This document shows positions 1 through 64,000 of a stretch of DNA of 64,000 nucleotides, piece by piece. The DNA is from an uncultured archaeon. GTDB taxonomy: Archaea > Nanobdellota > Nanobdellia > Pacearchaeales > GW2011-AR1. The first letter of the stretch is position 1, and every line of letters starts with the position of its first letter. Where the stretch lies: assembly GCA_902385655.1 (NCBI GenBank), contig CABMGO010000005.1, positions 99,584 through 163,583 on the forward strand. The letters are read 5' to 3'. Below the pieces are notes generated by a model. The model did no database searches. It had not been told where the DNA came from and saw only the letters and a list, made by a program, of their open reading frames with translations. The position numbers and the translations under genes were made by a program.

Positions 1-618
1 GCAATGAGAGAAGGAAAAATACCGCAAGTTCCAGTGTATATTGATGGTATGATTTGGGATATCAATGCAGTTCACACAGCATATCCAGACTTTTTATCAA
101 GAAATGTTCGTTCACAAGTTTTCCAAGACAAGAACCCATTCACATCTGAAATTTTCAAACAAGTTGGTTCAGCTCAAGAAAGAAAAGCCGTAATCGAAGG
201 AGGCCCATGTATAATTTTAGCAACATCAGGTATGCTTGTTGGAGGAGCATCTTTAGAGTATTTCAGAAATTTTGTAGACAACCCTAAAGATGGAATGTGC
301 TTATCTTGTTACCAGCCGCCAGGAGGATTAGGTAGACAATTGCAAGAAGGAACACTAAAAGAAGTTACTTTCCAAAATGAAGGGAAAGAAGAAACTTCGC
401 CGATTAAAATGCAGATCATAAGCATCGAAGGATTTTCAGGACACTCATCAAGAAGCGAACTTATTGCATTCGTAAACAATTTAAGCCCATCACCAAAAAG
501 AATTATTGTAAATCATGGAGAAGTTTCTCGTTCTTTAGATCTCGCATCTTCAATTTACAAAATGCACAAGGTTGAAACAGTTGTCCCAAGAAATCTTGAA
601 GCAATAAGGTTAAGATAA
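1..618 (+). CDS. beta-CASP/metallo-beta-lactamase ribonuclease, C-terminal part (aCPSF1/FttA-like); 5' end lies outside the window
   Basis: Motifs GFSGHSSRSEL and IIVNHGE are typical of CPSF73/beta-CASP motif C; the frame runs in from the window edge. Confidence 0.55.
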   Translation, partial: AMREGKIPQVPVYIDGMIWDINAVHTAYPDFLSRNVRSQVFQDKNPFTSEIFKQVGSAQERKAVIEGGPCIILATSGMLVGGASLEYFRNFVDNPKDGMCLSCYQPPGGLGRQLQEGTLKEVTFQNEGKEETSPIKMQIISIEGFSGHSSRSELIAFVNNLSPSPKRIIVNHGEVSRSLDLASSIYKMHKVETVVPRNLEAIRLR

Positions 619-626
619 CTTCCTGC

Positions 627-722
627 AAGGATGATCCCGAATTTTGGTTTTTCCATGCAGGCGAGGGGCGTTCTGCAAGAATGTCACCGAGGATTATCTT
701 GGTTACATGCAGGCGAGGGAAC
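627..722. repeat. Two tandem ~48-bp units of repeat family A (CTGCAAGA-TCAYCCGARAATT...ATGCAGGCGAGGG), also present at 15081-15181, 22430-22480 and 21265-21310
   Basis: Direct sequence comparison of the four loci; units begin CTGCA and end TGCAG (short inverted termini). Confidence 0.6.
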
Positions 723-819
723 TTTTTTTCTAGAAAAATAAAAAGGATAATTTCAAAAGATAACAATAATCATAAAGAAAAATTTGAAAATTAAAAAGTC
801 TAAAAAAACTAATAACCGC

Positions 820-890
820 GTGCTTTGCACGCAAGTTCAGAAACAAATTTTTTCTTCGAAAAAATTTGACAATTTCCCTTAAAATCCATT
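820..890. repeat. Repeat family E: GCGTGC-TTT-GCACGC hairpin plus a perfect A/T palindrome AAATTTTTTCTTCGAAAAAATTT; second copy at 57340-57410. Putative bidirectional terminator
   Basis: Near-identical ~70-bp segment at both loci; oligo-T on both strands; both downstream of converging or 3' gene ends. Confidence 0.45.
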
Positions 891-1103
891 TTATCCTTAA
901 AGCCAAAACCTAACCGCTCGCGTAAAAAATTTCGCTTTGAATGAACTAAAGTTTATTCGAAAATATTATGGCCTTCATGAAATGCAAAATTTTTTGGAAA
1001 ATTCTTTATTCATAACCCTTAAAAACACCATTTCACATTTAATGATATAAAAGGTGACGAAACTATCAAGCACAAACCATTAATAACAATAATAATTCTG
1101 ACA

Positions 1104-1976
1104 ATGTTCTTATTAACTCAGTTCATTGGGTTATTTGTAATTTCGTCTCACGTTGTTCCAAACTATCTTGACGCACAGGTTTCAGATCAGGAACAATTAA
1201 GTTATGGATATTATTTTTTTAATATTATAGTTTCTTTAGCGATGGCAGTTCTTATTTTTGTTTTGATAACAAAATACAAACTTGTTGCCTTCATGAGAAT
1301 CTGGTTTTTAGTCGTCTTAACAATTGCACTTTCCATTTCACTTTCAGCGATAATAAAGTTATTTGGATTAAATTCGTACTGGATAGCTTTGATAATCGCA
1401 ATTCCACTAGGAATACTTAAACTTGTCCGACCCTCGATAATAATTCACAACGGAACAGAACTTTTAATTTATCCCGGCCTAGCAGCGGTTTTCGCCCAAA
1501 TACTTTCTCCACTATATGCGATTTTATTTTTATTATTAATTTCGATTTATGACTTCTGGGCAGTTTGGCATTCAGGACTAATGCAAAGAATGGCAAAATT
1601 CCAAATGAATGAAATGAAAGTGTTTGGAGGATTTTATATTCCATATTTAACAAAAGAACTACGAGAAAAAATACAAAAAATGAAAATAAAATTCAGAGGT
1701 AAAAAGATAAACAAGAAAATAGGAATAAAAGTTCCAATCGCAATTTTAGGTGGAGGAGACATTGTTTTCCCGATAATAACTGCGGGCGTATTCATGAATG
1801 CATTCAACAGCATCGCACCAGCAATAGCAATAATTCTCGGAGCTTTCGCAGGATTAACTTATTTGCTTATGGTTTCACATAAAAAGAAATTCTATCCAGC
1901 AATGGTTTATATAACTCCTGGAATATTAATAGGATTAGCAATTTGGTTTTTATTAAGATACTTTAGTCTTGCTTAA
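1104..1976 (+). CDS. Presenilin/signal-peptide-peptidase-like GxGD intramembrane aspartyl protease (A22 family, PSH-like)
   Basis: ~9 predicted TM segments; YD motif (SIYDFW) in TM6, a lysine-rich loop, GxGD (LGGGDIVFP) in TM7 and a PAL-like YPAM motif in the last TM; size ~290 aa, like archaeal PSH. Confidence 0.5.
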   Translation: MFLLTQFIGLFVISSHVVPNYLDAQVSDQEQLSYGYYFFNIIVSLAMAVLIFVLITKYKLVAFMRIWFLVVLTIALSISLSAIIKLFGLNSYWIALIIAIPLGILKLVRPSIIIHNGTELLIYPGLAAVFAQILSPLYAILFLLLISIYDFWAVWHSGLMQRMAKFQMNEMKVFGGFYIPYLTKELREKIQKMKIKFRGKKINKKIGIKVPIAILGGGDIVFPIITAGVFMNAFNSIAPAIAIILGAFAGLTYLLMVSHKKKFYPAMVYITPGILIGLAIWFLLRYFSLA

Positions 1977-2286
1977 AACCCATGTGAGCCCCAGCTCTTT
2001 TATGTCTACTGTTGATATGCTCCACTTTCTTTTCTAGAAATCCATCTTTCTGAGGAGTAATTGAATAACGAACACCCAGAGTAAAAAGTGCCAAAGAAAG
2101 CCGAGTAGGAGATTCAGTTTCAAGCATAGCTAATTTACCTTCAGGACAAAAAACTATTGAAGGCAACAGATCGACATAACCTAAGTCATAATTTGGCTTA
2201 GCAACTCGGCCCATGTAATCTCCATTCTCAAATGTAATAAATACTTCTCGTCCAATAAACTCATCAATAGGAGATCTTTCTGCCAT
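1963..2286 (-). CDS. Hypothetical protein (possible Sm-like fold)
   Basis: ORF only; weak resemblance. Confidence 0.3.
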   Translation of the reverse strand: MAERSPIDEFIGREVFITFENGDYMGRVAKPNYDLGYVDLLPSIVFCPEGKLAMLETESPTRLSLALFTLGVRYSITPQKDGFLEKKVEHINSRHKRAGAHMGFKQD

Positions 2287-2448
2287 AACTAGTTCGAGCC
2301 TAAAGCCTATTTAAATATTATTATAGTGTCACTAAGCAATTACAACAAAATGGAAACATTTATAAAGGAGTTTTTTATTGAGTCTGAGTAGTAAAAATGG
2401 CAATAGAATCAAGTTTAACAAATAAATTGAAGAAAGGAAAGAAATAAA

Positions 2449-2679
2449 ATGAGTTTCGCACAAGATTATCCAGTACTTACAGGTCTTTTGGTTGCAGGAG
2501 CTATAGGACTCTCTATTCTTTCAAACAGAGTAAGCGATTTAGAACAAAAACTAACTCCTCAAACAGAAGTTGTTTCAGGAAGAACAAATACTTATTTTAA
2601 TATCTCCGGGCAAAAGGTTTATAATTTAGTTGATGGAAAACCAGCAACTAACTATTTTCCAAGAGGAGAAAAACAATGA
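2449..2679 (+). CDS. Small membrane protein; stop overlaps the TrmB start (ATGA)
   Basis: SD-like AGGAAAG upstream; one TM helix; translational coupling. Confidence 0.4.
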   Translation: MSFAQDYPVLTGLLVAGAIGLSILSNRVSDLEQKLTPQTEVVSGRTNTYFNISGQKVYNLVDGKPATNYFPRGEKQ

Positions 2680-3461
2680 TAGCAAAACCAGAACTAATAA
2701 AGAAAGTAAAAGACTATTTTGATTTAAATATTTACGAAACCAAAGTTTGGCTTGCTCTTTTAACAAGAGGAATCTCATCTGCAGGTGAAATCGCAGAAGT
2801 TTCCGGAGTTCCAAGATCAAGAACATATGATGTTTTAGAATCTCTTGAAAAAAGAGGATTCGCAATTGAAAAATTGGGAAAACCTGTAAAATATCTTGCA
2901 GTAAAACCTTCAGTAGTTATTGAAAAATTGAAAAATAACACAATGAAGTATGCTGAAGAAAAAGTAGAAGTCCTTTCAAAATTAAAAGATACCAAAGAAT
3001 ACGAGGAATTACAAACACTTCATACAACAGGTATCGAACCTATGAAAAACCATGAATTATCAAGTTCTATCAAAGGAAGATCAAACTTATATTCTCAATT
3101 AAGAGACACTATGGAATCAGCAGACACTTCTGTTTACCTTGCAACATCTGCATATGAATTAATGTCAAAACAAAAAATGTTTTCTGAAGTTTTCGCTAAA
3201 CTAAAGAAAAGAAATGTAGACATAAAAATTATAGTCTCTGATGATGAATCTGAAGTAAAAAAACTTGTAAAAAAATTCAATGTTCCAATCAAGTCTAAAC
3301 ATATCAATTCTAGATTCTTGATGGCAGACAGAAAAGAATTAATCTTTACATTAAAACCAACAAACGTTCATGAAGATTATGATTATGCCTTCTGGATAAA
3401 TTCTGAATATTTTACAAATTCCTTAGCTTATATGTTTGAATTAGCTTGGAATTCTAATTAA
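2676..3461 (+). CDS. TrmB-family transcriptional regulator
   Basis: N-terminal wHTH YETKVWLALL...GVPRSRTYDVLESLEKRGF is typical of TrmB; paralog at 56216-57019. Confidence 0.75.
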   Translation: MIAKPELIKKVKDYFDLNIYETKVWLALLTRGISSAGEIAEVSGVPRSRTYDVLESLEKRGFAIEKLGKPVKYLAVKPSVVIEKLKNNTMKYAEEKVEVLSKLKDTKEYEELQTLHTTGIEPMKNHELSSSIKGRSNLYSQLRDTMESADTSVYLATSAYELMSKQKMFSEVFAKLKKRNVDIKIIVSDDESEVKKLVKKFNVPIKSKHINSRFLMADRKELIFTLKPTNVHEDYDYAFWINSEYFTNSLAYMFELAWNSN

Positions 3462-3474
3462 TTTAGGAGAAAAA

Positions 3475-3678
3475 ATGAGAGAATATTATAATAATAGATA
3501 TGGAAATTATGATTCTTTAATGGGATATGTAGTTCTTATGGGATTGGTTATTTGTATGGGTGGAATTGGAAAATATTTCTCAAAAGAAAACCCAAGAAAA
3601 GATATGAAAGTTGCTCAAGTTCAGCAACATGCCGCAGAATCTAATCTAGTTCAAAAAGTAAGTGGAGGAAAACAGTAA
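3475..3678 (+). CDS. Small TM protein, first gene of a coupled six-gene unknown operon
   Basis: TAATG overlap with the next gene; hydrophobic core. Confidence 0.4.
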   Translation: MREYYNNRYGNYDSLMGYVVLMGLVICMGGIGKYFSKENPRKDMKVAQVQQHAAESNLVQKVSGGKQ

Positions 3679-3887
3679 TGGATAAAGATATGATTACATT
3701 TTTCGAAGTAAGAAATCCAACTGGAAAACCTGTAAAGAATTTAACGCTAGGACTAGAATCTGCAGCAAGTATAACTATCAATACATTTTATGAAAATCCT
3801 GCAAACAAATATAGAAAAGTTGAAGTTATGATAATGCCAGAAGACGTTGCAAACGAGGTTAGAAAATACTTGGAGGGAAAACAATAA
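3678..3887 (+). CDS. Hypothetical small protein
   Basis: TAATG start/stop overlaps on both sides. Confidence 0.4.
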   Translation: MDKDMITFFEVRNPTGKPVKNLTLGLESAASITINTFYENPANKYRKVEVMIMPEDVANEVRKYLEGKQ

Positions 3888-4378
3888 TGGTAGACGATTA
3901 TTCCTATGATTTGAAAGCTATGAAAGAAGACCAAGAAACATTAAGATTATCTCGGAAAAAAGATCCACTCGTAATCGCAGATGGAGTAGAAGAAAATGGC
4001 GATGCAGAAGGATACACGCCAGTACCTTATGATGAAGAAAGAGATGGACCAAGATGTTTACATAGCCTAAGTCCCGAAGAAGAAAAAGAATTAAAAAAAC
4101 GTTTAATTAGACAAGACATCTTAACCGAGAAAAAAAGATATGAAGAGCTGAACTTCATTGGAGGATTAACTGCCTCAGCAGGAGCATTTCTAGGAAGTAT
4201 AATAGACTACGAACTAAGAAAACATGGGGCATATGTTCCAGGTTGCGAAAATCTCGGGACAATTATCTGGACATTAGGAATGGCTTGTCCAGGAACAGGA
4301 TTGGTGATTGGGAATTATGTGCATTCAAGAAGAAACATAAGCGATCTTAGAAATAAATTATCCGAACTTGAAAAATAA
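3887..4378 (+). CDS. Hypothetical protein with acidic N-terminus and C-terminal glycine-zipper TM segments
   Basis: ORF; GxxxG-rich hydrophobic stretches. Confidence 0.45.
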   Translation: MVDDYSYDLKAMKEDQETLRLSRKKDPLVIADGVEENGDAEGYTPVPYDEERDGPRCLHSLSPEEEKELKKRLIRQDILTEKKRYEELNFIGGLTASAGAFLGSIIDYELRKHGAYVPGCENLGTIIWTLGMACPGTGLVIGNYVHSRRNISDLRNKLSELEK

Positions 4379-4379
4379 A

Positions 4380-4925
4380 ATGGCAAAAATAACAATAAAG
4401 AGAAGAGAACTAGACAATCCGCAAGATTCTTTAGATGCACTAGAAGCAGAACCAATAAGTTCAGAAAAATTTGCAAGATTATTTAGATTTGCCTTAGAAT
4501 ACGAAGTCACAAATGACACATTTCCAAAATCAGTAGTATACTCAATAACAAGAGAGATGACAGATGGAATGGGAGACCCTGCTATATATTTAGTAATGAA
4601 ACAAACTTGCTTCTTTGACAGAGACAAGGAAGGAACAATTGTCCCTACTTCTAGAAGATATATTGGAGGAAAAGGAGCAACATACGGATTAACATTTGAA
4701 AATGCAGAAGCAAAAGCATACAAACTTGCAAAAAATACTGCAGAATATTATGCAAAACAAAATAATTCGGGAGCACGTTTAGAAATTGAAGATTTAACTG
4801 GTAAGAAAGGGTCTAGACTAGAACTTCTTGCAGATAGTCTTAGACTAAACTCTGGAGAAACTCCAACAACTGAAGAAGACCGAGAACATCCTTCTGCAAT
4901 GTGGGAAATACAGCCAGGGGCTTAA
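4380..4925 (+). CDS. Hypothetical soluble protein (start reassigned to the ATG 2 nt after the upstream stop; the ORF-track start is TTG)
   Basis: ORF; coupling taaaATGg. Confidence 0.45.
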   Translation: MAKITIKRRELDNPQDSLDALEAEPISSEKFARLFRFALEYEVTNDTFPKSVVYSITREMTDGMGDPAIYLVMKQTCFFDRDKEGTIVPTSRRYIGGKGATYGLTFENAEAKAYKLAKNTAEYYAKQNNSGARLEIEDLTGKKGSRLELLADSLRLNSGETPTTEEDREHPSAMWEIQPGA

Positions 4926-5228
4926 ATGGTAAACGAAAAATACTTTTTATCAAAACTCTTTAAAATAAGAAGATCGGAAACAGCAATAAGACAAGAGTTC
5001 GATTGTGCGTTGGTTATGCTTGTACAAAATCATGCTCGAGGAAGACCTGTTTCAGAAATAGCAAATGAATTGAATGAACAAAGGAAGCTTAGAGTAGAAA
5101 TGTTAAAACACCCTTATAGGTTATATTTAGAACTAAAAGAAGAAGCAGAAACAGCTGCACCACAACTTGTAGATTCAATAACAGCACTAGCAGACCAAGT
5201 TGGAGATGAAATAGCAAGATACGCATAA
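4926..5228 (+). CDS. Hypothetical protein
   Basis: ATG immediately after the upstream TAA. Confidence 0.45.
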   Translation: MVNEKYFLSKLFKIRRSETAIRQEFDCALVMLVQNHARGRPVSEIANELNEQRKLRVEMLKHPYRLYLELKEEAETAAPQLVDSITALADQVGDEIARYA

Positions 5229-5665
5229 TGAAAAAGAAATCTCTTGTTTCTAAACTTACACAAGAAGCAGCAGACAGTCTTCTTTATGTAGCAGAAAAAT
5301 CTTGGAGAATTAGTCCAGATGAATTAAATCCTAATCAACAAAACTATTCTGATGGAGATTACAACAGACAAAAGAAGCTCAGAGGAGCATATGCTTTAAT
5401 GGGGCTTGGAATGGGTGGATTTGCAGTATGTTCTGGCATTGCAGGAGCAGCTAATATGATCTCAAGTGTAATTGACGGAGTAAAATATTTTTCAGAACCT
5501 TCTAATCAGTATCTAGCAGGCCAAACCTACCATTTCATTCAAAGTAATTGTTTTCTATTCTTAGCCTTAGCAGGAGTAAAAACTGTCTCTCCGATTGCAA
5601 ATAGGATCGAACTCTTAACAAAAAAAATAGAAAAATATAAATCTCAACACCCAACAATAGACTAA
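5228..5665 (+). CDS. Hypothetical membrane protein (glycine-zipper TM)
   Basis: TAATG overlap; GLGMGGFAVCSGIAGAA segment. Confidence 0.45.
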   Translation: MKKKSLVSKLTQEAADSLLYVAEKSWRISPDELNPNQQNYSDGDYNRQKKLRGAYALMGLGMGGFAVCSGIAGAANMISSVIDGVKYFSEPSNQYLAGQTYHFIQSNCFLFLALAGVKTVSPIANRIELLTKKIEKYKSQHPTID

Positions 5666-6504
5666 TCAATTTTTATTTTAACATTCCACCTAAACTTCTT
5701 TACACCAATATCACCTGCCTTTCTAAATTCAGTAATTTTATATTTCTTACCAAATTTTTTCAAATCTCTTTCAATCTCATTTCTTACCTTCTCTTCTTCA
5801 CCAAATCCATGATAATAAATCAGAGTTCCTTTCTTAGCAACTTTCAAAGCAGCATCTAAAAATGTATCTTCTAAATTTGGCCTTAACATTAAAATAAAAT
5901 CAAATTTATCTTTTTTTCTGCTCGCAGAATTAACACAAAACTTCCTAGAATCTCCACAAACTACTTGCACATAATCCTGGACTTTATTCATCTCAACATT
6001 TTTTTCAGCAAATTCACATGCTTTTTTATTTAACTCAGAAGAGATAATTTCAATAGACAGTTTATTTTTCTTAAACAGCTTAGCCAGTACAATGGCCTGA
6101 GGTGCAACTCCTCCAAACATAACAAGTACGCTAGGAGACCTTAACTTACTAGCAAAAATCTCCTCAGCAACAACCTTTCTTTCCTGACTCAAACGAGGAG
6201 AAAAGTAAGTCTCATCAACATTCAAATAAAAAGAACAATCATTTTCTTTGTGAATAGTATCTTTTCTTTTTTCTCCCGCAACCCATTTAGTCTCTTGAAC
6301 TCTTAGTTCTCCAGAAAAACCTGAAGTTTTTTCCAGAATAACTTTTATGTGCCGATTATTCTTCAGAAACCTCCGAGCATAGAATTTTTTAAGAATCCAA
6401 GGATGCCATCTAGCAAACTTCAGAATAGCAATATCTCCGACAACATCTAAAGGTATTCTCATAGAGTTATAACTAGAAGAAACCTTAAAAACCTTCTTAA
6501 GCAT
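5662..6504 (-). CDS. Class I SAM methyltransferase of the Met-10+/Trm5/Taw2 family (tRNA m1G37 methyltransferase-like)
   Basis: DVVGDIAIL motif and Rossmann segment, typical of archaeal Trm5/Taw2. Confidence 0.55.
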   Translation of the reverse strand: MLKKVFKVSSSYNSMRIPLDVVGDIAILKFARWHPWILKKFYARRFLKNNRHIKVILEKTSGFSGELRVQETKWVAGEKRKDTIHKENDCSFYLNVDETYFSPRLSQERKVVAEEIFASKLRSPSVLVMFGGVAPQAIVLAKLFKKNKLSIEIISSELNKKACEFAEKNVEMNKVQDYVQVVCGDSRKFCVNSASRKKDKFDFILMLRPNLEDTFLDAALKVAKKGTLIYYHGFGEEEKVRNEIERDLKKFGKKYKITEFRKAGDIGVKKFRWNVKIKID

Positions 6505-6512
6505 TTATAACT

Positions 6513-7241
6513 ATGAATACCTTAATCGAAATTTTAGTCAGCACAATCTTGGTAAGTCTAATTTCATTAATAGGGATAGCCACTTTCCTACTCAAAGAGA
6601 AAAACTTGAAAAAAATAATCGAATATCTTGTAGCATTTTCCATCGGAGGACTAATTGGCGGAGCATTCTTTGATTTAATACCTGAGTCACTAAACGAATT
6701 AAAGTCAGAAACTGTTTTTATTTACTTAATTATAGGAATTTTCATATTTTTTGCAATAGAGAAATACTTCCACTGGAGACATTGCCATGAACAACACTGC
6801 GAAGAACACTCATTTGCTTATTCCAATTTAGTCGGAGGTGCAGTACACAATTTCTTTGATGGTATTTCAATAGCTGCAGCATTCTTAATCAACTTCAACG
6901 TAGGTATCGCAACAACATTTGCAATAGTTTTACATGAAATCCCACACGAGCTTGGAGATTTCGGAGTCTTAATGTATGCAGGCTTCAAAAAAGAAAAAGC
7001 AATTTTCTTCAACTTATTAACAGCATTCTTTAGCATAATTGGAGGAATCATAGGATTCGTTCTTCTTAGTCAAATAAGCGCAATAATTCCATTCGTTATA
7101 GCCCTAACAGCGGGAGGATTTATTTACATATCAGTATCTGATTTGATCCCCGAAATAAGAAAAGAAGTAAGCATGAAAAAGTCACTAATACATATTGTTA
7201 TGATCTTCCTAGGAATATTACTTCTCTATCTTTTTAGATAA
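6513..7241 (+). CDS. zupT: ZIP-family metal transporter (ZupT-like)
   Basis: HEIPHELGDFGVL and HNFFDG motifs; multi-TM. Confidence 0.65.
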   Translation: MNTLIEILVSTILVSLISLIGIATFLLKEKNLKKIIEYLVAFSIGGLIGGAFFDLIPESLNELKSETVFIYLIIGIFIFFAIEKYFHWRHCHEQHCEEHSFAYSNLVGGAVHNFFDGISIAAAFLINFNVGIATTFAIVLHEIPHELGDFGVLMYAGFKKEKAIFFNLLTAFFSIIGGIIGFVLLSQISAIIPFVIALTAGGFIYISVSDLIPEIRKEVSMKKSLIHIVMIFLGILLLYLFR

Positions 7242-7278
7242 ACTGAAAGCTTATAAACAAGTTAGTCTTAAAATAAAA

Positions 7279-7701
7279 ATGGCAAAAGAGGAAGAAAAAA
7301 TTTCAGTTTTCATGTTAAAAGAACACGGACAAATTCTAGCACTTTTAAACAAATTTGATAAATCGAAAAACGCAGAAGACTTCAAAGCGCTAAGAAAGAA
7401 GCAAGAAGATCACATGTTTGCTGAAGAAAAAGCAATTTTTACATTCTACAAAGAAAAAAAGAAATTCCCAGTTTTAGTAACAATAATGGAACAACATGAA
7501 GAATTAGAAGATCAAATGAATATTATAGAGAAAAACCTAAAACAAAATGTTGAAGAATATAAAAAATTAATGAAGGAACATATTATGCTTGAAGATAAAG
7601 AATTCTATCCGAAATTGGACAAAGACTTGAACCCTGCAGAACAAAAAAATATGCTAGCAAAGACAAAAGACTATATTCTGGGCAACATCGGTTTTGCATA
7701 A
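7279..7701 (+). CDS. Hemerythrin HHE cation-binding domain protein
   Basis: Repeated H..xE spacing: EHGQI, HMFAEEKAIF, EQHEELEDQ, EHIMLEDKEFYP. Confidence 0.5.
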   Translation: MAKEEEKISVFMLKEHGQILALLNKFDKSKNAEDFKALRKKQEDHMFAEEKAIFTFYKEKKKFPVLVTIMEQHEELEDQMNIIEKNLKQNVEEYKKLMKEHIMLEDKEFYPKLDKDLNPAEQKNMLAKTKDYILGNIGFA

Positions 7702-7738
7702 TAATTAGCTTAATAAACAACTTCTAAGAAAGAATAAT

Positions 7739-8365
7739 ATGAAACTAGTCAATAAGATTGAAAATTTAAAGAAAGAACCTATCGAAAAAACTATTCGAAA
7801 TAGGGTTAAAGAATTCGAACAAATTTTAAAAGAAAAAGACAAAGAAAAAATTTTTTCAGAGCTATGTTTTTGTCTAATGACTGCAAATTGGCAAGCACAA
7901 AAAGCAATCGAACTTCAAAAAGAACTTGCACAAGACTTCATCAAAGCAAATAAAGAAACTTTAGCAAAAAAACTTAAAGAAAAAGGACACCGATTCTGGC
8001 CACAAAGAGCTGAAGCAATAATCAAAGCAAGAGAACACAAGAATACAATTCATGAACTTGTATTAAAAGAAAAAGATGAAAAGAAAATCAGAGAATGGAT
8101 CGCTGAAAATATCCGTGGACTTGGAATGAAAGAATCTTCTCACTTCCTAAGAAATATCGGTTACAAAAATCTTGCAATTATCGACTTTCACATAGTAGAT
8201 TTGTTAGTAGCTGAAAACATTATTGAACAACCAAAAACAATCACGAAAAAGAAATATCTAGAAATAGAAAATAAACTTGAAGAAATAAGTAAAAAAACAA
8301 AAATCCCACAAGGCGAACTAGACCTTTACTTATGGTACCTCGAAACCGGAAAAGTACTAAAATAA
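7739..8365 (+). CDS. HhH-GPD DNA glycosylase, archaeal Ogg2-like (8-oxoguanine glycosylase/lyase)
   Basis: GLGMKESSHFLRNIGY...AIIDFHI helix-hairpin-helix with catalytic K/D; ~208 aa. Confidence 0.55.
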   Translation: MKLVNKIENLKKEPIEKTIRNRVKEFEQILKEKDKEKIFSELCFCLMTANWQAQKAIELQKELAQDFIKANKETLAKKLKEKGHRFWPQRAEAIIKAREHKNTIHELVLKEKDEKKIREWIAENIRGLGMKESSHFLRNIGYKNLAIIDFHIVDLLVAENIIEQPKTITKKKYLEIENKLEEISKKTKIPQGELDLYLWYLETGKVLK

Positions 8366-8396
8366 CCCTTAAATACTTCAAAAAACAATAAATTAC

Positions 8397-8807
8397 ATGT
8401 ATAAATTCTTAGAACACACCGCAGATGTTAAATTTATAGCCGAAGGCAACTCTCTTGAAGAAGCATTCCTCGAAGCATCAAAAGCACTAAAAGAAGCAAT
8501 CTGCGGAGACATTAAAGTCTTAGAGCAACAAACAAAAGAAATAGAAATCGAAGGAGACAATCTTGAAAGCCTTTTGTATAACTTCCTCGAAGAGTTTATT
8601 GTCCTATTAGAGTCAGAAGATTTTCTAATTTCAAAAATAACAGAAATAAAAATTGATCAAAAAAATTTCATATTAAAAGCAAAAGTTTCGGGAGACAAGA
8701 TAGATAATTACAAATTTACAAATGATGTCAAAGCCGTTACATACAACGAAATGTTCGTAAAAAACGAAAAAGGAAAGTGGAGACTCCAAGTCGTTTTAGA
8801 TGTATAA
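8397..8807 (+). CDS. Archease (RtcB activator)
   Basis: N-terminal FLEHTADVKF signature; ~136 aa. Confidence 0.8.
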   Translation: MYKFLEHTADVKFIAEGNSLEEAFLEASKALKEAICGDIKVLEQQTKEIEIEGDNLESLLYNFLEEFIVLLESEDFLISKITEIKIDQKNFILKAKVSGDKIDNYKFTNDVKAVTYNEMFVKNEKGKWRLQVVLDV

Positions 8808-8808
8808 A

Positions 8809-10527
8809 ATGAAAAGAAATAAAAGAGGACAAGCATTAACGATCACACTAATAATCCTAATAATTGTTTTAATCAGTGGAGTTGTTTTACTATATATTAA
8901 TCCCAATAAACAAACAACAGAAAAATGTAATGTAGGTGGAAAAATAGATCCAAAAACGGGAAAATGTGCTTATCTAACTACAAAAGAAGACATAACACTT
9001 CCTCCAAAAACACCAATAAAGGAAAATAATACAAAAATTAATCCTAGAGTAAATATCACAAACCAAACAGCAATAAATTATACTAATTTTAATATTTCAG
9101 AATATGAAGACAATCCTTTTGGTTGGCATCCGGCTTATCCATATGCTAGCGCCTTTGATCTAGGCATTAGATGGCATAGAGATAATCTTATTTGGTCTTT
9201 AGTCCAGCCAGATATCAATAAGGAAGAGTATCAGTTTAAATTTGTGGACGGAGGTAAAAAGGGTAATTTTAACTATGATCAGAACTTTGGCGTTGAAACT
9301 GGAAATTTAAAAAAGATAATAACTATTTTCATTGAGAAAAATTCTCGGACCCCTACAAATTCTTGGGTACCAACTAACATAACAGCCTACCAAAAATATC
9401 TCCAAGTTTTAGTTGAAAGATATGACGGAGACGATAATTTAGGTTGCAAGATCGCTGCTCCAGATTGCTATTCGACTGGAGACAATATGTATCCAAGCCA
9501 AGAAGTTATTGATGGTCTGAAGAAAAACCCAATTAAATATTGGCAGGTAGAAAATGAACCAATTTCACTCAATAAAAAACTTGAAGGTTCAGACCCATCA
9601 AGTGATTTAACTTTTGCTCAGCTACAACGTTTGTCTTATGAAGCAATAAAAACTGCTGATCCTGCAGCTAAAGTCTTACTTGGTAGTACTTCAGGTGGAC
9701 CGGACGGATACATTTCTCAAACCTTAGACCCATGGCAACCAATATTGCAAACATTAGATGGAAAATACGCCGACATTTTTGATCTGCACTGGTATGGTTG
9801 TGCTAAAGGAGATTATCAAATATTAGATACAAGCAATGGACAAGATGTTTTGTCCTACCTAAGAGCAGAGCTTACCGAAACAGGTTTTCCTAATTTACCC
9901 ATTTGGATGACAGAAATGGGAACCAACTCCGGCCTAGCAACTGATGCTAATTGTGGATTACAAACAGAAGAACAACAAGCAAGTGATTATGTAAAGAGAT
10001 ACATTTATGGTTTATCTCACGGAATAAAAAAAATGTTTGGAATCTTAAGTCTTACAGAAGGAACATGGGACAACCCAGAAGATTACTTTAGCAAGACAGA
10101 ACTGATTTATGACGGAGAGGGTTCAAATGACCTCGGTGAAGGTGTTAAAAAACTATCTTATTATTCATACAAGTTAATGACTAATAAACTAGAAGGTTCT
10201 GATTGGAAAAATGTTTTAGAAATTTATAACTCGAGTAATGTTTACGCCTACAAATTCACAAATAAACAAACAGGAAACTTAACTTACATTGTTTGGTGGG
10301 ATTATTGGAATGAGCCAGAGTTAACAACTAAACAAGTAACTATCCCAATTTCTTTAAATGGCAACGTAAAAATAACTCAGGCTGTTCCCCATTTTGAAAA
10401 TGGGTTAATTCTTCAACAAAGCGGAGAAGACTATCCAAATTTTTTTGATACTGAGACTAAACAAGCGAGTAATGGGCAATTAAGTTTGAGTTTACTCAAA
10501 AATCCAGTTTATATAGAACAAGATTAA
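8809..10527 (+). CDS. Clan GH-A (TIM-barrel) glycoside hydrolase with a pilin-like class III N-terminal signal or anchor
   Basis: N-terminus MKRNKRGQ|ALTITLIILI; WQVENEP (acid/base NEP) and IWMTEMG (nucleophile E) motifs; an ORF-track start 9 nt upstream is also possible. Confidence 0.5.
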   Translation: MKRNKRGQALTITLIILIIVLISGVVLLYINPNKQTTEKCNVGGKIDPKTGKCAYLTTKEDITLPPKTPIKENNTKINPRVNITNQTAINYTNFNISEYEDNPFGWHPAYPYASAFDLGIRWHRDNLIWSLVQPDINKEEYQFKFVDGGKKGNFNYDQNFGVETGNLKKIITIFIEKNSRTPTNSWVPTNITAYQKYLQVLVERYDGDDNLGCKIAAPDCYSTGDNMYPSQEVIDGLKKNPIKYWQVENEPISLNKKLEGSDPSSDLTFAQLQRLSYEAIKTADPAAKVLLGSTSGGPDGYISQTLDPWQPILQTLDGKYADIFDLHWYGCAKGDYQILDTSNGQDVLSYLRAELTETGFPNLPIWMTEMGTNSGLATDANCGLQTEEQQASDYVKRYIYGLSHGIKKMFGILSLTEGTWDNPEDYFSKTELIYDGEGSNDLGEGVKKLSYYSYKLMTNKLEGSDWKNVLEIYNSSNVYAYKFTNKQTGNLTYIVWWDYWNEPELTTKQVTIPISLNGNVKITQAVPHFENGLILQQSGEDYPNFFDTETKQASNGQLSLSLLKNPVYIEQD

Positions 10528-10583
10528 AAAAGGCAAAGCAATCCTCTCGTTAAGTCTATAAACTATTTTTGAGTAAATTAATT

Positions 10584-11999
10584 ATGGCAGAAATAAAAAA
10601 AATATCAGAAGTTGAATGGGAGATCCCTAAAGAAAATGAAATGCTAGTACCTGGAAAAGTATTTGCATCAGAAAAACTATTTAAAAAAATAAAAGAAGAT
10701 AAAACTTTACAACAAGTAAAAAATGTAGCTATGCTTCCAGGAATCATCAAAGCAAGCTTTGCAATGCCAGATGCACACCAAGGTTATGGATTTCCAATAG
10801 GAGGGGTTGCAGCATTTGACATTGAAAAAGGAGTAATCTCGCCAGGAGGAGTAGGATATGACATAAACTGTTCAGTAAGATTATTAAGAACAAATCTAAC
10901 AAAAGACCAGATAAAAGGAAAAGAAAAAATTCTAACAAAAGCATTATTCAAAGCAGTTCCAGTCGGAGTTGGTGGAAAAGGAAAATTAAAAATAACTCCC
11001 AAAGAATTAAACGAAATTTTAGAAAAAGGAGCAGAATGGTGCAAAGAAAAAGGTTACGCAACAAAAGAAGACATTGAATTCATCGAAGAAAAGGGATGCA
11101 TAAAAGGAGCAAACTCGAGAAATGTTTCTGACAAGGCAAGAGGAAGAGGAATAAATCAGCTAGGAACTTTGGGAGCAGGAAATCATTTTGTTGAAATGCA
11201 AGTTGTAAATGAAATATTTGATAAGAAAACTGCAGAGATATTTGGATTAAAAAAAGATCAAATAACAATTATGGTTCACTGTGGTTCGAGAGGTTTGGGG
11301 CATCAAGTCGCATCAGATTATATTAAACTAATGGAAAAAGAATATGGCTTTCCAAAACAAGATAGAGAATTGGTTAACGCTCCAATCAAATCAGATCTAG
11401 GAAAAAAATATCTTTCAGCAATGGCAGCTGCAGCTAATTTTGCATTTGCAAATAAACAAATCTTAACACATCAAATCAGAGAAGAATTTAAAAAAATATT
11501 TCCAAAATTTGAAGCAGAACTAGTTTATGATATTTGTCACAACATTGCAAAATTCGAGAAACATGAAATCGATGGTAAAGAGAAAGAAGTTTTGATTATG
11601 AGAAAAGGAGCAACAAGATCATTTGGTCCTGGAAGAAAAGAGCTTCCAAAAGATTATCAGAAAACAGGTCAGCCAATAATTCTGCCAGGATCAATGGGAA
11701 CTTCAAGCTATGTTTTAGTTGGAACAGAACAAGCAGAAAAAGTTTCATTTGCTTCCACAGCACATGGAGCAGGCAGAGTCTCAAGCAGAAGTTTTGCAAC
11801 AAAGAATATAGACTCGAATCAAGTCTTAGAAAAATTAAAAGAAAGAGGAATAGAAGTAGAAGTAGGAAGTCAAAAAGGACTAGTTGAAGAAGCTCCAGAA
11901 GTTTACAAAGACATTGACGAAGTTGCAGAAGTTTCTCAAAAAGCAGGAATCGGAAATTTGGTTGTAAAACTAAGACCTATTGGAGTAGTGAAGGGATAA
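10584..11999 (+). CDS. rtcB: RNA-splicing ligase RtcB
   Basis: Conserved RtcB motifs (GYDINCSVR, GAGNHF, HCGSRG, STAHGAGR); start moved to the first ATG (ORF-track start is TTG). Confidence 0.9.
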   Translation: MAEIKKISEVEWEIPKENEMLVPGKVFASEKLFKKIKEDKTLQQVKNVAMLPGIIKASFAMPDAHQGYGFPIGGVAAFDIEKGVISPGGVGYDINCSVRLLRTNLTKDQIKGKEKILTKALFKAVPVGVGGKGKLKITPKELNEILEKGAEWCKEKGYATKEDIEFIEEKGCIKGANSRNVSDKARGRGINQLGTLGAGNHFVEMQVVNEIFDKKTAEIFGLKKDQITIMVHCGSRGLGHQVASDYIKLMEKEYGFPKQDRELVNAPIKSDLGKKYLSAMAAAANFAFANKQILTHQIREEFKKIFPKFEAELVYDICHNIAKFEKHEIDGKEKEVLIMRKGATRSFGPGRKELPKDYQKTGQPIILPGSMGTSSYVLVGTEQAEKVSFASTAHGAGRVSSRSFATKNIDSNQVLEKLKERGIEVEVGSQKGLVEEAPEVYKDIDEVAEVSQKAGIGNLVVKLRPIGVVKG

Positions 12000-12010
12000 T
12001 TTAAATAAAA

Positions 12011-12427
12011 TTAAGGATCATCTCTCAAAAGAGGATTACAATAAGCATACTGTTTAATAGATCCAGAATAATTATGTTCTCTGCAGGATTCCTCAAGAAT
12101 GTCAACCAATTGTCTAATTCTACTAGCACTTCCTTTATGAATAGTCCTAGATGCTGAAGGTGATTGATGTCCACGGTAAGAAGTAATACAAATCACCGTT
12201 CGAGTAGGATATTTTTCGACTAAATATTCTATAACTCTTTCTCCGCTCATGTCTGGCAAACCAACATCGACAACGGCAAGATCAAAGCAAGAAGATTCAC
12301 CGATACTAGAAATTGCATCTCGCCCATGAGTATAACGAACTGTCTGATGTCCTTTTTCTTTTTTGAGCATCTCTTCTAACAAAGGTCCAACTTTCGAATC
12401 ATCAACTATTACTATTTTTTTTGTCAT
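12011..12427 (-). CDS. CheY-like receiver domain protein with C-terminal extension
   Basis: IVIVDDS ... FDLAVVDVGLPDMSG ... ITSY. Confidence 0.6.
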   Translation of the reverse strand: MTKKIVIVDDSKVGPLLEEMLKKEKGHQTVRYTHGRDAISSIGESSCFDLAVVDVGLPDMSGERVIEYLVEKYPTRTVICITSYRGHQSPSASRTIHKGSASRIRQLVDILEESCREHNYSGSIKQYAYCNPLLRDDP

Positions 12428-12720
12428 TTTTCAAGTTCTCCCAAAATTTGTTCTATCAACGTTTTCTTGACACGAATATTTTCAATTGCTTCGGAAACAT
12501 TTTCCTCTGAAATTTTTATTCCTGAGTCAAGAAATAATCTCCGCAACCTAACTTGTTTAGCCAAATGTTCAGCATCTGAATGATAACTTATTTTAGGAAC
12601 ACCATCTAAAGAAACTTCTCCCAAAACCATTTTTCCACTATCCAAAATATGTCTACTCGAGCTAACCTCGTAATCATTTTTTTCCAGTAATTTTGTTAAT
12701 TTTTGATATTTTGCATCCAT
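12424..12720 (-). CDS. Hypothetical protein, ATGA-coupled to the downstream receiver
   Basis: ORF; 4-nt overlap. Confidence 0.35.
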   Translation of the reverse strand: MDAKYQKLTKLLEKNDYEVSSSRHILDSGKMVLGEVSLDGVPKISYHSDAEHLAKQVRLRRLFLDSGIKISEENVSEAIENIRVKKTLIEQILGELEK

Positions 12721-13033
12721 TTTGTGTTGATATCATTCTAGAACAGAAACCGAATTGTATAGTAAAGTTAATACAGATCCGGTTTTGTAGTCCGAATCTT
12801 ATTAGTTTGAATAAGAATAGAATGAGTTACCACTAAAATTATTCCATTCGGAAACAACCTTAGTGTTTATCATAATTATTTTAAGATTAAGCAGTTTATA
12901 AATTTTCCTTCCGCATGCAGAGAGGATGTCCGAACCAGGACAATAAAATAACCTCGATAAATTTAAAAAGTAGAAATTAATAACTAAATAGAGGTGTTGG
13001 TAACAGAATCGCCTAAGAATTCTATAGAATAAA

Positions 13034-13294
13034 ATGGAACAAAAAACGATAAGTCAAGAGTATGCGCAGAGTATAAGAAGATGGGTAAAAGGTTCAAGTG
13101 CAGTTTCATTAGGGACCTATACTTTAGAATTTATGGGGTTAATGTTAGCAATTGATGCCTACACCACTAGATCTGGAAAAGAGTTTCTTGTAGCATTTGG
13201 AACATATGCTCTAGGAAGAGCACTTTCAACTAAGATAAATAATATTCGACAAGAAAAAACAAGTGAGTTAGAGAATTCCGTAATCAAACCTTAA
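13034..13294 (+). CDS. Hypothetical protein
   Basis: ORF only. Confidence 0.3.
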   Translation: MEQKTISQEYAQSIRRWVKGSSAVSLGTYTLEFMGLMLAIDAYTTRSGKEFLVAFGTYALGRALSTKINNIRQEKTSELENSVIKP

Positions 13295-13295
13295 A

Positions 13296-13658
13296 ATGGA
13301 AAAAATAAAAAGATACTTAACAAAAACAGCTCCCCTAGTATTAGCAATTACATCTTTGACAATCGGATGCGGAGAGAATACTCAAGATAAAGTATTAACT
13401 CCAAAAGGATGGGTTCCATATTCTCCAACAAGTTATTCTTCTCCAATAAATCCCACATTTAGTAAACTTGAAAAGAGAGCAGAAGAAAGACCATTAATTA
13501 GGCAGATTACTCCTGGTCCGATCTATCTAAATACTGGTTTACATGGAAGAATAAAAATATCTGATGGACCCACAACAAATGAATATTATGGTCTGACTCC
13601 AAAAGAACAAGAAGAATTAGCTATACTGTCGTTAATTTTCAGCTCACCGACCTATTAA
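13296..13658 (+). CDS. Putative lipoprotein or secreted protein
   Basis: Signal peptide with LTIGC lipobox-like motif. Confidence 0.35.
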   Translation: MEKIKRYLTKTAPLVLAITSLTIGCGENTQDKVLTPKGWVPYSPTSYSSPINPTFSKLEKRAEERPLIRQITPGPIYLNTGLHGRIKISDGPTTNEYYGLTPKEQEELAILSLIFSSPTY

Positions 13659-13665
13659 AACAAGC

Positions 13666-14973
13666 TCACTCTTCTTTCCTTTCCACTTTAACCGCGGTCG
13701 GGGCCTCTCCACCATGCCAGGTAAATCTCGGACGAACCCTTATCGGATAAATTCTTTCAGAATTATCATCAAGCAAAATTGCAGAACCTTTTAACCTCGG
13801 AAGCTCATTCATCTTTTGTTTGATACCTTCGTAAACATAACTCTGCATAATTTCATTCAAAGCGCCAACATCTTGTTCAGCAGTAACTCTATGAGACAAA
13901 ACAATATCTGACTGAGTCATCGCATCAGTATGAATTTTTCCTGGCTGCTGAGTTGCAAGAACTAAAGAAATTCCGGGCTGTCTTCCTTCTCTTAAAAGTT
14001 GAATCAACGCATCTGTTGCAGGAGTCTTTCCTTCTTTTGGTAAAAACTCATGAGCCTCGTCGATAAAAATCCAAGTCAAAGGCATACTTCTTTTCATTTG
14101 AAATGCCAAATAATTATACCCATGCTGAACAGATTGAATTTCCTCCTCCCTTCTTGCAGACATTCTCTCGTTGAACAATCTTTTAGAAACTAAACCAATA
14201 ATCAAGCCCCTAACATTAAAACTTCCAGTAGAAGCATACATTGACAAATCGATCACAGTAGTTTTTCCAGGCTCAACCAAATCTCTTATCGGAGTTCCGC
14301 TAACTTCATCAAAAACTTTCCAAGTCTCCGCAGCATCAAAAAGTGCCGAAGTAGCATTCTTAACATCTTGAGAAATATTTTCAGCAGTCTTAATCATCTC
14401 CCGAATATCTTCAAAACTAAAAGAGCCTTTTTGTTTTAATGCTGAGACAACGCTTTCAATCAAAACAGCCTCCGGCTGTGTAAACTTAAGTTCAAAAAGA
14501 GAAACCCAATCATCTGCCTCCAAATCCGAAATCTTTATTGCAAACTCCAAGTCAACAGGAATACCCTTATCATGATACTCATCAAAATAACCAAATGGAA
14601 CAAAAACTTTTACATCAACATTTTTCGGTTCCAAACCCCAATCAGAAAGTAAATCTCGATCCTTATGATTCTTAAATTTCATCGTCCAGAAAATTCCCAT
14701 CGTGTCAAAAATCAAAGAAGAAATATTTTGTGCCTCCTCATAATTTAAAGTAGACAAAGCTTCAGCCATTCCCCCGATAGTATAAGACTTACCGCTTCCT
14801 CTTTTTCCAGCAACAAGAACAACATGACTTCGTGCAACATCCATATAAATCGGATTTGAAAGAGAAGTATATTCTCCCATCTTAACAAAACTCTTACCTA
14901 AAAAAATCAAACCTTTATTCCCGAATAACTTTTTATCACTCTCATTCCTCCCAATAATCACATCAAATGGCAT
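13666..14973 (-). CDS. HerA/FtsK-superfamily P-loop ATPase (DUF87-like)
   Basis: Walker A GKRGSGKSYT; IFIDEAHEF; LVLATQQPGKI, which is HerA-type; promoter module shared with pilin genes. Confidence 0.6.
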   Translation of the reverse strand: MPFDVIIGRNESDKKLFGNKGLIFLGKSFVKMGEYTSLSNPIYMDVARSHVVLVAGKRGSGKSYTIGGMAEALSTLNYEEAQNISSLIFDTMGIFWTMKFKNHKDRDLLSDWGLEPKNVDVKVFVPFGYFDEYHDKGIPVDLEFAIKISDLEADDWVSLFELKFTQPEAVLIESVVSALKQKGSFSFEDIREMIKTAENISQDVKNATSALFDAAETWKVFDEVSGTPIRDLVEPGKTTVIDLSMYASTGSFNVRGLIIGLVSKRLFNERMSARREEEIQSVQHGYNYLAFQMKRSMPLTWIFIDEAHEFLPKEGKTPATDALIQLLREGRQPGISLVLATQQPGKIHTDAMTQSDIVLSHRVTAEQDVGALNEIMQSYVYEGIKQKMNELPRLKGSAILLDDNSERIYPIRVRPRFTWHGGEAPTAVKVERKEE

Positions 14974-14984
14974 AAACTAACATA

Positions 14985-15185
14985 GAAACAAGATATTATA
15001 AACATTTTGAGGATTCTGTCAGCGTAGTTGACATAAACTGTATAATTTATAAAAATCAAACTCTGTTTGATTTAGTTAAGGCTCTGCAAGAGTCATCCCG
15101 AAGATAGGTTTATTTTCATGCAAATTAGGGGCGTTCTACAAGAATGTCATCGAGAATTGACTTGTTTAATGCTGACGAGGGATAA
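14985..15185 (-). promoter_or_regulatory. Conserved pilus-regulon upstream module, copy B: TATA/BRE-like GAAATGTTTATAA ~25 nt before the ATG, a second TTTATAAATTATAC, then two family-A units
   Basis: ~85% identical over ~130 bp to 22330-22480, upstream of a different gene. Confidence 0.55.
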
Positions 15186-15202
15186 ATATTGCGAGGACAA
15201 AA

Positions 15203-15667
15203 CTAAGAGGTCCAGAGATATAACCTAAGAATTTTCGGATTATAATTCTGCAGAGTACTACTAATAATTCTCTCTTCAACAAAAACACTGCTTGTAGTTG
15301 TTATTGAAGATTCGCTAAATGGAGCTGTCGGAGGGCATACAGAAACCTGAACATCGCAAATACCTAAACTATAATTAAATGAGTAACCTTTATTGAAGTC
15401 TGGATCCACTAAATTCGAAGAAACAAATTCTTCAAGAGCAGTATAATTTTCATTCAAGGTTGCATTTCTTAAAGAAGAACTTGAAGCAATGCTTTCAAGA
15501 ATAGTATTTTCTAAATCTGAAACCGTTTTCGCTAATTCCTCACTTTGAACATTGACTTGATTTTTAACAGTTACATAAATCAAAACACCAGACAAAAGAA
15601 GAATAGCAATAACTGCTTCCAAAATTCTTATCCAACCTCTTTTTGTACCAATAGTTAAACTTACCAT
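15203..15667 (-). CDS. Pilin-like protein with class III signal peptide
   Basis: TKRG|WIRILEAVIAILLLSGV N-terminus. Confidence 0.5.
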   Translation of the reverse strand: MVSLTIGTKRGWIRILEAVIAILLLSGVLIYVTVKNQVNVQSEELAKTVSDLENTILESIASSSSLRNATLNENYTALEEFVSSNLVDPDFNKGYSFNYSLGICDVQVSVCPPTAPFSESSITTTSSVFVEERIISSTLQNYNPKILRLYLWTS

Positions 15668-16329
15668 ACTCTAATTATAAAATCTTCATTTATTAATGTT
15701 CCATTCCCATACAAAACAAGTCTCCTATAAACTCCTGCAATTACACTAACCTGCTCGGGAGGTTCCTTTTCCATAGAATATCTACTAGATCTTATAGAAA
15801 AATCAGTATTCGGCAACAAACCTAGTTCTTCCTTGAGCAAAGAATAATTATTAGTATATTTATCGGTAAAATTCTGAAGCTCATAATCAGACAAGACAAC
15901 CAAGTTATTTATGTTTCCTAAAGGATAATCCCTATTCTTGTTACAAGCGGAAAGATTTTGTAATAAAATGTCAGGGGAGTCAGAATAATACAAGTAAGAG
16001 AATTCTGGCCGGGTAGTAGAAATATTTATTACGCCCATATTTTCTGTACCTGGAACTAAAGTTGAATTAAGTCTGCAGGGCTTATTCTTAGGAGCACCGT
16101 CACTAAAATTAACTAAAACACTTGTCAGATTAACCGAAACCGAATTAAAAACACTGTCTTTTAAAGAAATTAAGACGCTATCCTGTAAAGTTTGAGTTCT
16201 AAATGGCTGAATAAAATAAAGCAAGAAAAAAACAAAACCTACAAAGAGAATAAATGAAAAAATTATTTCAATATGAGAGGCAGCTTTTTTTTTACCAAAG
16301 TAGGTTAAATTATTTTTTAAAGAGCTCAA
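15661..16329 (-). CDS. Pilin-like or pilus-associated membrane-anchored protein (TTG start, TTGA-coupled to the upstream gene)
   Basis: N-terminal TM after a basic stretch; many N-x-S/T sequons. Confidence 0.4.
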   Translation of the reverse strand: MSSLKNNLTYFGKKKAASHIEIIFSFILFVGFVFFLLYFIQPFRTQTLQDSVLISLKDSVFNSVSVNLTSVLVNFSDGAPKNKPCRLNSTLVPGTENMGVINISTTRPEFSYLYYSDSPDILLQNLSACNKNRDYPLGNINNLVVLSDYELQNFTDKYTNNYSLLKEELGLLPNTDFSIRSSRYSMEKEPPEQVSVIAGVYRRLVLYGNGTLINEDFIIRVW

Positions 16330-17171
16330 GCACTAACACCTCCGAATATTAATGCAGCCAATGAAGAAATAACTAGCGTTAACCCAATAAGAATGAATGA
16401 ATGTTTTATACCATCTTTCAAGCTGCCTTCAGAAATCTTTCCGATAACCAAGCCAGCAAAAAAAGATTGAACAATCAAAAGCGAAAGTAAAGGAACTTCA
16501 AAATTAACATTGGCTCCAACTTTAATATTCGAGTTCAGATCTTTAAATCCTGCTCCACCAATATCTTTTGTCAAAGGTAAAATTAAGTATTGTAAAACTA
16601 GAACAATCAAAATAAAAATAACAAAAATAATATATCCTTGAACAACCAAATTAAAAACTGCAGATCTCTGTTCCTTTTTCAATTTTTCAGTCTGATCAAC
16701 AGAACCCGAAACCGAACTTAGTATAGAATCAATCTGTCCTCCAGATCTTTCAGCCTCGGAAATCAAACCAACAGCTCTTTTTATCACAGGACTTTTCGAA
16801 TCGCTGGCAAAATTAACCAATGCAGTAGTAAGGGGAATCCCCAAAGCAATTTGGTTACCTAACTTTCTTACATGAATCGTAAGTGCACCATAATCTCTTG
16901 ATTGAACATTCAAGATTGCTTTTGCAATTGGAGTACCAGATTTTACATTTTCGACCAAGTCCCTAACAAATTCCAGAAATTTAGAATCTTTTTCTTTCTG
17001 TTTTTTTGAAACTAACACATTTTCAGAAACAAATGGCAATAACATTAATACAAAAATAACTGAAACTAAGAAATATTTGAACCTAGCAAGAGAAGGAGTA
17101 TTAAAAAATATAAAAATAAAAACTATCAAAACAGTCCCGATTCCCGCATAGATAAAATTTCGAGTTTTCAT
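16326..17171 (-). CDS. Type II secretion system F-domain membrane protein (TadB/TadC / half-FlaJ-like)
   Basis: T2SSF-like segment GIPLTTALVNFASD...ISEAERSGG with flanking TM helices. Confidence 0.6.
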   Translation of the reverse strand: MKTRNFIYAGIGTVLIVFIFIFFNTPSLARFKYFLVSVIFVLMLLPFVSENVLVSKKQKEKDSKFLEFVRDLVENVKSGTPIAKAILNVQSRDYGALTIHVRKLGNQIALGIPLTTALVNFASDSKSPVIKRAVGLISEAERSGGQIDSILSSVSGSVDQTEKLKKEQRSAVFNLVVQGYIIFVIFILIVLVLQYLILPLTKDIGGAGFKDLNSNIKVGANVNFEVPLLSLLIVQSFFAGLVIGKISEGSLKDGIKHSFILIGLTLVISSLAALIFGGVSA

Positions 17172-17267
17172 TTTGCGAATCAGTTCATCTTCGCAAGGTA
17201 ACGAGCTAGTCGAGTTACCGCTAACTTCCTTGCGAACTTCAAGTTTATTTGATTAAATGTGAGCATG

Positions 17268-18509
17268 TTATTTAGGCTGTTTGATTTGTAAAAAAATCAA
17301 GAAAAATATATTTAATAATGCCACAACCACTATAGATGAAGTTAATAAAAAGTTTGGTGTAAGTCCAACATCGAATCCAGTAGCAGTCATGATTACAATA
17401 AGCATAACTAAAATTAGAGGAGCAGTAATAAGGACGCTGATATAGATATCCATGAAAGTCGCAGCGAGACTGTTATATTTCTCTCGTTCCAATTTAAAGT
17501 CAGTTAACAAATTCTCAGATTTTTTCTCAAGATAATTTTTAAGAGAACCACCGGAAACAATATTTGTCGCCATTCCCCCAAGAAGTTCAGAAAGTTTTTC
17601 GCTAGGAGTGGTCTTCGCAATATTCCTTAATGCAGTGACTAAGTCATAACCATAAACTTCGACCTGATTTACAACTTTTCTCATTTCTACTGCAACATTC
17701 TTATATTCTGGATTGTTAGAAATTATCTTAAAAATACTTGTCGGTTCTATATTAGATCCTGCGATTGCAGACATGTATATCGTCGCAAACGGAAGTTCGT
17801 TTCTAATTTTCTGATCTATCGATCCCTTTTCCAAAGAAGGATAAAAATAGTAAAAAGTGAAAGATAAAAAAGTAAGTAAAAAAGGAACCCATAAGTATAC
17901 GAAAGCAGAAGGAACAGCCAAGCCTAATAAAATAAAAAAGATCATACTCCCAAAGAAAACACTTAAGGAAACAAAGATAGCAATAGCAAGATAAGTGGAC
18001 AACATAAAACGAGAATTAGAATCCTTCAGATCTTTTTTTAATTCAGAAAAATTTTGAATCGCGAGCCTCTCAGTAAAACTCCCAAAGATAGAATTAGAAT
18101 ACTTGGCAAGTAAACTCGGTTTTTCTGAACCAGCAATTTCCCTCTTAGGAGAAATCTTCTTCATACTTTCTTCGCCCAAATTCAAATCCTTAAGAAATTT
18201 TTCTCTGTCTTCTTTATTCAAGGTGACCAAATTAGATTTCCCGTCTTGAGTATAACGATAACTTTCTGTCTTTATATTTTTAGTAGATCCAGTTTCTGGA
18301 TCTAATTTTTTAACAGCAGAAATCTCTCCAAGTATTGAAGGGATTGCCTTGCTTACTAACAAAAGTCTGGAAAAAAGAGAGTCAGCTGAAGAAAGATAAA
18401 CTTTCCTTTGTTTCGGATCAGAGTACTTCAAAGCCTGGTCTGCTTTTCTTAAGTCAGAAATAATTTTCCGCATCTCAAGAACATTATTTCTCAATTTCTC
18501 AACACTCAT
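17268..18509 (-). CDS. Type II secretion system F-domain membrane protein (TadC/FlaJ-like)
   Basis: ELPFATIYMSAIAGSNIEPTSIFKII T2SSF motif; multiple TM. Confidence 0.65.
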   Translation of the reverse strand: MSVEKLRNNVLEMRKIISDLRKADQALKYSDPKQRKVYLSSADSLFSRLLLVSKAIPSILGEISAVKKLDPETGSTKNIKTESYRYTQDGKSNLVTLNKEDREKFLKDLNLGEESMKKISPKREIAGSEKPSLLAKYSNSIFGSFTERLAIQNFSELKKDLKDSNSRFMLSTYLAIAIFVSLSVFFGSMIFFILLGLAVPSAFVYLWVPFLLTFLSFTFYYFYPSLEKGSIDQKIRNELPFATIYMSAIAGSNIEPTSIFKIISNNPEYKNVAVEMRKVVNQVEVYGYDLVTALRNIAKTTPSEKLSELLGGMATNIVSGGSLKNYLEKKSENLLTDFKLEREKYNSLAATFMDIYISVLITAPLILVMLIVIMTATGFDVGLTPNFLLTSSIVVVALLNIFFLIFLQIKQPK

Positions 18510-18667
18510 GCTGACTCCTCAATTATTTTTTTATTTATTTCAAAAATTGTCGCCTTAATTGAGTTTGCCTCATCGATTTTATTTTCATTTACGCTCTTCT
18601 CAAGCTTCCTAATTAATTCATCTAAAGAGCCAACTAAATGCGACAACACCTCAATATCCCTACTCAT
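18506..18667 (-). CDS. Small (~53 aa) coiled-coil ORF, ATGA-coupled to the platform gene; below the ORF-track cutoff
   Basis: Read manually on the minus strand; conserved pilus-type promoter CGAAACATTAATAAATG upstream. Confidence 0.3.
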   Translation of the reverse strand: MSRDIEVLSHLVGSLDELIRKLEKSVNENKIDEANSIKATIFEINKKIIEESA

Positions 18668-18817
18668 ACTCCACAGAACCAAAATTCATTTATTAATGTT
18701 TCGTCGAAGAATGAGACGAATGAACTGTTTCATGCAGTGCTTTCGTCGAGAGACAAGAAAATAACTAATCAACTCGAAACGAATGAAGTGAGGAACCACT
18801 ACTTTTGTCGAATATAA

Positions 18818-20341
18818 CTAAGCTATTCCGAACCTGCTCAAAACCTCTTTAGGATCTCTGTAATAGTCATTAATTAACCTCTGAAGAGAATCAAAATCGA
18901 CCTCTTTTCCACGCTTATATATTTCATAGATTAATTTAACCCTTAAGTCAAAATCCTCTTGTAATTTCTGAACAGCTATTCCGTTTTTCTGTTCAATTTT
19001 CTTAAAAACATGATTTTCTCTTTTATAAAAGAACTTATCTCTTGCAGGATCCCAAATAAAGGGAGTATTTGTCTGAAATGTTCCATCAGGATTTACATTG
19101 ATTACCTCGACAATTTCTCTCAACTTTCTTGTCTCCTTCCCATTTACAACAGCATGAGCCATAATTGCTACCGCGTCTAGCTCATTTACAAGTGTTGGTG
19201 ACAATTCAATAGGGGGAGTTTCAAGTCTTCGAATAACTGTCTCAACAGAATCTGCGTGTATAGTGCTAATAGAAGCGTGACCTGAAGCCATACCCTGAAA
19301 CAAAACGCTAGCTTCCTGACCTCTAACTTCCCCGACAATTACATAATCCGGCAACTGTCTGAAAGAAGCCCGAAGTAAACTGAACATATCAACCTCGCCA
19401 ACACCTCCAGCAGTAATTCCAGTTCTAACTACAGAAGGCAACCAATTTTCCCGAGATAAATTCAATTCACGAGTATCTTCAATCGAAACAACTCTTGCTT
19501 CTGGAGGAATAAAAAATGCAATCGCATTTAACAAAGTAGTTTTACCCGAACCAGTTCCACCTGCAATTAAAACATTTAATTTGTATTGCATCATCATCCA
19601 AAGATAAGCTAACATCTCTGGAGAAAGAGTTCCAAAACCAACAAGTTGAATCGGAGTCCAAGGTGTCTTAGTAAATTTTCTAATTGTAAAAGTAGGTCCT
19701 CTAGAGGTAATGTCTTTTGAATAAGTTGCATTTACTCTTGAACCATCAGGTAAAGTACCATCTAAAACTGGAGAAGCATAAGAAATATATCTTCCACATT
19801 TTTGAGCCAATTTCTCAACAAAACTCGCAAGTTTTTCCATATCATTAAACTGCAATTTTGTTTTAATATTCCTAAAAATTCTATGAACAATAAAGACTGG
19901 TTGACCAATTCCATTACATTGAATATCTTCTATAAAATAATCATGCATCAATCCTTCAATCTCATTCAAACCAAAAAAGTTACGATAAAGAAAATAAAAT
20001 ATTTTATCATAAGACTCTTCTGAAACTTCTAATGCAGACTCCGAAATAACTAATCTAAGTAGCTTGTCTAAATAAGTTTCAGAATCTTGGCCGTCCTGAC
20101 TCATTACGGTGCTTACATTAATCATTTCTCGAAGAGAAGATTCGAGTTTGTCTAACAGCTCTAGTTCAGATTGATCCAATATTGGCTCCTCTAAATCATA
20201 AACAACTTCTCCCTGTTTTTGATCCCAATAAATATGAGCATTTGCATAAGGAGCAATTAAAGGATAACGAATATCAATCAAAGTTCTATCAGGACTAAAT
20301 TGAATCGTAGGAACTCGCACATTATAGTTTAATCTAGACAT
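18818..20341 (-). CDS. Archaeal type IV pilus/archaellum-type assembly ATPase (FlaI/TadA/CpaF family)
   Basis: Walker A AGGTGSGKTT, VSIEDTRELNL, conserved His-box region. Confidence 0.85.
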   Translation of the reverse strand: MSRLNYNVRVPTIQFSPDRTLIDIRYPLIAPYANAHIYWDQKQGEVVYDLEEPILDQSELELLDKLESSLREMINVSTVMSQDGQDSETYLDKLLRLVISESALEVSEESYDKIFYFLYRNFFGLNEIEGLMHDYFIEDIQCNGIGQPVFIVHRIFRNIKTKLQFNDMEKLASFVEKLAQKCGRYISYASPVLDGTLPDGSRVNATYSKDITSRGPTFTIRKFTKTPWTPIQLVGFGTLSPEMLAYLWMMMQYKLNVLIAGGTGSGKTTLLNAIAFFIPPEARVVSIEDTRELNLSRENWLPSVVRTGITAGGVGEVDMFSLLRASFRQLPDYVIVGEVRGQEASVLFQGMASGHASISTIHADSVETVIRRLETPPIELSPTLVNELDAVAIMAHAVVNGKETRKLREIVEVINVNPDGTFQTNTPFIWDPARDKFFYKRENHVFKKIEQKNGIAVQKLQEDFDLRVKLIYEIYKRGKEVDFDSLQRLINDYYRDPKEVLSRFGIA

Positions 20342-20424
20342 CTTTTTTCACCTAATTACGAGAAAGAAAACTAGTTTAAATATTTAATCAAAGCGACTCG
20401 ACAGCAAAACTTTCTCATCTAAAA

Positions 20425-20590
20425 ATAGATAACTTTAGAAGATAAAAATAGTTAAAGAAAACTTTGCGATTCCAAAAAGATGGCTAACACAAAATAATTC
20501 ACGGGTGGGTCTTGCCGAAGGCAAATGAGTGGGAAATTTAGAATCGCAAAGTTTTCGACCAAAACCAGACCACTCGCATTCACTCAAAAA
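20425..20590. repeat. Conserved structured element family S, copy 1 (candidate ncRNA or cis-regulatory RNA)
   Basis: Shares GATAACTTTAGAA...GGGYGGG-[hairpin]-AGTGGGARATTAGA-[stem]-AGTTTTCGACCAAAAC with 36085-36258 and 49938-50025; hairpins covary. Confidence 0.5.
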
Positions 20591-20591
20591 A

Positions 20592-21131
20592 TTACTTAAA
20601 ACTCAGATCAACATTGAGTAAACCGCCAACATTCTTGCTAGTAACTGTTACTGTATAGGGAGTAGGAGCAGATTCAAAGGCGTAGTTACTTTTAGCACCA
20701 TCCAAAGTCAGATTAAATCCATAATTTGAAGAAACAGACACATTATAAGGCCCATTTCCTCTCGTCAAAATGTAAATACTCCCAAGTTTTACAGGACGGT
20801 CAATCTCGCTATATTTGTACACAGAATTAAGAGCCCACGATATAGAATTATTAGTACTATCCACATTTATCTCCCCTTGATTAATTTTAACAGAAAGTAC
20901 TCTTCTATTCCCCGGAGCTAACTGAACCTCAGCTATTTGGTCATTTATCTTGTTCATAGAATCAATGGTTTGTTCAATCAACATTCTATCTCGAACACTA
21001 TCTATTTTAGGCTTTGCAAAAGCAAGAACTAAACCAATTAGAGCAAGAGCAATCAAAGTGTAAATTACAGTTTCAATCCAAATTTGCGCCCTTCGTGAAT
21101 TTCCTAAACTAACTCTCTTTTTCTCGAACAT
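20592..21131 (-). CDS. Pilin-like protein (N-terminal TM, RRAQIWIETVIYTLIAL)
   Basis: Type IV pilin-like N-terminus with Glu at +5-like position. Confidence 0.5.
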   Translation of the reverse strand: MFEKKRVSLGNSRRAQIWIETVIYTLIALALIGLVLAFAKPKIDSVRDRMLIEQTIDSMNKINDQIAEVQLAPGNRRVLSVKINQGEINVDSTNNSISWALNSVYKYSEIDRPVKLGSIYILTRGNGPYNVSVSSNYGFNLTLDGAKSNYAFESAPTPYTVTVTSKNVGGLLNVDLSFK

Positions 21132-21264
21132 AGAATCAAATATATTCCAATCTTTTAAAACCTATCTAAAGGAGAGGCCGTGTAGAGGAAAATTTTTCAC
21201 TCTTCTTTGAAAAGTAAATGGTTCCTATTTATGACTAAAATAGACTCGAAGAATAAAAAATTTT

Positions 21265-21310
21265 AAATCCCGAATTTTAGAAGTCTTTACGCAGTTGAGG
21301 GAAAGACCAC
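21265..21310. repeat. Family A repeat unit, copy D, ~135-180 bp upstream of pilin gene 20592-21131
   Basis: CCCGAATTTTAGAAGTCTTTACGCAGTTGAGGGAAAGAC matches copy C. Confidence 0.5.
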
Positions 21311-21368
21311 CCATTTCAAAGTGTCCTTCCATGCGGAAGGAAAATAAAAAAATAAAATTAAATTATAT

Positions 21369-21848
21369 TTAGCACTTTACTAGTGCAACCTTTGGCCCAA
21401 CTGTACAAGTTGTATTTGTCTTTCCAGTTGTTACTATAGAAGCTACAGCAACACTTACTGCTTTAGTATCTGCATATTTTAGATCATTAAGTAATGTTGT
21501 TTGCTCAGTATTAGCAGCCATATTTCTAACATCTAAAATAGTCGAAGCAGACCCTCCATCAGAAGTATAAACAATAACTTGAGCGTAACTTACATTTGCC
21601 TCAGAAGAAGCCTTAGCTACCTTAACAGAAACGCTACCAGTAGCATTTTGATAAGAACAAGTGTATTGATCATCAACAACAGATAAAGCACTACTTGCTT
21701 TGAAACAAACCGCCCCAGAAGTAGTATTGTCCCTTATCATTGGAATAACTACAGTCCAAAGTACAGCAATAGCCGCAACAGTTATCATAATAATTAAAAC
21801 AACTGAAACAACTTCACTGACTCCTTTCTTTTTTTGCATTATTTTCAT
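21369..21848 (-). CDS. Class III signal-peptide pilin
   Basis: MKIMQKKKG|VSEVVSVVLIIMITVAAIAV; strong SD AGGAGG 7 nt upstream of this ATG (ORF-track start is an upstream TTG). Confidence 0.6.
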   Translation of the reverse strand: MKIMQKKKGVSEVVSVVLIIMITVAAIAVLWTVVIPMIRDNTTSGAVCFKASSALSVVDDQYTCSYQNATGSVSVKVAKASSEANVSYAQVIVYTSDGGSASTILDVRNMAANTEQTTLLNDLKYADTKAVSVAVASIVTTGKTNTTCTVGPKVALVKC

Positions 21849-21872
21849 TTCATAACCTCCTTTCAAACTTAG

Positions 21873-22319
21873 TTAAAGATTTACTACCCTGCCATTTTCA
21901 AGACAAGTATAAGCTTTATTATTTCCTGAAACCGTTCCTAAAATAATCGGATAGATTACCAAAGTTTTAGTTCCAGATTGAATAGGTATATCTTGAGTAG
22001 CTGAACTGCCAACATCTACAGGAATGTTAAAAGCATTTTGAGTTGAACTAGCTCCACTTGAAGATTTAATTTCAAAACCATAAATAGGAATACTTCCTCG
22101 GTTAACAACTTGCAAATTAAGAACTCCAGACGGTGAAGGGCTTGCGGAGATATCTAAACTTACCGATTTACAAACATTATTTGCAGATACGCCATTTTTT
22201 TGAACAGATTCAGAAATAAAAGCTCGAGACCACATAAAGATTATAATCGCAAGAACAATAACAAGTCCAATTAAAAGAACTGTTGCAATAATCGGTGAAA
22301 CCCCTTTGTTATTAGTCAT
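21873..22319 (-). CDS. Class III signal-peptide pilin
   Basis: MTNNKG|VSPIIATVLLIGLVIVLAIIIF. Confidence 0.65.
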   Translation of the reverse strand: MTNNKGVSPIIATVLLIGLVIVLAIIIFMWSRAFISESVQKNGVSANNVCKSVSLDISASPSPSGVLNLQVVNRGSIPIYGFEIKSSSGASSTQNAFNIPVDVGSSATQDIPIQSGTKTLVIYPIILGTVSGNNKAYTCLENGRVVNL

Positions 22320-22329
22320 AAAAATCCTA

Positions 22330-22480
22330 AATGAAACATGTTTATAAACATTTCGCGAAACTATCGACGTAGTTGATATAATTGTATAATTTATAAAAAT
22401 TAAACGGAGTTTGATTTAGTTATGGCTCTGCAAGAGTCATCCCGAATTTTGGTTTGTCTTTATGCAGTTGAGGGGTAAAG
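22330..22480 (-). promoter_or_regulatory. Conserved pilus-regulon upstream module, copy C (TATA/BRE-like element ~25 nt from the ATG plus a family-A unit)
   Basis: Alignment with 14985-15185. Confidence 0.55.
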
Positions 22481-22488
22481 ATTGTCTT

Positions 22489-22983
22489 CTAGCAAGATAA
22501 AGACTGTTTAGAAATGTAATTACTACAATATACATTTTTTCCATTTTTTTTCAAAAATGGTTGAACATCAACAAAAGTTAGATAACCAGAAATATTTTTG
22601 TGAGGAATTTCATCTGTCTGATTAACTAAAGAATAATAATCTGAATAAACTTCACCAGCAGCCAAAGGTTTTCCAGTCCTATTTAAGGTATAAAGCCCGA
22701 GCTTTGCCAAAGTCAAGTTGTTTACACGAATTATGTATCCATCAACATCAAAAAGCCCTTTATTCTCAATAGTCAAATTGAGAGATTTTGTAGCACAAGA
22801 ATAATTATAGTCCCTAATAACTAATCCCACATTTTCTTCACACTCAGCAAGACCATTTTCAGAAGGAACGTAATCCTTCAACCAAACATAAACCATACCT
22901 GCCAAAGAAAGCGAAATAGAAATAAGCAAAACATAGGCAACAATTTCGCTAACTGCTCGTTTACCGGCGACTTGAACTACCAT
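22489..22983 (-). CDS. Class III signal-peptide pilin
   Basis: MVVQVAGKRA|VSEIVAYVLLISISL; TGATG overlap with the upstream gene. Confidence 0.6.
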   Translation of the reverse strand: MVVQVAGKRAVSEIVAYVLLISISLSLAGMVYVWLKDYVPSENGLAECEENVGLVIRDYNYSCATKSLNLTIENKGLFDVDGYIIRVNNLTLAKLGLYTLNRTGKPLAAGEVYSDYYSLVNQTDEIPHKNISGYLTFVDVQPFLKKNGKNVYCSNYISKQSLSC

Positions 22984-23624
22984 CAACCACCTTCCTGAGC
23001 AGACAACAAATTTCCTGCAGTAGTATTAGCTCTAAAAACAAAGTAATACTGATTGCTGGATGCCTGTGCTTTAGTCAAATCAATACTGTAATTTATTCCT
23101 CCAGACTCAACAGTTAAATTCTGATATGAGTTGATGTTTACCTTACTACTTTTTGGAGAATGATGAACACTACTCGTAGATGCGCCACCACTAATTCCAG
23201 TTTCAACAGTCGTTGTTCCTGGCCCGATGCTAACTGGCAACTGAGAAGGCAAATAAAGAATAATATCATAATTACCATAATTGTCACAAGTTAATTCATT
23301 CGAAGAAGTAGTATAACACGTAAAAATATCCAATTCTGGATAAGAATTCAAAACCGCAGCAACACTATCATTTACAAAATTAGCTACTTGAGAATTTCCG
23401 CTATAAAGACTGTAGTCTACCACTGCACCAGTCTCCTGATTTAATTGAGAACTATAGCTATAAAATTTTTTAGAAGATTCAGGAACATTAACAACATTGT
23501 AAACAACGCCCAAACCGATAATAATCACAGCAAGAATAACTGCCGCCAAAATAAAAAACTGACCTTTCCTATTTAGAATTTGAAATTTGAAATGATCCCT
23601 CTGGGAACCCCTTTTACTTTTCAT
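22983..23624 (-). CDS. Pilin-like protein (start reassigned to the first ATG)
   Basis: NRKGQ|FFILAAVILAVIIIG; conserved promoter CGAAACATTAATAAATG ~25 nt upstream. Confidence 0.5.
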   Translation of the reverse strand: MKSKRGSQRDHFKFQILNRKGQFFILAAVILAVIIIGLGVVYNVVNVPESSKKFYSYSSQLNQETGAVVDYSLYSGNSQVANFVNDSVAAVLNSYPELDIFTCYTTSSNELTCDNYGNYDIILYLPSQLPVSIGPGTTTVETGISGGASTSSVHHSPKSSKVNINSYQNLTVESGGINYSIDLTKAQASSNQYYFVFRANTTAGNLLSAQEGG

Positions 23625-23643
23625 AGATAACAAACATAATAAG

Positions 23644-23664
23644 CATTTATTAATGTTTCGCGAG
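23644..23664 (-). promoter_or_regulatory. Pilus-type promoter motif CTCGCGAAACATTAATAAATG (BRE/TATA) ~25 nt upstream of the pilin ATG; near-identical motifs at 18684-18704 and 15676-15700
   Basis: Three-way conservation at equivalent distance from start codons. Confidence 0.5.
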
Positions 23665-23756
23665 GGATAATAGAATAGTATTTATATTTCCGAAACGAAT
23701 GAATCAACTTGCCCGATACTTTTGAAAAATAAAAAACCTTCTCAGAAAAAAATAAG

Positions 23757-24014
23757 TGCAAACCCCGGGGTTCGCGCAACATCACAAAAAAGAGGTCACA
23801 AATCGTCCTCAGTCTTGCTACCCTTTAAGCATCTAAACTATAACTTAGGGTTGCTCCGATCAAGGCCTCACCCGATTCACCATAGAGAGATCGAAAAGGA
23901 CAAAACCTCAACGTCAGATAAATGACATTTTGTGGTCAGTCTTACTCTCCCCATCGGCCCGCCATGAAGTCCGTTTGCGGAATGCACGGGACTAGCGTGC
24001 TGCCAGGTTTGCAA
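23757..24014. ncRNA. GC-rich (~50% vs ~30% background) candidate structured RNA of ~260 nt closed by a terminal helix TGCAAACC/GGTTTGCA; identity undetermined (SRP RNA or RNase P RNA are candidates)
   Basis: Compositional island in an intergenic gap; internal hairpins (ACCCUUUAAG...CUUAGGGU; GUCC...GGAC); TATA-like and T-rich flanks on either strand. Confidence 0.4.
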
Positions 24015-24087
24015 ATATAAGAGTTTTCGAAGAGTTTTAAGTGTTTCGGTTAGGTAAATATTTAAACAAACTTCCCTAACAAAACCC

Positions 24088-25023
24088 ATGAATAAAATAA
24101 TAAATTTTATACTCACAATAATCTTACTAGGTGCACTCGCTTACGTCGGATATACAATATATCAGTATCTTCCAGCAGAAAAACAAATTCTTAACATTCA
24201 AACAGAAGCTAAACTTCCAGAAGTAAATGCGTCTTCAACAGTTACTCAATTTGTTCCAAACATGAGATTTGCAAAAAGCGACTTGAGTTATTTTTTCTAT
24301 CCTGGCTGCAGTCAAGACAAAGAAACAAGAATGAAGGAAGCATTTAGCACTATTTCATCACAGACAGGAATAATAACTTTCACAGAAAAAACAACTTTAC
24401 AAGAAGCAGACATAAAAATATTCTGCTCAGAAGTTCAAAAGGAAGTAAAACCAAATCAGTTCATTGCAGGAGAGGGCGGGCCAGATGAATTCCTTAACCT
24501 AAGTTTATATCCATTAATAGTTTCTGGAGAAATTTATCTTTACGATACTCTCTACAGGGACAAGTGCGACTATCCCCTCGTAGAATTACATGAACTCTTA
24601 CATGTATTTGGATTTGACCACGTAAATAAAAAAAGTTCAGTTCTTTATCCTTACTATTCATGTGGACAACAACTAGATTCTTCAATTGTAAACGAGTTAA
24701 TAAGAATTTATTCAATAACGCCAAAAGCAGAATTACATTTTGTAAACGCTAGCGCATCCAAACATGGCATTTATCTAGATTTCAAAACGCCAGTAGAAAA
24801 TCGAGGTTTAATAGAAGCAGAAAATGTAACAATTGTTTTATACTCGCAAGGAAAAGAAATAGCTAATTTTGACATGGGAAATATCTCTCCGGGAACGACA
24901 AAGAGCATAACTATTCAAAACCAAATTCTTCCTTCAAGATCAACTTCCGAGATAGAGTTCAGTACAATTTCAAATACTCAAGAATATTTTTCAGAAGACA
25001 ACCAAATTAGCGCAAAATTGTAA
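24088..25023 (+). CDS. Membrane-anchored metzincin-type zinc metallopeptidase
   Basis: HELLHVFGFDH (HExxHxxGxxH) motif; N-terminal TM anchor. Confidence 0.55.
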   Translation: MNKIINFILTIILLGALAYVGYTIYQYLPAEKQILNIQTEAKLPEVNASSTVTQFVPNMRFAKSDLSYFFYPGCSQDKETRMKEAFSTISSQTGIITFTEKTTLQEADIKIFCSEVQKEVKPNQFIAGEGGPDEFLNLSLYPLIVSGEIYLYDTLYRDKCDYPLVELHELLHVFGFDHVNKKSSVLYPYYSCGQQLDSSIVNELIRIYSITPKAELHFVNASASKHGIYLDFKTPVENRGLIEAENVTIVLYSQGKEIANFDMGNISPGTTKSITIQNQILPSRSTSEIEFSTISNTQEYFSEDNQISAKL

Positions 25024-25066
25024 AATAACAATCTTTTTAATACATCAAATCAACCTAATTTCATAA

Positions 25067-25149
25067 GCCGACATCGCATAGTGGTATTGCATCAGGTTGC
25101 TAACCTGAGCCCTTTACTGGGCCCCAGGGTTCGATTCCCTGTGTCGGCG
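25067..25149 (+). tRNA. tRNA-Ser (anticodon GCU), long variable arm, no encoded CCA
   Basis: Manual fold: acceptor GCCGACA/TGTCGGC, anticodon stem TCAGG/CCTGA with loop TTGCTAA, variable hairpin GCCC..GGGC, T-arm CAGGG-TTCGATT-CCCTG. Confidence 0.85.
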
Positions 25150-25560
25150 TTGAATAGATTGAGCAAAGTGAAATCTATTGAAATCTGATTCTGGAATCGA
25201 ACCTAGGTTCGTATTCCCTGAAAAAATTTCGCTCTTGAGAAATATTTGCGTTAGCAACTAAAGTTGAGAAAAGTACAAGAGCAAAATTTTTTGTGTCGGC
25301 GTTTATGCTATCGAAGAATGAGATAGCAATTATTCTACATGGAATTGAACCCTGGGTTCGACGAATAAAACGCTCCGAGAAAATATTTCTGTCAACTAAA
25401 TTTATTTTCGAGGTACATTTTGTGAGCCTCCCTGTGTCGGCGTTTTTTCTGGCTTCACAAACGTTTCTAAAAATGAAGAGCAGAAAAAACGAAGTCGAGA
25501 TGTGTTTTTTGAAAAAGGTTGCTAACCTGAGCCCTTTACTGGGAATGAAGCGCCTTGATT
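25150..25560 (+). repeat. Tandem degenerate ~145-155-bp repeats; two units end in a 12-15-nt copy of the tRNA-Ser 3' end, and one carries a 28-nt exact copy of the anticodon-stem/variable-arm segment
   Basis: CCCTGTGTCGGCGTT at 25137 and 25434; TGTGTCGGCGTT at 25294; AGGTTGCTAACCTGAGCCCTTTACTGGG at 25095 and 25517; unit-internal hairpin GGAATYGAACC..GGTTCG. Confidence 0.6.
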
Positions 25561-25616
25561 TCGATTACAAAAAACTTTCTGAAAAAGCTTATAAATAACA
25601 AAAACAAATAGTTACT

Positions 25617-26171
25617 ATGGAAGAAAAAGAGGATCTAAAAGAAGAGGATATTGAAAAATTAAAGCAAGCAAATATTAGTCTAATAATTGATACTTACGAT
25701 GATATTTTCTCAGACTTCGATCCAAGAGACTTTAACCAGCGAGCTCTTTCCGACGACTTTTTGATAGAATGTAAAAAAGCAGCAAGAGATAAACTAAGCG
25801 GAATAGAGTTAAGAATAATGGTTCCAAAATCAATAAGAAATTTTAAAGATGAGTCCAAAATAAAAAAAAGACTTTTAGATCATTTCAAACATCATTATTC
25901 TTTGGAAGAAAAACAAATAAGAAAAATAGTTTGGGAAGGAATTTCTTGGTTCGGACTTGGAACAATATTTATTTTAAGTGACTCATGGCTAAAAACATTA
26001 AGCATTAACAATTTTGGTTTAACAATTTTGTCAACAATATTAGAACCAGCAGGATGGTTTTCATTCTGGGAAGGATTAGGAAAAGTTTTCATAACAGCAA
26101 AGGAAAAATCAGAAAATTATGAATTCTACAAAAAGATGTCTGATGTAGAAATAAACTTTTTAGAATATTAA
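25617..26171 (+). CDS. Hypothetical protein with C-terminal TM segments
   Basis: ORF; hydrophobic segments. Confidence 0.4.
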   Translation: MEEKEDLKEEDIEKLKQANISLIIDTYDDIFSDFDPRDFNQRALSDDFLIECKKAARDKLSGIELRIMVPKSIRNFKDESKIKKRLLDHFKHHYSLEEKQIRKIVWEGISWFGLGTIFILSDSWLKTLSINNFGLTILSTILEPAGWFSFWEGLGKVFITAKEKSENYEFYKKMSDVEINFLEY

Positions 26172-27040
26172 ACTTTTGAAAGTTTCTTTAGTCTATTTTC
26201 TAAAACAGGCAAACTAGAATTAATTTTTTGAAGCCTCTCATGATACGAACTTGTTCTAACGTTATAAGTTAAAGCAGATATCTTATTCTCTTTAAATCGA
26301 TCAGTTTGTGCCTTTTTAATAAGTTCAGAAAGTGTGCTTTTCTCAGAATGTAATTTTCTAACTGTCATCCTCAAAAATCTAATTCTTAATTTAACATAAA
26401 CAAAATAAGTAAAGAAAATTAATATAACAATAAAAATAGTTATCTGTATCCAGTATCGATAAAAAAAGTTTCTCGCCTGTAATGCCAAACTTTTGAAAAT
26501 AGAATTATTTCCATATTCAGAATCATAAGAAGTTCTAAAACTCTCTAAATAGGTTTGAGACTCATTTAGCCTACCATTATAAAAAGAATCTCGCGCCAAT
26601 AAAAAGTAGTTAGAAGTTTCATTAGAAATAGGATCAGATAATTTTTTTTGCTCAAGATTTAACAGATCATACAAATCCAAAGTTTGCGAGCGAATATCTG
26701 AAACTCGGTTTGTCAAAGCAACGACATCTGAATACTGCAAATTCTTCCAATTTATAAACTGAAGTGCACTTCTTGCATCAATTCTTTCTTGCAAACTAGA
26801 ATTAACTTCTCCACGCAAAATTTGAGCATAAAGAACTTGTATGTAAACATTCTTCGCCTCGACAATTGTATCATTGATATCTGAGTAAGGCAAACTAAGA
26901 TTGATAAACTCATTCAAAATTTTTTCACTATTATTTATTGCGATCAATGCATCTTGAGCAGAATATGTCTGATTTGCTTCCGCCGCTAAAACAAAACTTC
27001 CAAAAAATAAAAATAGCGATAATAAAATTAACTTTTTCAC
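26168..27040 (-). CDS. Secreted or anchored coiled-coil protein (signal peptide, C-terminal TM anchor preceded by FFYRYW, short cytoplasmic tail); GTG start, GTGA-coupled to the giant gene
   Basis: N-terminal signal MKKLILLSLFLFFGSFVLAAEA; C-terminal TM; overlap aaGTGAaa. Confidence 0.5.
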   Translation of the reverse strand: MKKLILLSLFLFFGSFVLAAEANQTYSAQDALIAINNSEKILNEFINLSLPYSDINDTIVEAKNVYIQVLYAQILRGEVNSSLQERIDARSALQFINWKNLQYSDVVALTNRVSDIRSQTLDLYDLLNLEQKKLSDPISNETSNYFLLARDSFYNGRLNESQTYLESFRTSYDSEYGNNSIFKSLALQARNFFYRYWIQITIFIVILIFFTYFVYVKLRIRFLRMTVRKLHSEKSTLSELIKKAQTDRFKENKISALTYNVRTSSYHERLQKINSSLPVLENRLKKLSKV

Positions 27041-30000
27041 TTTGTAGCCACCTGCAAATATTTGCCTTCATATTTATCTTGGTTATTAACCAAATGCAAG
27101 GTGGTTTTCTCATTTTCTATTTCAGCGAGTCTCTCAGTGTACATCTCAAACTCAATGTCATACTCTGCCTTAGAAATTAATTTCTTTTTGAAATAATTTT
27201 CCTGCAATCTCACTATTTCAGATTCAACTTGCTTCGCTTCCAATTCTAAGTCCTTAGAAACTTGTTGAGCACTTAAAAGTTTTATCCGATTATTCCTTAA
27301 ATTAACTCTAGACTTCTTAATATTTGCAATTCTCTTCTGATATCTGTTCATCTCATCATGATAATCATGTGCAGACTTTCTTCCAGAAAGATACAATTTC
27401 TGAGAATGCTTTCTCAATTCTCCAATAGTCTTCTCTTCCTTATTTAGATCCTCTATTTTTTGAGAAATAGAATTTTTCTTATAAGCTCTAAAGCCTACAA
27501 TAGACACAAAACTCAACAAAATCAAAGCAACTAAAACGTATTGCCAGTACAGATAAAAGAACAACCCAACATTACCCTTTCTCTCTAAGACAAGAAGTAC
27601 TTGCGCCTGTCTCGCTCTCTCGAGTGCAAGTTCATAGTCTCCCCTCTCAAATGCTGCAGAAGCCAGATCAATAATCTCTTGAACATCTTGACTTGCAAAA
27701 ACTGCCTTACCTGTCACGTAATCAAAACTAGAAACACTTTGATTGTTGATATTAACTTCCCGAGCAACATTTCCGACAATTAAATTTGTCTTTGCAGGAT
27801 CATTCAAAGCAGTGACCAACCTGGCTATTAAATCATTCACAGTAAACGCCATCTTGCTAATGTCTATGACTTGTGAAGATAAATCGAAAGACTCCTTATT
27901 TCTTCTTATATCCAATTTAGATTTTGCTTGGTCAAACAAACTCTGAACATTAACCACATTAAATAAGTGCTCAGTCATATTCTTAAGTGCCTTCTCAGCA
28001 TCAAATAACTTATTACTAGCAACCTCATAACTTACTTCTTGAATGATTAATTTAATATATTGTGTTTCAGTATAATCACCGACAGTTTGATTATAAACAA
28101 TCTGTCCTCTAATATGTGCAGTAACATTATATTCTTCGTAAGCTTCCTTGTATGAAGGAACCTTCAAGGTAACAGTAAAAGATCCATTGGAGTTTGGACC
28201 AAGATATTTAATAATTGAAGGATAAAAGTCCATGTATTGAGACAAATATCCTGTTAAGTTAAGAGACAGATTTTGAAGGCTTGCCCCAGAACGATTATTT
28301 TGAACAACAAGATCGAGCTTGCCCCCCTCACCTCGAACAACATCAATTATTTTCGAATAAACTATTTCAGCTCCCCCGCCACCGCCGGCCTGGCTACTAA
28401 TTGTTCCGCCACCGCCGGCCTGAACAACAGTTTGAGTAATAGTTAGTGGATTTGTAATTCTTATATTCCTTAAATCAGAGGCGCTATCAGCATTAGATGA
28501 ATTAGCAAGAGCAGAAACATTAACAATTGAACCCGATATTGAAGAAGAAACATTTATCTTAATTGAATTTGTTCCAGAAACACCTACCGGAACAGTACCT
28601 AGATATCTAGACAGTATTCCAGAAGTTAAATCAAAACCTGAAGGCAAACTCCAGCTAAGATAAACGTCGTGAGCGTCAGCAGTTCCAAGATTAGTAACTG
28701 AAACAACAAAGTCTAGATCTCCTTGCCCTCGAGTAACTGAAGATGAGTATGTGTCAATAGAAACCGATAAATAAGGACCAGAAGCAGTTTGAACATTTAA
28801 GTTTCTTTCAATCACAACAGTTCCAGCTTCAGATCTAACAGTTATGTTATAAGGATAAAGAGCAGAAGTTAAACCAGTTAAGTTAACATACAGGGGAAGA
28901 TACAAAACATCTCCAGAAGATGCAGAATAATTTTCAGTTTGATTTAAAGTGTTATTCAAATTAAATCTGCCAACAATATCAGCACTCGCACTAATTGAAA
29001 CATTATAATTCAAAGAAGTATCCGAAGTTGTATTTAAAATAATGTAACCTAACTCATTGGAAGAACTTCTTTCGGTATAAGTAAAAGATTTCACAACAGT
29101 TATATTTGTACTGATAGCCTGAGAAACATCAGGATAGACACCAAGAGTATAGTTCGAAGAAATATTAGTATTGCCTTGCGCATCACTAGCATTAACATAA
29201 AATGTCCAGTTACCTTCGGCAAAAACAATGGAAGTATTATAATTCGTTAAGCTATTATTTGTCATCAGAGAAGTTGACCAAGAAGAATCTGAAATATTTT
29301 TATAATAAACTATTGCGCTACCCATCAAGTAATTATCACTAACTGTTGCATTTATTGTAACATCTACCCCCGGATCAAGTTCGTCACTAGTATTTGGAGA
29401 ATAAATTATTTCGCTAACTGATGGAGCCCGGTCATCCAAAACTGTCACAGTTCGACTTACACTATCATTAACTCTTCCAGCCAAATCAAACAAATAAACT
29501 TGAATAGAATAGACTCCAGGAGTATAATTTCCTTGAGTAAACAAGTAATTAATTGAATCAGCTGTTCCGCTCAAATCAATCTGAGAACCATTTACAAAAC
29601 TTCCGGAGAAATTATTACTTAATATTGCATAATCTAATCCAACAGCATCGGAAAAAGAGGCATTACATGTCAAATTTTTAGAATCATTAACTGTATTGTC
29701 ACAATTAAAAGAGTTTACAGAAGGGTTATTCAAATCCACACTCACAACCACAGTTCTATTTCCTTGATTTTTATTTGAAGAAGTATCATTCGCATAAAAA
29801 ATAATATTGTGTACTCCTTCAGCTAAACTAATAGTTGCATTCCAATTTCTCAAACTAGTATTACCCAAGTTAAATATACCAGAACCATTATTATATCCAG
29901 CCCAAGAAAGATCTTCGTTAGTACTTATATTCAATAATACGGAACCATCTAAGTCATATGAATTATTTAATGGAGATAAAACAGTAATAACTGGTGCAAC

Positions 30001-33000
30001 CAAATCGTTTACAGTCGTATCTACAACAATACTAACATTTGCAATTCCTAAATTGCCAGAACTATCAATTGCATAAAATATAACAGTATAACTTCCATCA
30101 GCAAGAGTCGAAGTTTTACTCCAGCTTACACCACTTCCAGTTAAAGAAACATTTGTTGTGCCTCCATCTAAACTATAATTTACTGAAACTACTTCCTCGT
30201 TTGTCGTTAGACTAAATAAGATAGAACTAGTCGAATAATTCTGAGCAATGGGAGAATTAATTGTTAAGACTGGAGCAGTCACATCATTTACATCGAAGGT
30301 AGTCGAAGTTGAATCCGTATTTCCTGCAGCATCAGTTGCATAAAATCTACAAGTGTAATCACTTCCTTTTTGAACATTTATAATAGTATAATTAGCATAA
30401 CCTGTAGAACTTAAATCGATTGTATGATTCATAAAAACCATCGGAGTAGTAGCGTCTTCACTAATTTTAACACTTGATAATGCGAAACTATCATTAATAT
30501 AGGCTGTACAATTCGCATTCTGAGTTTCATTTACAGATGTAGCCGAAACAGAACTGAATCTTGGAGCAAGAGTGTCCGCATAAAAAATAATTGAAGAACT
30601 ACCAATATTCCCAGAACTATCATTAGCATAAACCACTAAACTATTTGTAGATTCTTGAGCCAAGTCCGGAAGAGTTGCATTCCAGTTCAAAAGAGTAGTA
30701 TTGGTCAAAGAAATATTTGCACTTCCATTAAGAGAATATTTAACCCAGCTAACATTTTCATTAACACTTACATTTAATGCAACCCCGCTCAAAGATTTAT
30801 AAGAAGCATTTGCAATAGAATTTATCGTAACAACAGGAGAAATAAGATCTCCAGCACCAGTATTTATACTGAATACTACCGCACTAGAAACTCCTAAATT
30901 TCCAGAAGAATCATTTCCATAAAAGACAATAGAATATGCTTGGCCACTTACACCAGTAAAAGTTGCATTCCAATTCGTAGGTGAAGTATTTCCCATAGAA
31001 TAATTGAATCCAGTAGAATTGAGATGATACCAACCAGCAGACAAATTCTCATTTGAAATAAAACTGAATAATATATCTACCTGATTATAAACTCCACCAT
31101 TAGTTGGACTTGTTACAGTAATAGAAGGAGCAGTCACATCACTTACACTAAATGATGCAGAAGTAAAATTAGTATTCCCAGCTACATCAGCTGCGTAAAA
31201 TCTACAGACATAATTTCCAGCGTTAGCCAATTTACTTCCAACAATTACATAACTAGCTAATCCAGAATTTCCAGAAAATGAAATTGTGTGATTTTCAAAA
31301 CTACCTAAAGAATTTTCAGAAATAATTACTGAATTTATATTATAAGTGTCATTCCAGTAAATAGAACAATTTACAGGCAAAGACTGATTTGTCGAAGGTG
31401 CAGAAACAGAAGAATACCTTGGAGCCAAAGAATCAGCATAAAAAACAATTGTCCTGTTACCTTGATTTGCAGAACTGTCATTGCCGTACACAGTAATAGT
31501 ATAATTTGTTTCTTGACTCAGAGAAGTTAAATTAACATACCAAACTCTTGCAGTAGCACTCGTCAAATTCAATAAACTTCCACCGTTCAATCTATATCCT
31601 GCCCAAACCAAATCTTCGTCAGAACTAACATTAACATATGTTCCAGAAGGATTAGTATAGCTAGCATTAGATGGAGAAACAAAAGTCAAAGAAGGAGCAG
31701 TGATGTCTACTGGAGTTTGAATAGTAAAATATCTCAAAACACTAGATCCAAAGTTTCCAAAACTATCATTCGCATAAAAAGTTATGTTATGCAAACCATA
31801 AGCTAAGTTATTCAGACTTGCAATAAAAGAAGTTGATGAAAGATTAGTCATCGAAACATTTGCCGTGCCGTCTAAAGAATATCTTGCTGAAGCAGAAGCC
31901 TCTGAAGTTGCAATTTCAGCACTAATATTTACAGAAGAAAAACTAGTATTAGTCGGAGAAATAATTGTTATAGTTGGACCTGTTGAATCAGTTGTATAAC
32001 TTCCAGTCAAAGGATTTGCAGTAGCAGATTCATTCAAAGCATCTAAAATGTATGCATACCAATTATGTGTTGCAGAATCACTTTCAGAAGCAAACCCACA
32101 ACTAAGATTCGCAATAGCAGTTGCAAAGCAGTAAGTTCCATAGGTACATCCCGAGTTCGATATTCCAGATTGATTACAAACATACAACTTAATCGTCTGC
32201 CCAGAATCTGAATCAGAAGAAACTGTTGAAATGCTAACTGTCGTCCCGCCCAAAATTGTAGCAGCATTATCCGTTGCAGAACTAAAAACCGGAAGTTGAT
32301 TTATTTTTATTGTTTTACTAACTAGTGTTTGATTGTTACCTGAATAATCCGAAGAAAAATATCTCAAGTAATTTGTGCCTCTAACTAAAAAATTTATCTG
32401 ACCAAGATTATCTATCGCACCAGAAGGAGTACAAGTATTTGTTGAATCAGTACAATAATATGTTTTAGGATCAGAGTCAACATTATCTGCCTCGCTAATA
32501 GTTACTGCATACCCAGGTAATTGAACACTAGAAACCGAATTATCCGAAGTTGTTGGCGCAGTATAATCTAAAGTAAAATCTACATTCAAATTATCAGAAG
32601 CAGTCTGCTCATTTCCGTAAGAATCTTTACAAGAAACGTATCTCGTTGTTGCACCCTGAGAAACCACATCACTAACATTACAAGCAGCATATATTCCAGA
32701 AATGCTGCATTGATGACCTGAAGACATAGAAGAATAAGAACTATCTGAACTACTCCATCTGCAACTCATTCCAGATTGACCTGAGATATTTATCAGAGTA
32801 AATAAATCATTAACATTATCATAGTAGGGCGCAATAGTTCTCCCAGCAACACTTACAACAGAAGTAGACATTGAACTTCCGAGAACTGTGTAAGTATAAT
32901 TTACTTTATTAGAGTAAGAAACTCCATCGTACATCCTACAATAAATAGTATAATTTCCTGCGACTTTATTAGGAGTATAAGTACAATAAGGAGAGTAAGG

Positions 33001-34083
33001 ACTTAATAAATTAGAAACATTTCCTGAAGAACACATAGAGTTGTCTACTGGAAAAAGTGGAAAACTATCTGAACAATAAAATTGAAGAGTATCAAGATTA
33101 CTATCATTAACACTGTTGGCAGTAATATTCAAACTAGTAGAAATTCCGGAAGGATTTGGAGAAACAGTAATATTAGAAATAGTTGGAGGTAGATTAACAA
33201 AAAAAGTTAACGAGCTAGATGCATTATTTCCATAACTATCGTTTGCATAAACATACCATGTGTGGCTTCCAACAGAATCTGTCAAACCCGAAGTGATGTT
33301 TACCTGAACTCCAGAAGTGCAACTAAAACTTATATTTGTCCCATTACCATTATACCAACAAGACGCCAAATTATTATCACTAACAGTTACATTAAGACTT
33401 GTAACATTCGAAGTATAAGTAGTGTTCAGGGGATAAACAACATTTATTGAGGGAGGAATAGCATCAGGAGTATAAGTAACATTAAAATAAAGATCATCTA
33501 CGCTAAGTGTCTTCGCACCACCGGTTGTTGAAGCAACCTGTAAATATGCAATCGCTCTTGATCCCGAAGCCGTAAAAAAACTATCACAAGACCAATTTTC
33601 AATAGAAGTTACATCAGTACAAATTTCTCCAGGATTTGCAGTTGTTCCCGGACAAACACTAGAAGCAGTTTGATAAGAACCACCGGCATGTGCATCAACA
33701 CTGACACTACAAGTACCAATAGAAGAAGAGCTAGACCACCATTCATAACAAACTTTTACATTAGTAATCCCTCCGCAATTAGAAACACTAGAGTTATAAT
33801 TAGAAGTTCGAATACCCATAAACTGATTATTCCCATTGACAGAAGCACTCTGAATAACTGCATTATTAGTATCAATACTTGTTGTAGAACTACAAACTCC
33901 ACCGAACCCTTCACTAATCCCACTATTATTTTCTACAGCACAAGCCTGCGAAACCAAAACACTATTGGGAGAAGTTGCTCCAGGAAAAGCAAAAGCAGCT
34001 AATACACCAGCCAAACTCAAGAGAACAATAAATAAGAAAAAAACAGAAGAAATTCTTAAATTAGCTAATTTTCCAATAATCAT
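27037..34083 (-). CDS. Giant (2348 aa) cell-surface protein: N-terminal signal/TM, >20 Ig-like ~90-aa repeats extremely rich in N-x-S/T sequons, Gly runs, C-terminal TM anchor (FFYLYW...) and ~220-aa cytoplasmic coiled-coil tail
   Basis: SD GGGAGGAG 9 nt upstream; repeated motif AP..T..SP.N.SY...NE...Y.L.G...N.T...W...FYANDSSGN; hydrophobic helix near aa 2095-2120. Confidence 0.85.
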   Translation of the reverse strand: MIIGKLANLRISSVFFLFIVLLSLAGVLAAFAFPGATSPNSVLVSQACAVENNSGISEGFGGVCSSTTSIDTNNAVIQSASVNGNNQFMGIRTSNYNSSVSNCGGITNVKVCYEWWSSSSSIGTCSVSVDAHAGGSYQTASSVCPGTTANPGEICTDVTSIENWSCDSFFTASGSRAIAYLQVASTTGGAKTLSVDDLYFNVTYTPDAIPPSINVVYPLNTTYTSNVTSLNVTVSDNNLASCWYNGNGTNISFSCTSGVQVNITSGLTDSVGSHTWYVYANDSYGNNASSSLTFFVNLPPTISNITVSPNPSGISTSLNITANSVNDSNLDTLQFYCSDSFPLFPVDNSMCSSGNVSNLLSPYSPYCTYTPNKVAGNYTIYCRMYDGVSYSNKVNYTYTVLGSSMSTSVVSVAGRTIAPYYDNVNDLFTLINISGQSGMSCRWSSSDSSYSSMSSGHQCSISGIYAACNVSDVVSQGATTRYVSCKDSYGNEQTASDNLNVDFTLDYTAPTTSDNSVSSVQLPGYAVTISEADNVDSDPKTYYCTDSTNTCTPSGAIDNLGQINFLVRGTNYLRYFSSDYSGNNQTLVSKTIKINQLPVFSSATDNAATILGGTTVSISTVSSDSDSGQTIKLYVCNQSGISNSGCTYGTYCFATAIANLSCGFASESDSATHNWYAYILDALNESATANPLTGSYTTDSTGPTITIISPTNTSFSSVNISAEIATSEASASARYSLDGTANVSMTNLSSTSFIASLNNLAYGLHNITFYANDSFGNFGSSVLRYFTIQTPVDITAPSLTFVSPSNASYTNPSGTYVNVSSDEDLVWAGYRLNGGSLLNLTSATARVWYVNLTSLSQETNYTITVYGNDSSANQGNRTIVFYADSLAPRYSSVSAPSTNQSLPVNCSIYWNDTYNINSVIISENSLGSFENHTISFSGNSGLASYVIVGSKLANAGNYVCRFYAADVAGNTNFTSASFSVSDVTAPSITVTSPTNGGVYNQVDILFSFISNENLSAGWYHLNSTGFNYSMGNTSPTNWNATFTGVSGQAYSIVFYGNDSSGNLGVSSAVVFSINTGAGDLISPVVTINSIANASYKSLSGVALNVSVNENVSWVKYSLNGSANISLTNTTLLNWNATLPDLAQESTNSLVVYANDSSGNIGSSSIIFYADTLAPRFSSVSATSVNETQNANCTAYINDSFALSSVKISEDATTPMVFMNHTIDLSSTGYANYTIINVQKGSDYTCRFYATDAAGNTDSTSTTFDVNDVTAPVLTINSPIAQNYSTSSILFSLTTNEEVVSVNYSLDGGTTNVSLTGSGVSWSKTSTLADGSYTVIFYAIDSSGNLGIANVSIVVDTTVNDLVAPVITVLSPLNNSYDLDGSVLLNISTNEDLSWAGYNNGSGIFNLGNTSLRNWNATISLAEGVHNIIFYANDTSSNKNQGNRTVVVSVDLNNPSVNSFNCDNTVNDSKNLTCNASFSDAVGLDYAILSNNFSGSFVNGSQIDLSGTADSINYLFTQGNYTPGVYSIQVYLFDLAGRVNDSVSRTVTVLDDRAPSVSEIIYSPNTSDELDPGVDVTINATVSDNYLMGSAIVYYKNISDSSWSTSLMTNNSLTNYNTSIVFAEGNWTFYVNASDAQGNTNISSNYTLGVYPDVSQAISTNITVVKSFTYTERSSSNELGYIILNTTSDTSLNYNVSISASADIVGRFNLNNTLNQTENYSASSGDVLYLPLYVNLTGLTSALYPYNITVRSEAGTVVIERNLNVQTASGPYLSVSIDTYSSSVTRGQGDLDFVVSVTNLGTADAHDVYLSWSLPSGFDLTSGILSRYLGTVPVGVSGTNSIKINVSSSISGSIVNVSALANSSNADSASDLRNIRITNPLTITQTVVQAGGGGTISSQAGGGGGAEIVYSKIIDVVRGEGGKLDLVVQNNRSGASLQNLSLNLTGYLSQYMDFYPSIIKYLGPNSNGSFTVTLKVPSYKEAYEEYNVTAHIRGQIVYNQTVGDYTETQYIKLIIQEVSYEVASNKLFDAEKALKNMTEHLFNVVNVQSLFDQAKSKLDIRRNKESFDLSSQVIDISKMAFTVNDLIARLVTALNDPAKTNLIVGNVAREVNINNQSVSSFDYVTGKAVFASQDVQEIIDLASAAFERGDYELALERARQAQVLLVLERKGNVGLFFYLYWQYVLVALILLSFVSIVGFRAYKKNSISQKIEDLNKEEKTIGELRKHSQKLYLSGRKSAHDYHDEMNRYQKRIANIKKSRVNLRNNRIKLLSAQQVSKDLELEAKQVESEIVRLQENYFKKKLISKAEYDIEFEMYTERLAEIENEKTTLHLVNNQDKYEGKYLQVATK

Positions 34084-34254
34084 TTTCTTAACTCCTCCCT
34101 CAAAGTCTTTTCAACAAAATCAGAAATCTCAAAACCTTCGTTGATACAATGGATTTTTACTTTTTTCCACAAGTCTTCATCAATCTTTAAACTAGTAGTC
34201 TTTCTCACCATTTTACCAAACTCTCCGAGTATTAAAATTTAGTTTGAGAGTTGG

Positions 34255-34450
34255 TAAGGCTGAACAAAAACGCTTCGAACAAAATTGACTCTGTTCATTA
34301 TATTTTTTGTGAAATGCATTTTTGTGAATTAAAAATGCGGAGCATTGACTGCCGCTAACGGTGAACAAAACGCTTTGAGTAAAACAAATTTCTTTTTCAT
34401 TGGTACGAAATGCATTTTGTGAGTTCTTTTTCGATCGAGCCAACAGCTCG
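34255..34450. repeat. Imperfect ~65-bp direct repeat (GAACAAAA(A)CGCTTYGA...TGTGAAATGCATTTT...) in the upstream region of the giant gene
   Basis: Two copies aligned by eye. Confidence 0.45.
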
Positions 34451-34596
34451 AAATCATTCGAAAAACGCCCTAGACAATTTTCAGTAGTTTTCATCATCCT
34501 CTTTTTATAATTATATACTGTAAAACAACTATTTAAAGCTTTCTTTACAGTATTATAGTATTATGAAATATTTTAATACCATAAATCTAAGAATAA

Positions 34597-35805
34597 TTAA
34601 CCCGTATCGCTAAACACTTCCTGTTCAGGATAAACAACAATTCCTTCAGCAGTTATTTGGGCGGCAACTATTTTCTTTTGATGAGAAACCCCTCGAAGTT
34701 TTAATAACTCGATGGCATTTTCTCTAACATTTCCGTGCTTCAATGCATACAAAACAATTACCCCATCAGCCAAGAACTCCTCTACACCTGTTTGTGAAAA
34801 TATTTTAGGAACTTGTTCTGTTTCAGTAACTAAAAATGAAGTAGCACCAGTTTTTTCCAAGAATCTAAATAATTGTTCAATATAAATACGATAACTATCT
34901 TCTTTCCCAGTAAATGCAGAAGCTATCGCAGTCAAAGAATCAATGACTACAAAATCAGGATGCGCAAAATCCTCAGGCATAATTACTGGATCAACATCAA
35001 TCAATAACTCTCCTTTCTGTTGTGCAAGTAACGCATCAACATTTCTCGTAATATCGAATGGATTCATTCTCTGCAATCTTAATTTTCCTTTTTTAATTAA
35101 TTCCCTAGGATTCCAACCAAAACCTTCCATATGCTCAATCAACCTTTCCTCATTCTCTTCAAAGCTCATATAGAAACATTTTTTTCCTTCTCTTGCCTTG
35201 TTAATTAAAGTCTGTAAACAAAAAATAGTTTTACCACTTCCAGCACCACCAGCAACTAGTACAGAAGAACCAGAGGGAATTCCTTGTTCAAGTAAATCAT
35301 CAAAACCTTTAATTCCAGTTTTCACATAATCTTTCCCTAGCTTTCCAGTTTTTTCCTTAGAACCCTCAAGAACATGAACTAACGGTGCTCTTTTTTCAAA
35401 AATTTCAGCCTCAGATTTTTTTATTTTTCCGCCGCGTAATTTTTCTTCAACTTCTTGTTTAACTTTAGTAGCATCAAATTCTTTTTGTTTAGAAACTTCA
35501 ACTTTCTTATCAGATTTTTTCTTAATATGCTTTTCCTCTAACGAAACTATCTTTGCTTTATCCCCTTGCTCGACAACTTCCTCTTCACCCGCTTTCCAAC
35601 TGTGAAGTTTGGCCATATTAACTTTTCTAACACCAACATGATTTGCTCCAATTAGTCCGTGAAGTCTAGCAAGAACAGTATGTCTCGCTAAACCAGTCAT
35701 TTTCATAATATCGACGATAGAAAGTCCTTCAGGATGACTTTTAAGTAAATCAGAAATCGTAGTCTTCACCTTATCTTTTTCAACTATTACCATAACCTCT
35801 CCCAT
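34597..35805 (-). CDS. Winged-HTH + KaiC/RecA-superfamily ATPase
   Basis: Walker A GGAGSGKT, Walker B FVVIDS, KaiC-like core; N-terminal HTH; start set at MGEV with TATA TTTATAAATAAA 16-27 nt upstream (leaderless). Confidence 0.7.
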   Translation of the reverse strand: MGEVMVIVEKDKVKTTISDLLKSHPEGLSIVDIMKMTGLARHTVLARLHGLIGANHVGVRKVNMAKLHSWKAGEEEVVEQGDKAKIVSLEEKHIKKKSDKKVEVSKQKEFDATKVKQEVEEKLRGGKIKKSEAEIFEKRAPLVHVLEGSKEKTGKLGKDYVKTGIKGFDDLLEQGIPSGSSVLVAGGAGSGKTIFCLQTLINKAREGKKCFYMSFEENEERLIEHMEGFGWNPRELIKKGKLRLQRMNPFDITRNVDALLAQQKGELLIDVDPVIMPEDFAHPDFVVIDSLTAIASAFTGKEDSYRIYIEQLFRFLEKTGATSFLVTETEQVPKIFSQTGVEEFLADGVIVLYALKHGNVRENAIELLKLRGVSHQKKIVAAQITAEGIVVYPEQEVFSDTG

Positions 35806-35820
35806 CAATTTTAAAACACA

Positions 35821-35832
35821 TTTATTTATAAA
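35821..35832 (-). promoter_or_regulatory. TATA box of the leaderless wHTH-KaiC-like gene
   Basis: TTTATAAATAAA ~20 nt upstream of the ATG. Confidence 0.45.
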
Positions 35833-35894
35833 TGTTGCGATATATGACAGTTGTATATGCCTAATAAATAAAACATATGAATTTGACAAGTATA

Positions 35895-36065
35895 TATAAT
35901 AGATATATGTGACATATTAAAAAGATACAAATTTCATTATTTTTACGTGTAAAAAGATATGTGTGACAGATATATATGATATACATATATAATAGATTAA
36001 AAGAACTAGAAGAGGCATATCATATACGAATATGATAGATATATATGATAGATTAAAAGAATGAA
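35895..36065. repeat. AT-rich low-complexity direct repeats (GATATATGTGACA x2; ATAGATTAAAAGAA x2)
   Basis: Visible direct repeats. Confidence 0.45.
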
Positions 36066-36084
36066 AAGTTCATTGATAAATTAA

Positions 36085-36258
36085 AAGGATAATTTTAAAA
36101 GATGATGATGCTGAAGAAATTTTTCAGCTTTCCAAAAGAGTTGGGAAACATAAAACAATTCGAGGGCGGGTTTCGAAGCGTAGCTTCGATAAAGTGGGAG
36201 ATTAGAGAGCTGAAAAGTTTCGACCAAAACAGAGCCATACATGCTCGCGTAAAAAAAT
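36085..36258. repeat. Structured element family S, copy 2
   Basis: Same conserved flanks as copy 1, with different but self-complementary stems (TTTCAGCT/AGCTGAAA; TTCGAAGC-GTA-GCTTCGA). Confidence 0.5.
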
Positions 36259-36273
36259 AAACTCACCTAAGAA

Positions 36274-38613
36274 TCACTCTAGCAACTTCTTCAACTTTTT
36301 CTGCTCTTCAAGAATATTCTTTTCTACAGAATTGACCTTCTTCTTCAAATCTTTTTTAGCTTCTAAAAGCATTTTCTTTCTAACCTCATCATTTTCAGAT
36401 TCCAATCTGTGTTTCTCATGCATCTCAAAAGCACGTTCTTGTTTTTCAGTCTGACTTTGCAATTCCTTTTGTTTTCTAGCTAATTCATCATCAAATTTTT
36501 TCTCCATTACAAGTTTTTCATTTTTTATTTGTTTCTCAAAATCACTCTTCTGAGATTCCATCGTAGCAACAAACATATTTTTTTGTTTTTCAAGCTCAGC
36601 AGATTCCTCTTTCTTAAGATCTTCAACCTGTCGATTAAATTCTACTTTCTCTTCTATAAACTCTTTACCCAATTTGCTCTTTTCAACTTCCAAATTTTTC
36701 TTCTCAATAATTTTATCATGTAAACTCTCTTTAAGCTCCTTCAGTTGAGCCATTTGAGCAGCACTAATTTCCTTATTATTCTTAAGTTCAGAAATTTTTT
36801 TCTTTAGCTCTTCATTCAGTTTATTCAAAGACTCAGCCTGAGTAAGTACCTCTTTTCTAAACTGTTCTTCTTCTCTCGAAAGTTGCTTTTTTTCATCAGC
36901 TACCTGCAAATTCAAATTTTTTATCTGAGAATTATATTTATTTTGTAAATTAATCTCAAAAGATTTCTCGTGTTCTTCAAATTTCTGCTTAAACTTGTTC
37001 TCTAATTCAACTCGTCTAGATTTGTATCTTTCAGCCAATTCGACACGTTCTTTTTTCAAAGACTGCAAAAGATCTTGATTAACTTTCTTCTGACTTTGTT
37101 CAGCCGAGAATAATTTATTATATTTTTCTTCCAAATTGCGTTCTTCTTTTCTATTTTTTTCCACAAGCTCTTTTTCTTCTCTGCCAAACTGTTCTTCTAG
37201 CTTAAGCTCTTCAGATTCCAATGTTTTTCTAGATTCCTCCCTAAGAGAATTAAGAAGATTTTTTCTTACAGATTCATTTTCAAATTCCAACTTTTTTCTT
37301 TCTTGAGCTTCAAACTTTCTCTCTTCCTGTTTTTCTTGTCTCACTAATTCTTCCTCTCTTCTTTTAAAACGATTTTGCAAAGCAAGTTCTTCAGATTTTA
37401 ATTTCTGATTTAATTTTAATTCAATCTCTCGTCTTATTTTATTTTTTAATGCCTCGCTAATTTGTTCACGCTTTTTCCTTTCCTGCTCCTTTTCTTCTTT
37501 CTTAATTAAATTTTCTAATTTCTTATCTAAATCAGATTCTCTTTTCTGTAAAGAATTGCTATATGCTTCTCTTTCTAATCTGAGCTGATTTTCCTTAATT
37601 TTCAAATCCCCAATTCTTGATTTAAGATTTTTTAGAAGAGAAACTTGAGTTCCACTAACTCCTTTCGCACTAAGTTCTGCAGCCTGACCATTCAAGCCGT
37701 TCTTCAATTTTCTTAAAGATTCAGATTTGTTCGCAAGATCATTTTTCAACTTTTGCTCTTGAGATTTCAGTTTTTGTTTTTCCTTATCAACACTTTCTTT
37801 AATACGTTTGACTCTCAAATCGCTTTTTTTCTGAAATTCTAATTCTAAACTCTTTTTCTGATTATCCAAAGCTTTTTTCAACTGTTCCTTGAGTTCTGCA
37901 GAATATTTTTTCTGAAGTTTAGACTTCTCCCTTTTCAGATTTTTCTCCTCTTCCTTACTCAACTCTTCTTCAATTTCCTTTTCAGCCTCTGACTCATCTA
38001 CTTCTTCCTCTTTCTTCCCTTTCTTCTTGCCTCCCTTAAAGAAAAACAACTCTTCGGACTTGGAAGGAATTTCTTTAGAAACGCCTAATGCAACCTTGCC
38101 GGATTTCCCAATCAAAAGATGTTGTCGAGCATATGCATGATAGTCCTGATCATCACCAAGAATATGGTTTCTCAGCCAATTAGCCATAAAAGTCCTCGCT
38201 TCAGCGATTAAATTCAAAAGACTAAAAGAAGTAATAGTGCTCTTATCCGAACGATATAACTGAGTATATAGTTTATCTTTAAAATTTAAAAAATACTCCA
38301 CAAAAGCCAAATGAATTTTTCGGTGCATCTCCAATTTAGGGTACTCAATTCTTTTCATATAACCTTCTTCATAAGAAAAATGTTCTCGAGCATATTTATC
38401 AGTCAAATCAATAATCTCTCGGATCCTTGCAACTTCTTCCCCCTCCTTAGTTTCAACAAGCAATCGATTGAGTATTCCAAGTAATCCTTGATGTTGATGA
38501 TCGATGTTAGCCTCTTCTACGCTCATCTTGGGAATCCAAACGACTGGCTTGCCTTTAGCAATAACTAACCTCCCCTGCTTAATTTTGCCTATAACCTCTT
38601 TTTTATTTTTCAT
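36274..38613 (-). CDS. Hemerythrin-domain protein with ~600-aa K/E-rich coiled-coil extension
   Basis: N-terminus IDHQHQGLL...HFSYEEGYM...HRKIHLAF...WLRNHILGDD (bacteriohemerythrin pattern); the rest is heptad-like KE repeats. Confidence 0.55.
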   Translation of the reverse strand: MKNKKEVIGKIKQGRLVIAKGKPVVWIPKMSVEEANIDHQHQGLLGILNRLLVETKEGEEVARIREIIDLTDKYAREHFSYEEGYMKRIEYPKLEMHRKIHLAFVEYFLNFKDKLYTQLYRSDKSTITSFSLLNLIAEARTFMANWLRNHILGDDQDYHAYARQHLLIGKSGKVALGVSKEIPSKSEELFFFKGGKKKGKKEEEVDESEAEKEIEEELSKEEEKNLKREKSKLQKKYSAELKEQLKKALDNQKKSLELEFQKKSDLRVKRIKESVDKEKQKLKSQEQKLKNDLANKSESLRKLKNGLNGQAAELSAKGVSGTQVSLLKNLKSRIGDLKIKENQLRLEREAYSNSLQKRESDLDKKLENLIKKEEKEQERKKREQISEALKNKIRREIELKLNQKLKSEELALQNRFKRREEELVRQEKQEERKFEAQERKKLEFENESVRKNLLNSLREESRKTLESEELKLEEQFGREEKELVEKNRKEERNLEEKYNKLFSAEQSQKKVNQDLLQSLKKERVELAERYKSRRVELENKFKQKFEEHEKSFEINLQNKYNSQIKNLNLQVADEKKQLSREEEQFRKEVLTQAESLNKLNEELKKKISELKNNKEISAAQMAQLKELKESLHDKIIEKKNLEVEKSKLGKEFIEEKVEFNRQVEDLKKEESAELEKQKNMFVATMESQKSDFEKQIKNEKLVMEKKFDDELARKQKELQSQTEKQERAFEMHEKHRLESENDEVRKKMLLEAKKDLKKKVNSVEKNILEEQKKLKKLLE

Positions 38614-39083
38614 CTAACTTCAATTTTATCTGCAGATTGTTTAATTAGAGCCACCAACTTCTCGTCAGTACTTCCTTTCGGAAGAACAAAAACTAAGTCT
38701 ACATCCCATTCATGAGATCTATACAGAATAAATGAAAAGAACTTTACCAAGACATCCAAATTATTTCTTATAGCAAGATTAGTTATAGAATCAAATAAAA
38801 TAGTTACTTTTCCAGTAAAAGACTGTTGCGATTGATTTATAGCAATACTGAGAGAAGTTAGATTTTCACCAGACAAATAAATAACACCATTTTCAGAAGG
38901 CTTGTCAATTGTATCAATAAATAGAAAATGTCTGCCCTTAGAAACTTTCACTAGATCATCCTTAAGTAAATCATATGGTTTTGAAGATAAGACTAAAACA
39001 GTATTGTCCGCAGACTTTTTTAGAGATTCAATAAAGTTTTTTTCTAATTTTTCCGGCCTACTCAAAACGAGTTTAATCATCAT
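38610..39083 (-). CDS. Degenerate KaiC/RecA-like (DUF835-like) protein, paralog of 40381-40911 and 41286-41819
   Basis: Shared FID(T/C)..., (I/V)(L/I)FD(S/N), ADK(I/V)EV pattern; no Walker A. Confidence 0.45.
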   Translation of the reverse strand: MMIKLVLSRPEKLEKNFIESLKKSADNTVLVLSSKPYDLLKDDLVKVSKGRHFLFIDTIDKPSENGVIYLSGENLTSLSIAINQSQQSFTGKVTILFDSITNLAIRNNLDVLVKFFSFILYRSHEWDVDLVFVLPKGSTDEKLVALIKQSADKIEVR

Positions 39084-39888
39084 CGCCCCTCACGAAATCT
39101 TTAGACTTTATATAAAAAGCAAGTGCAACAGACACATAAAAAAAAGTATATAGTAAGTCGATAGGATGCCCAGCATAATAAGTGTTATTCTGGCTCATAT
39201 TAGCGAATATCTGGTCATAAACCAGTCGAGTTAACATTCCTCCGCCGAGAATAACCCAATGCCAACCATATTGACTACCTTCGAATAAAATTGGCCAAAC
39301 AAGATAAATAATTAGTAGCAAAACAATAACATCATACAGAATATATGAATCTTGTATAAAATGACTAAAACCAACATTTCCTTCTCGGATATCCTCAGAA
39401 ACATCATTAAAAAGTATAACTCCTCCAATAACAAGGCCAGTAACAACAAGAAGATAAATTAATCTACTGGATGGTCTAAACCCTACTGAAATAAAATAGA
39501 CTAAAGAAATAATCAAAGCGACATACGCCAAACTCCAAGCCAGATCCGGATAGCTCCCCAAAGGAGTAACTTTGTCAAACACGGCCTCAGCAATTAACCA
39601 AAGAAGATCGCCTAAAAAGAATAAAAAAATAGAAATTATTAGAAAAAGCTTACCTTCTTTTTCTCTAGGAAAATTTTGAGAAATTTTTCGATAAATAAAA
39701 ATTGTAGAAAACAACGCTAAAAGAGCAAGAATAACGATAAAGATATTTGCAATAGCATGACGATAATATTGAAAACTAGTCCCAAAAATAAAAATTGCTT
39801 GGAAGACATAAACAACAACTGCAGCAATCAAAATCCAAAAAAATAATCTGCTACTATAAGAACTACTGACTTTGACACCTTTTTTCAT
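39073..39888 (-). CDS. Polytopic membrane protein (7-8 TM), function unknown
   Basis: Hydrophobicity pattern; overlaps neighbours within the operon. Confidence 0.5.
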   Translation of the reverse strand: MKKGVKVSSSYSSRLFFWILIAAVVVYVFQAIFIFGTSFQYYRHAIANIFIVILALLALFSTIFIYRKISQNFPREKEGKLFLIISIFLFFLGDLLWLIAEAVFDKVTPLGSYPDLAWSLAYVALIISLVYFISVGFRPSSRLIYLLVVTGLVIGGVILFNDVSEDIREGNVGFSHFIQDSYILYDVIVLLLIIYLVWPILFEGSQYGWHWVILGGGMLTRLVYDQIFANMSQNNTYYAGHPIDLLYTFFYVSVALAFYIKSKDFVRGDDD

Positions 39889-39952
39889 GATAATCTCAAA
39901 GAAAATATATATTTAAATGTTACATTCTCGGCAAAAATAGATTCAGCAACCC

Positions 39953-40330
39953 CTAACCCTTTATCTCGAATTCTTTCCGAACCAACTCCAAAATCTCGTC
40001 ATTCGAAATTGGTTTTTTCACAATACCAACTAATTTTCTTACTCCCTTCAAATCAGACTCAGTCAATTCAGAACCAGTCAAAAAGATTACTTTTAATTTC
40101 GGAAATTTCTTAGCAAGATCAACTCCGCTCTCACCATCTAACATAAATTCTATAATTGCCAAATCAGGATTTTCTGACTTAATTTTCTGGATAGCCTCTT
40201 CGATATTATATGCTTGAAAAGTTCTGAACCCATTAAATTCTAAAATCTGAGAAATGGCAACAGCAGTCTGTACGTGATCATCTACGATAGCAACAAGCAC
40301 CTTTTTAGAACCAACACTGCTCTCTTTCAT
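39953..40330 (-). CDS. CheY-like receiver protein (REC3)
   Basis: VLVAIVDDH ... IIEFMLDGESG ... FLTGSE. Confidence 0.7.
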   Translation of the reverse strand: MKESSVGSKKVLVAIVDDHVQTAVAISQILEFNGFRTFQAYNIEEAIQKIKSENPDLAIIEFMLDGESGVDLAKKFPKLKVIFLTGSELTESDLKGVRKLVGIVKKPISNDEILELVRKEFEIKG

Positions 40331-40380
40331 AAAATAAGTATACAAAAGAGATTTTTAAATTTTATGAAAATTAAAATAAA

Positions 40381-40911
40381 TCATTTAACTAACACGGTGC
40401 TGTCAACAAAGAGAGAAATATCGGAAACAATCTTCTTTTTACCTTCGAGCATGATCCAATAGAGTGCTTTTATTTTTTTCTGCTGAACTCTGGACATAAT
40501 ACTATTCAAAAATCTTAACACAAATACCTCTGAATTGTATAGAAGCAAACTATCCAAATTATCAAATATCACCAGATCATACTTGCCAATAATAGAAGAA
40601 AATTTCAAAGAAAGTTCAGTTAAAGCGTGCGGAGATGGAAGATAGTACACTTTGTCATTTGAAACAGCTTTCATCAGTTTAGAAGAGACACAGTCAATAA
40701 AAAAACAGTTAGAATAGTCTATTCTATTATCGTCAAAAGTAGTCATCAAAGTTGAAGATAAACGATTTGTAGTTATTACACAAACTTTCTTATATTTTTT
40801 TAAAAGCAATTTGTAAGTCTCAAGAATATTTTTCTCAGGATTGAGATTATCACAAATAGCTAAAACATTGTAGTTCTTATTCAAGTTTGAAACTATTTCT
40901 TTACTCGCCAT
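40381..40911 (-). CDS. Degenerate KaiC/RecA-like (DUF835-like) protein X2
   Basis: Paralog of 41286-41819; KaiC-like Walker B region (VIFDNLDSLLLYN) but the P-loop is replaced. Confidence 0.5.
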   Translation of the reverse strand: MASKEIVSNLNKNYNVLAICDNLNPEKNILETYKLLLKKYKKVCVITTNRLSSTLMTTFDDNRIDYSNCFFIDCVSSKLMKAVSNDKVYYLPSPHALTELSLKFSSIIGKYDLVIFDNLDSLLLYNSEVFVLRFLNSIMSRVQQKKIKALYWIMLEGKKKIVSDISLFVDSTVLVK

Positions 40912-41285
40912 TATTCTTTTAATATTTCTCCTATTCTTTTTTTAAATGCATCCAAATCCAATAAAGGTTTATGAAAATATTCTATAGGTTTCAAAGTTTT
41001 AACCAGATCTCTACCTGCCTGACCCAATTCAACAACAGTAAGAAAAGCTACTTTTTGATTTTTTAATTTAGGATCCTTTCTAATAATCTGAAGAACTTCT
41101 CGGCCAGACATTTCAGGCATCAAAATATCTAGAAGAACCAAGTCAAATTTTTGTTTTTTCAAAATATTTAGAGCATCTTTTCCAGTGTTAACTGCCTTAA
41201 CAACATAACCCATCTTAGTTAAAAGAAGTTTAACAGAATCAGCAATATCTGGCTCGTCATCAACAACTAAAATTTGTTCCTCCAT
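40911..41285 (-). CDS. CheY-like receiver protein (REC2)
   Basis: ILVVDDEPDIAD...FDLVLLDILMPEMSG...FLTVV...K. Confidence 0.8.
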   Translation of the reverse strand: MEEQILVVDDEPDIADSVKLLLTKMGYVVKAVNTGKDALNILKKQKFDLVLLDILMPEMSGREVLQIIRKDPKLKNQKVAFLTVVELGQAGRDLVKTLKPIEYFHKPLLDLDAFKKRIGEILKE

Positions 41286-41819
41286 TTAAATAACCTCCAC
41301 CTTATCTGCAAACAAAGACAGATCTTCCATTACTTCTTTACCAGTATCATGAGAAAGTAAAAAAACTCCTCGAAGCTTAGAGAAATTTATTTGGTGCATT
41401 AAATTATTTAAAAACTGTAAAACTGGAACAGTATCATTATACAAAAGTAAAGAGGAAACGTTATCAAAAATTATACAATCTGATTTATGAATTTCCTCGC
41501 CTAACAAAAGAGCCAAATTTTGCAAAGCACGAGGAGAGTCTAAATATTTACACTGTTTGGACACAACTTGTTGCAAGGTAAGAGAAGAGATACAATCAAT
41601 AAAACTGAACTTAGAGTAATCAATTTCCTCTTTTCTAAATCTTTCGGTTAGAACAGTAAATGGTTTATCAACACTTACAAAACAAATCCGCCTATATCTC
41701 GGAGAAACAAGTTTAACAATTTCTAGCATAGACTCAACGGGATCTGAATTTCGAGAAATAACGACCAAATTTTTTATTTTGGGCAATTCACCAACGATAT
41801 TAGCAATCTTTAGACTCAT
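41286..41819 (-). CDS. Degenerate KaiC/RecA-like (DUF835-like) protein X1
   Basis: Paralog alignment with X2. Confidence 0.5.
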   Translation of the reverse strand: MSLKIANIVGELPKIKNLVVISRNSDPVESMLEIVKLVSPRYRRICFVSVDKPFTVLTERFRKEEIDYSKFSFIDCISSLTLQQVVSKQCKYLDSPRALQNLALLLGEEIHKSDCIIFDNVSSLLLYNDTVPVLQFLNNLMHQINFSKLRGVFLLSHDTGKEVMEDLSLFADKVEVI

Positions 41820-42193
41820 TAGTCCTCCAAAACCTTCTTCAATCGCTTTCTAAAATCAGCAATATCTAAAATAGGTTTTTGAAAGTACTCTACAGGTTTC
41901 AAGGCCTTAATAATTTCTTTTCCAGCTTGACCAAGTTGAACAACAGTGAGGAAAGCTACTTTTTGATTTTTTAATTTAGGATCCTTTCTAATAATCTGAA
42001 GAACTTCTCGGCCAGACATTCCAGGCATCATAATATCGAGGAGAACTAAATCAAATTTTTGTTTTTTCAACAAATTTAAAGCAGACTTACCATCGACAGC
42101 AACAACAGATTCGAGTCCTTCGCCGTCGCAAAGCATTTTAATAGAAGTAGCTATATCAGACTCATCATCAACTATCAACACCCTTTTAGCCAT
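41819..42193 (-). CDS. CheY-like receiver protein (REC1); start moved to ATG (ORF-track start is TTG)
   Basis: VLIVDDESDIATS...FDLVLLDIMMPGMSG; C-terminal half encoded by DNA nearly identical to REC2. Confidence 0.8.
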   Translation of the reverse strand: MAKRVLIVDDESDIATSIKMLCDGEGLESVVAVDGKSALNLLKKQKFDLVLLDIMMPGMSGREVLQIIRKDPKLKNQKVAFLTVVQLGQAGKEIIKALKPVEYFQKPILDIADFRKRLKKVLED

Positions 42194-42209
42194 ATCACGA
42201 TAAAACAAT

Positions 42210-45200
42210 TTAAGTATTTAAACTCTCCGAATTTTTCGTCAGAGGAGATTTAAATGGCAACGTAAAAATAAACTTACTTCCTTTTCCTTTTTCACTTTCA
42301 ACCCAAATTTTTCCACCATGAGTCTCGACAATTCCCTTACAGATAGTAAGCCCTAATCCGACACCCTTATGTTTAAGTTTGTAAGAGGGACTAATTTGAG
42401 AAAATGGCTTAAATATTTCCGATTGCTTTTCTTTTGATATACCGATACCCTCATCTTTTACACTTACAACAACCTGATTATCTCTTTTCGAAATTTCTAC
42501 ATGAATATGGCTATTTTCAGGACTAAATTTTATAGCATTACTTAACAAATTAGTAAAAACCTGTTTTATTCTAAATGGATCCACAAATAATATTGGCGTC
42601 TTTACACTATTAAAGCTAATTTTTATGTGACTTTGTTCAGCAAGTGCAGAAACAGTAGAAATTGCATCTTTTGCAATAATATCCATTTCTGAATCTTCCG
42701 GAATAACTTTCAAACTTTTATTTTGTATTGTCGCAACATCCAAAACATCTCCAATCAATTGATTTAAGGTTTTCATGTTTCTAGTAATAAGGTCTACACT
42801 GTTTTTTTGTTGTTCTGATAAATTACCCATATATCCCTCTTGTAACATTTGTGCCTGAATTAAAATTGGAGTCAGTGGTGTTTTCAATTCATGCGAGGTA
42901 AATGCTAAGAACTGATTTTTCATTTGATCAAGTTCTTTTAACTTTTCATACGCATCCTCCAATTTCCTTTTAGCCTCTACATCAGAACTAATGTCTCTTA
43001 CAGTTGCCTGCAGAAATTTTTTCCCATCCTTCTCGACTAAACTTAATAGGACTGTTGCAGGAAAATCTCCATCCCCTATTCGTTTATGAGTCCACTCAAA
43101 ATAATTCGACCCATTTTTAACAGCCAAATTAATCATTTTCTTAGCTTTAACAGAAGACAATTCCCCGTCAGACTGATATTTAGGAGAAACATCTATTGGG
43201 CCAAGAGAAATAAATTCTTTTTCATCCTTACAATTAAACATTTTCAGAGTCATGGGATTTCCAGAAGTAAACTTAAAAGAAACAGTATCTAAAGTCATGA
43301 TAGCATCAGCCGAACCTTCATACAAAATCCGATATTTTTTTTCGCTTTCAAGAATTTTTCTTTCCGATGCCTTCAAGTCAGTAATATCTTCAGAAATACC
43401 TAAAAGATATTTAGGACTCTTCTTTTCATCGAGAATGGGAATTTTCTTAGTATGTAAAAGTCTTTCTCCCCTCGGAGTCTTAATTGGTTCTTCAGGAATA
43501 TCTAAAAGTTTTTTCTTATCTAGCACATCTCTATCTTTTTTAGTAAAAAAATTTGCCTGTTTTTTAGGAAAAAAGTCATAATCATTCTTGCCGTAAAAGT
43601 TCTCTCTTTTTTGACCGAGTAATTCTTCTCCAGCTTTATTGAACAGTTCAAATCTCAAATCTTTAGCATCTTTTACAAAGATCATGTCTGGAACATTCTC
43701 AACAACCGAATTCAAGAAAGCAGTCTGCTTTTGAAGTTCAGAAGTTCTGTCTATAACAATTTTGTCCACATTCTCTTTCTCTCGTATAAGTTCATCTTCT
43801 GCTTTTTTTATTTCATCGATATTAATAATTACACTAACAATTTCCTTTAATTTACCTCTTTCATATATGGGGTTCCAAGAGTGAGAAACCCAATAGACTC
43901 TTTTGTTTTTCCCAATAATTCTATATCTTAAATTCTTTCCAGGCATTCCCTTAACAGCCTCAGAAAGAAATTTTTTAACAAGCGGTATGTCCTCTGGATA
44001 AAAAATATCCGGAACAGTGCCTACAAGATCTTTAGCCGGCCAGCCAAAAACTTCCAAAGAGGTCGGACTTAAATAAGAAACAACTTTATTTGACAAAGTA
44101 AGCATCATTACAGCATTTGAACTTTCAGAAATAAGCTTGTACTTTTCCTCACTTTCTTGTAGCTTTTCCTCTGTTTTTTTTCTTTCAGTAATGTCTTGAG
44201 CCGTTCCGTAAAGGCAAACAATTTTTCCATGCACATCACGTTTTACAGCACCTCTAGCGAGAATCCACTTTCCATAAATATCTGGCTTTCGATACATTAG
44301 TTCAAGCTCGTATGGCTTTCCAGTTTCCATAGCCGTTTTCACAGCCGCATCCAGCAACTTCGCATACTTTGGTGCATAAGCTTTTAGATGATTAACATAA
44401 TTAGGAGTGGGATCATTTAGTCCGATATTATAAATTCTACGATATTCTGCAGACCAGACAATACTATCTGTAGGAATATCCCAATTCCAGCTCCCGATAT
44501 GGGCAATCTGTTGTGCTTCTTCAAGATCTTTCTCAGTCTTTCTCCACTGAGTTACATCTCTGAAGATACCTATCTGAAAAATTTCATCACCCAATTTTAA
44601 AGAAGTAGCAGAAATATCTGCATAAAAAATAGATCCATCTTTTCTGACCACAGGCAAATTTGAAACTATTTTAATTTTTCCTTCAGCTTGTAATTTAAAT
44701 TGTTTAAGAGCATATGAAAGATCTTTTTTTGGATGAATATCATTTACACCAAGTCTAAGAACTTCCTCGCGAGTATACCCTAAAAGATTACAGAAGGCAT
44801 CATTAGCCATAATGAATTTCTTAGAGTTTAAGGTAGCCAAAACAACTCCATCAACAGCGTTATTAAAAATAGCTTTAAACTTCTCCTCGCTCTCCTGTAG
44901 TTTTTCTAAAAAAATTTCTTTTTCAGTAATATCTCGATTAGTTCCTCGGTAACCTCTAAAATTTCCAAAGTCATCAATAATTGGATTGCCACTTGCTTCC
45001 AAGAGAACCAAAGATCCATTTTTATGCAAAGTCCAATTACCCAAATCTTTCATTGGAGCTCTTTTCTTAACAAGAGAATCATAGATAGCTTTGACCCTCT
45101 TAGCTTCGCCAGGAGGCATAAAATCAAAATGAGTCTTTCCTATCATTTCTTCAGGACGATAACCCAAAATATCCTTAACAGAAGAACTCAAATAAGTATA

Positions 45201-45662
45201 CTTTGCATCCTTATCAACTTCCCAAATAATATCGCTAGTTGACTCAACAATATCCCTAAACCTTTTTTCACTCCGTTTTAACAAATCTTCAGACATCTTA
45301 GTTTTAGTTATATCTTGAGAAAAAATTAAAACACCTTCAGAAACAGGATTTATCGAAAGAAGAAATGTCCCCTTAGAACCATCGGGATAGACAAAAACAT
45401 TTTCCATACTCACAGATTTTCTAGTCTTCAAAACCTGTTTAATTTTAGAAAAAAGTTCGGTCTTTTCTATTCCAGGATAACACTCCGCCATAGTATTCCC
45501 TATTAATTCACTACGCTTTTTTCTTGCATGCTTTTCTAAAGAATTATTTGCATAAATATACCTGTATTCGCCATCAATAATCTGCGCACCCTCGATAACA
45601 TTATCCAGGGGTGCATACTTTTCAGCAACAAGATGCAAAAAAGCCTCAAAATCCTCTTCCAT
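42210..45662 (-). CDS. Multi-PAS sensor histidine kinase (1150 aa; >=6 PAS/PAC, HisKA, HATPase_c)
   Basis: H-box FLAFTSHELKTPL; N/G boxes NLLSNAIKFS...VKDEGIGIS...GVGLGLTICK; repeated PAS cores. Confidence 0.9.
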   Translation of the reverse strand: MEEDFEAFLHLVAEKYAPLDNVIEGAQIIDGEYRYIYANNSLEKHARKKRSELIGNTMAECYPGIEKTELFSKIKQVLKTRKSVSMENVFVYPDGSKGTFLLSINPVSEGVLIFSQDITKTKMSEDLLKRSEKRFRDIVESTSDIIWEVDKDAKYTYLSSSVKDILGYRPEEMIGKTHFDFMPPGEAKRVKAIYDSLVKKRAPMKDLGNWTLHKNGSLVLLEASGNPIIDDFGNFRGYRGTNRDITEKEIFLEKLQESEEKFKAIFNNAVDGVVLATLNSKKFIMANDAFCNLLGYTREEVLRLGVNDIHPKKDLSYALKQFKLQAEGKIKIVSNLPVVRKDGSIFYADISATSLKLGDEIFQIGIFRDVTQWRKTEKDLEEAQQIAHIGSWNWDIPTDSIVWSAEYRRIYNIGLNDPTPNYVNHLKAYAPKYAKLLDAAVKTAMETGKPYELELMYRKPDIYGKWILARGAVKRDVHGKIVCLYGTAQDITERKKTEEKLQESEEKYKLISESSNAVMMLTLSNKVVSYLSPTSLEVFGWPAKDLVGTVPDIFYPEDIPLVKKFLSEAVKGMPGKNLRYRIIGKNKRVYWVSHSWNPIYERGKLKEIVSVIINIDEIKKAEDELIREKENVDKIVIDRTSELQKQTAFLNSVVENVPDMIFVKDAKDLRFELFNKAGEELLGQKRENFYGKNDYDFFPKKQANFFTKKDRDVLDKKKLLDIPEEPIKTPRGERLLHTKKIPILDEKKSPKYLLGISEDITDLKASERKILESEKKYRILYEGSADAIMTLDTVSFKFTSGNPMTLKMFNCKDEKEFISLGPIDVSPKYQSDGELSSVKAKKMINLAVKNGSNYFEWTHKRIGDGDFPATVLLSLVEKDGKKFLQATVRDISSDVEAKRKLEDAYEKLKELDQMKNQFLAFTSHELKTPLTPILIQAQMLQEGYMGNLSEQQKNSVDLITRNMKTLNQLIGDVLDVATIQNKSLKVIPEDSEMDIIAKDAISTVSALAEQSHIKISFNSVKTPILFVDPFRIKQVFTNLLSNAIKFSPENSHIHVEISKRDNQVVVSVKDEGIGISKEKQSEIFKPFSQISPSYKLKHKGVGLGLTICKGIVETHGGKIWVESEKGKGSKFIFTLPFKSPLTKNSESLNT

Positions 45663-45715
45663 TTATCACCCTTTTGATATATGAAAGCCGGCTCATATAT
45701 AAATCTATTTGAAAA

Positions 45716-46132
45716 TCACTTAATATAATGATGCTCTAAAAAATAAAGATAATAATTATGGTCCCAAACTTTAAGATGAACTTCCCACCATCCTTTAAGA
45801 AAAGTAAGTAACCCGTCAAGAACATCTTCTCCATCAGTCATCCTATCTTTAAATTTTAGAACTTCGATCAACAAGCCCGCATGCTGAAGTATATGCTCTC
45901 TTGCACCCTGATAATTCCACTTCTTAAAATAACCCTCCTCAGTATCAAAGTGTGCCTTAGATAAGTCAACAAGCTCATTAATAATCCTCAATACATCTAA
46001 ACTGTCTCTCCCCCTAGAATTTGCAACCTTGTAAGTCTCGTTAATAAGTTGAAAAAGATGCTTATGCTGTTCATCAATCAAATCGATGTGAACACTTACT
46101 TTCTTAGTCCATTTAATAAGTTTCTTTTCCAT
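45716..46132 (-). CDS. Hemerythrin (bacteriohemerythrin-like)
   Basis: IDEQHKHLF, HFDTEEGYF, HILQHAGL, WWEVHLKVWDH; start set at MEKK with a GAGGTG SD. Confidence 0.7.
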   Translation of the reverse strand: MEKKLIKWTKKVSVHIDLIDEQHKHLFQLINETYKVANSRGRDSLDVLRIINELVDLSKAHFDTEEGYFKKWNYQGAREHILQHAGLLIEVLKFKDRMTDGEDVLDGLLTFLKGWWEVHLKVWDHNYYLYFLEHHYIK

Positions 46133-46218
46133 AAACACCTCTAAAATCAAAATATAATAAATATATAAATTATTCTGCCACAACAATATTTATAAACAAA
46201 CCAAATTAAAAACAAAAT

Positions 46219-46569
46219 ATGGAAAAAGATGTTGGAAAAATAAAAAAGAATGATAACACAGACATAATTATTAGAGTGGATGATTTTGGTGGAAAAATTG
46301 GAGTTACAATAAGAGAATTCACAAATGACCAAAGAACAGGATACAAAGGTTTCACAAAAGCTGGAACAAGAATTACTGCAGACCAATTTCAAGAATTCAA
46401 AAATATGATTAATTCAATTTCTTTAGAAGGATTGCAACCAAGTCCAGAAGCAATCGCAAAAGCACAAGCATTCAAAGACAGCAAAAGAACACAATCAACA
46501 CTCGGTGGACAAAAATCTTTCCAGAAAAAACCATCTTTCTCTGATATTTCTGAAGAAGATTTGATGTAA
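46219..46569 (+). CDS. PC4/YdbC-like ssDNA-binding protein (tentative)
   Basis: IIRVDDFGGKIGVTIREF...GYKGFTKAGTRI resembles the PC4 fold. Confidence 0.35.
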   Translation: MEKDVGKIKKNDNTDIIIRVDDFGGKIGVTIREFTNDQRTGYKGFTKAGTRITADQFQEFKNMINSISLEGLQPSPEAIAKAQAFKDSKRTQSTLGGQKSFQKKPSFSDISEEDLM

Positions 46570-46573
46570 TCAA

Positions 46574-47005
46574 ATGAAACTCTTCGTAAAAAAACTTCAC
46601 CCAAACGCAATTCTACCAAGTTATGCTCATGCAGGTGATGCAGGTTTAGATATTTATTCTGTAGAAGATAAAATCATTCAGCCAGGAGAAAGAGCACTAA
46701 TTTCAACAGGACTTTCCATGGAATTTCCAGCAGGCTACGTTTGTTTAATTTGGGATAAATCAGGTATCGCTGCAAAAAATGGAATAAAAACGATGGGAGG
46801 AGTTATAGAACATACCTATCGTGGAGAATATAAAATAGTCATGTTAAACACTTCAAAAGAAGATTTCAAAATATCCAAGGGTCAAAAAATAGCTCAAGCA
46901 TTAATTCAACCAATAGTAACTGCAGAAGTGGAAGAAGTACAAGAACTTACAGAAACAAAACGAGGAGAGGGTGGTTTTGGATCAACAGGATTATCTAAAA
47001 GGTAA
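46574..47005 (+). CDS. dut: dUTP diphosphatase
   Basis: AGDAGLDIYS and GxxxR/G-rich C-terminal motifs of trimeric dUTPase. Confidence 0.85.
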   Translation: MKLFVKKLHPNAILPSYAHAGDAGLDIYSVEDKIIQPGERALISTGLSMEFPAGYVCLIWDKSGIAAKNGIKTMGGVIEHTYRGEYKIVMLNTSKEDFKISKGQKIAQALIQPIVTAEVEEVQELTETKRGEGGFGSTGLSKR

Positions 47006-47073
47006 TATTACAATTTTCCACATAAAAGTTTTTAAATAACAACTTCCAGAAAAGAGCAAGGAGGAAATTAAAA

Positions 47074-47196
47074 TGGGGATGCCTGAATTTAAAGATGCAG
47101 ATTATGATAGAAAACTTGAGGAATATAAAAAACTCAAATTAAAAATATTACAAGAAAGAGCTGCACAAGGAAATAATTCTAACAGAATTAACTAAC
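47074..47196 (+). CDS. Small 40-aa ORF with strong SD (AGGAGG 7 nt upstream)
   Basis: Manual read: MGMPEFKDADYDRKLEEYKKLKLKILQERAAQGNNSNRIN. Confidence 0.3.
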
Positions 47197-47242
47197 TCTA
47201 AAGTATACAAGAAATTATAAAGTTAAAATAGCTGCAAAACAA

Positions 47243-47821
47243 ATGAAGAGTTTAACAAAAGTATCTTTAGCAAAACTAGTGAAAGAAACACAAAAACAAG
47301 TTCTAAATGGAAAACCATATTGCTTATTTGGAGTAACAAGAGGAATAGTTCTCCCTAGACAAAAAGAATTTGGGCATTACTCCTATTCAAGAAGTCCAGA
47401 ATTAGAAGAAAGATTTGACTTACTTTTAACAGACAACCAATTTGTAGAAACAAGATATACAGACTATATTGGTGGCCCAGTTAAACCAGTTAACTCTTGT
47501 GGATTTTCTTCATGGGAAGCAGAAATAACTCATGCACTAAGAACGAAAGAACCTCAGAATTTAGTTTATTATGTAAGACAGGACGAAGGCGTCACAGCAT
47601 CAAGAATATTAATCCCAATCTCAGATTTTTACGGAGGTCTTACTGATGAAGAAGCAATCACAAAATACGGAAAAAAACTTTTTAAGGAAATGTGCAAAGA
47701 ATTGGGGCCCACAACTATTTCCATAGATGCTGACGGAAAAGTTAGAACTCCCTTCGGAGATTTAGACTATGCTTATAAAAAAGTCATAGGAATAAGAACT
47801 CATCCAGAAGAATGGGATTAA
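47243..47821 (+). CDS. Hypothetical protein
   Basis: ORF. Confidence 0.4.
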   Translation: MKSLTKVSLAKLVKETQKQVLNGKPYCLFGVTRGIVLPRQKEFGHYSYSRSPELEERFDLLLTDNQFVETRYTDYIGGPVKPVNSCGFSSWEAEITHALRTKEPQNLVYYVRQDEGVTASRILIPISDFYGGLTDEEAITKYGKKLFKEMCKELGPTTISIDADGKVRTPFGDLDYAYKKVIGIRTHPEEWD

Positions 47822-48696
47822 TCACTTAAAATTTTTCGCTGAAGTATACTGGACAAATAAGTTACAAAAATAGAGACTCCTACAAATATTAGAATTGAAT
47901 AAACCTTTGAAAAATAAAAAATCTGCCATTTGTCAAAAATTAAATTCATCAAAGCCTCATGAAAAAGAAAGATAGCTACAGAATATTTTGAGATAATTCT
48001 AAGTAAGTTGAAATCTGAAACATGATCTGTAAAAGATAAGATATAGAATAAAACAAACGGAAGAACCATGACTGGCCTAATAAAAATAATCAACAGCGAA
48101 ACTAATACAAGTAAAAGACTTCTTCTATATGCAAAAGCAATTCCAAAACAAAACTCTGCTAAGAAAAATAAAAAGTTGGTTGAAGTAAAAAAAGGATTAT
48201 AAAACCTAAACAAAAAAGTTATCACAAAAGCAGGCAAAATAAAAAACCAATTCTTTTTTATTATCTTGTTTATATAAGGAAAAAACAAATAAAGAACAAC
48301 AAGCGGAGCAAAAAACCAAGCAGGGCTAATCAAACCATAAGAATACTCTGGAAAAAAAGAATCAGTGAAGCTAAAATGTGCAAGTAAATTAAAAAATAAA
48401 TTTCCCGAATATGCTTGTCTTCCAAATAACAACGCAACTAAAACTAAAGCAAGATAATAAATCAAAGCTATCTTCAAAATTCTCCTAAAAAACCATTTAA
48501 AAGAAAAAGAAACATGATTAGAATAATGCTTAGTTAGAGTATAACCGCTAGCAATAAAAAAAAGAGAAACACCAACAAAACCAATTGTCCTTAAAGATTC
48601 ATCAAAAGTTATCTGATACCAAAAATGAAATAAAACAATAAGAAAAATCGCAATGACTCGAACAAGATCGACAAAGGCAAATCTTTCTTTTGCCAT
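47818..48696 (-). CDS. Acyltransferase-3 family membrane protein
   Basis: N-terminal FVDLVRVIAIFLIVLFH motif; ~9 TM. Confidence 0.5.
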   Translation of the reverse strand: MAKERFAFVDLVRVIAIFLIVLFHFWYQITFDESLRTIGFVGVSLFFIASGYTLTKHYSNHVSFSFKWFFRRILKIALIYYLALVLVALLFGRQAYSGNLFFNLLAHFSFTDSFFPEYSYGLISPAWFFAPLVVLYLFFPYINKIIKKNWFFILPAFVITFLFRFYNPFFTSTNFLFFLAEFCFGIAFAYRRSLLLVLVSLLIIFIRPVMVLPFVLFYILSFTDHVSDFNLLRIISKYSVAIFLFHEALMNLIFDKWQIFYFSKVYSILIFVGVSIFVTYLSSILQRKILSD

Positions 48697-48698
48697 AA

Positions 48699-49826
48699 TT
48701 ACTTAATTAAAAACTTATCAACAATCTTTTTAGCTTCTTCTCGTTTTTTCTGATGTTCTTTCAAGAAAGCATTAATCTTTTCAATTAAAATTGCCTTCAA
48801 TTCTCCAGATAATAATTTTCCAGAACGATAATCTTTCTCGATTTGTGCAAGTTTCTTATCATCTTCCTCGAACATAAATTTCAAAAATTGAAAAGAAACA
48901 TCAACATCTGGATTCCCACCTAACTTTCTATGCTCTTCAACAGTATCTCTTCCGCCAGAAAAAGCATACTTATTTATCTTTTTCTTAACTTGTTCAGGAG
49001 TATCTGTTAAAAAAATAGAAGCCTCAGCTGAAGAAGACATTTTTCCGCCAACACCTGTCAAAGGAGGCATAAAAACACACTGAATAGACGCAGGTTTATC
49101 AAAACCTAGTTTCGGAATTACATCTCGAGAAATCCTAAAATGCGGATCCTGATCAACAGCATGAGGAATTAAACAAGGAATCTTTTTTCCCTTGATAATG
49201 CTCGGCAAAAATGCGGGAACTGCTTGCATGCTAGTATAAAAAATAGAACCAATATTTGCGCTATCGTCCAAACCAAAACCTGCCTTAACTGTGTTAAATG
49301 TTATTCTCTTTGCAATCTCACAGGCAGGACGATACATCAAATCGGCATTTTTTGAGTCGACTAAAAACTTAGTTTTCTTAGGATCAAAGCCAAGAGCAAT
49401 TATATCTAACATGTTTTCATACATATAACCGTCTATTTGCTTGAAGTCCAAATCCTTCTTAAATAAAAATTTCTCTTCATCTGGGAACTGGAACCATAAT
49501 TCAACACCAAATTTATCTTGCAACCATTTTGTAAATTGCCAAACCATAATGTGACCAATATGGATAGGCCCTGAGGGAGCTCTACCTGTATATAAAAAGA
49601 ATTTGTTTCCTTTTTCATATTCATCTAAAACCCAATTTAAATCCCTGTGCGCAAAAAATATTCTCCTTCTTAAAAGAAAATGCAAATCTCCTGTATGTTT
49701 CTTTATTCTTTCCAAAATCTTGTCATCTAGTTTAGAAACACCAAACTCCTTCAGAAGCTTATCATAATCGATGTCCCCTTTAACTTCCCAAGGATTTACT
49801 GTAAATTCACTTTTCTTTTCTACCAT
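48699..49826 (-). CDS. trpS: Tryptophanyl-tRNA synthetase (archaeal/eukaryal type; TyrRS not excluded)
   Basis: HIGH (PSGPIHIGH) and KMSSS motifs; class I c-subclass architecture. Confidence 0.65.
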   Translation of the reverse strand: MVEKKSEFTVNPWEVKGDIDYDKLLKEFGVSKLDDKILERIKKHTGDLHFLLRRRIFFAHRDLNWVLDEYEKGNKFFLYTGRAPSGPIHIGHIMVWQFTKWLQDKFGVELWFQFPDEEKFLFKKDLDFKQIDGYMYENMLDIIALGFDPKKTKFLVDSKNADLMYRPACEIAKRITFNTVKAGFGLDDSANIGSIFYTSMQAVPAFLPSIIKGKKIPCLIPHAVDQDPHFRISRDVIPKLGFDKPASIQCVFMPPLTGVGGKMSSSAEASIFLTDTPEQVKKKINKYAFSGGRDTVEEHRKLGGNPDVDVSFQFLKFMFEEDDKKLAQIEKDYRSGKLLSGELKAILIEKINAFLKEHQKKREEAKKIVDKFLIK

Positions 49827-49937
49827 TAACCATTAAACAAAATAACAAATATAAACCTTTCTCCCAAAAATTAAAGATAAAAATATAAAGTAAAATTCCT
49901 AAATTGTGTCAAGAAGAAAAAGTTTATTGACAAACTA

Positions 49938-50025
49938 AACGGATAACTTTAGAAAATAGGGGCGGGCTTTTCTGCGTAGCAGAAAAATTGGGGAGATACT
50001 CAATAAACTTTTTCGACCAAATAAG
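49938..50025. repeat. Structured element family S, copy 3 (compact)
   Basis: GGATAACTTTAGAAAATAGGGGCGGGC-[TTTTCTGC-GTA-GCAGAAAA]-ATTGGGGAGATA...TTTTTCGACCAAA. Confidence 0.5.
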
Positions 50026-50088
50026 ATAATTTGAATAGGTTACTCAAACCTTCATAAATTTTATAAACTAACTACTCCAAAATATATT

Positions 50089-50673
50089 ATGAAACAGAAT
50101 GATCAAGCAAAGGAACTTGAAGAATGTTTAATCAAAATAGGATTGAAAATAGCTAAACGAAATGAGGGTGCCTTGTTCGTAGTTGGGAAAACAAAATATT
50201 CTCCACTTGTCGAGCAAGCTGTTCCCAAGTTTAAAGCTCAAAAAAATCCAAAATTGTTAGAATCTCTTGCACTTATGGATGGTGCAGTGATTTTAGATAA
50301 AGATGGGACTGTAAAAGCTTATGGAGCAAGAATTAAGTCGAGTACAACTTTCAAGAACCACGGAACAAGACATGCCGCAGCACTTGGAGCCTCAAAAGAA
50401 AAAGGAAACATTTGTATTTTAGTTTCGGAAGAAGACAAAAAAATAAGAATTTTCAAAAATGGAAAAATGATAATGCAAATTGATCCAAAAGAAAAAAATG
50501 TTGAAAGTTCAATTTCTCCCGCAGCAGATATTTTAGAAACAATTGGTGCCGGAACACTGGGAACCATAGGAGCAAGTATCCTTGCGCCAGGTCTGGGAAT
50601 TACACTTCTACCTGGAGTTGTTGTTTTTGGAGCAGTACACTATTTCGGCAAGAAATTATTGAGTAAAAACTAA
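50089..50673 (+). CDS. Diadenylate cyclase (DAC domain, DacZ-like) with C-terminal TM
   Basis: GALFVV, DGAVIL, GTRHAAAL, VSEE motifs of the DisA_N/DAC domain. Confidence 0.65.
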   Translation: MKQNDQAKELEECLIKIGLKIAKRNEGALFVVGKTKYSPLVEQAVPKFKAQKNPKLLESLALMDGAVILDKDGTVKAYGARIKSSTTFKNHGTRHAAALGASKEKGNICILVSEEDKKIRIFKNGKMIMQIDPKEKNVESSISPAADILETIGAGTLGTIGASILAPGLGITLLPGVVVFGAVHYFGKKLLSKN

Positions 50674-51485
50674 ATCTTTCCAAATAAACCTTCGGCATTT
50701 TTCCAAATTTGATCAGCAACTTCTTCAACTTCCATATTTTTAATTTTTGCAATTTCTTTAACAGTAACAGCAACATCCTTGGGTTCTGACCTCTCACCAG
50801 CAACAGGTGCAAGATATGGCGCGTCTGTTTCCGTCAATAATTGTTCAATCGGAACAATGTCAACAAGAGTTTGAAAATGTTGAAGTCGAGTAATAACTGC
50901 AGGAACAGAAAAAAACCAACCATTATCTGCAGCTCTTTTTATTAAGCTTTTTTTACCCCCGAAACAGTGGAGAACAACTTTACTCATTTTATGTTTCTCT
51001 AAAATTTCAATGCACTCTAATTCTGCTCCTCTTGTATGGACAATAACTGGCTTATCCAATTTTTTTGCCAAGACCAAAACCTCCTCGAAAACTTTTTTCT
51101 GCTCCTCCTTAACTTCTTCAAAATTTTTCAAATCCTTAATCATCTTAAAATCCAGACCAACTTCTCCAATCGCAACACACAAATGAAAGTTTTTGTCAAT
51201 CCAGTTTAATTCTTCTTTGTAGTCAAAAGATTCAATTTTTCTAAAGTCATCATCTTGAATCTCAGGAAATTTAGAAACAATAGCATCAAGCGGGTACAAA
51301 CCAAAACAAGCTTTTATCAAAGAATGCTCTTTTGCCAAATTCATAACCTTACGATTGGTCTCGGGATTAACACCAGAACAAAAAGCAGCCTTTACACCAA
51401 CCTTGTGTGCATTTTGTAGAACTTCGTCTAGATCCTTAGCAAATCTTTCACCTTCCAAATGACAATGAACATCGATTAAACGCAT
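50670..51485 (-). CDS. TatD-family metal-dependent hydrolase
   Basis: IDVHCHL start; conserved TIM-barrel histidines and acidic residues. Confidence 0.8.
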   Translation of the reverse strand: MRLIDVHCHLEGERFAKDLDEVLQNAHKVGVKAAFCSGVNPETNRKVMNLAKEHSLIKACFGLYPLDAIVSKFPEIQDDDFRKIESFDYKEELNWIDKNFHLCVAIGEVGLDFKMIKDLKNFEEVKEEQKKVFEEVLVLAKKLDKPVIVHTRGAELECIEILEKHKMSKVVLHCFGGKKSLIKRAADNGWFFSVPAVITRLQHFQTLVDIVPIEQLLTETDAPYLAPVAGERSEPKDVAVTVKEIAKIKNMEVEEVADQIWKNAEGLFGKI

Positions 51486-51518
51486 AACCCTTAAATACCA
51501 TACTTACTTATAAAGATA

Positions 51519-51758
51519 ATGATAACCGAAATCCTACTTTTACTTCTTGCAATTCCCTGTGGACTTTTAGGTGCATACTTAACAAACTACGAGAGAAAAA
51601 TATACAATTTATACTTCCAACCACTCATCTGGACTCTTGCAGTTATCTCTGCAGTATACTATTCATTAAACATAAAAATTGCACTAACCACAACATTTAT
51701 GATAATCATGCTACTAACATGGAAGTATTCAACTAAATTTTTCAAAGAAGAAAAATGA
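51519..51758 (+). CDS. Small membrane protein
   Basis: Two TM helices. Confidence 0.35.
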   Translation: MITEILLLLLAIPCGLLGAYLTNYERKIYNLYFQPLIWTLAVISAVYYSLNIKIALTTTFMIIMLLTWKYSTKFFKEEK

Positions 51759-52543
51759 CTCTCAACTTAATCGGCACAGGACTTAATGAAAAATCGATTA
51801 CCTTAGAAGCTCTTGAAGCAATAAAGAAATCCAAAAAAGTTTATCTTGAAAATTATACCGTTGATTTTCCTTATCCGAAGACAAAACTTGAAAAAGTTAT
51901 CAAGAGAAAAATAACAGAATTAACTCGAGAACAAGTAGAGTCATTAGAATTTTTAAAGGAAGCTACGAGCGTTTCGCTTTTGAAAAATAAACGTGCAAAC
52001 GACAAAAATAAAAAAAGTACAAATGCAAAACGCGAGCCAAAACAAGACATTTCACTTTTAGTCTATGGTGATTCGCTTTCTGCAACAACTCACTCAGAAA
52101 TAATTTTGACTTGTAAAAATAATGAGATCCCATTTAAAATTTTTCATAATGCTTCAGTTATGACTGCAATTGCAGAAACAGGTTTGCAACTTTACAAATT
52201 CGGAAAAACAGCGTCAATGCCAACCTGGAAAAATAATTGGAAGCCAGACTCATTCATGGAAATTGTTAAACAAAACCAATCAATCCAAGCCCACACACTT
52301 CTTTTAGTAGACATCGCGCTTGATTTAGAAAAAGCAAAACAACAACTAAAAGAAGCGATGAAAAATCATAATTTAGAAATAGAACAAATAGTTTTATGTT
52401 CAAATCTCGGAAATGAAGCAACAATAATTTATGATAAAATAGAAAATCTACCAAAAGAAATAACAAAACCTTACTGTTTCATAATTCCTAGCAGACTACA
52501 CTTCCACGAGCAAGAATTTTTAGATAAATGTCACCCTCAATGA
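51755..52543 (+). CDS. Diphthine synthase (Dph5)
   Basis: Tetrapyrrole-methylase fold with N-terminal LIGTGL; archaea/eukaryote-specific. Confidence 0.7.
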   Translation: MTLNLIGTGLNEKSITLEALEAIKKSKKVYLENYTVDFPYPKTKLEKVIKRKITELTREQVESLEFLKEATSVSLLKNKRANDKNKKSTNAKREPKQDISLLVYGDSLSATTHSEIILTCKNNEIPFKIFHNASVMTAIAETGLQLYKFGKTASMPTWKNNWKPDSFMEIVKQNQSIQAHTLLLVDIALDLEKAKQQLKEAMKNHNLEIEQIVLCSNLGNEATIIYDKIENLPKEITKPYCFIIPSRLHFHEQEFLDKCHPQ

Positions 52544-53175
52544 TAAACCCTATAACAAATATCCGAACCTCTAACTGCTAAATTCTCCAAACATCTTCCA
52601 ATCCGTCCACTTCGACCAACATAATCGAGAACGTTTAAAGAAGCAGGATCAATAAATTTTTCACTAAAACTTCCTCCGAGAGAATTAGCGGTTTTTCTTG
52701 GTCCTTCAGTCATCCGATTAAATAACATTACTTTATAAGTCGGTGCCACAATCTGCGCATCAGCAAAACCTCCGGCCAATTTTTTAACTGTCTTTCTAGG
52801 ACTTTCTAAAAAAGAATCTTTAAGATCTCGCAACTCATTTGTCCGAGAATAAAAAACAGAAGATAAAAATCCTCCGAGGAACATAAAACTCAAACCGGCA
52901 ATCTGTAATCCAGATTCAAGCTCATCACATCCTGGCCTTCCTAAAATTTTTGGCAAAAAAGAACTTCCAATAAGCGAAGCACCAGTATACCAAGAAGCAT
53001 GCCCCAATAAGAAATACTTATGATTTTTCCAAATCTCCCTAGAGTCTAAATGCTGCCCTGTAACCGAGTCTCGATTATAATGATCATACAATCTTTTCGA
53101 CCTATCAACATAAGCGCTTCCAACTTTACCAGCACCTTTCGCAACGCCCTTCGCTACATTTTTCACGTTTTCCAT
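52537..53175 (-). CDS. Hypothetical protein (locally elevated GC)
   Basis: ORF. Confidence 0.35.
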   Translation of the reverse strand: MENVKNVAKGVAKGAGKVGSAYVDRSKRLYDHYNRDSVTGQHLDSREIWKNHKYFLLGHASWYTGASLIGSSFLPKILGRPGCDELESGLQIAGLSFMFLGGFLSSVFYSRTNELRDLKDSFLESPRKTVKKLAGGFADAQIVAPTYKVMLFNRMTEGPRKTANSLGGSFSEKFIDPASLNVLDYVGRSGRIGRCLENLAVRGSDICYRVYH

Positions 53176-53225
53176 TAGAATAATAGAATGTAATTCTTTA
53201 AAAACCTACCAACTATAATAGAAAC

Positions 53226-56147
53226 ATGGGATACGAACAATTCGCTTTGAAGAACAAAACAAAAAAAACAGAGAAATCTGAAATGCAAATTGCGAGCCAA
53301 AAACCGAAAACAATAACTGAATTAGAAGAAGAAATAGTTGAATTCTGGGAAAAAGACAAAACCTTTGAGAAATCTCTAAAGCAAAATGAGAAATCCGAAC
53401 CGTTTGTATTCTATGATGGACCTCCATTTGCAACAGGCTTACCTCATTATGGTCATTTACTAGCATCAATCGAGAAAGACGTAATTCCAAGGTTCTGGAC
53501 AATGCGAGGAAAATATATTAGACGAGTTTGGGGCTGGGATTGCCACGGACTCCCTATAGAAAATATCGCAGAAAGAGAACTTGGAATAAACTCAAAAGAC
53601 GAAATAGAAAAAATGGGCGTTGAAAAATTCAACAAATTCTGCAGAAGCAAAGTTATGTCCTATGCATCAGACTGGGAAAAAGTAATCAAAAGAATAGGCA
53701 GATGGGTCGACATGAAAAATGCGTATAAAACAATGGACAATGAATATATCGAAACAGTCTGGTGGATCTTTAAACAAATGTGGGAAAAAGGTTTAATCTA
53801 TGAGGGAGAAAAAATCTTAATGTATTGTCCAAGATGCTCCACTCCATTAGCGAAATCTGAAATTGCAATGGAAGACTCGTATAAAAAAGTAAAAGATGAA
53901 ACTCTAACAATAAAATTCAAATTAAAAAATGAAAATGCATATGCTCTTGCATGGACAACAACTCCCTGGACATTGCCTGCAAATTTAGCGCTAACAGTAA
54001 ACCCCAACCTAGATTACTCCTACTTAAAAGACAAATCCGACGGAACAGTTTATATCTTAGCAACAGCACTTATCGGAAAATTTTTCAAATCTGAAGACCA
54101 ATATGAATTAATAAAAACAATAAAGGGAGAAGAACTCGAAGGCAAAAAATACGAACCGCTCTTCCCTTATTTCTCAAATTTCTCAAATTCATTCAGAATA
54201 GTATTAGGAGATTTTGTAACAGCAGAAGATGGAACAGGAATTGTTCATACTGCTCCGGCATTTGGTGAAGACGACTATTATGTATGCAAAGCAAATGGAA
54301 TCGATTTTGTTAGCCCAGTAAACGAAATAGGAAGATTTGACAAAACAGTAACAGATTTTGCAGGCCAATATATCTTCGATGCAAATAAAGAAATAATAAT
54401 TTTCCTAAAGAAACAAGGAAAAGTTGTAAAAATAGAAAAGAAAGAACATGACTACCCATTCTGCCACAGATGCGATACCCCTCTATTCTACAAATCTCTT
54501 CCAGCAGTATTCGTTAACATACAAAAGATAAAACAAAATCTTCTGGCATCAAATAAAACAGTTAACTGGAATCCAGAGTTCTTAAAAGAAGGCAGAGTTA
54601 AGTACACATTTGAAACAGCACCAGACTGGAATCTTTCACGAAATAGATACTGGGCAGCATCAATACCAATTTGGAAATCAAAAAGTGGAAAAACAAAAGT
54701 TATTGGAAGCATAGAAGAATTGAAAAAGTATGCAACCAAGTTACCTAAAGAAAAAATTGATCTCCACAAAGATTTCGTCGACAAAATAAAATTAAAAGAT
54801 GAATCTGGAGAAGAGATGACAAGAATACCGGACGTATTTGACTGCTGGTTCGAATCTGGAAGCATGCCATACGCACAATTCCATTATCCATTTGAAAATA
54901 AAGAATTATTTGAAAAAAATTATCCAGCAGATTTTATTGCAGAAGGATTAGACCAAACTCGAGGATGGTTCTATACTCTCCAAGTTATCGGCACAGCGTT
55001 ATTCAATAAATCTCCTTTCAAAAATGTATTAGTTAATGGATTAATTTTAGCAGAAGACGGAAAAAAGATGTCAAAAAAACTAAAGAATTATCCAGACCCA
55101 AGTTATTTAATTGATAAATATGGAGTTGATGCACTGAGATGCTACTTGTTAGGATCAAGTGTAATGAACGCAGACAACTTCAACTTTTCAGAAAAAGGAG
55201 TAGAGGAAGTCTACAAGAAAGTTCTAATGCTTCTTTATAACGTAAATAATTTTTACAAACTTTATGCTGGAAAAGAAAAAAGTAATCCAAATTCAAAAAA
55301 TGTCATCGACAAATGGATAATTTCAAGAGTGCACAGTTTGATACATATAGTTCAAGATTCATTAGAAAAATATGACACAATAACTACTGCAAATGAAATC
55401 AAGATATTTGTAGAAGATCTTTCTACATGGTACGTCAGAAGATGTAGAGAAAGATTTAATGAAAATGATCTACAAGCAAAAGAAACATTAAAGTATATTT
55501 TAGAAAATTTTGTCAAAGTCTCCGCACCATTAATGCCTTTTTCTTCTGAAATAATTTGGAAAGAATTAGGAAATAAAAAATCAGTACATCTAGAGAGTTG
55601 GCCAAAATACGAATATAAATTATTCAATAAAGAATTAGAAGAGGATATGAAAAAAGTAAGAGAAATTGTTTCCATTGCATTAAGAGAAAGAGACATCCAA
55701 AAAATGCCATTGAAACAGCCATTATTGAAATTAACTATTTCGGGTTATGAAATCCCTACAGAATATCACATGATAATCGAAGAAGAACTCAACGTAAAAG
55801 AGTTAGAATTCAAAAAATCTGAAGAAAAGAAACTAGAATTGGACTTAACCATCACTCCAGAACTTGAAGCAGAGGGATTCGCAAGAGAATTAACAAGACT
55901 AGTACAAGCTGCAAGAAAAAAAGCAGGCCTGGTAAAAGAAGATTTGATTGAGTTAGTTCTAGAATTTGAACATAAAAATAAGAAATTAGTAGAAAAATAT
56001 GTTACTGAAGAGCAAAAAAGAATTGGTGCAAAAAATATACAATTTGAACATAAAAATAAGTCTCAAAAATTTGACTACTCCGAGGAGGCTAAAATAAAAG
56101 AGATTTCCTACAAGCTCCTTTTTAGCAAAACCTCGTCGAGAAAATAA
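53226..56147 (+). CDS. ileS: Isoleucyl-tRNA synthetase
   Basis: PPFATGLPHYGHLL (HIGH), WDCHGLPIE, KMSKKLKN (KMSKS), editing and anticodon-binding regions. Confidence 0.95.
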   Translation: MGYEQFALKNKTKKTEKSEMQIASQKPKTITELEEEIVEFWEKDKTFEKSLKQNEKSEPFVFYDGPPFATGLPHYGHLLASIEKDVIPRFWTMRGKYIRRVWGWDCHGLPIENIAERELGINSKDEIEKMGVEKFNKFCRSKVMSYASDWEKVIKRIGRWVDMKNAYKTMDNEYIETVWWIFKQMWEKGLIYEGEKILMYCPRCSTPLAKSEIAMEDSYKKVKDETLTIKFKLKNENAYALAWTTTPWTLPANLALTVNPNLDYSYLKDKSDGTVYILATALIGKFFKSEDQYELIKTIKGEELEGKKYEPLFPYFSNFSNSFRIVLGDFVTAEDGTGIVHTAPAFGEDDYYVCKANGIDFVSPVNEIGRFDKTVTDFAGQYIFDANKEIIIFLKKQGKVVKIEKKEHDYPFCHRCDTPLFYKSLPAVFVNIQKIKQNLLASNKTVNWNPEFLKEGRVKYTFETAPDWNLSRNRYWAASIPIWKSKSGKTKVIGSIEELKKYATKLPKEKIDLHKDFVDKIKLKDESGEEMTRIPDVFDCWFESGSMPYAQFHYPFENKELFEKNYPADFIAEGLDQTRGWFYTLQVIGTALFNKSPFKNVLVNGLILAEDGKKMSKKLKNYPDPSYLIDKYGVDALRCYLLGSSVMNADNFNFSEKGVEEVYKKVLMLLYNVNNFYKLYAGKEKSNPNSKNVIDKWIISRVHSLIHIVQDSLEKYDTITTANEIKIFVEDLSTWYVRRCRERFNENDLQAKETLKYILENFVKVSAPLMPFSSEIIWKELGNKKSVHLESWPKYEYKLFNKELEEDMKKVREIVSIALRERDIQKMPLKQPLLKLTISGYEIPTEYHMIIEEELNVKELEFKKSEEKKLELDLTITPELEAEGFARELTRLVQAARKKAGLVKEDLIELVLEFEHKNKKLVEKYVTEEQKRIGAKNIQFEHKNKSQKFDYSEEAKIKEISYKLLFSKTSSRK

Positions 56148-56215
56148 TTTTTTCACCCCTAAACCTGAGTAAATTTCTGAGAAAGATTTAAATACTCCTC
56201 CACCTTGAATAGTTC

Positions 56216-57019
56216 ATGATTGTCAAAGAAGAGTTCCTAAGTAGATTAAGAAAGATATTCGATCTTAACTTATATGAGGTAAAAGTTTGGACAGCCTTAC
56301 TTTCTAGAAGACAATCAACAGCTGGAGAATTATCTTCCATTAGTGATGTACCTCGCTCTAGAACATATGATATCTTAGAATCTTTAGAAAAGAAAGGTTT
56401 CATCGTAATGAAACTTGGAAAACCAATCAAATTCGTTGCATTAAAACCTGAAGAAGTAGTTGAGAGAGTAAAAAAGAACTTAGTAGTTGAAGCAAAAGAA
56501 AAATCTAAGAGATTAGAGACTTTGAAAGGTGATGAAGTTTTAGATGAACTTAATTCTTTATTCAGTGATGGTGTAAAATTCGTTGAACCAACCGATTTAT
56601 CAGGAGCATTAAGAGGAAGACAAAATCTTTACAACCATTTAGACATGTTAGTAAGAGAAGCAGAAGAAACAATCACAATCGTAACAAGCGCAGATGGATT
56701 AAGCAGAAAAATGGAAGTCTTAATGCCTAGCTTGGACAAAGCAAAGAAAAGGGGAGTAAAAATTAGAATTGTTGCACCGATAACTCAAGCAAATATAAAA
56801 GTAGCTAAAGAACTTTCAAAGGTTGCAGAAGTTAGAGACTGCCAAAACTTAAAAGGAAGATTCTGTATAATTGACTCCGAACAAATATTATTCATGCTTC
56901 TTAATGATGAAACAGTACATCCAAATTATGATTTAGGTGTCTGGATTAATACTGAATTTTTTGCTCAAGCATTAGAACAATTGTTCGAAATCGCTTGGAA
57001 TCAATTCAAAAAAGTTTAA
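56216..57019 (+). CDS. TrmB-family transcriptional regulator (paralog of 2676-3461)
   Basis: LYEVKVWTALL...DVPRSRTYDILESLEKKGF; conserved C-terminal ...FE(L/I)AWN. Confidence 0.75.
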   Translation: MIVKEEFLSRLRKIFDLNLYEVKVWTALLSRRQSTAGELSSISDVPRSRTYDILESLEKKGFIVMKLGKPIKFVALKPEEVVERVKKNLVVEAKEKSKRLETLKGDEVLDELNSLFSDGVKFVEPTDLSGALRGRQNLYNHLDMLVREAEETITIVTSADGLSRKMEVLMPSLDKAKKRGVKIRIVAPITQANIKVAKELSKVAEVRDCQNLKGRFCIIDSEQILFMLLNDETVHPNYDLGVWINTEFFAQALEQLFEIAWNQFKKV

Positions 57020-57053
57020 GGAGATAAATATGGCAGAAGAAGAAGGATAAAAA

Positions 57054-57254
57054 ATGATAACAAGTTTGGATATAAGTTGGAAATTAGTAAGTATAATAGT
57101 TTGGGAATTAGTCTGGAAAGGCCTAGCACTTTATAGAGCTGGAAAGAAACAACAACCTTGGTGGTTCTTCTTTTTATTAATAATTAATAGCATAGGAATT
57201 TTACCAATTATTTATTTGATAATTTCTAGAGACAAAAAGAAAAAGAGAAAATAA
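57054..57254 (+). CDS. Small membrane protein with lysine-rich tail
   Basis: Two TM helices. Confidence 0.35.
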   Translation: MITSLDISWKLVSIIVWELVWKGLALYRAGKKQQPWWFFFLLIINSIGILPIIYLIISRDKKKKRK

Positions 57255-57339
57255 TTTATTAAGATTTAAAATAAGTTTTGATTAACAAAAATTCTAAAAA
57301 AAGATAAAATTATTACAAGATCTTCCGCAACTACCAACC

Positions 57340-57410
57340 ACGTGCAAAGCACGCAAAATAAGAAACAAATTTTTTCGAAGAAAAAATTTGACAATTTCCT
57401 TAAAAATTTT
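57340..57410. repeat. Repeat family E, copy 2 (the hairpin is the reverse complement of copy 1's; A/T palindrome centre inverted)
   Basis: CGTGCAAAGCACG...GAAACAAATTTTTTCGAAGAAAAAATTTGACAATTTCC. Confidence 0.45.
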
Positions 57411-57464
57411 GGTTGCCTAAATAATCAATCACTTCTTTTCCAACCACTTTTCTTTAACTGCAAG

Positions 57465-58682
57465 TTAATGAAGCATCCTATCAAGGTATGCTGCTTTCTT
57501 ACTCTTTCTAATTCTTCTTGGCTTATCAACTCTCACAGTAGCATCAGCTTTATCATAAATTTTTTTCAATTTTTTCTTGAAATCCAAGAAAGTTCCTTTC
57601 TTAATTTCCTTTCTTGCTTGTTCCATTAACTTTGTTAAATAATACAAATTATGAAATGTCGCCAAACGATATCCTACTGCTTCTTCCTGATTCAGATGGT
57701 ATCGAATATAAGATCTAGTATAATTCTTACAAACAAAACAGTCACAATTTTCGTCCAAAGGCTTATCATCAAACTCATGTTCCCTTCGAGTAATTCTTAA
57801 TTTTCCATTGCTAGTAAAAATAGTTCCTCTTCTTGCATTTTGCGTCGGAAAACGAGAATCAAACATATCAACACCATGAGAAATCGCTTCAAGAATTTCC
57901 ATAGGATTTCCAGCACCCATTAAATAACAAGGTTTATTTTCCGGAATAATTGATTTATGAATCTTAATCATTTTCATTTCCTCTTCAATTGTTTCTCCCA
58001 AAGCCAAACCCCCAACAGAGTATCCATCAAAATCAATTTCCCTTAATTCCTTGCAAGATTTTTTTCTCAAATCAGGATGAATTCCTCCCTGTGTAATTCC
58101 CCATAATAATTGTTTTTTATTTTTAGGAAGTTTTTCCTGAAGATGATCGTGCTCGATTTTACATCTCTTTGCCCACATCGTCGTTCTCTCAACAGCAAGT
58201 TCGATTTCTTTTTTAGAGTGTTCAATCAAAGGCATTGTATCTAAACACATTGCAATATCGCTTCCCAAATCAAGTTGGATTTGCATATCTTTTTCAGGAG
58301 TGATAAATACTTTCCTGTTATCAAATGGATTTCTAAACCAAACTCCTTCGTCGTTACTTCCCAAATAAAGTGCCCTAGAATACATCTGAAATCCACCAGA
58401 ATCAGTAACATTAATTCCCTTAAAATTCATAAACTTCCCAATTCCGCCCATTTTTTTTATTAAATGTTCTCCCGGTCTCAAATGTAAGATTAAAGTATTC
58501 GAAATAACTGCCGGACACTTCATTTCATGCAAATCCAAAGAGCTAATATGCTTCACAGAAGTTTTCGTAGCTACTGGCATAAAAAAAGGAGTCTCAATCT
58601 TTCCTTTCTTAGTTGAAATTACACCAACACGTGCATCAGTTTTCTTATCCTTGTATTTTATTTTAAAAATTTGGCCAGCCAT
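57465..58682 (-). CDS. tRNA-guanine transglycosylase (TGT family; probably archaeosine-type, lacking a PUA extension)
   Basis: TIM-barrel TGT motifs; Zn site CDCFVC...H. Confidence 0.75.
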   Translation of the reverse strand: MAGQIFKIKYKDKKTDARVGVISTKKGKIETPFFMPVATKTSVKHISSLDLHEMKCPAVISNTLILHLRPGEHLIKKMGGIGKFMNFKGINVTDSGGFQMYSRALYLGSNDEGVWFRNPFDNRKVFITPEKDMQIQLDLGSDIAMCLDTMPLIEHSKKEIELAVERTTMWAKRCKIEHDHLQEKLPKNKKQLLWGITQGGIHPDLRKKSCKELREIDFDGYSVGGLALGETIEEEMKMIKIHKSIIPENKPCYLMGAGNPMEILEAISHGVDMFDSRFPTQNARRGTIFTSNGKLRITRREHEFDDKPLDENCDCFVCKNYTRSYIRYHLNQEEAVGYRLATFHNLYYLTKLMEQARKEIKKGTFLDFKKKLKKIYDKADATVRVDKPRRIRKSKKAAYLDRMLH

Positions 58683-58720
58683 AAAATATCAATTGAAAAG
58701 AGATTTAAAAATTAATCGAA

Positions 58721-60505
58721 TTATCTTGCTAACTCAGGACTAACAAGAGACTTAAGTAATCTTTCTTTATTCTTAAACTCAGGCTTACCAACAACTCTTA
58801 CAACCTCGTCTATAGAAATTTGTCCTCGAAGAAGCTTGTCCAAAGCAGCCATCGCCAATGGACGCATTCCTTCCGACATTGCTTGTTCAAGATATTTAGT
58901 CCCAGACCTTACTCCTTGTCCAATCATATCTTTAGTAGTATCAGAAATTTGCCATACCTCAGTTATAGCCGATCTACCAGCAATCCCCGAATGATTACAC
59001 TGATCACACCCTTCTCGAGAAGGCCTGTAAAGAACAATATCTTCCCTAAATAAAGGTTGTTTAAATAAGGAGTTAACATTGGCATTAGAATCGATTACCT
59101 TGCAGTGAGGACAAGAATCTCTTACAAGTCTTTGAGCAAATACTGCCTTAAGAGTATCTTGTAGTTCATAATCTTCAACCCCCATTTTTTGTAAACGTAA
59201 AAGAGCACCATTAGCATCATTTGTGTGAAGAGTCGCATAAGCTAAATGTCCTGTCAACGCTAAATTAATAGCAACATTAGCAGTTGTTTTGTCTCGAATT
59301 TCTCCAAGCATAGTTGTGTCAGGATCATGACGTAAAATCTCCCTAAGAATCTCTTCAAATGAGTTTACTCTGCTAACCTGACATTGATGCACACCATGTA
59401 TTGTGTACTCAACCGGATTTTCAATTGTAATTATTTTCTGATCCGGAGTATTGCTATGAGAAATAAGTGCATTCAGGGTTGTCGTTTTTCCAGAACCTGT
59501 TGGGCCTGTGGCAATAACAATCCCATGTGGTTCAGTAGAAATGTCCTCAAACTGCCTAACAACTTCAGGAGAATAACCTAACTGCCCAAGAGTCAAAAGT
59601 TTTCCTTTCTTAAGTAATCTAATATTAACATTCTCGCCATAAATACTTGGGAGAACAGAAACTCTCGCAGTGTAACCTTTTGGCAAATCTTCTCTTTCAG
59701 AAATGCCTATCCAACTTATCTTATCAAAATCAAAAGCACCACTCTGAGTTTTTCTATGTTCATGAACGATAATTCCATTGTCAGCAGAATCAACTTTAAT
59801 CGCACCAATCACTCGAGTGAACAAATCATTTCCAACCGGCCGTTCCTTTCTTTCTGAAAATGGACTTACAACCGGATCATCTTGTAGGAGGTCATTAACT
59901 CTATATCTTACTCTAGGACCTCTCTCAGTCCATTCAAAATGAATATCGCTTGCAGAAAGAGAAAAAGCCCTTCTATAAACCTGACGAAGAACATTTCTCG
60001 CTGCCAGATCAGTACCTATTTCAAAGCGAGATTCATCTTCAACATGTGCTTTATCTTTTAGAAATTTTTCTCTAGCCTCGGGAGAACCAACCATCTTAAA
60101 TAAAAATTTATAGTCACTATCATCAAACTGAATTGGAACTACACTATGTGAACCAATTTTTTTTGCAGCATAACTCGCTGGAAGAAGCTGTTCAAATGGC
60201 CAATCAAAATCTACAAGTCTGATTGAATCTCCAGCCTCACTAATTTGGCTACTATTAACATGAACCCCAACTATTAATTCCTTATGAGTATAAGAAACAA
60301 TCATGGGAAGTATTCCTCGTTTGACAGCAAGCTCAGTATACGCATTATGAGAAAAATAATCTGGCCTTGTCGGAGGAAAACCCTTAGCGTCAATAGGTCT
60401 TTGAGATTCAACAAGAACTGGAGATTCTTCTATTGCATCGACAATTGAATCTAAACTGTCAAAACCTCGCGATTCACGACTTACAAACTGTCTCTCAAGA
60501 GTCAT
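58721..60505 (-). CDS. Bacterial-type GspE/PilB secretion/pilus ATPase
   Basis: Walker A GPTGSGKTTT, Asp/His boxes, tetracysteine motif CPHC...CDQC; GC visibly higher than surroundings. Confidence 0.8.
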   Translation of the reverse strand: MTLERQFVSRESRGFDSLDSIVDAIEESPVLVESQRPIDAKGFPPTRPDYFSHNAYTELAVKRGILPMIVSYTHKELIVGVHVNSSQISEAGDSIRLVDFDWPFEQLLPASYAAKKIGSHSVVPIQFDDSDYKFLFKMVGSPEAREKFLKDKAHVEDESRFEIGTDLAARNVLRQVYRRAFSLSASDIHFEWTERGPRVRYRVNDLLQDDPVVSPFSERKERPVGNDLFTRVIGAIKVDSADNGIIVHEHRKTQSGAFDFDKISWIGISEREDLPKGYTARVSVLPSIYGENVNIRLLKKGKLLTLGQLGYSPEVVRQFEDISTEPHGIVIATGPTGSGKTTTLNALISHSNTPDQKIITIENPVEYTIHGVHQCQVSRVNSFEEILREILRHDPDTTMLGEIRDKTTANVAINLALTGHLAYATLHTNDANGALLRLQKMGVEDYELQDTLKAVFAQRLVRDSCPHCKVIDSNANVNSLFKQPLFREDIVLYRPSREGCDQCNHSGIAGRSAITEVWQISDTTKDMIGQGVRSGTKYLEQAMSEGMRPLAMAALDKLLRGQISIDEVVRVVGKPEFKNKERLLKSLVSPELAR

Positions 60506-60558
60506 TTAAAGTCTGATAAAAAGAACTATTTAAGCATTATCAAAAAACAAAATATATA

Positions 60559-61293
60559 TCAAAATCTCCTACTCTGCAAAGAAAGATAGATCTTCCTTTC
60601 CTTCTGATCACCGTCTGCACCAGTTTCATACTTATATCCGCCACGCAAACTAACTACGCCAATTTTTTTTTCTACATAAGTTTCAAATTCATTCTGACAA
60701 ACAGTAAAGACAGTATTGAAATAATGATTCTTTATTTTTAAAAAAACACCAACAGCACCAAGGTCTGACTCGCCAATAAACAAACCCGCACGATATTTAA
60801 CTCCCGCACTTGACTCTGCACTAATCGTAGTTGCATCCCTTAATTTCCGTATACCCCGATCAATGTCTCTTGCGAATTTATACTTCTCAATTAAGGTTTT
60901 ACCAAAAGCAGAGTAAGCCTCTCTTTCAAAAGGAAACGACCGTAAATCATCTGGATTGTCATAATCATTATTATTTACAAATCTGAATGAATTCACATCT
61001 TGTAGTTCGTCCTCGAGATTGTGAGCATACCTCTCTAAAAAACTCTGGGTTCTAGCCTGGGAAACAGAAGCATCCGAGTAGCCCTCGTATAAGAAAATAC
61101 TATTAGCTATCCTTGCACGTCTCTCAGTTTTATCCATCTCCGTTAAAGAAACACCTTGCCCGCCATGATCGTTGACCAAAGTTTCCATAGTAGAGGGTAT
61201 ATAGTTGATAGATTCATCTTCCTGAGAGAATGCAGCAAACGGAGCTAAAACTAGTCCTGCTGCAAGAACCAATTTTTTTATGATCTTTTTCAT
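60559..61293 (-). CDS. Secreted protein with bacterial-type signal peptide (AFS|QE), C-terminal Phe; unknown function
   Basis: Signal peptide; elevated GC; adjacent to the GspE-like gene. Confidence 0.4.
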   Translation of the reverse strand: MKKIIKKLVLAAGLVLAPFAAFSQEDESINYIPSTMETLVNDHGGQGVSLTEMDKTERRARIANSIFLYEGYSDASVSQARTQSFLERYAHNLEDELQDVNSFRFVNNNDYDNPDDLRSFPFEREAYSAFGKTLIEKYKFARDIDRGIRKLRDATTISAESSAGVKYRAGLFIGESDLGAVGVFLKIKNHYFNTVFTVCQNEFETYVEKKIGVVSLRGGYKYETGADGDQKERKIYLSLQSRRF

Positions 61294-61305
61294 GTTTATC
61301 TGAAA

Positions 61306-62982
61306 TCACATCTCTTCAAGAACATCGATACCAAGTAAACCTAAGCCTGTCTTCAAAACATTTCTGAAAGCATCAATTAACTTTAACCTAAAAGCTTCTT
61401 CTTTACTTCCAATCACAGGATGAGCATGATAGAATTCGTTAAAAATTTGTGCAAGCTCATAAGAATAATTTGCAATTAAATTTGGAGCTAATTGGTCATA
61501 AGCACTTTTCACAACATTTGGAAAATTCTGCAACTTAGTCAATAGAGCAGTTTCTTGAGGAGACAAGTCAAAAATCTCTACTTTTTGCTTCTTACTTTTT
61601 ACTTTTCTCAAAATAGAAGATGCACGAGCATAAGCATAAAGCAAGTATGGTCCCGTATTTCCTTCGAATTCTAAAAATTTATCAATATCAAAAACAACAT
61701 CGTTCTCTCGATAATTCTTCAAGTCACCATAAATAATTGCGGAAAGAGCAATCGAATGTGCTCGATGATCCAAATCCAAGTCAGATAACTTCGCTTCTCT
61801 CGAAAGTAAATTCTTCTTAGCAATTTCATAGGTCTCTTTAATTACTTCTTTCATCATAACAGTCTTCCCTTTTCTTGTCGCAAATTTTTTTCCATCTTCA
61901 CCAAGATACAAACCGTGAGCGACGTGCACACAATCGTCTGAAAAATCATAGCCCAATAATTTCAAAACTCTAAAAACTTGTTTGAAATGAAGTTTCTGTT
62001 CTTGTCCAACTTCATAAATCATCCTATTGAATTTGTATTTTTCAAAACGATCAATAGCAGCAGTCAAATCTCTAGTTGCATATAAACTAGTTCCGTCATT
62101 TTTCTTTATCAAAACAACCCCCAAACCTTCCTTGTCCAAATCAACAACCATTGCACCCTCGCTCTCTTTCAACAAACCCTTCTTTTCCAATTTATTAACA
62201 ACGGGCCCCATCTTATCATTATATAAACTTTCTCCAGAAATTACATCAAACTTCACACCCAAAAATTCATAAATTTCATTAAAGTCTTTCAAACTTAAAT
62301 CTCTAAATTTTTTCCACAAAGCGAGATTCTTTTTATCCCCTTCTTCCAACTTTCGAAACTCATCTCTAGCTGCTTGTTCATACTGCTCATCATTTGCCCG
62401 AACATATAATTCTAACAAATGCGCAATAGGGTTATCTTTCAGTTTTTTTTCATCTCCCCAATTATTATACCCAACAATTAACTTACCAAACTGAGTTCCC
62501 CAGTCACCTAAATAATTTATCTTTACCGTTTTATATCCTAAATAACTAGCAATATTTGAAATCGAACCACCAATAATTGTAGAACGCAAATGACCAATAC
62601 CGAATGGTTTCGCAATATTCGGAGAAGATAAATCAATAACAATCTTCTTTCCATTACCTTCCTTACTTGAACCATATCCTTTTTTTGTCGCTTCCTTCAA
62701 AACCTTCTCAGCCAAAAATTTCTTGTCAATGAAGAAATTAACATAAGCAGATTTTACTTCAACACCTGAAATTTCCTTAGGTAAATTTTTTCTAATTTTT
62801 TCAGACAAATCTGTCGCAATGGCCAAAGGATTCTTTTTCTCAATTTTAGCCAAAGCAAAACAAGGAAAAGCAAAGTCTCCCATTTCTTGTTGGGGAGGAA
62901 CCTCTAAAAACTTCTCAATTTCTCCCTTTTTCAACTTTCCAGACAGAACTTTCTCAAGCACATTGACAACTATATCTTTCAT
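61306..62982 (-). CDS. argS: Arginyl-tRNA synthetase (start moved to ATG MKDIV; ORF-track start is TTG)
   Basis: SPNIAKPFGIGHLRS (HIGH-like), DALR anticodon-binding region. Confidence 0.9.
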   Translation of the reverse strand: MKDIVVNVLEKVLSGKLKKGEIEKFLEVPPQQEMGDFAFPCFALAKIEKKNPLAIATDLSEKIRKNLPKEISGVEVKSAYVNFFIDKKFLAEKVLKEATKKGYGSSKEGNGKKIVIDLSSPNIAKPFGIGHLRSTIIGGSISNIASYLGYKTVKINYLGDWGTQFGKLIVGYNNWGDEKKLKDNPIAHLLELYVRANDEQYEQAARDEFRKLEEGDKKNLALWKKFRDLSLKDFNEIYEFLGVKFDVISGESLYNDKMGPVVNKLEKKGLLKESEGAMVVDLDKEGLGVVLIKKNDGTSLYATRDLTAAIDRFEKYKFNRMIYEVGQEQKLHFKQVFRVLKLLGYDFSDDCVHVAHGLYLGEDGKKFATRKGKTVMMKEVIKETYEIAKKNLLSREAKLSDLDLDHRAHSIALSAIIYGDLKNYRENDVVFDIDKFLEFEGNTGPYLLYAYARASSILRKVKSKKQKVEIFDLSPQETALLTKLQNFPNVVKSAYDQLAPNLIANYSYELAQIFNEFYHAHPVIGSKEEAFRLKLIDAFRNVLKTGLGLLGIDVLEEM

Positions 62983-63032
62983 AAAAAGTACATACAAATA
63001 ATGTTTAAAAACTCACCCATACAGGGAGTTTT

Positions 63033-63755
63033 ATGAAAATAGGTGTAAAGACATATTGTGATAAGGAGTATATAGAACATTTTACAAACAAAACAGATTT
63101 TATAGAAGTAATAGGAATATCAAAAGAAGACTTTCTTAAAAATAAAAAGATAATTGTGCACTGTAAACATGAAAGATTCAAGATAAATTTAGCAAATAAA
63201 TTAAAGGAAAAAGAGAATATTGAAGCAATTCAAACTGCAATAGAAATAGCCGACTTCTGCAATTCGGATAGAATAATAGTTCACCCAGGATTCATAGAAA
63301 ACGAGAGTTGTTCTCTAAAAAATTCAATAAATCTTATGAAAAAATTCAAAGACAAAAGAATAATTACGGAAACAATGCCGGGAAATTATAAAAACAAAAA
63401 TTTCTTATGTTCAACACCAGAAGAACTAAAAGAATACATTCAAAAAACAAATATCTCAGGATTTTGTTTGGATATAAATCACACAATTTCGTCAGCAACA
63501 TCACAAAATAAAAACCCATATGAATATCTCAAAGAGTTCATAAAATTAAACCCAAAACAAATTCATCTCGGCGGACAAAAGCTTCCAGAAGATATAACAC
63601 ATATACCATTCTCAAGATCTAATATCGATTTAAAAAAAGCATTAGAATTTCTCCATGAAGATTCAGAGATAATATTGGAAGTTACTCAAGATATAACTGA
63701 AACAGAAAAAGATTTAGAGATAGTTAGAAAAACTTGGGCAAATAGGATCAATTAA
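63033..63755 (+). CDS. Xylose-isomerase-like TIM-barrel protein (AP endonuclease family 2 / Nfo-like)
   Basis: IIVHPGF, ETMPG, GFCLDINH resemble endonuclease IV metal-site motifs. Confidence 0.4.
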   Translation: MKIGVKTYCDKEYIEHFTNKTDFIEVIGISKEDFLKNKKIIVHCKHERFKINLANKLKEKENIEAIQTAIEIADFCNSDRIIVHPGFIENESCSLKNSINLMKKFKDKRIITETMPGNYKNKNFLCSTPEELKEYIQKTNISGFCLDINHTISSATSQNKNPYEYLKEFIKLNPKQIHLGGQKLPEDITHIPFSRSNIDLKKALEFLHEDSEIILEVTQDITETEKDLEIVRKTWANRIN

Positions 63756-63795
63756 GCACAACAATATTTATAATCTAGATATATTTAACATTAGA

Positions 63796-64000
63796 ATGCC
63801 ATATATAAAAAAAGAAGATAGAAAAAAGTGGGAAAAAATAATAGCAGAAGTTACCGAGATTTTGAAAAATGTCCCAAAGGAAAGTGTAGACGGAGATTTG
63901 AACTATTTTTTTACATCAATAATATTAAACAACTATGAAAAAAAGTATTTTAATTATAACCGAGCAATAGGCATGCTAGAATGTTGCAAACAAGAGTTAT
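63796..64000 (+). CDS. 5' part of a hypothetical ORF running off the window
   Basis: ATG at 63796, open to the window end. Confidence 0.25.
   Translation, partial: MPYIKKEDRKKWEKIIAEVTEILKNVPKESVDGDLNYFFTSIILNNYEKKYFNYNRAIGMLECCKQEL

Follow-up and report, generated by a model that had tools for sequence, protein, structure and literature searches.

A conserved TrmB-family regulator gene flanked by variable, tightly coupled small genes in Woesearchaeota and Pacearchaeota

Introduction

Replacement-type flexible genomic islands are hot spots between conserved flanks, exemplified in marine and halophilic prokaryotes by islands for O-antigen or glycosylation. In bacteria, winged helix-turn-helix (wHTH) regulators of the BrxR/CapW type head defence islands, and TrmBL2 of the Thermococcales serves both as a global repressor and as a chromatin protein. 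DPANN archaea possess tiny genomes that encode very few regulators, and the majority of their accessory genes lack an explanation.

Here, we describe a locus within a 64-kb window (the whole stretch of archaeal DNA analysed), in which small genes surround a TrmB-family regulator gene and for which our search returned no literature. It shares with flexible islands a fixed site, conserved flanks, unrelated content in relatives, a lack of mobility genes, and allele replacement. In contrast to such islands, however, the site measures 0–4 kb and holds small cytoplasmic or membrane ORFans instead of surface-glycan enzymes, and this cargo shares one transcription unit with the regulator, whose gene it flanks on either side and whose strand it always occupies. 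A functional analogy exists with integron cassette arrays: a fixed promoter followed by variable, promoterless small genes of unknown function, all in the same orientation. Yet, there is no IntI integrase nearby, repeat families are lacking, and attC sites would have no room because the genes overlap or abut (−1 to +13 nt), which together rule out a cassette array. As in regulator-headed defence islands, a conserved wHTH regulator sits beside variable cargo, but the cargo contains no known defence family and the regulator gene is core and syntenic rather than mobile. The regulator itself resembles TrmBL2 in pairing, within ~260 aa, a TrmB wHTH with an effector domain of which the first half is present.

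Results

A single-strand unit of eight coupled genes. P1 to P8 lie on the same strand with junctions of −4 to +13 nt (−1 to +13 nt for the cargo junctions) and form one tightly coupled unit (Table 1). The original prediction of eight packed genes, with P1 and the TrmB gene followed by six coupled ORFs, is thus borne out by the reading frames and their junctions. Translation may be coupled by Shine-Dalgarno sequences within the last codons of the preceding genes. For P6, the ATG-initiated frame suffices, and a 185-aa version from a TTG start is unnecessary.

Table 1. Features of the TrmB locus (positions in the window)
Feature	Position	Strand	Remarks
Operator-like element, upstream of BRE/TATA	2324-2347	+	TAGTGTCACTAAGCAATTACAACA; conserved in 16-genome alignment
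Archaeal BRE/TATA box of the TrmB transcription unit	2353-2366	+	GAAACATTTATAAA
Conserved initiation region GAGTAGTAAAAATG and leader ORF	2386-2447	+	16-genome alignment
P1	2449-2679	+	76 aa; read from sequence
P2 (TrmB)	2676-3461	+	261 aa; ATGA overlap with P1
P3	3475-3678	+	67 aa; 13-nt spacer after TrmB, AGGAG within spacer
P4	3678-3887	+	69 aa; TAATG junction with P3
P5	3887-4378	+	163 aa; TAATG junction with P4
P6	4380-4925	+	181 aa from ATG; TAAaATG junction with P5
P7	4926-5228	+	100 aa; TAAATG junction with P6
P8	5228-5665	+	145 aa; TAATG junction with P7
trm5/TYW2-type methyltransferase	5662-6504	-	convergent conserved flank of the variable region; overlaps P8 stop by 3 nt
T-rich tract TTTTTATTTT	5670-5679	+	candidate archaeal terminator; 5 nt past P8 stop, within trm5 3' end

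With stops at ~7.3% per codon in this composition, open frames of at least 145–163 codons would arise by chance with a probability of ~1e-5 to 5e-6. A 67-codon frame is not improbable by the same measure (p 6e-3), and the case for P3 is therefore made by its transmembrane helix and the exactness of its coupling. In-frame codon usage is host-like for all eight genes, albeit by a test that cannot separate sense from in-phase antisense ORFs, and so is the base composition of the locus. Its neighbours include genes for CPSF, an SPP protease, trm5, ZIP, hemerythrin and Ogg; the sole tRNA lies at 25 kb. A repeat search around the cargo returned no meaningful flanking repeats or att sites, and no cargo paralogues were found elsewhere in the 64 kb.

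The regulator is a core gene. P2 matches the TrmB wHTH domain (Pfam PF01978, residues 15–78; E 8.9e-19, 67.6 bits against a cut-off of 25.6) and Regulator_TrmB (PF11495; E 2.4e-8, 33.9 bits against 22.2). As the latter match spans positions 4–130 of the 233-position profile, P2 is without the sugar-binding half, and its architecture corresponds to the TrmBL2-like short form: a wHTH joined to an effector domain reduced to its N-terminal half. NCBI annotates the protein as 'putative TrmBL2'; however, it scores 86.3 bits against the TrmBL2 equivalog NF041141 (NCBIfam), whose cut-off is 530, and is hence a distant family member and not a TrmBL2 orthologue. Orthologues 48–89% identical to P2 occur in 22 metagenome-assembled genomes of Woesearchaeota and Pacearchaeota, in a fixed synteny of CPSF, presenilin-like (SPP) protease and TrmB genes followed by convergent trm5. 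TrmB is thus a conserved core gene of these lineages, inherited vertically and equipped with its own strongly conserved promoter.

The surrounding genes are variable. TrmB, its promoter and the flanks are fixed, and the small promoterless genes around TrmB differ completely between related genomes. The gap between TrmB and trm5 ranges from 150 bp (almost empty) to 3.9 kb and contains, across 13 genomes, sets of genes that are unrelated; the interval between promoter and TrmB (the 5′ leader) likewise varies in content. Gaps and leaders contain different, tightly coupled same-strand ORFans in each genome, some families of which are seen on either side of TrmB, and this cargo of the other genomes yielded no Pfam match. 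None of P1 and P3–P8 was detected in the 22 related genomes by tblastn. Although the original prediction regarded TrmB as a regulator dedicated to the six downstream genes, these 22 genomes keep it without any of the six: since they hold different ORFan cargo, or in some cases none before trm5, TrmB is not dedicated to this set. With the same site, conserved flanks and differing content in relatives, the locus fits the definition of a flexible island or accessory hot spot. Cargo could be exchanged when the conserved flanks recombine homologously.

One consensus promoter precedes the unit. The BRE/TATA columns GAAA..TTTATAAA are invariant in the 16 genomes aligned. Among the regions upstream of genes, the promoter consensus is matched solely before P1; one further TTTAWAWA match on the same strand up to the P8 stop, at 2723, falls inside the 5′ end of TrmB. 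P1–P8 would be co-transcribed from the TrmB promoter, with a likewise putative start site. The operator-like element reads GTTGTC-N10-GACAAC in the closest relatives and is degenerate in the window copy; this inverted repeat is a candidate site through which TrmB probably autoregulates its promoter. The leader ORF (2397-2447, 16 codons, MAIESSLTNKLKKGKK) stops 1 nt short of P1, and its codon score is not coding-like. Where no 5′ insertion is present, TrmB (MAII/MVII...) begins at the conserved ATG, and the ATG of the leader ORF thus marks the ancestral TrmB start position. P1, in turn, is variable cargo inserted between promoter and TrmB.

The cargo lacks known families. The six products had been considered unrecognisable, an assessment that holds: P3–P8 have no family in Pfam, NCBIfam, PHROGs or PADLOC, TrmB being the sole match among all eight proteins, and two predicted folds (P5 and P6) are unmatched. 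PHROGs returned weak transmembrane-type matches without a family, PADLOC-DB v2 defence models did not match P1 or P3–P8 at E up to 1, and PDB sequence profile searches with P5, P6, P7, a 93-aa family and DUF1653 gave no match. That several products are membrane proteins is supported by P1 and P3, each single-pass with one clear transmembrane helix rich in Gly, Ala and Ser (Kyte-Doolittle 1.77, 19-residue window, and 1.95). The glycine-zipper transmembrane segments proposed for three of the six are clear in P3, whereas in P5 and P8 they are plausible but not certain, because the two hydrophobic segments of each are borderline relative to the usual threshold of 1.6 (P5, 1.50/1.53, with some homologues at 1.0–1.25; P8, Gly-rich, 1.55/1.37, followed by a charged C-terminal helix). 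Among the related loci compared, no relatives of P1, P3 or P8 turned up; one ENA contig carries a 77-aa sequence near-identical to P1. By eye, P1 is like an 89-aa transmembrane protein of L002 and L004, but BLAST gave no match at E <1, and P8 is like P5 in layout without detectable homology.

P5 is a core member of the module. It belongs to a seven-member family and combines a helix at the N-terminus (MxDDYSYD) with a disordered acidic linker, the motif GPRCL, a hairpin and a conserved C-terminus (KLSELEK). In the AF2 model, this hairpin is long and helical, and its tip is Gly-rich and weakly hydrophobic. Foldseek placed the heads of the alpha-pore-forming toxins SmhB/AhlB nearest in the PDB, at a non-significant E of 0.47 (TM 0.36). 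The long hairpin with its hydrophobic, small-residue-rich tip also recalls Vipp1/ESCRT-III, yet across these proteins (E ≥0.47, TM ≤0.47) the likeness is one of shape only; P5 is far smaller and without sequence similarity. We rejected an assignment as an alpha-pore-forming toxin (ClyA/AhlB/SmhB) for want of a significant structural match or any sequence match, as well as homology with the hairpin proteins of other islands. Between loci L002 and L004, trm5 is 97% identical and P5 just 65%, the difference being confined to the hairpin half: by allele replacement, the hydrophobic hairpin has been swapped between near-identical genomes.

P7, the second core member, is helical by eye and the best-conserved cargo protein (73–75% identity). 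Its score against ParE_toxin (PF05016; 19.0 bits, E 0.0022) is below the Pfam gathering cut-off of 23, and a ParE/RelE toxin, also without a PDB sequence match, was rejected, as was homology of an 82-aa family with P7. P4 is soluble; in L029, a homologue with 86% identity to it immediately precedes a P6-like gene (dN/dS 0.16), and homology of P4 with the 93-aa family was rejected. P6 is an alpha/beta protein (pLDDT 72, pTM 0.72) with a disordered tail, and its fold is matched neither in the PDB (best E 0.25) nor in BFVD (best E 0.13). It ends in PSAMWEIQPGA (encoded at 4890-4922), and the C-terminal peptide PSAMW[ED]xQPGA is invariant and common to P6 and an unrelated 115–116-aa family. Its codons vary synonymously; part of the conservation may nonetheless be translational, because the PGA codons overlap an AGGAG-like Shine-Dalgarno sequence of the next gene. 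A P6 homologue lacking the tail lies in a locus from which both P5 and P7 are absent. As a DNA pattern, the tail motif was not found in JGI or IMG/VR. Judging from co-occurrence in ~6 loci, tail-bearing proteins may dock to P5 (or P7) through this peptide.

Parts of the cargo recur, reshuffled. P4–P7 alone recur, in about nine short metagenome contigs from a few runs, with family sizes of seven for P5, four for P7 and four plus one for P6. They appear in shuffled combinations: P5-P6-P7, P5-P7 and P4 with a P6-like gene (L001, L002, L003, L004, L005, L029 and L031), although these mostly short contigs often do not show whether a partner is there. Of the six-gene order expected to be conserved elsewhere, P5-P6-P7 recurs in L001 and L031 and the full order does not. 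The cargo gene pool comprises P5, P7, P4, tail-peptide proteins, the multi-copy 93-aa family and DUF1653, the latter being the sole Pfam match among the relatives' cargo. The P7 profile found no match in GTDB genomes, JGI metagenomes or IMG/VR; neither did P5, P6 and P8 in IMG/VR, nor P5, P6 and P7 in phage records (INPHARED). P4–P7 are under purifying selection relative to their homologues (dN/dS 0.16–0.37, <1 throughout). The cargo evolves 2–10 times faster than the flanks, with dN at 0.19–0.43 versus 0.04–0.12 and dN/dS at 0.2–0.4.

Discussion

What might this cargo do? We favour, with roughly balanced confidence, the view that P1 and P3–P8 are accessory cargo, horizontally exchanged and placed on the TrmB promoter, and that they form a small membrane-associated complex, possibly related to conflict. 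P5 would be the membrane anchor or effector of this complex, whose role would be of a conflict type (defence, toxin/immunity, virus or host interaction) and not housekeeping transport. Against this view stand the lack of defence-protein matches, a dN/dS below 1 throughout and the borderline hydrophobic segments of P5 and P8. A further-reaching reading, which we consider rather unlikely, is that the TrmB operon acts as an integrase-free 'landing pad': behind its conserved, probably autoregulated promoter, promoterless ORFans would repeatedly be introduced, reordered and exchanged either side of the regulator gene, one such cargo being a membrane complex of P5, P7 and tail proteins used in conflicts with viruses or host cells.

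A specific version of the accessory-cargo explanation is an abortive-infection or toxin-immunity module, with P5 (and P8) as membrane-permeabilising hairpins, P6 and the tail proteins as sensors or adaptors, and P7 as the inhibitor. The hydrophobic-tipped hairpin of P5 and its nearest PDB shapes, non-significant as they are, would fit such a module, as would allele replacement limited to the hairpin, the quick cargo turnover at a fixed locus and the small partner proteins. We nevertheless consider it unlikely: neither PADLOC nor the structural searches produced a significant match, P7 stays below the ParE_toxin cut-off, and we know of no viral counterpart for these archaea.

Alternatively, the 5′ and 3′ ends of a strongly expressed operon might be a nursery that tolerates young or de novo ORFs, expressed by read-through and without joint function. 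The cargo consists entirely of ORFans, P1, P3 and P8 lack relatives among the compared loci, and unrelated ORFans occupy the same place in other genomes. Purifying selection on P4–P7, the predicted fold of P6, an invariant C-terminal motif across unrelated protein bodies and the recurring P5-P7 linkage all argue against this scenario, making it quite unlikely.

The proposal that a dedicated TrmB controls six proteins forming one fixed, stoichiometric complex for transport, stress or defence, conserved as a unit, would explain the tight coupling and the single consensus promoter. It also draws support from L005, where a TrmB-like gene directly precedes a tail protein and P5, albeit in a different flank context. 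This proposal is largely refuted, because syntenic genomes keep TrmB, up to 89% identical and with the same promoter, alongside other or no cargo. The full set is found in no other locus; its sub-blocks recur shuffled, and P3 and P8 are in no other compared locus, so that we give a conserved stoichiometric set little credence. Least probable is that an integrated virus, a plasmid or another mobile element landed beside TrmB by chance and left these genes as its remnant: small packed same-strand ORFans are typical of archaeal viruses and the P6 shape is weakly, non-significantly like ssRNA-phage coat proteins, but integrase, tRNA, flanking repeats, PHROG families and matches in IMG/VR and phage records are lacking, composition and codon usage are host-like, and the same site, inside a conserved transcription unit, is filled by different cargo in many genomes.

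If the landing-pad reading is true, a refillable fixed expression site would offer a simple means to try out accessory functions and pass them on with no need for mobile-element machinery, and the TrmB site would be a defined place to seek conflict or host-interaction genes of DPANN archaea. P5, P7 and the tail-peptide proteins would then constitute a membrane complex of a kind not described before, in which the docking tail is modular. About ten short metagenome contigs of uncultured organisms represent this module family. The hairpin membrane protein and a C-terminal peptide that is invariant across unrelated proteins provide a concrete, testable handle on one module.

A core regulator with exchangeable cargo

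The eight plus-strand genes P1–P8, in which P2 encodes the TrmB-family regulator and P3–P8 the six cargo proteins, are as tightly coupled as originally predicted: in order, the junctions read ATGA, a 13-nt spacer with AGGAG, TAATG, TAATG, TAAaATG, TAAATG and TAATG. All eight are annotated by NCBI (VVB80203.1–VVB80217.1, 'uncultured archaeon', 317-kb contig), the regulator as 'putative TrmBL2' and the other seven as 'uncharacterised'. At the composition of this low-GC (about 33%) archaeal DNA, open frames of 145–181 codons have a chance of about 1e-5, whereas a 67-codon frame by itself is not improbable; P1–P8 share their in-frame codon usage with the long genes of the host, in a test that does not exclude in-phase antisense frames.

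TrmB matches the Pfam families TrmB (8.9e-19) and Regulator_TrmB (2.4e-8), the latter only along the first half of that profile, and scores far under the cut-off of the TrmBL2 equivalog in NCBIfam. A second TrmB-family paralogue is encoded after an isoleucyl-tRNA synthetase gene and followed 35 nt later by a 66-aa DUF5652 membrane protein, forming another pair of TrmB and small membrane protein. The products of P3–P8 remain as unrecognisable as first supposed, matching no family in Pfam, NCBIfam, PHROG or PADLOC; P7 scored under the cut-off of Pfam ParE_toxin, and the lack of a PADLOC match rules out a known defence system. By hydropathy, P1 and P3 carry one clear transmembrane helix each, while P5 and P8 each contain a pair of segments rich in Gly/Ala/Ser; of three proteins predicted to bear glycine-zipper transmembrane segments, P3 is clear and the other two are of borderline hydrophobicity.

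Is this regulator dedicated to its six neighbours, as had been proposed? Scanning one genome per species, we found TrmB orthologues (48–89% identity) in 22 Woesearchaeota/Pacearchaeota MAGs, with gene order kept by tblastn: CPSF-type nuclease, presenilin/SPP-type protease, TrmB, gap, convergent trm5 (a methyltransferase gene), (ZIP), Ogg and archease. None of these 22 loci contains P1 or P3–P8 (tblastn with the window proteins), which argues against a dedicated regulator. The gap between TrmB and trm5 ranges from about 150–200 bp (L025, L017) to 3.9 kb (L008), and long gaps hold other small, closely spaced same-strand genes without Pfam match, their contents varying among genomes; three loci (L010, L011, L012) have some gap-gene families in common, in different order. 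Equally variable is the stretch from protease to TrmB, where about half of the genomes carry 1–4 small unrelated genes that touch or overlap the start of TrmB, and those upstream of TrmB in L011 belong to families located downstream of it in L010 and L011. TrmB is a core regulator, and its operon serves as a hot spot in which ORFan cargo can be exchanged.

Two other identities were rejected. An integron is incompatible with junctions that leave no room for attC and with the missing integrase. Against a provirus or mobile element speak the absence of an integrase, flanking repeats or a nearby tRNA, the host-like composition, and the failure to find relatives in IMG/VR or phage records.

Features of the TrmB unit and other elements discussed (window coordinates unless a locus is named)
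Feature	Position	Strand	Remarks
107-aa gene	1963-2286	-	divergent from TrmB unit
Candidate operator	2324-2347	+	GTTGTC-N10-GACAAC inverted repeat in closest relatives; degenerate in window
BRE/TATA	2353-2366	+	GAAASATTTATAAA
Conserved start region	2386-2399	+	GAGTAGTAAAAATG; about 20 nt past BRE/TATA
16-codon ORF	2397-2447	+	MAIESSLTNKLKKGKK (MAIESS...); stops 1 nt before P1
P1	2449-2679	+	76 aa
TrmB (P2)	2676-3461	+	261 aa
P3	3475-3678	+	67 aa
P4	3678-3887	+	69 aa
P5	3887-4378	+	163 aa
P6	4380-4925	+	181 aa counted from ATG
P7	4926-5228	+	100 aa
P8	5228-5665	+	145 aa; P5-like layout
trm5	5662-6504	-	convergent
T-tract	5670-5679		after P8 stop
Big_13 ORF	27037-34083	-	2348 aa
Histidine kinase	42210-45662	-	1150 aa
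Second TrmB paralogue	within 56216-57254	+	267 aa
P5-like layout	L012:10834-11115
P5-like layout	L015:9708-9980
93-aa family	L002:1469-1750
93-aa family	L004:1421-1699

Promoter and translation signals

Upstream of the first plus-strand gene, between divergent genes, roughly 75 nt (2324–2399) are alignable across 16 genomes (the window and the corresponding regions of L007–L023). This conserved promoter region, with its inverted repeat, is a candidate site of TrmB autoregulation. In genomes lacking the 5′ insertion, the conserved ATG is the TrmB start (MAII.../MVII...); in the window, this ancestral start opens a 16-codon ORF whose codon usage is not coding-like and which resembles an insertion scar, as if P1 had been inserted between promoter and TrmB. 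The divergent 107-aa gene has no Pfam family; counterparts of 106–119 aa occupy the same place in L007–L013 and L021, only that of L009 being found by tblastn.

From the promoter to the P8 stop, the sole further match to the TATA consensus is at 2723, inside the 5′ end of TrmB, and a T-tract follows P8; from these signals we infer co-transcription of the unit from the TrmB promoter as the simplest reading. The stop codons of P8 and trm5 overlap at 5662–5665, leaving this convergent pair without intergenic spacer, and any terminator of either gene must therefore lie within the other's coding sequence. G-[GE]-[KE]-Q is the C-terminus of many cargo proteins, right before the next start codon (gene ends throughout 2449–3887, and in L001–L029 and L008–L021). 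The codons for these residues contain the GGAGG Shine-Dalgarno sequence that serves the gene behind, so the C-termini are dictated by translation signals.

A small and shuffled gene pool

Where else do the cargo genes occur? Among 5.8 billion proteins, P6 has three relatives (56–58% identity), to which a profile search run exhaustively over 1.84 billion representatives adds a fourth; P7 has three and P5 six, and all of them were assembled by Logan from a handful of SRA runs. One of these short metagenome contigs, L001, reads P5-P6-95aa-P7-102aa, then trm5, ZIP, hemerythrin and Ogg, with the flank as in the window. The others carry P5-P6-(33 aa)-P7 (L031), P5-P7 with otherwise different neighbours (L002, L003, L004), a P4 homologue (86% identity) directly upstream of a distant P6 (L029), or a series in which the end of a distantly related TrmB-family gene precedes a 115-aa protein and then a P5 homologue, with a convergent CCA-adding enzyme behind them (L005). 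The six genes, which had been expected to form a conserved set, thus appear in different combinations: a P5-(P6)-P7 block recurs, but the six-gene order does not. Clustering of the fetched loci yields P5, P7, P6/tail, DUF1653, P4 and 93-aa families, with P1, P3 and P8 as singletons. The 93-aa family (MxTKxYxAxY...DLxVIVxAPxE), absent from the window and without Pfam or PDB match, is present in 2–3 diverged copies per locus beside P5/P7 (L001–L004, L029). The gene pool that includes the window cargo is very small, and its members are shuffled.

A comparison of the window with L001 gives a dN of 0.43 for P5 (dN/dS 0.37), 0.33 for P6 (0.24) and 0.19 for P7 (0.21), as compared to 0.04–0.12 (0.01–0.11) for trm5, ZIP, Ogg and hemerythrin; by these rates, all three are real, constrained genes that evolve several-fold faster than their flanks. 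Moreover, L002 and L004 are 97% identical in trm5 and just 65% in P5, with the differences within its hairpin half, which indicates allele replacement there.

What might the cargo encode?

The P5 model comprises an N-terminal helix, an acidic disordered linker, a hairpin of two 40–50-residue helices, and the hairpin tip, where the hydrophobic segments sit; none of its best shape matches (SmhB/AhlB toxin heads, Vipp1, TolQ/ExbB) reaches significance. The P5 layout, in which a pair of weakly hydrophobic, Gly-rich helices precedes a charged C-terminal helix, recurs across unrelated islands, between whose proteins hhalign detects no significant homology.

P6 (in the window, L001, L031 and L029) shares a C-terminal PSAMW[ED]xQPGA-stop with an unrelated 115–116-aa family (L004, L005). 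The tail residues are invariant despite synonymous codon changes, and the constraint therefore acts on the protein, the final PGA also overlapping an AGGAG-like Shine-Dalgarno sequence of the next gene. Residues 157–181 are disordered in the P6 model (pLDDT 72, pTM 0.72), which has no fold match in PDB or BFVD. Every tail-bearing gene on a sufficiently long contig has P5 nearby, and a tail-less P6 homologue (L030) has neither P5 nor P7 in its locus, which is a different one. Based on this co-occurrence in about six loci, we infer that the tail may be a short docking motif, with P5 (or P7) as partner.

Together, the original prediction survives as a probable single operon encoding uncharacterised small proteins, both membrane-borne and soluble, but without its dedicated TrmB and conserved six-gene set. 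We give roughly even chances to a reading in which accessory cargo would be expressed from the TrmB promoter, P5 and P7 would form the centre of a small membrane-associated complex, and tail-bearing proteins would dock on it as adaptors. Cargo turnover fits a possible conflict-type role; a specific abortive-infection or toxin-immunity mechanism we consider unlikely. Literature searches found no published work on the TrmB cargo locus.

Other genes in the window

Giant surface proteins are common in DPANN genomes, and the Big_13 ORF, 2348 aa long and bearing bacterial Ig-like domains, probably encodes one. For so small a genome, the histidine kinase and its many PAS domains make a large sensory protein.

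Follow-up and report, generated by a model that had tools for sequence, protein, structure and literature searches.

We consider it probable, though well short of certain, that the gene for a HerA-like ATPase at the end of a type IV pilus locus in the 64,000-nucleotide stretch of archaeal DNA analysed here (the window) is a housekeeping gene, which adjoins the pilus operon through inherited synteny. The upstream module it has in common with a pilin gene is a strain-specific insert. An initial annotation had used this module as an argument for co-regulation of the ATPase with the pilus and had put the ATPase forward as a possible new pilus component. The shared module gives no good evidence for such a component: it is an insert of one strain, its repeat units also occur at a non-pilus site, and the HerA-like gene has a promoter of its own.

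The window derives from a DPANN archaeon of Woesearchaeales/Pacearchaeales type. Its pilus genes (15203-23624) form a standard archaeal type IV pilus (TFF) locus, in which the platform is split. Open reading frames and Pfam agree with the content initially given for the minus-strand cluster 13666-23633 (at least seven pilins, a FlaI/TadA-type ATPase, a split platform and a DUF87/HerA-like protein): there are seven pilin-like genes, one FlaI/TadA-type ATPase gene, two T2SSF genes, a small ORF and the DUF87/HerA-like gene. Class III signal-peptide-like N-termini are seen in the translations of seven cluster proteins, with the cleavage-region motifs KG/VSPIIATVLL, KKG/VSEVV, KRA/VSEIV, RKG/QFFIL, RRA/QIWIETV, KKA/ASHIEII and KRG/WIRILEAV. 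Pilin-like protein 1 (22983..23624, 213 aa from ATG 23624; all genes of the locus are on the minus strand) has the class III signal peptide ...NRKG/QFFILAAVILAV and no Pfam match, and is family 18 in the gene-family clustering of the relatives' loci. Its stop (22983) is overlapped by the start of pilin-like protein 2 (22489..22983; KRA/VSEIVAYVLLI; weak DUF7289 match in Pfam), which is followed by the canonical and likely major pilin (21873..22319; KG/VSPIIATVLLIGL in the translation), by pilin-like protein 4 (21369..21848; KKG/VSEVVSVVLII in the translation), which like its relatives is preceded by a GGAGG Shine-Dalgarno-like sequence, and by pilin-like protein 5 (20592..21131; RRA/QIWIETVIYTLIAL) of family 8, whose position directly upstream of T2SSE is kept in relatives. 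The FlaI/TadA-like secretion/assembly ATPase (18818..20341) scores 116.6 bits with Pfam T2SSE and 378 bits with NCBIfam FlaI, which is under the cut-off of 550. Between it and the platform genes lies a 53-aa ORF (18506..18667) without a Pfam match that the initial annotation did not list; at the equivalent site, equated by position, L004, L005 and L006 have ORFs of 52-56 aa and other loci have family 32. The platform protein is divided into a long half (17268..18509, Pfam T2SSF at residues 245-370) and a short half (16326..17171, Pfam T2SSF at residues 68-193), after which come the pilin-like proteins pl5 (15661..16329; KKKA/ASHIEIIFSFILF; recognized from its translation and the relatives' families) and pl6 (15203..15667; KRG/WIRILEAVIAILL), the final pilus gene ahead of the HerA-like gene. 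The cluster was said to encode no prepilin peptidase, and indeed no Peptidase_A24 gene is found among the Pfam-scanned ORFs (those of the cluster and several next to it). The sole multi-TM GxGD match in a motif scan of the whole window, a protein encoded at 1104-1976, is a presenilin-type SPP and was rejected as a prepilin peptidase.

Transcription of the pilus locus starts at several BRE/TATA promoters of the leaderless type. A −25 motif had been reported before three more genes of the locus, and the 14-mer AACATTAATAAATG is in fact a locus-specific element common to three locus promoters: it has three exact occurrences, all on the minus strand within the cluster (0.12 expected), each of which ends exactly 19 nt ahead of an ATG (15667, 18667 and 23624). 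One copy lies within the 3′ end of pl5 (15687-15700) and serves the next gene, the middle one (18687-18700) precedes the unlisted 53-aa ORF, and the third (23644-23657) stands upstream of pilin-like protein 1. The canonical pilin has a proximal BRE/TATA, GCGAAATGTTTATAA, at 22342-22356, and in relatives a TTTATAAA-type promoter is present at the corresponding position. The native proximal promoter of the HerA-like gene, recognized in the alignment with relatives, is the 12-mer AAATGTTTATAA (14996..15007, minus strand). The TATA/BRE-like −25 element proposed for it is thus a promoter, but one that is generic to the window: the 12-mer is unenriched (5 matches with at most one mismatch vs 2.66 expected) and agrees with the TTTATAA-type promoter found about 22-31 nt upstream of most window genes. 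This proximal promoter is kept in L007 and is TATA-like in nearly all relatives, 20-30 nt before the HerA-like ATG and 30-44 nt past the preceding gene, irrespective of whether that gene is pl6 (in one clade) or RFC (in the other).

The HerA-like gene (13666..14973, minus strand) encodes a protein of 435 aa, here called mini-HerA, with a Pfam DUF87 match of 39.1 bits (cut-off 23.2), Walker A GKRGSGKS, Walker B WIFIDEAH and, noted by eye, ATQQP; it has no TM segment. Its predicted fold (AF2 model, pLDDT 88.4) is nearest to that of archaeal HerA DNA translocases, the best Foldseek matches being 9x1l and 9x1m (HerA-NurA from T. kodakarensis) and 4d2i (HerA from S. solfataricus) with E values of 2e-19 to 5e-17 and TMq of 0.59-0.66. 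In the model a β-hairpin of about 45 residues at the N-terminus replaces the full HAS barrel, and the scores with the NCBIfam HerA equivalogs are 27-32 bits vs cut-offs of 800-970. More than 6300 homologs exist; the top 120 are at least 71% identical, while the pilus ATPase of these loci reaches about 62-65% identity. Inteins are found in many homologs, at the P-loop and close to Walker B; they typify conserved core enzymes and are counted here for the core-gene reading.

The distribution of gene neighbourhoods points in the same direction. In a synteny survey of 80 species-representative loci, split at 66% HerA-like protein identity and counted over the informative subsets, T2SSF and pl5/pl6 are upstream of the HerA-like gene in 29 of 33 loci with at least 66% identity and RFC in none, whereas below 66% pilus genes are found in 3 and RFC in 18 of 28 loci; Trm5 is downstream in 18/34 and 19/24 loci, respectively. 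The HerA-like gene therefore does co-occur with pilus genes elsewhere in its clade, a point on which the initial annotation had asked for a neighbourhood analysis. In a neighbour-joining (NJ) tree of the HerA-like proteins, however, the linkage is restricted to one monophyletic clade, whose sister group carries RFC upstream (L154, one of the three outgroup loci, has an RFC gene nearby), from which it follows that the synteny reflects one evolutionary event and was then inherited. In L001 and L013 the T2SSF-pl5-pl6 block is missing and PolB lies between T2SSE and the HerA-like gene, an arrangement which indicates that the latter moves independently of the platform block. Where pilus genes shift (L001, L013, L016, L038) it remains near Trm5. 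No pilus genes are near any of four distant full-length homologs, three of which lie amid housekeeping genes: that from Aenigmarchaeota (37% identity) amid ribosomal and RNase P genes, that from a DPANN archaeon (49%) near SMC/ScpA/ScpB and that from Nanoarchaeia (50%) near RFC, PAN and Trm5. The fourth, from a metagenome (L155, 38%), adjoins UvrD/PD-(D/E)xK helicase-nuclease genes.

Some observations on the linked clade count against a housekeeping gene. In the 29 linked loci of the 33 the HerA-like gene is always on the same strand, after pl5-pl6, and this adjacency is kept although the pilin-like neighbours are only 25-35% identical; in three genomes (L035, L051, L086) the stop of pl6 overlaps or directly adjoins the start of the HerA-like gene, as in an operon; and the T2SSF-T2SSF-pl5-pl6-HerA-like block is intact in eight loci that have T2SSE and other pilins elsewhere. 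DPANN archaea rely on hosts for nucleotides. The ATPase might accordingly be a genuine pilus accessory in this Woesearchaeales clade, a DNA-translocating motor docked at the platform that would pull host or environmental DNA caught by the pilus into the cell, in analogy to Ups pili with Ced ATPases in Sulfolobales and to ComGA pili with ComFA in Gram-positive bacteria. A translocase of the HerA/FtsK-type fold found by Foldseek would suit this role, and the best NCBIfam match of mini-HerA is to the DNA-import ATPase CedD, which is essential for DNA import and of which some orthologues are without a TM domain (PMC11823120). We nevertheless judge such an accessory unlikely: the CedD match is very weak (40 bits vs a cut-off of 600), mini-HerA has no membrane anchor, no CedA/VirB6-like channel or ComEC-like gene is seen among the genes scanned in the cluster and directly beside it, and the HerA-like gene has its own promoter whichever gene is upstream. 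Together with the single rearrangement in one clade, the mostly RFC-linked sister group and the constancy of Trm5, this means that of the initial proposal the adjacency stands but a new pilus component is not favoured.

The shared module can be described precisely. The HerA-like gene and pilin 21873-22319 are preceded by about 150 nt of similar sequence at 84% identity, close to the ~85% first reported (local alignment of 15131-14977 with 22475-22327, where 125 of the 149 positions aligned without gaps match; 84% is also the value for the ungapped repeat formed by 15036-15131 and 22380-22475). A core of 23 nt has exactly two occurrences, and 0 are expected by chance. Copy A (15014..15192, minus strand, boundaries approximate), delimited by alignment with L007, L005 and L006, has two tandem units of about 50 nt (15132-15181 and 15081-15131), the palindrome AAATCAAAC-AGA-GTTTGATTT at 15053-15073 and a distal TATA-like TTTTATAAATTATAC at 15040-15054; it is flanked on both sides by TCCTC (15193-15197 and 15009-15013), possibly a target-site duplication. 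Copy B (22359..22488, minus strand), which by the alignment and the relatives' gap sizes is inserted or duplicated, has the tail of one unit, one complete unit at 22425-22475, the palindrome AAATCAAAC-N3-GTTTAATTT at 22397-22417 and the distal TTTTATAAATTATAC at 22384-22398; the pilin-pilin gap here is 169 nt vs a median of 37 nt for the equivalent gaps in relatives. With nhmmer this 'family-A' unit has five solid copies (E 1e-12 to 1e-14), the remaining two of which (669-719 and 621-668) form a tandem pair (619..720, minus strand) away from the pilus genes, immediately past the stop of an unrelated plus-strand gene (4-618). The further copy claimed at 21265-21310 is reduced to a weak partial match (21268-21301, E = 0.17).

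Comparison with relatives shows that the module arose in this strain alone, by insertion or duplication. It is absent upstream of the HerA-like gene in L007, L005 and L006, whose HerA-like proteins are 97, 95 and 86% identical to that of the window; the gap between pl6 and the HerA-like gene is 229 nt here vs 44, 34 and 36 nt there (median 44 nt in 43 loci), and the alignment reveals a clean insert of about 185 nt with retention of the proximal promoter. Neither related loci nor a scan of metagenomes yielded the module; the repeat unit was not found in L001-L004 and had only chance-level matches in the metagenome scan. The initial annotation had also considered a local duplication that includes coding sequence. 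An insertion or duplication is what the comparison indicates, but coding sequence is not included: the similarity ends a few nt short of each ATG.

The history could then be as follows. In one clade a single ancestral rearrangement would have put the pilus genes ahead of the HerA-like gene, the latter being a core gene, vertically inherited in this archaeal group with its own promoter. Its product would be a soluble, compact HerA-clade P-loop ATPase, presumably a hexameric dsDNA translocase that serves chromosome replication, repair or segregation; NurA or another usual HerA partner is not adjacent, and the housekeeping role is therefore an inference. A young non-coding module of about 150-185 nt, composed of hairpin-bearing ~50-nt units, a palindrome and a TATA tail, would have inserted just 5′ of the native HerA-like promoter, and about 150 nt of it would then have been copied before the major-pilin gene, or have been copied in the reverse direction. 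In the window strain both genes may have gained an additional promoter or operator from the element.

It should be noted that the ~150 nt common to both genes count against a mere insert, and that local co-regulation is possible in the window strain. The module could be a functional cis-regulatory cassette, in which an operator formed by the palindrome, a second promoter and repeat units that bind protein would let one regulator act on both genes. Consistent with this, the palindrome differs in the loop (AGA vs TCC) with the stem retained and lies directly upstream of the TATA-like element, the ~50-nt units bear a 6-bp hairpin with three compensatory pairs across five copies, and both inserts are directly 5′ of a native BRE/TATA. 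We doubt it, however: absence from the closest relatives shows that the module is not a conserved regulon feature, units are also found behind an unrelated gene, the module as a whole folds no better than shuffled sequence does (z = −1.2 and −1.6), and Rfam has no match to it. Moreover, all spacers in the pilus locus of the window are enlarged by other palindromic inserts, which points to a passive build-up of small elements. Very improbable is an anti-virus defence ATPase (cf. Sir2-HerA, DUF4297-HerA, TdpAB, MADS) beside the pilus locus by chance, for although PADLOC finds mad8 (E = 3.5e-23, full length) and several defence HerA models and many Foldseek matches are defence HerA complexes, neither here nor in relatives does an effector partner (Sir2, nuclease, DUF4297) adjoin the gene, which is a single-copy, strongly conserved, syntenic core gene with inteins, unlike patchy defence islands, and the best structural matches are archaeal repair HerAs.

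Among known systems, the pilus locus resembles the split-platform archaeal type IV pili ('clade/system 1' Epd-like pili, subsystem 4A; Makarova et al., 2016, PMC4858521; bioRxiv 10.64898/2026.04.22.720090), which have been reported in DPANN archaea (2026 preprint, bioRxiv 10.64898/2026.04.22.720090), in that a single locus combines one ATPase of the FlaI/TadA family, two tadC/T2SSF genes and several pilins with class III signal peptides. It differs in that a dedicated A24 prepilin peptidase (EppA/PibD) was not found in the locus or in the other Pfam-scanned window ORFs. A HerA-like neighbour is mentioned in neither survey (PMC4858521; bioRxiv 10.64898/2026.04.22.720090).

A precedent for a pilus with a separate DNA-translocating ATPase is the crenarchaeal Ced DNA-import system, whose ATPases CedD and CedB, like mini-HerA, belong to the FtsK-HerA superfamily. 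Ced works with Ups type IV pili, its genes lie outside the ups operon, and CedD and CedB are usually membrane-anchored and partnered by CedA/CedA1/CedA2, which are T4SS-like and do not belong to type IV pili (PMC11823120). CedA, CedA1 and CedA2 are not seen among the genes scanned here, and the CedD match has the low score given above. With HerA of the HerA-NurA end-resection machinery (4D2I; 9X1L/9X1M) mini-HerA has in common the DUF87 core, Walker A/B and the best structural matches, at 15-16% sequence identity. It is shorter (435 aa vs roughly 500-580 aa), has the hairpin instead of the full HAS barrel, and NurA, Mre11 and Rad50 are not detected beside it in the neighbourhood as annotated with Pfam or gene-family clustering.

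REP/MITE-like elements and 'mobile promoters' are short interspersed palindromic repeats. Unlike these, the ~50-nt units lack clear terminal inverted repeats, show a possible 5-bp duplication (TCCTC) at one copy only, number just five in the 64 kb and have no linked transposase, and copies outside the source genome were not found in L001-L004 or the metagenome scan. Like them, the units are short, non-coding and hairpin-bearing, occur in multiple intergenic copies and in tandem pairs, are present or absent between close relatives, and are inserted directly upstream of promoters.

The pilus cluster lies on the minus strand of the window, whose G+C content is about 33%. From 23624 downward the ORF calls give five pilin-like genes ahead of the gene for a T2SSE-family ATPase (18818–20341; Pfam T2SSE 116.6 bits vs. 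a cut-off of 24.9). There follow a 53-aa ORF (18506–18667) with its own copy of a 14-mer promoter motif, two T2SSF platform genes (17268–18509 and 16326–17171; 55.8 and 51.0 bits vs. a cut-off of 25.2), the pilin-like genes pl5 (15661–16329) and pl6 (15203–15667), both recognized by ORF and N-terminus, and the gene for a 435-aa DUF87/HerA-like ATPase (13666–14973; Pfam DUF87). Each platform gene codes for one T2SSF domain, and both the N-terminal and the C-terminal half give matches to ArlJ/FlaJ models. By inspection of the translations and by regular expression, 7/7 pilin-like proteins begin with a short basic leader that precedes a [KR][GA] motif, after which comes a hydrophobic helix. The gene inventory of the initial annotation was thus right (ORF calls, Pfam), except that it missed the 53-aa ORF, which has no Pfam match and has counterparts of 52–56 aa at the equivalent position in the related loci L004, L005, and L006. 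Also right was that the cluster lacks a prepilin peptidase: no Peptidase_A24 protein (PibD/FlaK/EppA) is present among the Pfam-scanned ORFs, which cover the cluster and several flanking ORFs. The genome may carry a class III signal peptidase gene at another locus. The sole multi-TM GxGD protein found in a regex scan of the whole window is a presenilin-type signal-peptide peptidase (1104–1976, plus strand; PF06550), for which a part in class III signal-peptide processing is speculation. Split-platform archaeal TFF systems are known from DPANN, and the pilus locus of the window fits these systems (PMC4858521; bioRxiv 10.64898/2026.04.22.720090). Neither in these two papers nor in the literature searched is a HerA/DUF87 gene reported from DPANN pilus loci.

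Several other genes of the window should be mentioned here. A 575-aa protein without a Pfam match is encoded outside the pilus locus (8800–10527, plus strand), flanked by archease and RtcB genes (both named by N-terminal resemblance); it has a class-III-signal-peptide-like N-terminus (MKRNKRGQALTITLIILII) and could be a large pilin-like adhesin. The gene 27037–34083 (minus strand) is internally repetitive (units of about 855 nt; repeat families D2, D4, D6, and D7) and codes for a 2348-aa protein that is probably a large surface protein. Downstream of the gene for a 1150-aa protein (42210–45662) there are tandemly duplicated gene pairs (39953–42208, minus strand), which code for proteins of about 124–130 aa with N-termini that by eye are response-regulator receiver-like, followed by a partner of about 177 aa; 40939–41184 and 41847–42092 in these pairs are 83% identical.

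The HerA-like protein has a DUF87 core (39.1 bits vs. a cut-off of 23.2) and no hydrophobic segment, and its Walker A (GKRGSGKS) and Walker B (DEAH) motifs are invariant or near-invariant in homolog alignments. There are more than 6300 homologs, the best 120 of which are at least 71% identical, and their source MAGs are labelled Woesearchaeota, Pacearchaeota or Nanoarchaeota, from which the organism of the window is taken to be a DPANN archaeon. Within the same loci the HerA-like protein is conserved to about 72–75% vs. 62–65% for the pilus ATPase. Many homologs (e.g., P0121, P0125, P0127, and P0271) contain inteins, one or two per protein (Intein_splicing, LAGLIDADG), with insertion sites behind the lysine-serine of Walker A in the P-loop and near Walker B; the copy in the window is free of them. 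The AlphaFold2 model has a pLDDT of 88.4 and a pTM of 0.89 once homologs of 31–50% identity are included in the alignment; with homologs of at least 71% identity only, the pLDDT was 53.7. Its top Foldseek PDB matches are all HerA, from T. kodakarensis and S. solfataricus (E 2.4e-19 to 5e-17; TMq 0.59–0.66), and defence-system HerAs rank after these archaeal translocases. The protein falls short of the solved archaeal HerAs (about 500–580 aa) by about 65–145 residues. Before the P-loop strand the model has only strands 5–7, 22–32, and 35–45, probably a short beta-hairpin where those proteins have the HAS barrel. Scores with the NCBIfam HerA equivalogs are far below cut-off (NF040819, 32.4 bits vs. 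970; NF040937, 27 vs. 800). NurA, Mre11 or Rad50 neighbours were found neither in the window nor in the related loci that were inspected, and no Sir2, nuclease or CedA-like partner was detected next to the gene. Because of the HerA fold, the smaller size, the low equivalog scores and the lack of a detected partner, we place the protein in the HerA clade as an uncharacterized "mini-HerA" subfamily. We infer that mini-HerA translocates DNA as a hexamer and serves a housekeeping function in replication, repair or segregation, with which the RFC, PolB, and SMC neighbourhoods of the gene are consistent. A family so highly conserved, prone to inteins and without NurA nearby, which is a core gene of Woesearchaeales/Pacearchaeales, merits functional assignment.

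How the gene came to lie beside pilus genes can be seen from 80 loci (each GTDB species was represented by one genome in the search), in which ORFs were called, clustered and annotated by tblastn with the window proteins (synteny counts are limited to loci with at least 4 kb upstream, and Trm5 was scored within 4 kb downstream). Where the HerA-like protein is at least 66% identical (33 loci), T2SSF and pl5/pl6 are directly upstream in 29 loci, RFC is upstream in 0, and Trm5 is downstream in 18 of 34. Below 66% identity (28 loci) the respective numbers are 3 for the pilus genes, 18 for RFC and 19 of 24 for Trm5. The group below 66% could be thought to consist of same-genome paralogues, which we reject: as the loci come from separate assemblies (judged by eye) and have Trm5 downstream in common, both groups are positional orthologues. 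In a neighbour-joining tree built from the HerA-like proteins, the loci linked to pilus genes fall into a single clade, with the RFC-linked loci as sister group. Pilus genes are also missing from the surroundings of four more distant full-length homologs: one from Nanoarchaeia (50% identity) is near RFC, PAN, and Trm5, one from a DPANN archaeon (49%) near SMC/ScpA/ScpB, one from an Aenigmarchaeota member (37%) among ribosomal and RNase P genes, and one from a metagenome (L155; 38%) beside UvrD/PD-(D/E)xK helicase-nuclease genes. An independent recurrence of the co-localization across lineages was not found in the tree, the sister group or these four homologs. Even in the linked clade the order is not fixed. 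In L001 and L013 the pilins and T2SSE are followed by PolB and then by the HerA-like gene, the platform block being missing, and in L016 and L038 the pilus neighbours are lost altogether. The family-B DNA polymerase gene of L001/L013 (7389–9839) takes the usual place of the platform and pl5/pl6 genes; the HerA-like protein is 78% identical there.

The supposition that HerA-like and pilus genes are neighbours elsewhere therefore holds for one clade, the sister group being mostly linked to RFC. Since there is a single linked clade, the sister and distant homologs are unlinked, and L001/L013, L016, and L038 are rearranged, the linkage is, to judge from gene order and tree, one rearrangement that was afterwards inherited. 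It is to its chromosomal neighbourhood that the HerA-like gene is tied, rather than to the pilus genes. Its TATA box is found 20–30 nt before the ATG, in a spacer of 30–44 nt, whether pl6 or RFC precedes, which makes the gene a transcription unit of its own. In the window, Trm5/TYW2 (5662–6504; Pfam) is a few kb past the HerA-like gene, an arrangement also seen in relatives; a receiver-domain gene (12011–12427) matches Response_reg, and the ORFs 7739–8365, 8397–8807, and 10569–11999 are taken as Ogg-like, archease and RtcB, respectively, solely from N-terminal resemblance to families of the relatives. The region 5662–12427 indicates a lineage with strong background synteny among functionally unrelated genes.

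It is improbable in our view that a compact HerA-type translocase was recruited to the end of the pilus operon in one large Woesearchaeales-like DPANN clade, where it would act as a cytoplasmic DNA or polymer import motor for scavenging host nucleic acids. The adjacency survives although the pilin-like neighbours have diverged to 25–35% identity, the stop of pl6 and the start of the HerA-like gene overlap or abut in three genomes, and the block T2SSF-T2SSF-pl5-pl6-HerA-like is intact in eight loci without T2SSE nearby, all of which would suit such a motor. However, a linkage that is confined to one clade by a single inherited rearrangement, and the broader distribution of the gene, favour a housekeeping gene.

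The initial annotation had further argued for co-regulation of the HerA-like ATPase with the pilus from a module shared by the upstream regions of its gene and of the pilin gene 21873–22319. The similarity as such, put at about 85%, was confirmed: 125 of 149 ungapped positions match (84%; 15131–14977 vs. 22475–22327), with a 23-nt core that is identical in both regions and has no chance expectation. The shared stretch includes, in this order, a unit of about 50 nt, the palindrome AAATCAAAC-N3-GTTTGATTT, a TATA-like TTTTATAAATTATAC and, about 22 nt upstream of the ATG, a proximal AAATGTTTATAA. The similarity ends before the coding sequence; of a recent local duplication that includes coding sequence, the duplication thus stands and the coding part does not. 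The spacer between pl6 and the HerA-like gene (14974–15202) has 229 nt, against 44 nt in L007 (HerA-like 97% identical), 34 nt in L005 (95%) and 36 nt in L006 (86%) and a median of 44 nt in 43 loci. A four-way alignment of the window with these three loci reveals a clean insert of about 185 nt (approximately 15014–15192) in the window alone, bordered by sequence that can be aligned, namely the proximal promoter and the adjoining coding sequence. The other copy lies in a spacer of 169 nt (22320–22488) vs. a median of 37 nt for the pilin-pilin gaps of relatives, in which the orthologous major-pilin gene is already equipped with a TTTATAAA promoter of its own.

An HMM of the unit finds five solid copies at three sites of the window: a tandem pair before the HerA-like gene, a single copy before the pilin gene and a second tandem pair at 619–720, directly 3' of the stop codon of an unrelated plus-strand gene. 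The copy claimed upstream of another pilin gene (21265–21310) turned out to be a weak partial match (E = 0.17). The unit has a 6-bp internal hairpin with 3 compensatory pairs among the 5 copies; the whole module does not fold better than shuffled sequence on either strand (z = −1.2 and −1.6). It is not a known RNA, as Rfam has no match at 14950–15230 (E-value thresholds), its sole match in the whole window at gathering thresholds being tRNA-Ser (25067–25149). The unit is absent from the related loci searched. A metagenome scan with its core TTCGGGATSAYYCTTGCAG gave 64 matches (best unit-HMM E about 4e-4 over about 25 nt), which we regard as chance rather than as true copies since under the unit HMM the similarity is in every case limited to the pattern. 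TCCTC on both sides of the copy before the HerA-like gene is a possible target-site duplication; convincing terminal inverted repeats were not seen. With MITE/REP-like repeats the element shares multiple non-coding copies and variability between close relatives. The module is a strain-specific insert, one of the small non-coding elements of this genome, duplicated locally, and being absent from L005, L006, and L007 it does not show that a joint regulation of the HerA-like gene and the pilus has evolved and been conserved. This does not mean that the module is without effect: in this single strain it may influence both genes. More generally, upstream identity within a genome can stem from mobile non-coding repeats and does not imply a regulon.

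The other spacers of the pilus locus are also much longer than the medians of relatives: 17172–17267 (96 nt vs. 1), 20342–20591 (250 nt vs. 43) and 21132–21368 (237 nt vs. 75). Several contain strong palindromes; with all listed spacers inflated, this suggests that small non-coding elements were inserted repeatedly into the pilus locus and that the genome accumulates them. The arms 20457–20476 and 20537–20556 (20 nt) are 95% complementary, and a palindromic TTCGCAAGG...GGTAAC...GTTACC...TTGCGAA lies within 17172–17267. A second inverted-repeat family with AAAAAATTTCGC-like arms is found at 924–995, 25221–25292, and 21189–21264, one copy being directly after tRNA-Ser (25067–25149), and a 125-nt direct repeat (74% identical) occupies two distant intergenic sites (761–885 and 57283–57407).

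The motif reported about 25 nt before three further genes of the locus is real. The 14-mer AACATTAATAAATG occurs three times in the window (0.12 expected), always within the pilus cluster and each time ending exactly 19 nt before an ATG, namely that of pl6, of the 53-aa ORF and of the first pilin-like gene. In L005, L006, L007, and L040 it is found 20 nt before pl6, there within the coding sequence of pl5. Because a TTTATAA- or CTTAAATA-like box is found 22–31 nt before the ATG of most genes in the window, these boxes, including AACATTAATAAATG, are ordinary archaeal BRE/TATA promoters of near-leaderless transcripts, the 14-mer being a locus-specific variant. The pilus locus thus has its own 17-nt BRE/TATA variant at a constant distance of 19 nt from three start codons.

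As regards a HerA-like pilus accessory, what stands is an adjacency conserved in one clade; the main argument for it, that from the shared module, fails, and the broader distribution of the gene favours a housekeeping gene. A pilus-coupled uptake motor would, if true, be a type IV pilus accessory undescribed in archaeal or Tad-type systems and would hint at how genome-reduced DPANN episymbionts obtain host DNA or nucleotides; what was found here speaks against it. Readings as a defence system (PADLOC mad8/HerA matches) or as a viral or Zot-like protein (PHROGs terminase/Zot matches) were rejected because no partner genes were detected next to the gene and because it behaves as a core gene. No CedA-like gene was seen near the HerA-like gene. 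Where a pilus works with a separate motor of the FtsK/HerA type, the closest functional parallel is that of the Ups pili and the Ced ATPases CedB and CedD of Sulfolobales, which are part of a T4SS-like importer and are encoded apart from the pilus operon (PMC11823120). To these ATPases mini-HerA has remote similarity only (NCBIfam CedD, 40.1 bits vs. 600; CedB, 16.1 vs. 700).

Follow-up and report, generated by a model that had tools for sequence, protein, structure and literature searches.

The window, by which we mean the whole stretch of 64,000 nucleotides analysed here, has a G+C content of ~33% and codes for a type IV pilus/archaellum-like ATPase with T2SSF-type membrane partners, as well as for a KaiC-type ATPase, TrpRS, a diadenylate cyclase and a cluster of two-component proteins. 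The nearest named relatives of the ATPase, TrpRS and KaiC proteins are in Nanoarchaeota, Pacearchaeota and Woesearchaeota MAGs. Amid these housekeeping genes, at intervals of 14-16 kb, lie copies of an intergenic hairpin element. A first-pass annotation had reported three copies in a single orientation, and we found all of them in place and on the plus strand: the block GATAAYTTTARAA is exact at 20428, 36088 and 49942, and the block TTTCGACCAAA is exact at 20553, 36218 and 50011. An extended head motif, AAGGATAAYTTYARAAGAT, gave 5 matches with up to three mismatches, against 0.95 expected, and none of 100 shuffles gave 5.

Each copy also lies, as had been described, upstream of a minus-strand gene, ~90-270 nt before the start codon. 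Copies 1 and 2 are antisense to their flanking genes; the genes on either side of copy 3 are divergent. The deposited protein of the KaiC gene (34597-35889, minus strand) has 398 aa, which places the true start near 35793, not at the TTG at 35889; copy 2 is therefore ~270 nt upstream of this gene.

Architecture of the repeated unit

Including a fourth unit, found at a different locus on a metagenome contig of a relative (L005; ATPase 89% identical), the copies follow one architecture in units of ~100-106 nt whose stems differ (Table 1). A unit runs from a lead, AAGAAAA, through a 5' arm of 15-17 nt, a loop (L1), a G block, an inner hairpin and a 3' loop (L2) to a 3' arm with a terminal T-run. 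The arms form a terminal helix of 15-17 bp with the base GAAA(A).../...(T)TTTC in every unit. L1 is 28-31 nt long and reads CAAA..A-YGGNWAAC-..AAA.., the G block that follows it is (G)GGGYGGG(Y), the inner hairpin has 5-8 bp and a G(U/A)A triloop closed by C-G, and L2 reads ..KKGGGARAU... The T-run that ends the 3' arm is T5-T6 in short forms and T3-T4 in long forms (copies 1 and 2). Invariant positions cluster in four G tracts and one AAC; the tracts themselves (GG, GGG, GGG, GGG) are invariant, with spacings of 14-15 and 19-27 nt. The G-quadruplex model of ViennaRNA predicted no quadruplex, loops this long being outside the model's range.

Table 1. Positions of the hairpin element and its parts in the window and in L005. 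R1, covariance model; c4, possible distant relative.
Feature	Position	Strand	Remarks
Copy 1, long form, full inserted segment (head, unit and tail)	20412-20578 (borders approximate)	+	Missing at orthologous pilin-ATPase sites
Copy 1, head box ATAGATAACTTTAGAAGAT	20425-20443	+	Partial upstream unit; 14 nt before 5' arm
Copy 1, 5' arm GAAAACTTTGCGATTC	20457-20472	+	Perfect 16-bp pairing with 20541-20556
Copy 1, loop L1 (TGGCTAAC) and G block GGGTGGGT	20473-20510	+	Conserved columns of the alignment of units (A6)
Copy 1, inner hairpin (C)TTGCC-GAA-GGCAA(A)	20511-20525	+	
Copy 1, loop L2 TGAGTGGGAAATTTA and 3' arm GAATCGCAAAGTTTTC	20526-20556	+	
Copy 1, tail GACCAAAAC..CACTCGCA	20557-20578	+	Common to tails of copy 2 and c4
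Copy 2, head GAAAAGTTCATTGATAAATTAAAAGGATAATTTTAAAAGAT, partial unit	36057-36107	+	Aligns with copy 3 49913-49958 (nhmmer E=3e-4); head motif exact
Copy 2, unit	36116-36221	+	R1 115 bits
Copy 2, arms	36116-36132 / 36205-36221	+	17 bp including two U.G pairs
Copy 2, L1; G block; L2	36133-36163; 36164-36171; 36191-36204	+	
Copy 2, inner hairpin	36172-36190	+	7 bp, GTA loop
Copy 2, tail GACCAAAAC..GCTCGCGTAAAAAA	36222-36256	+	14/14 nt identical to window 916-929
A/T box AAAATATAAA	49880-49889	+	27-36 nt before copy 3 unit; candidate TATA box
Copy 3, unit, short form	49916-50014	+	R1 96.3 bits
Copy 3, arms GAAAAAGTTTATTGA / TCAATAAACTTTTTC	49916-49930 / 50000-50014	+	15 bp, perfect
Copy 3, L1 (CGGATAAC); G block; L2	49931-49958; 49959-49967; 49987-49999	+	
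Copy 3, inner hairpin	49968-49986	+	8 bp, GTA loop
Copy 3, tail GACCAAATA	50015-50023	+	
L005 unit	L005 11804-11692	minus strand of locus	Found with HMM from copies 1 and 2; outer helix AAAAATTCTTGCAC / GTGCAAGAATTTTT encloses GGATAAC
c4, possible distant relative	743-929	+	Head 743-761, G-less hairpin unit 772-862, tail 903-929

Copies 1 and 2, which are homologous along ~175 nt, are long forms in which a full unit is preceded by a partial upstream unit, the head, with a GATAAY box. The GATAAYTTTARAA block of the long forms sits in this head and is homologous to the first 46 nt of copy 3; a split nhmmer match likewise joins the head box of copy 1 to the loop-L1 box of copy 3. Within the folded units of copies 1 and 2, the structural counterparts of the GATAAY box are TGGCTAAC and TGGGAAAC, respectively, the box itself lying outside the unit, whereas in copy 3 and the L005 copy it is enclosed by the outer helix. 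The inner hairpins and outer stems quoted in the first-pass annotation are all present, but two outer stems exceed the stated lengths: that of copy 1 has 16 bp and that of copy 2 has 17 bp. The blocks that it described as conserved and single-stranded are exact, but part of one, AGTTTTC, is the 3' arm of the outer stem. It had also overlooked the outer helix of copy 3, which it placed at 49938-50025; we regard copy 3 as complete, not truncated, because its own perfect 15-bp helix encloses the GATAAC box.

Just 3' of the terminal helix, all three window copies (20553-20563, 36218-36228, 50011-50021) read TTTTC-GACCAAA, a stem followed by NCCA that recalls a tRNA acceptor end. We discarded a tRNA half or acceptor end as the identity of the element, as the stem and GACCA tail are not kept in the L005 copy. 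Protein coding is unlikely because the units share no conserved ORF and the spacings between blocks differ by non-multiples of three; a 24-codon ORF in copy 1 was rejected as a small ORF since it is not kept in copy 2.

The locus that we call c4, a composite element within 736-930 on the plus strand, has a head, AAGGATAATTTCAAAAGAT, identical to that of copy 2, and likewise a tail, CCAAAAC..GCTCGCGTAAAAAA. Its body differs and is without G blocks, consisting of an outer stem AAGAAAAATTTG / CAAATTTTTTCTT and an inner hairpin GCGTGC-TTT-GCACGC, and it scores 17.2 bits (E 0.19) against the covariance model R1. We assign c4 to the hairpin family only weakly; its make-up suggests modular, mosaic intergenic repeats.

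The window holds other repeats. A second palindromic intergenic family is present at 25215-25295, directly after tRNA-Ser, and at 918-1000, directly after c4, with arms AAAAAATTTCGCT... / ...GCAAAATTTTTTG and a shared internal ACTAAAGTT. A looser A-run/T-run palindrome lies between pilin-like genes (21189-21264). Just 3' of tRNA-Ser, GGAATCGAACCTAGGTTCGTATTCC (25185-25215) is a palindrome whose two strands both resemble a T arm; it may be a tRNA fragment or what is left of an old attachment site.

Covariation and folding

We aligned the three window units and the L005 unit, N-padded and fitted by hand to the structure. In this hand-fitted alignment of four sequences, standard pairs make up 97.8% of 93 pair cells, and both sides have changed in 16 of 25 pairs. 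None of 500 column shuffles matched any of five measures, and when the 3' partners were slid by 1-3 columns, pairing was 35-58%. The clearest single case is the inner hairpin of copy 2 compared with that of the L005 copy, a clean swap of G-C to A-U. Identity between units is 43-63% in stem columns and 53-75% in unpaired columns, and loops are better conserved than stems in five of the six unit pairs. Against shuffled sequences, each of the four units folds with a z-score of -3.7 to -5.4.

Searching the whole window with Rfam 15 at gathering thresholds returned only tRNA-Ser (25067-25149), and permissive scans of copies 2 and 3 gave chance-level matches of at most 21 bits, against thresholds of 43-91 bits, so that no known family was matched. 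The compensatory stem variation proposed in the first-pass annotation is upheld by the formal pair count, and covariation, fold scores and the lack of an Rfam match support its view of a structured element as opposed to a plain duplex site for protein binding. At the level of sequence, these data support selection on the pairing.

Paired stems could act in RNA or in DNA. We tentatively favour, at somewhat less than even confidence, a family of small structured RNAs, independently transcribed from the plus strand and turning over between intergenic sites. The main rival, which we consider unlikely, is a non-autonomous MITE-like or palindrome-associated DNA element moved by an enzyme encoded elsewhere. 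There, the hairpin or cruciform would form in single-stranded or supercoiled DNA, the loops would be the recognition sites of the enzyme, and the stems would need only to pair. Stems that differ on a common architecture, loops better conserved than stems, covariation far above the slid controls and the folding scores all speak for the RNA, the covariation with the restriction that it comes from only four units in an alignment fitted to the structure. Against mobile DNA, the divergence of the stems goes far beyond that expected of recent copy-and-paste.

Both strands of the units fold well, which weakens the case for RNA, but the plus strand is the more stable in all four units (-33.2/-23.0, -28.1/-22.9, -24.5/-23.1 and -29.2/-28.7 kcal/mol for plus/minus), with a clear margin for copy 2 and the L005 copy. 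All three G.U pairs fall on the plus strand, again in favour of RNA; two are within the terminal helix of copy 2, where the internal U.G pairs would be A.C mismatches on the opposite strand, a point against mobile DNA. Three of the four terminal helices, on the other hand, are perfect Watson-Crick palindromes with hardly any G.U, as would be equally expected of DNA palindromes or young duplications.

Occurrence in relatives and relation to neighbouring genes

In the 64-kb window, R1 found exactly the three window units, at 92-115 bits and on the plus strand, and in 152 kb from relatives it found only the L005 unit, at 89.7 bits. Nothing else in either set exceeded ~24 bits, a specificity that fits a defined RNA family. 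Strong BLAST, HMM and covariance-model matches in the window were confined to the three known loci, and the pattern YGGNWAAC-N9-16-GGGYGGG occurs in the four units only (216 kb, both strands). On further copies, which the first-pass annotation had named as a point that could count against the element, the result is divided: there is one, that in L005, and there were none in large pattern scans with an over-strict pattern. Genome and metagenome contigs scanned with TTGGTCGAAAN{8,24}ATYTCCCN{16,34}CCCRCCC yielded chance matches only, a weak negative, as the pattern demanded the TTTCGACCAAA tail, which is absent from the L005 copy, the sole copy found outside the window, and which thus proved peculiar to the genome of the window. 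The chance matches were on unrelated contigs of 40-73% GC, those among genome contigs being bacterial, and viral contigs gave unrelated sequences only.

At orthologous sites in relatives, the element comes and goes. The copy 1 segment is missing at the pilin-ATPase site in L024 (92% ATPase identity), L005 (89%), L006-8 (87%) and L152 (79%), where the ATPase starts 30-125 nt after the pilin-like gene. Copies 2 and 3 are without an orthologue in L148-150 and L025-27: copy 2 is absent upstream of KaiC in L148/L149 (83%) and L150 (78%), and upstream of TrpRS, L025 (88%) and L026/27 (84%) have 71-104 nt that are not syntenic and contain no copy 3. Conversely, the L005 copy is a clean 177-nt insertion relative to window 7701-7739, and the window is without it. 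By these comparisons of sequence, the hairpin family undergoes turnover among intergenic locations; at this level of divergence, not every site allows an insertion to be distinguished from a loss.

Presence and absence in both directions, copy 1 missing in four relatives and the L005 copy carried in its insertion, would also be expected of mobile DNA. So would the one chromosomal orientation shared by the window copies and, in the syntenic frame, the L005 copy, the partial or mosaic copies (the heads, and c4, in which a shared head and tail flank another body) and the co-occurrence of long and short forms. Yet the one cleanly resolved junction, that in L005 (ATAA, 177 nt, TAATTA), has no duplication of 3 bp or more and hence no evident target-site duplication; the junctions of copy 1 are not placeable to the nucleotide. 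Nor are terminal repeats conserved among copies, the GAAA/TTTC base alone being common, and the 30 ORFs around and between the copies that we scanned with Pfam, about half of the window's ORFs, include no transposase, integrase or HUH/Y1 gene. The small-RNA reading accommodates the non-syntenic sites and the inconstant orientation towards genes as those of a self-contained unit.

The region upstream of the KaiC-type ATPase carries AT-rich palindromic repeats of its own, TATGATAGATATATAT... and TGTGTGATAGGCACATATCACACA, at window 35960-36075, L148 9800-9835 and L150 5000-5030, kept in relatives without copy 2. They are a candidate operator of the KaiC-type gene, independent of the hairpin element. 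With these repeats adjoining, the string TTCCA...TGGGAAAC...GGGCGGG in copy 2 recalls archaeal ORB elements. We rejected an ORB or origin because the AT-rich region is kept upstream of KaiC in relatives without the element and because three origins in 30 kb are implausible.

In the first-pass annotation, regulation of the minus-strand genes by a leader had been offered as one possibility. Such a cis-acting device (leader, riboswitch or attenuator) for the pilus ATPase, KaiC-type ATPase and TrpRS genes would suit the position of the window copies ahead of their start codons, but we hold it to be very improbable. We reject this role because the orientation of the element to flanking genes is inconstant and because the gene next to copy 1 has a promoter of its own downstream of the copy. 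The L005 copy has the same orientation as its flanking genes, opposite to that of copies 1 and 2 towards the downstream gene. Between copy 1 and the ATG of the ATPase, at 20376-20394 on the minus strand, a promoter-like box, TTTGATTAAATATTTAAAC, is kept with single-base differences in all three relatives read (L005, L006, L024), all of them without the element at this site; it adjoins the preceding stop codon directly in two relatives and after a 32-nt spacer in the third. Further points against a leader are that the three genes have no functional relation, that no copy precedes the orthologous ATPase, KaiC and TrpRS genes examined in relatives (proteins 78-92% identical), and that the minus strand folds more weakly for copy 2 and the L005 copy. 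As an aside, TTTGATTAAATATTTAAAC conveniently illustrates, within the window, how a BRE/TATA region looks in this lineage.

The neighbouring genes also bear on a reading, in our estimate quite unlikely, in which the element is a structured intergenic terminator or insulator made of an A-run, a long palindrome and a T-run, with oligo-T 3' of the hairpin on both strands. By analogy, it would stop or stabilise the transcripts of its neighbours, as ERIC or bcr1 act on mRNA ends. Copies 1 and 2 do begin 10-30 nt past the stop codons of the preceding minus-strand genes, the GAAA(A)...(T)TTTC helix base is conserved in all units, and unrelated A-run/T-run palindromes occupy other intergenic regions (25221-25292, 924-995, 21189-21264). 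However, such a role would leave ~45 nt of conserved loop sequence and the invariant G tracts unexplained, copy 3 lies where no terminator is needed, the same gene junctions exist in relatives without the element, and oligo-T suffices for archaeal transcription termination. We also rejected insertion into a pre-existing terminator hairpin, the empty sites of relatives being without one.

Known systems and a proposed role

By analogy, the closest described counterparts of the hairpin element are transcribed intergenic palindromic repeats such as bcr1, with ERIC and Correia elements similar. bcr1, from the Bacillus cereus group, is an intergenic repeat of non-conserved distribution with compensatory changes that keep the RNA fold and with 5-bp direct repeats (PMC3184786); Correia elements measure ~104 to 157 bp (PMC3184786, Table 1). 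Like bcr1 and the ERIC/IRU repeats of enterobacteria, our element is an imperfect intergenic palindrome of ~100-160 nt whose fold is kept by compensatory changes, patchy in relatives and variable in length. The differences are that bcr1 has many copies, similar arms and 5-bp flanking direct repeats, whereas here no flanking repeat is seen, arms are largely unrelated while loops are conserved, there are three copies in 64 kb, and the host is of DPANN type. As judged from sequence, unrelated arms with conserved loops, low copy number and an archaeal host set the family apart from known repeats.

With the Correia elements of Neisseria (CREE/NEMIS) and other MITEs, the hairpin element has in common that it is small, intergenic, hairpin-forming and polymorphic for insertion. 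Correia elements exist in a long and a short version, distinguished by an internal segment, and some can act as promoters or terminators. What defines a MITE family is that its terminal inverted repeats are conserved and that its copies are flanked by target-site duplications, which for Correia are TA. Here, stem columns are 43-63% identical with only the GAAA/TTTC base common. We do not regard the family as a classical MITE, on the grounds of unconserved terminal repeats and no visible target duplication at the one resolved junction.

A parallel to the mobile-DNA reading is offered by attC sites and IS200/IS605 ends, where recognition loops are conserved and stems are just paired. attC sites resemble our units in having short conserved boxes and self-complementary stems that differ per copy, in a length of about 60-140 nt and in a structure read on one strand, and integrons are reported in Nanoarchaeota-type archaea. 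The hairpin element differs in being without RYYYAAC / GTTRRRY boxes, its helix base being GAAA.../...TTTC. We dismissed an integron attC because R''/R' boxes and a cassette array are absent, the ORFs that we scanned include no integrase, and 14-16 kb separate the copies.

Among RNAs, Y-RNA-like and 6S-like molecules offer the same outline: they measure ~100 nt, a long helix joins their two ends, and the helices vary around a sizeable conserved internal loop that would bind a partner. This is a resemblance in shape alone, as neither sequence nor covariance models link the element to Rfam. Other candidates fell away. The aligned units have no conserved RUGAUGA/CUGA boxes of a C/D guide (ATGATGA/CTGA is in the copy 2 head only) and no boxes of an H/ACA guide, with snoRNA-type Rfam matches not above chance; GA/AG pairs of a K-turn are absent beside both helices; and hammerhead, twister and HDV-like ribozymes gave no Rfam signal at E<10. 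CGGAUAA...GGGGCGG bears some resemblance to a twister sequence but is missing a C-rich pairing partner here. A retron or DGR part was rejected for want of a reverse transcriptase in the scanned ORFs and because copy differences are not adenine-specific, and a solitary CRISPR repeat was considered and dropped.

Collectively, the element most likely represents a family of small RNAs or mobile repeats that is new and confined to one lineage, and not a leader of neighbouring genes. Under the small-RNA reading, RNA genes would duplicate into, and vanish from, the intergenic DNA of one Nanoarchaeota/DPANN-type group. The terminal helix and apical hairpin would hold a large asymmetric internal loop open, and we propose this loop, with its invariant G tracts (YGG in YGGNWAAC, GGG-Y-GGG, GGG in KKGGGARAU), as the functional surface because invariant positions concentrate in the G tracts and the AAC. 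It would most likely be a binding platform for a protein or a C/U-rich nucleic acid, and possibly a long-loop G-quadruplex. The helices would drift by compensatory change because only their pairing matters.

The T-run after the terminal helix (T3 to T6) would serve as a terminator that shields the 3' end, and an A/T-rich box ~25-35 nt before the 5' arm would be the promoter, a part played by the head in long forms. TATA-like boxes do precede the short forms, AAAATATAAA in copy 3 and the similar AAAATATGAA at an equal upstream distance in L005 (AAAATATRAA), and copies 1, 2 and c4 have the conserved head at a fixed 12-nt spacer from AARGAAA; the head box of copy 1 is, we infer, a candidate BRE/TATA promoter. 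Against this stand the weak T-run of the long forms (T4, T3) and a head box that the RNA would include in short forms and exclude in long forms, a difference that a single promoter model does not easily accommodate. We infer transcription, the active strand, the promoter and terminator roles and binding by the loop, all but the last in A/T-rich DNA where TATA-like strings are common. Also unfavourable to this small-RNA reading, the rest of the window contains no sequence complementary to the arms and loops.

A bolder version, to which we give little credence, would make the family an undescribed class of archaeal RNA in the form of a compact mobile 'RNA gene cassette' of ~150 nt with its own promoter and terminator, its G-tract loop acting as a sponge or decoy or as a G-quadruplex. 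If true, such cassettes would spread between DPANN intergenic sites, and the loop would titrate an RNA-binding protein or C/U-rich RNA while the helices stayed free to vary.

With four units from two related genomes, we regard the hairpin element as a lead, not a discovery. DPANN archaea have tiny genomes with scant non-coding DNA, and to our knowledge almost no non-coding RNAs have been described in them beyond the universal ones. The element would represent one of two things, a new small RNA that works with a cellular partner or the trace of a mobilisation machinery that reads folded nucleic acid, and either outcome would add to the sparse list of archaeal structured RNAs or MITE-like repeats.

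Follow-up and report, generated by a model that had tools for sequence, protein, structure and literature searches.

The GC-rich island at positions 23757 to 24013 of the DNA analysed here (a stretch of 64,000 nucleotides, referred to below as the window) can be identified, with a probability that we put at about 95%, as the SRP (7S) RNA gene of a DPANN archaeon. The gene lies on the minus strand and specifies a reduced form of the RNA, from which helix 6 is missing. The identification is carried by a match to the Rfam family Archaea_SRP (RF01857), by 80 relatives and by the covariation found among them. An essential housekeeping gene is hereby assigned in a lineage in which annotation at Rfam thresholds fails, spurious ORF calls over the gene are flagged, and the alignment of 81 sequences could serve as the basis for a lineage-specific covariance model. 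The features are listed in order of position.

22983-23633, minus strand: last pilin-like ORF, one border of the gap that holds the island
23722-23925, plus strand: short ORF of 67 aa
23746..23755, minus strand: putative oligo-T terminator UUAUUUUUUU, immediately 3' of the 3' strand of helix 1
23757..24013, minus strand: gene identified as SRP (7S) RNA, about 256 nt (RF01857 match, 80 relatives, covariation)
23757..23764, minus strand: helix 1, 3' strand GGUUUGCA (covariation)
23766..23843, minus strand: helix 5, 3' strand, with conserved GAUGCUU...GGGU.GCA...GAG
23840..23883, minus strand: helix 8, the arm that binds the SRP54 M domain (Rfam alignment and covarying stems)
23877-24116, minus strand: short ORF of 79 aa
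23880..23953, minus strand: helix 5, 5' strand, with conserved GACGUUGAGG...UGUCC; pairs with 23766-23843
23883..23888, minus strand: junction where helix 6 would branch, with about 1 nt in place of 40 model positions
23922-24020, plus strand: short ORF of 32 aa
23959..24001, minus strand: Alu domain, with helix 3 at 23983-24001 and helix 4 at 23959-23980, both covarying
24006..24013, minus strand: helix 1, 5' strand UGCAAACC, pairing with 23757-23764 (the "terminal helix" of a preliminary description)
24035..24048, minus strand: putative archaeal promoter, TATA box with BRE-like element
24088-25023, plus strand: metzincin (matrixin/CARDB protease) gene, the other border of the gap

The island and its match to the Archaea_SRP model

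A preliminary description of this DNA, made from the sequence alone, had noted a gap of about 450 bp between a pilin operon and the metzincin gene, and in it a GC-rich island in AT-rich DNA whose ends are complementary. The gap, bounded by the last pilin-like ORF and by position 24088, measures 454 bp. The stretch 23757-24013 has 49.4% GC against a window mean of 33.4%, and the spacers on its two sides have 27.6% and 29.7%. No other 257-nt stretch in the 64 kb is as GC-rich; the standard deviation among stretches of this length is 3.5%, and the fraction of them that reaches 49.4% is 6e-5. Such a peak is what one expects of a structured RNA where the genome is AT-rich. Another GC-rich stretch, less pronounced (19152-19423), is part of a T2SSE-type ATPase gene and is therefore coding. 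The ends of the island, TGCAAACC at 23757-23764 and GGTTTGCA at 24006-24013, form an exact 8-bp complement, so that the end coordinate of 24014 given previously is one base too long; the helix ends at 24013. Taken on its own an 8-bp inverted repeat is not significant, and when the single sequence was folded on both strands its energy was no better than that of shuffled sequences (z -1.17 and -1.56). Its covariation in the relatives nevertheless shows the terminal helix to be real.

We give next to no credence to the idea that a small protein gene, either the 67-aa ORF on the plus strand or the 79-aa ORF on the minus strand, lies behind the GC excess. These ORFs do exist and some gene callers would annotate them, but they match no Pfam family below an E-value of 0.088, in 26 of 81 relatives the RNA is not overlapped by any open stretch of 60 aa or more, and in the remainder the strand of such a stretch varies. 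Substitutions are, moreover, paired across stems and not arranged codon-wise. A conserved ORF was accordingly rejected as the source of the GC excess, and the short ORFs, having no Pfam family and no conservation in relatives, are artefacts of the kind that the preliminary description had supposed.

The genes around the island are archaeal, namely pilin-like proteins with T2SSE and T2SSF homologs, RtcB and KaiC, and homologs of the protease bear Pacearchaeota or Nanoarchaeota names. An ORF of 2348 aa (27037-34083, minus strand) adjoins the region. A near-palindromic A/T box, TAAATATTTAAA, stands at 24055-24066 on the plus strand, some 25 nt ahead of the start codon (ATG, 24088) of the protease gene. 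It is conserved in a syntenic relative (L003) and probably serves a leaderless protease mRNA as its TATA box, in which case two divergent promoters would share the 74-bp spacer. Pieces of the tRNA-Ser(GCU) gene at 25067-25149 recur downstream of it as direct repeats, within 25067-25560. Its 3' end, TCCCTGTGTCGGCGTT, is found again at 25288-25303 (81%) and 25429-25444 (100%), the segment comprising the anticodon and variable arm is repeated at 25517-25543, and there is an inverted copy of the T arm at 25337-25356; a called ORF (25293-25598) crosses these fragments, which look like remnants of a tRNA-gene duplication or of integrations into the tRNA (att-like repeats).

Positions 23600-24150 were scanned on both strands against Rfam with an E-value threshold (E up to 10). 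Archaea_SRP matched from 24013 to 23757 on the minus strand, over model positions 1-317, with a covariance score of 64.9 bits and an E-value of 2.6e-14, and the next-best Rfam family in the same segment had an E-value of 1.8. The alignment made by Rfam includes helix 1, the Alu helices 2, 3 and 4, the long helix 5, and helix 8 together with the AGG/AGCA loop that it bears. With 64.9 bits against a gathering score of 96.5 for the family, the window RNA does not reach the curated cut-off, because helix 6 is missing and the helix 8 loop is not of the GNRA type. A scan of the whole window at gathering score reported tRNA-Ser only, with no SRP match anywhere in the 64 kb. Two of the aligned relatives, L078 (101.2 bits) and L087 (96.9 bits), do pass the gathering score, and so the window RNA is linked by full-length alignment to members that Rfam accepts at the curated threshold. 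When relatives were scanned at gathering score, only those that bear a GGAA tip on helix 8 were detected.

The size and GC enrichment of the island would suit any stable non-coding RNA, and no canonical motif had been seen in it by eye, as might be the case if it were RNase P RNA or a wholly new structured RNA. To this reading we assign a vanishingly small probability, since every helix is explained by the SRP model; RNase P RNA in particular was rejected, no RNase P family having appeared at E-values up to 10 on either strand of 23600-24150. That visual inspection had not revealed the motifs of SRP RNA is explained by the orientation of the gene: on the minus strand, where it lies, the helix 8 core, GGUGAAUCGGGUGAGGCC-UUGAUC-GGAGCAACCC, is plain. 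The preliminary description had favoured a stable structured non-coding RNA gene, naming SRP RNA first, and proposed Infernal searches of Rfam and comparative covariation as checks. Both have borne it out, the former by a minus-strand match to Archaea_SRP that spans the whole model and the latter by the strong covariation described below. It had added that the RNA might be divergent or novel; the RNA is indeed divergent, in that it scores below the gathering score, and it is not novel, in that the SRP model accounts for every helix.

Relatives, covariation and transcription signals

Relatives were sought with two independent DNA search patterns, one anchored in helix 8 and used on genomes, the other anchored in the Alu domain and used on metagenomes. 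The genome scan, with a 19-mer from helix 8 and one genome per species, found ten archaeal loci in records titled Woesearchaeota, Nanoarchaeota or "archaeon"; nine bacterial matches and one from Nitrosopumilaceae were discarded as chance, having no similarity outside the 19-mer. The 19-mer fixes the tip of helix 8, and for this reason the metagenome pattern was placed in the Alu domain. It gave 105 loci, of which 71 were distinct and complete, one of these (L088) being a chance match that was set aside. The relatives comprise 80 full-length homologs from Woesearchaeota/Nanoarchaeota MAGs and from metagenomes, and the alignment, A3, holds 81 sequences, each 256-264 nt long. One syntenic relative, reached by way of the metzincin gene, is L003, where the RNA has the same neighbours as in the window. 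In L001, whose protease is 57% identical, the position of the SRP RNA is taken by an ORF of 97 aa (2117-2410, minus strand) with no Pfam family, and synteny of the RNA with the protease is therefore limited to close relatives.

RNAalifold applied to A3 gave 70 pairs, with compensatory changes in 53 of them. For the pair counts, the loop-loop pairs were added to the RNAalifold structure, making 75 pairs and 5,916 cells. Standard pairs occupy 95.6% of these cells compared with 82.3% in column shuffles, and shifting the 3' partners by 1-3 columns lowers pairing to 39-51% (maximum 50.8%). Both sides of the pair have changed at 54 of the 75 pairs. On none of five measures did any of 500 shuffles reach the observed value. 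These paired changes, together with the invariant residues of the SRP54 site in some 80 homologs, indicate purifying selection on a working RNA. The island encodes a conserved RNA with SRP architecture, which is under selection for its fold and in which the SRP54-site residues do not vary.

Helix 1 is paired in 97.2% of cells and has compensatory changes at 5 of its 6 pairs; GCAAACC/GGUUUGC, GUAGACC/GGUCUAC, GUAGAGG/CCUCUAC and GCAGGCU/GGCCUGC are among the variants found in relatives. Helix 2 is present in the Rfam alignment. In the Alu domain the loops AGUCC (23989-23993) and GGACU (23968-23972) are complementary, and all 79 distinct sequences preserve their pairing, an invariance that was partly forced by the search pattern; L023, which was not picked by the Alu-domain pattern, has the single double change, AGCCC/GGGCU. 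The linker between helices 3 and 4 is AUU, and the UGUNR motif is missing. Helix 5 has compensatory changes at most of its pairs. A local 7-bp hairpin, AAUGUCA/UGACGUU (23911-23930, minus strand; RNA 84-103), was rejected as the main fold, as it is paired in 73.6% of cells against 90-99% for the competing helix 5. It forms in the window RNA and in some relatives, with some paired changes, and may be a folding intermediate or a coincidence.

The same data bear on whether the gene might be a decaying or accessory paralog, while the canonical, helix-6-bearing SRP RNA is encoded at some other locus. The 64 kb in view are only a part of the genome, and the score is under the gathering threshold, as would suit such a copy. 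About 80 homologs from different samples, however, retain the fold by compensatory changes and keep the SRP54-site residues invariant, and no other SRP match at gathering score was found in the window or in the loci of 15 relatives that were scanned with Rfam. We consider a paralog of this kind quite improbable.

Upstream of the RNA there is a TATA box, TTAAAA, at 24035-24040 (-28 to -23), preceded by a purine-rich, BRE-like CGAAAC at 24043-24048 (-36 to -31). When the upstream flanks of 75 distinct relatives were aligned on the conserved 5' G, they gave the consensus cAAAA..tTTAAAaA at the same distance, that is, an A/T-rich box (tTTAAAaA) at -29 to -22 with a purine-rich element immediately upstream. 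From their position and this consensus we infer that the TATA and BRE-like elements are the promoter of the SRP RNA gene. Their spacing would place the first transcribed base at about G 24012, and the 3' end is predicted near 23757. Archaeal RNA polymerase terminates at oligo-T, and the run of seven T at 23746-23752 is a likely terminator; 50 of the 81 homologs have four or more T in a row in the 30 nt that follow the RNA.

Helix 8, its tip and the missing helix 6

Helix 8 carries the loops to which SRP54 binds. Its asymmetric loop is GAAUC/UAA and its symmetric loop is GAGG (23866-23869)/AGCA (23852-23855), which together give the AGG/AGCA and asymmetric-loop arrangement, and the stems that flank the loops covary. 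The residues A137 A138, A146 G147, G153 A154, G160 C161 A162 and U167 A168 A169 are invariant in all 81 sequences. The apex of the helix reads CC-U[UGAU]C-GG, so that the loop (23858-23863) is a URRU loop and not a GRRA tetraloop. An archaeal survey found the GRRA loop of helix 8 in all the groups that it covered (PMC2905702), and in some bacteria GNRA is replaced by URRC or URRU (PMC4091067). A URRY-type tip is present in 69 of the 81 homologs (one of them UGAC) and the canonical GGAA tip in the other 12, including L107, a member of the window's own subclade; the middle G and A of the tip loop are invariant across A3. The repeated exchange of GGAA and URRU within one clade bears on the part that the RNA tip plays in docking to the receptor.

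In the Rfam alignment a block of about 40 model positions, which follows the 5' strand of helix 5 and precedes helix 8, is reduced to 1 nt. We take helix 6 to be the sole element at this site in the archaeal SRP RNA layout. L078 and L087, the two that pass the gathering score, have the same 40-position deletion, with 0 nt left in L078. In all 81 homologs the segment made up of distal helix 5 and helix 8 measures 64-66 nt, and helix 6 is therefore absent from every one of them; the consensus fold of A3 (RNAalifold) contains no additional hairpin. There is accordingly no helix 6 with a GNAR tetraloop, the site of SRP19, in the RNA, and with helix 6 the canonical SRP19 site and the adenosine clamp between helices 6 and 8 would, to judge from the anatomy, be gone as well.

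This anatomy predicts that SRP19 is absent from the lineage, or is present in it without its helix 6 role. A small SRP19 HMM, built on sequences from M. jannaschii, A. fulgidus and human that were verified against the PDB, was run on six-frame translations of 779 kb and gave one weak match, in L023; the SRP19 gene need not adjoin the RNA gene. The match falls in a 118-aa ORF that resembles a DNA methyltransferase (PCHRVV motif) and was rejected as SRP19. The portion of the window covered by the analysis does not contain the SRP54 gene.

The helix 6/SRP19 module has, to our knowledge, been regarded as a shared part of every archaeal and eukaryotic SRP. A survey from 2010, in which DPANN were not included, found that SRP19 coexists with helix 6 and that both occur in every archaeal group then known (PMC2905702). 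The same paper poses the question "SRP19, is it required?", and SRP19 is dispensable in Haloferax (PMC2905702). A search of the accessible literature on SRP RNA and SRP19 in DPANN found no earlier description of a variant that lacks helix 6 and bears a URRU tip, and this variant appears to be common to a large DPANN clade.

Tentatively, and with slightly less than even confidence, we propose that this clade, represented by MAGs labelled Woesearchaeota and in some cases Nanoarchaeota, has a two-component SRP after the bacterial pattern, made of SRP54 and RNA, in which helix 6 has been lost, the tip is mostly URRU, and SRP19 has been lost or become redundant. If this is true, it would be the first lineage of archaea in which the helix 6/SRP19 module is missing and a natural experiment on the archaeal need for SRP19, and it would account for the unannotated SRP RNA of such genomes. 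The data suggest that evolution has already deleted the module in a large and widespread archaeal clade, in which case archaea with reduced genomes have converged on the bacterial SRP layout.

In the working scheme that we envisage, the gene would be transcribed from its own BRE/TATA promoter, beginning at about G 24012 and ending at the T7 run just past 23757. As covariation shows, the RNA of about 256 nt folds into the rod of SRP RNAs, its ends closed by helix 1, with an Alu domain of helices 2-4 joined by kissing loops, followed by a long helix 5 that runs coaxially into helix 8; helix 8 would be stacked directly on helix 5, in bacterial fashion. By analogy with what is known of the family, the M domain of SRP54 would bind the two conserved internal loops of helix 8 and the Alu domain would contact the ribosome. 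The particle would capture signal peptides on translating ribosomes and dock on the membrane receptor FtsY, and in this way deliver nascent secreted and membrane proteins. Its anatomy predicts that a particle of SRP54 and RNA could do so without the helix 6/SRP19 clamp.

Comparison with known SRP RNAs

In its bacterial-like layout the RNA might be taken for a "large" SRP RNA of the Bacillus type that was gained by horizontal transfer, and not for a reduced archaeal RNA. Its set of helices and a URRU or URRC apical loop are known in bacteria (PMC4091067), and the S domain of one relative, L115, scores as Bacteria_small_SRP with 48.1 bits. For the window RNA, L078 and L087, however, the best member of the clan is Archaea_SRP, over the whole model, although only the top clan match was reported. 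Helix 1, the pairing of the 5' and 3' ends, which is listed with the small-domain helices of archaea (PMC2905702), is found in the RNA and covaries, the TATA/BRE promoter is to all appearances archaeal, and the gene is conserved throughout the DPANN clade. We therefore hold acquisition from bacteria to be improbable and keep to a reduced archaeal SRP RNA.

In L115 the S domain (9865-9962, minus strand) has a GGAA tip and no helix 6, and the scan at gathering score assigned it to Bacteria_small_SRP (48.1 bits, threshold 40). Automatic annotation could thus mislabel such genes as bacterial 4.5S RNA.

The window RNA resembles the RNAs of Archaea_SRP (RF01857) in matching the whole model, in having the archaeal helix 1 and the Alu helices 2-4 with their tertiary loop-loop pairing, in its long helix 5 with the conserved UGA...GUCC region, in a helix 8 with AGG/AGCA and an asymmetric loop, and in its host and putative promoter, which are archaeal. 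It departs from them in that helix 6 is gone, the tip is U-UGAU-C in place of GRRA, UGUNR is lacking, and the RNA is about 256 nt long as against 317 model positions. The UGUNR motif is missing from several archaeal orders as well (Table 2, PMC2905702) and is therefore not strictly defining.

With the Bacillus-type large SRP RNA (RF01854) and the 4.5S RNA (RF00169) the window RNA shares an S domain in which helix 5 leads directly into helix 8, the absence of helix 6 and, as predicted, that of SRP19; the Bacillus-type RNA also has an Alu domain. Unlike the bacterial SRP RNAs, it has helix 1, a promoter that appears to be archaeal and an archaeal host, it lacks UGUNR, and the archaeal model fits it best; it cannot be counted as a member of Bacteria_large_SRP (RF01854), since Archaea_SRP was the best match in the clan, of which only the top match was reported. 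The bacterial-like layout looks like convergence by loss and not like membership.

Other archaea have SRP RNAs that depart from the standard form in ways of their own. The SRP RNA of Thermoproteus is permuted and circularised (PMC4731332), and that of Thermoplasmatales has an AAAG loop on helix 6 (PMC2905702). The window RNA is like these in being a lineage-specific departure that makes the gene hard to find and that bears on the need for SRP19. The Thermoproteus and Thermoplasmatales RNAs, however, keep helix 6, whereas the window gene is collinear, with paired ends, and has lost the entire arm.
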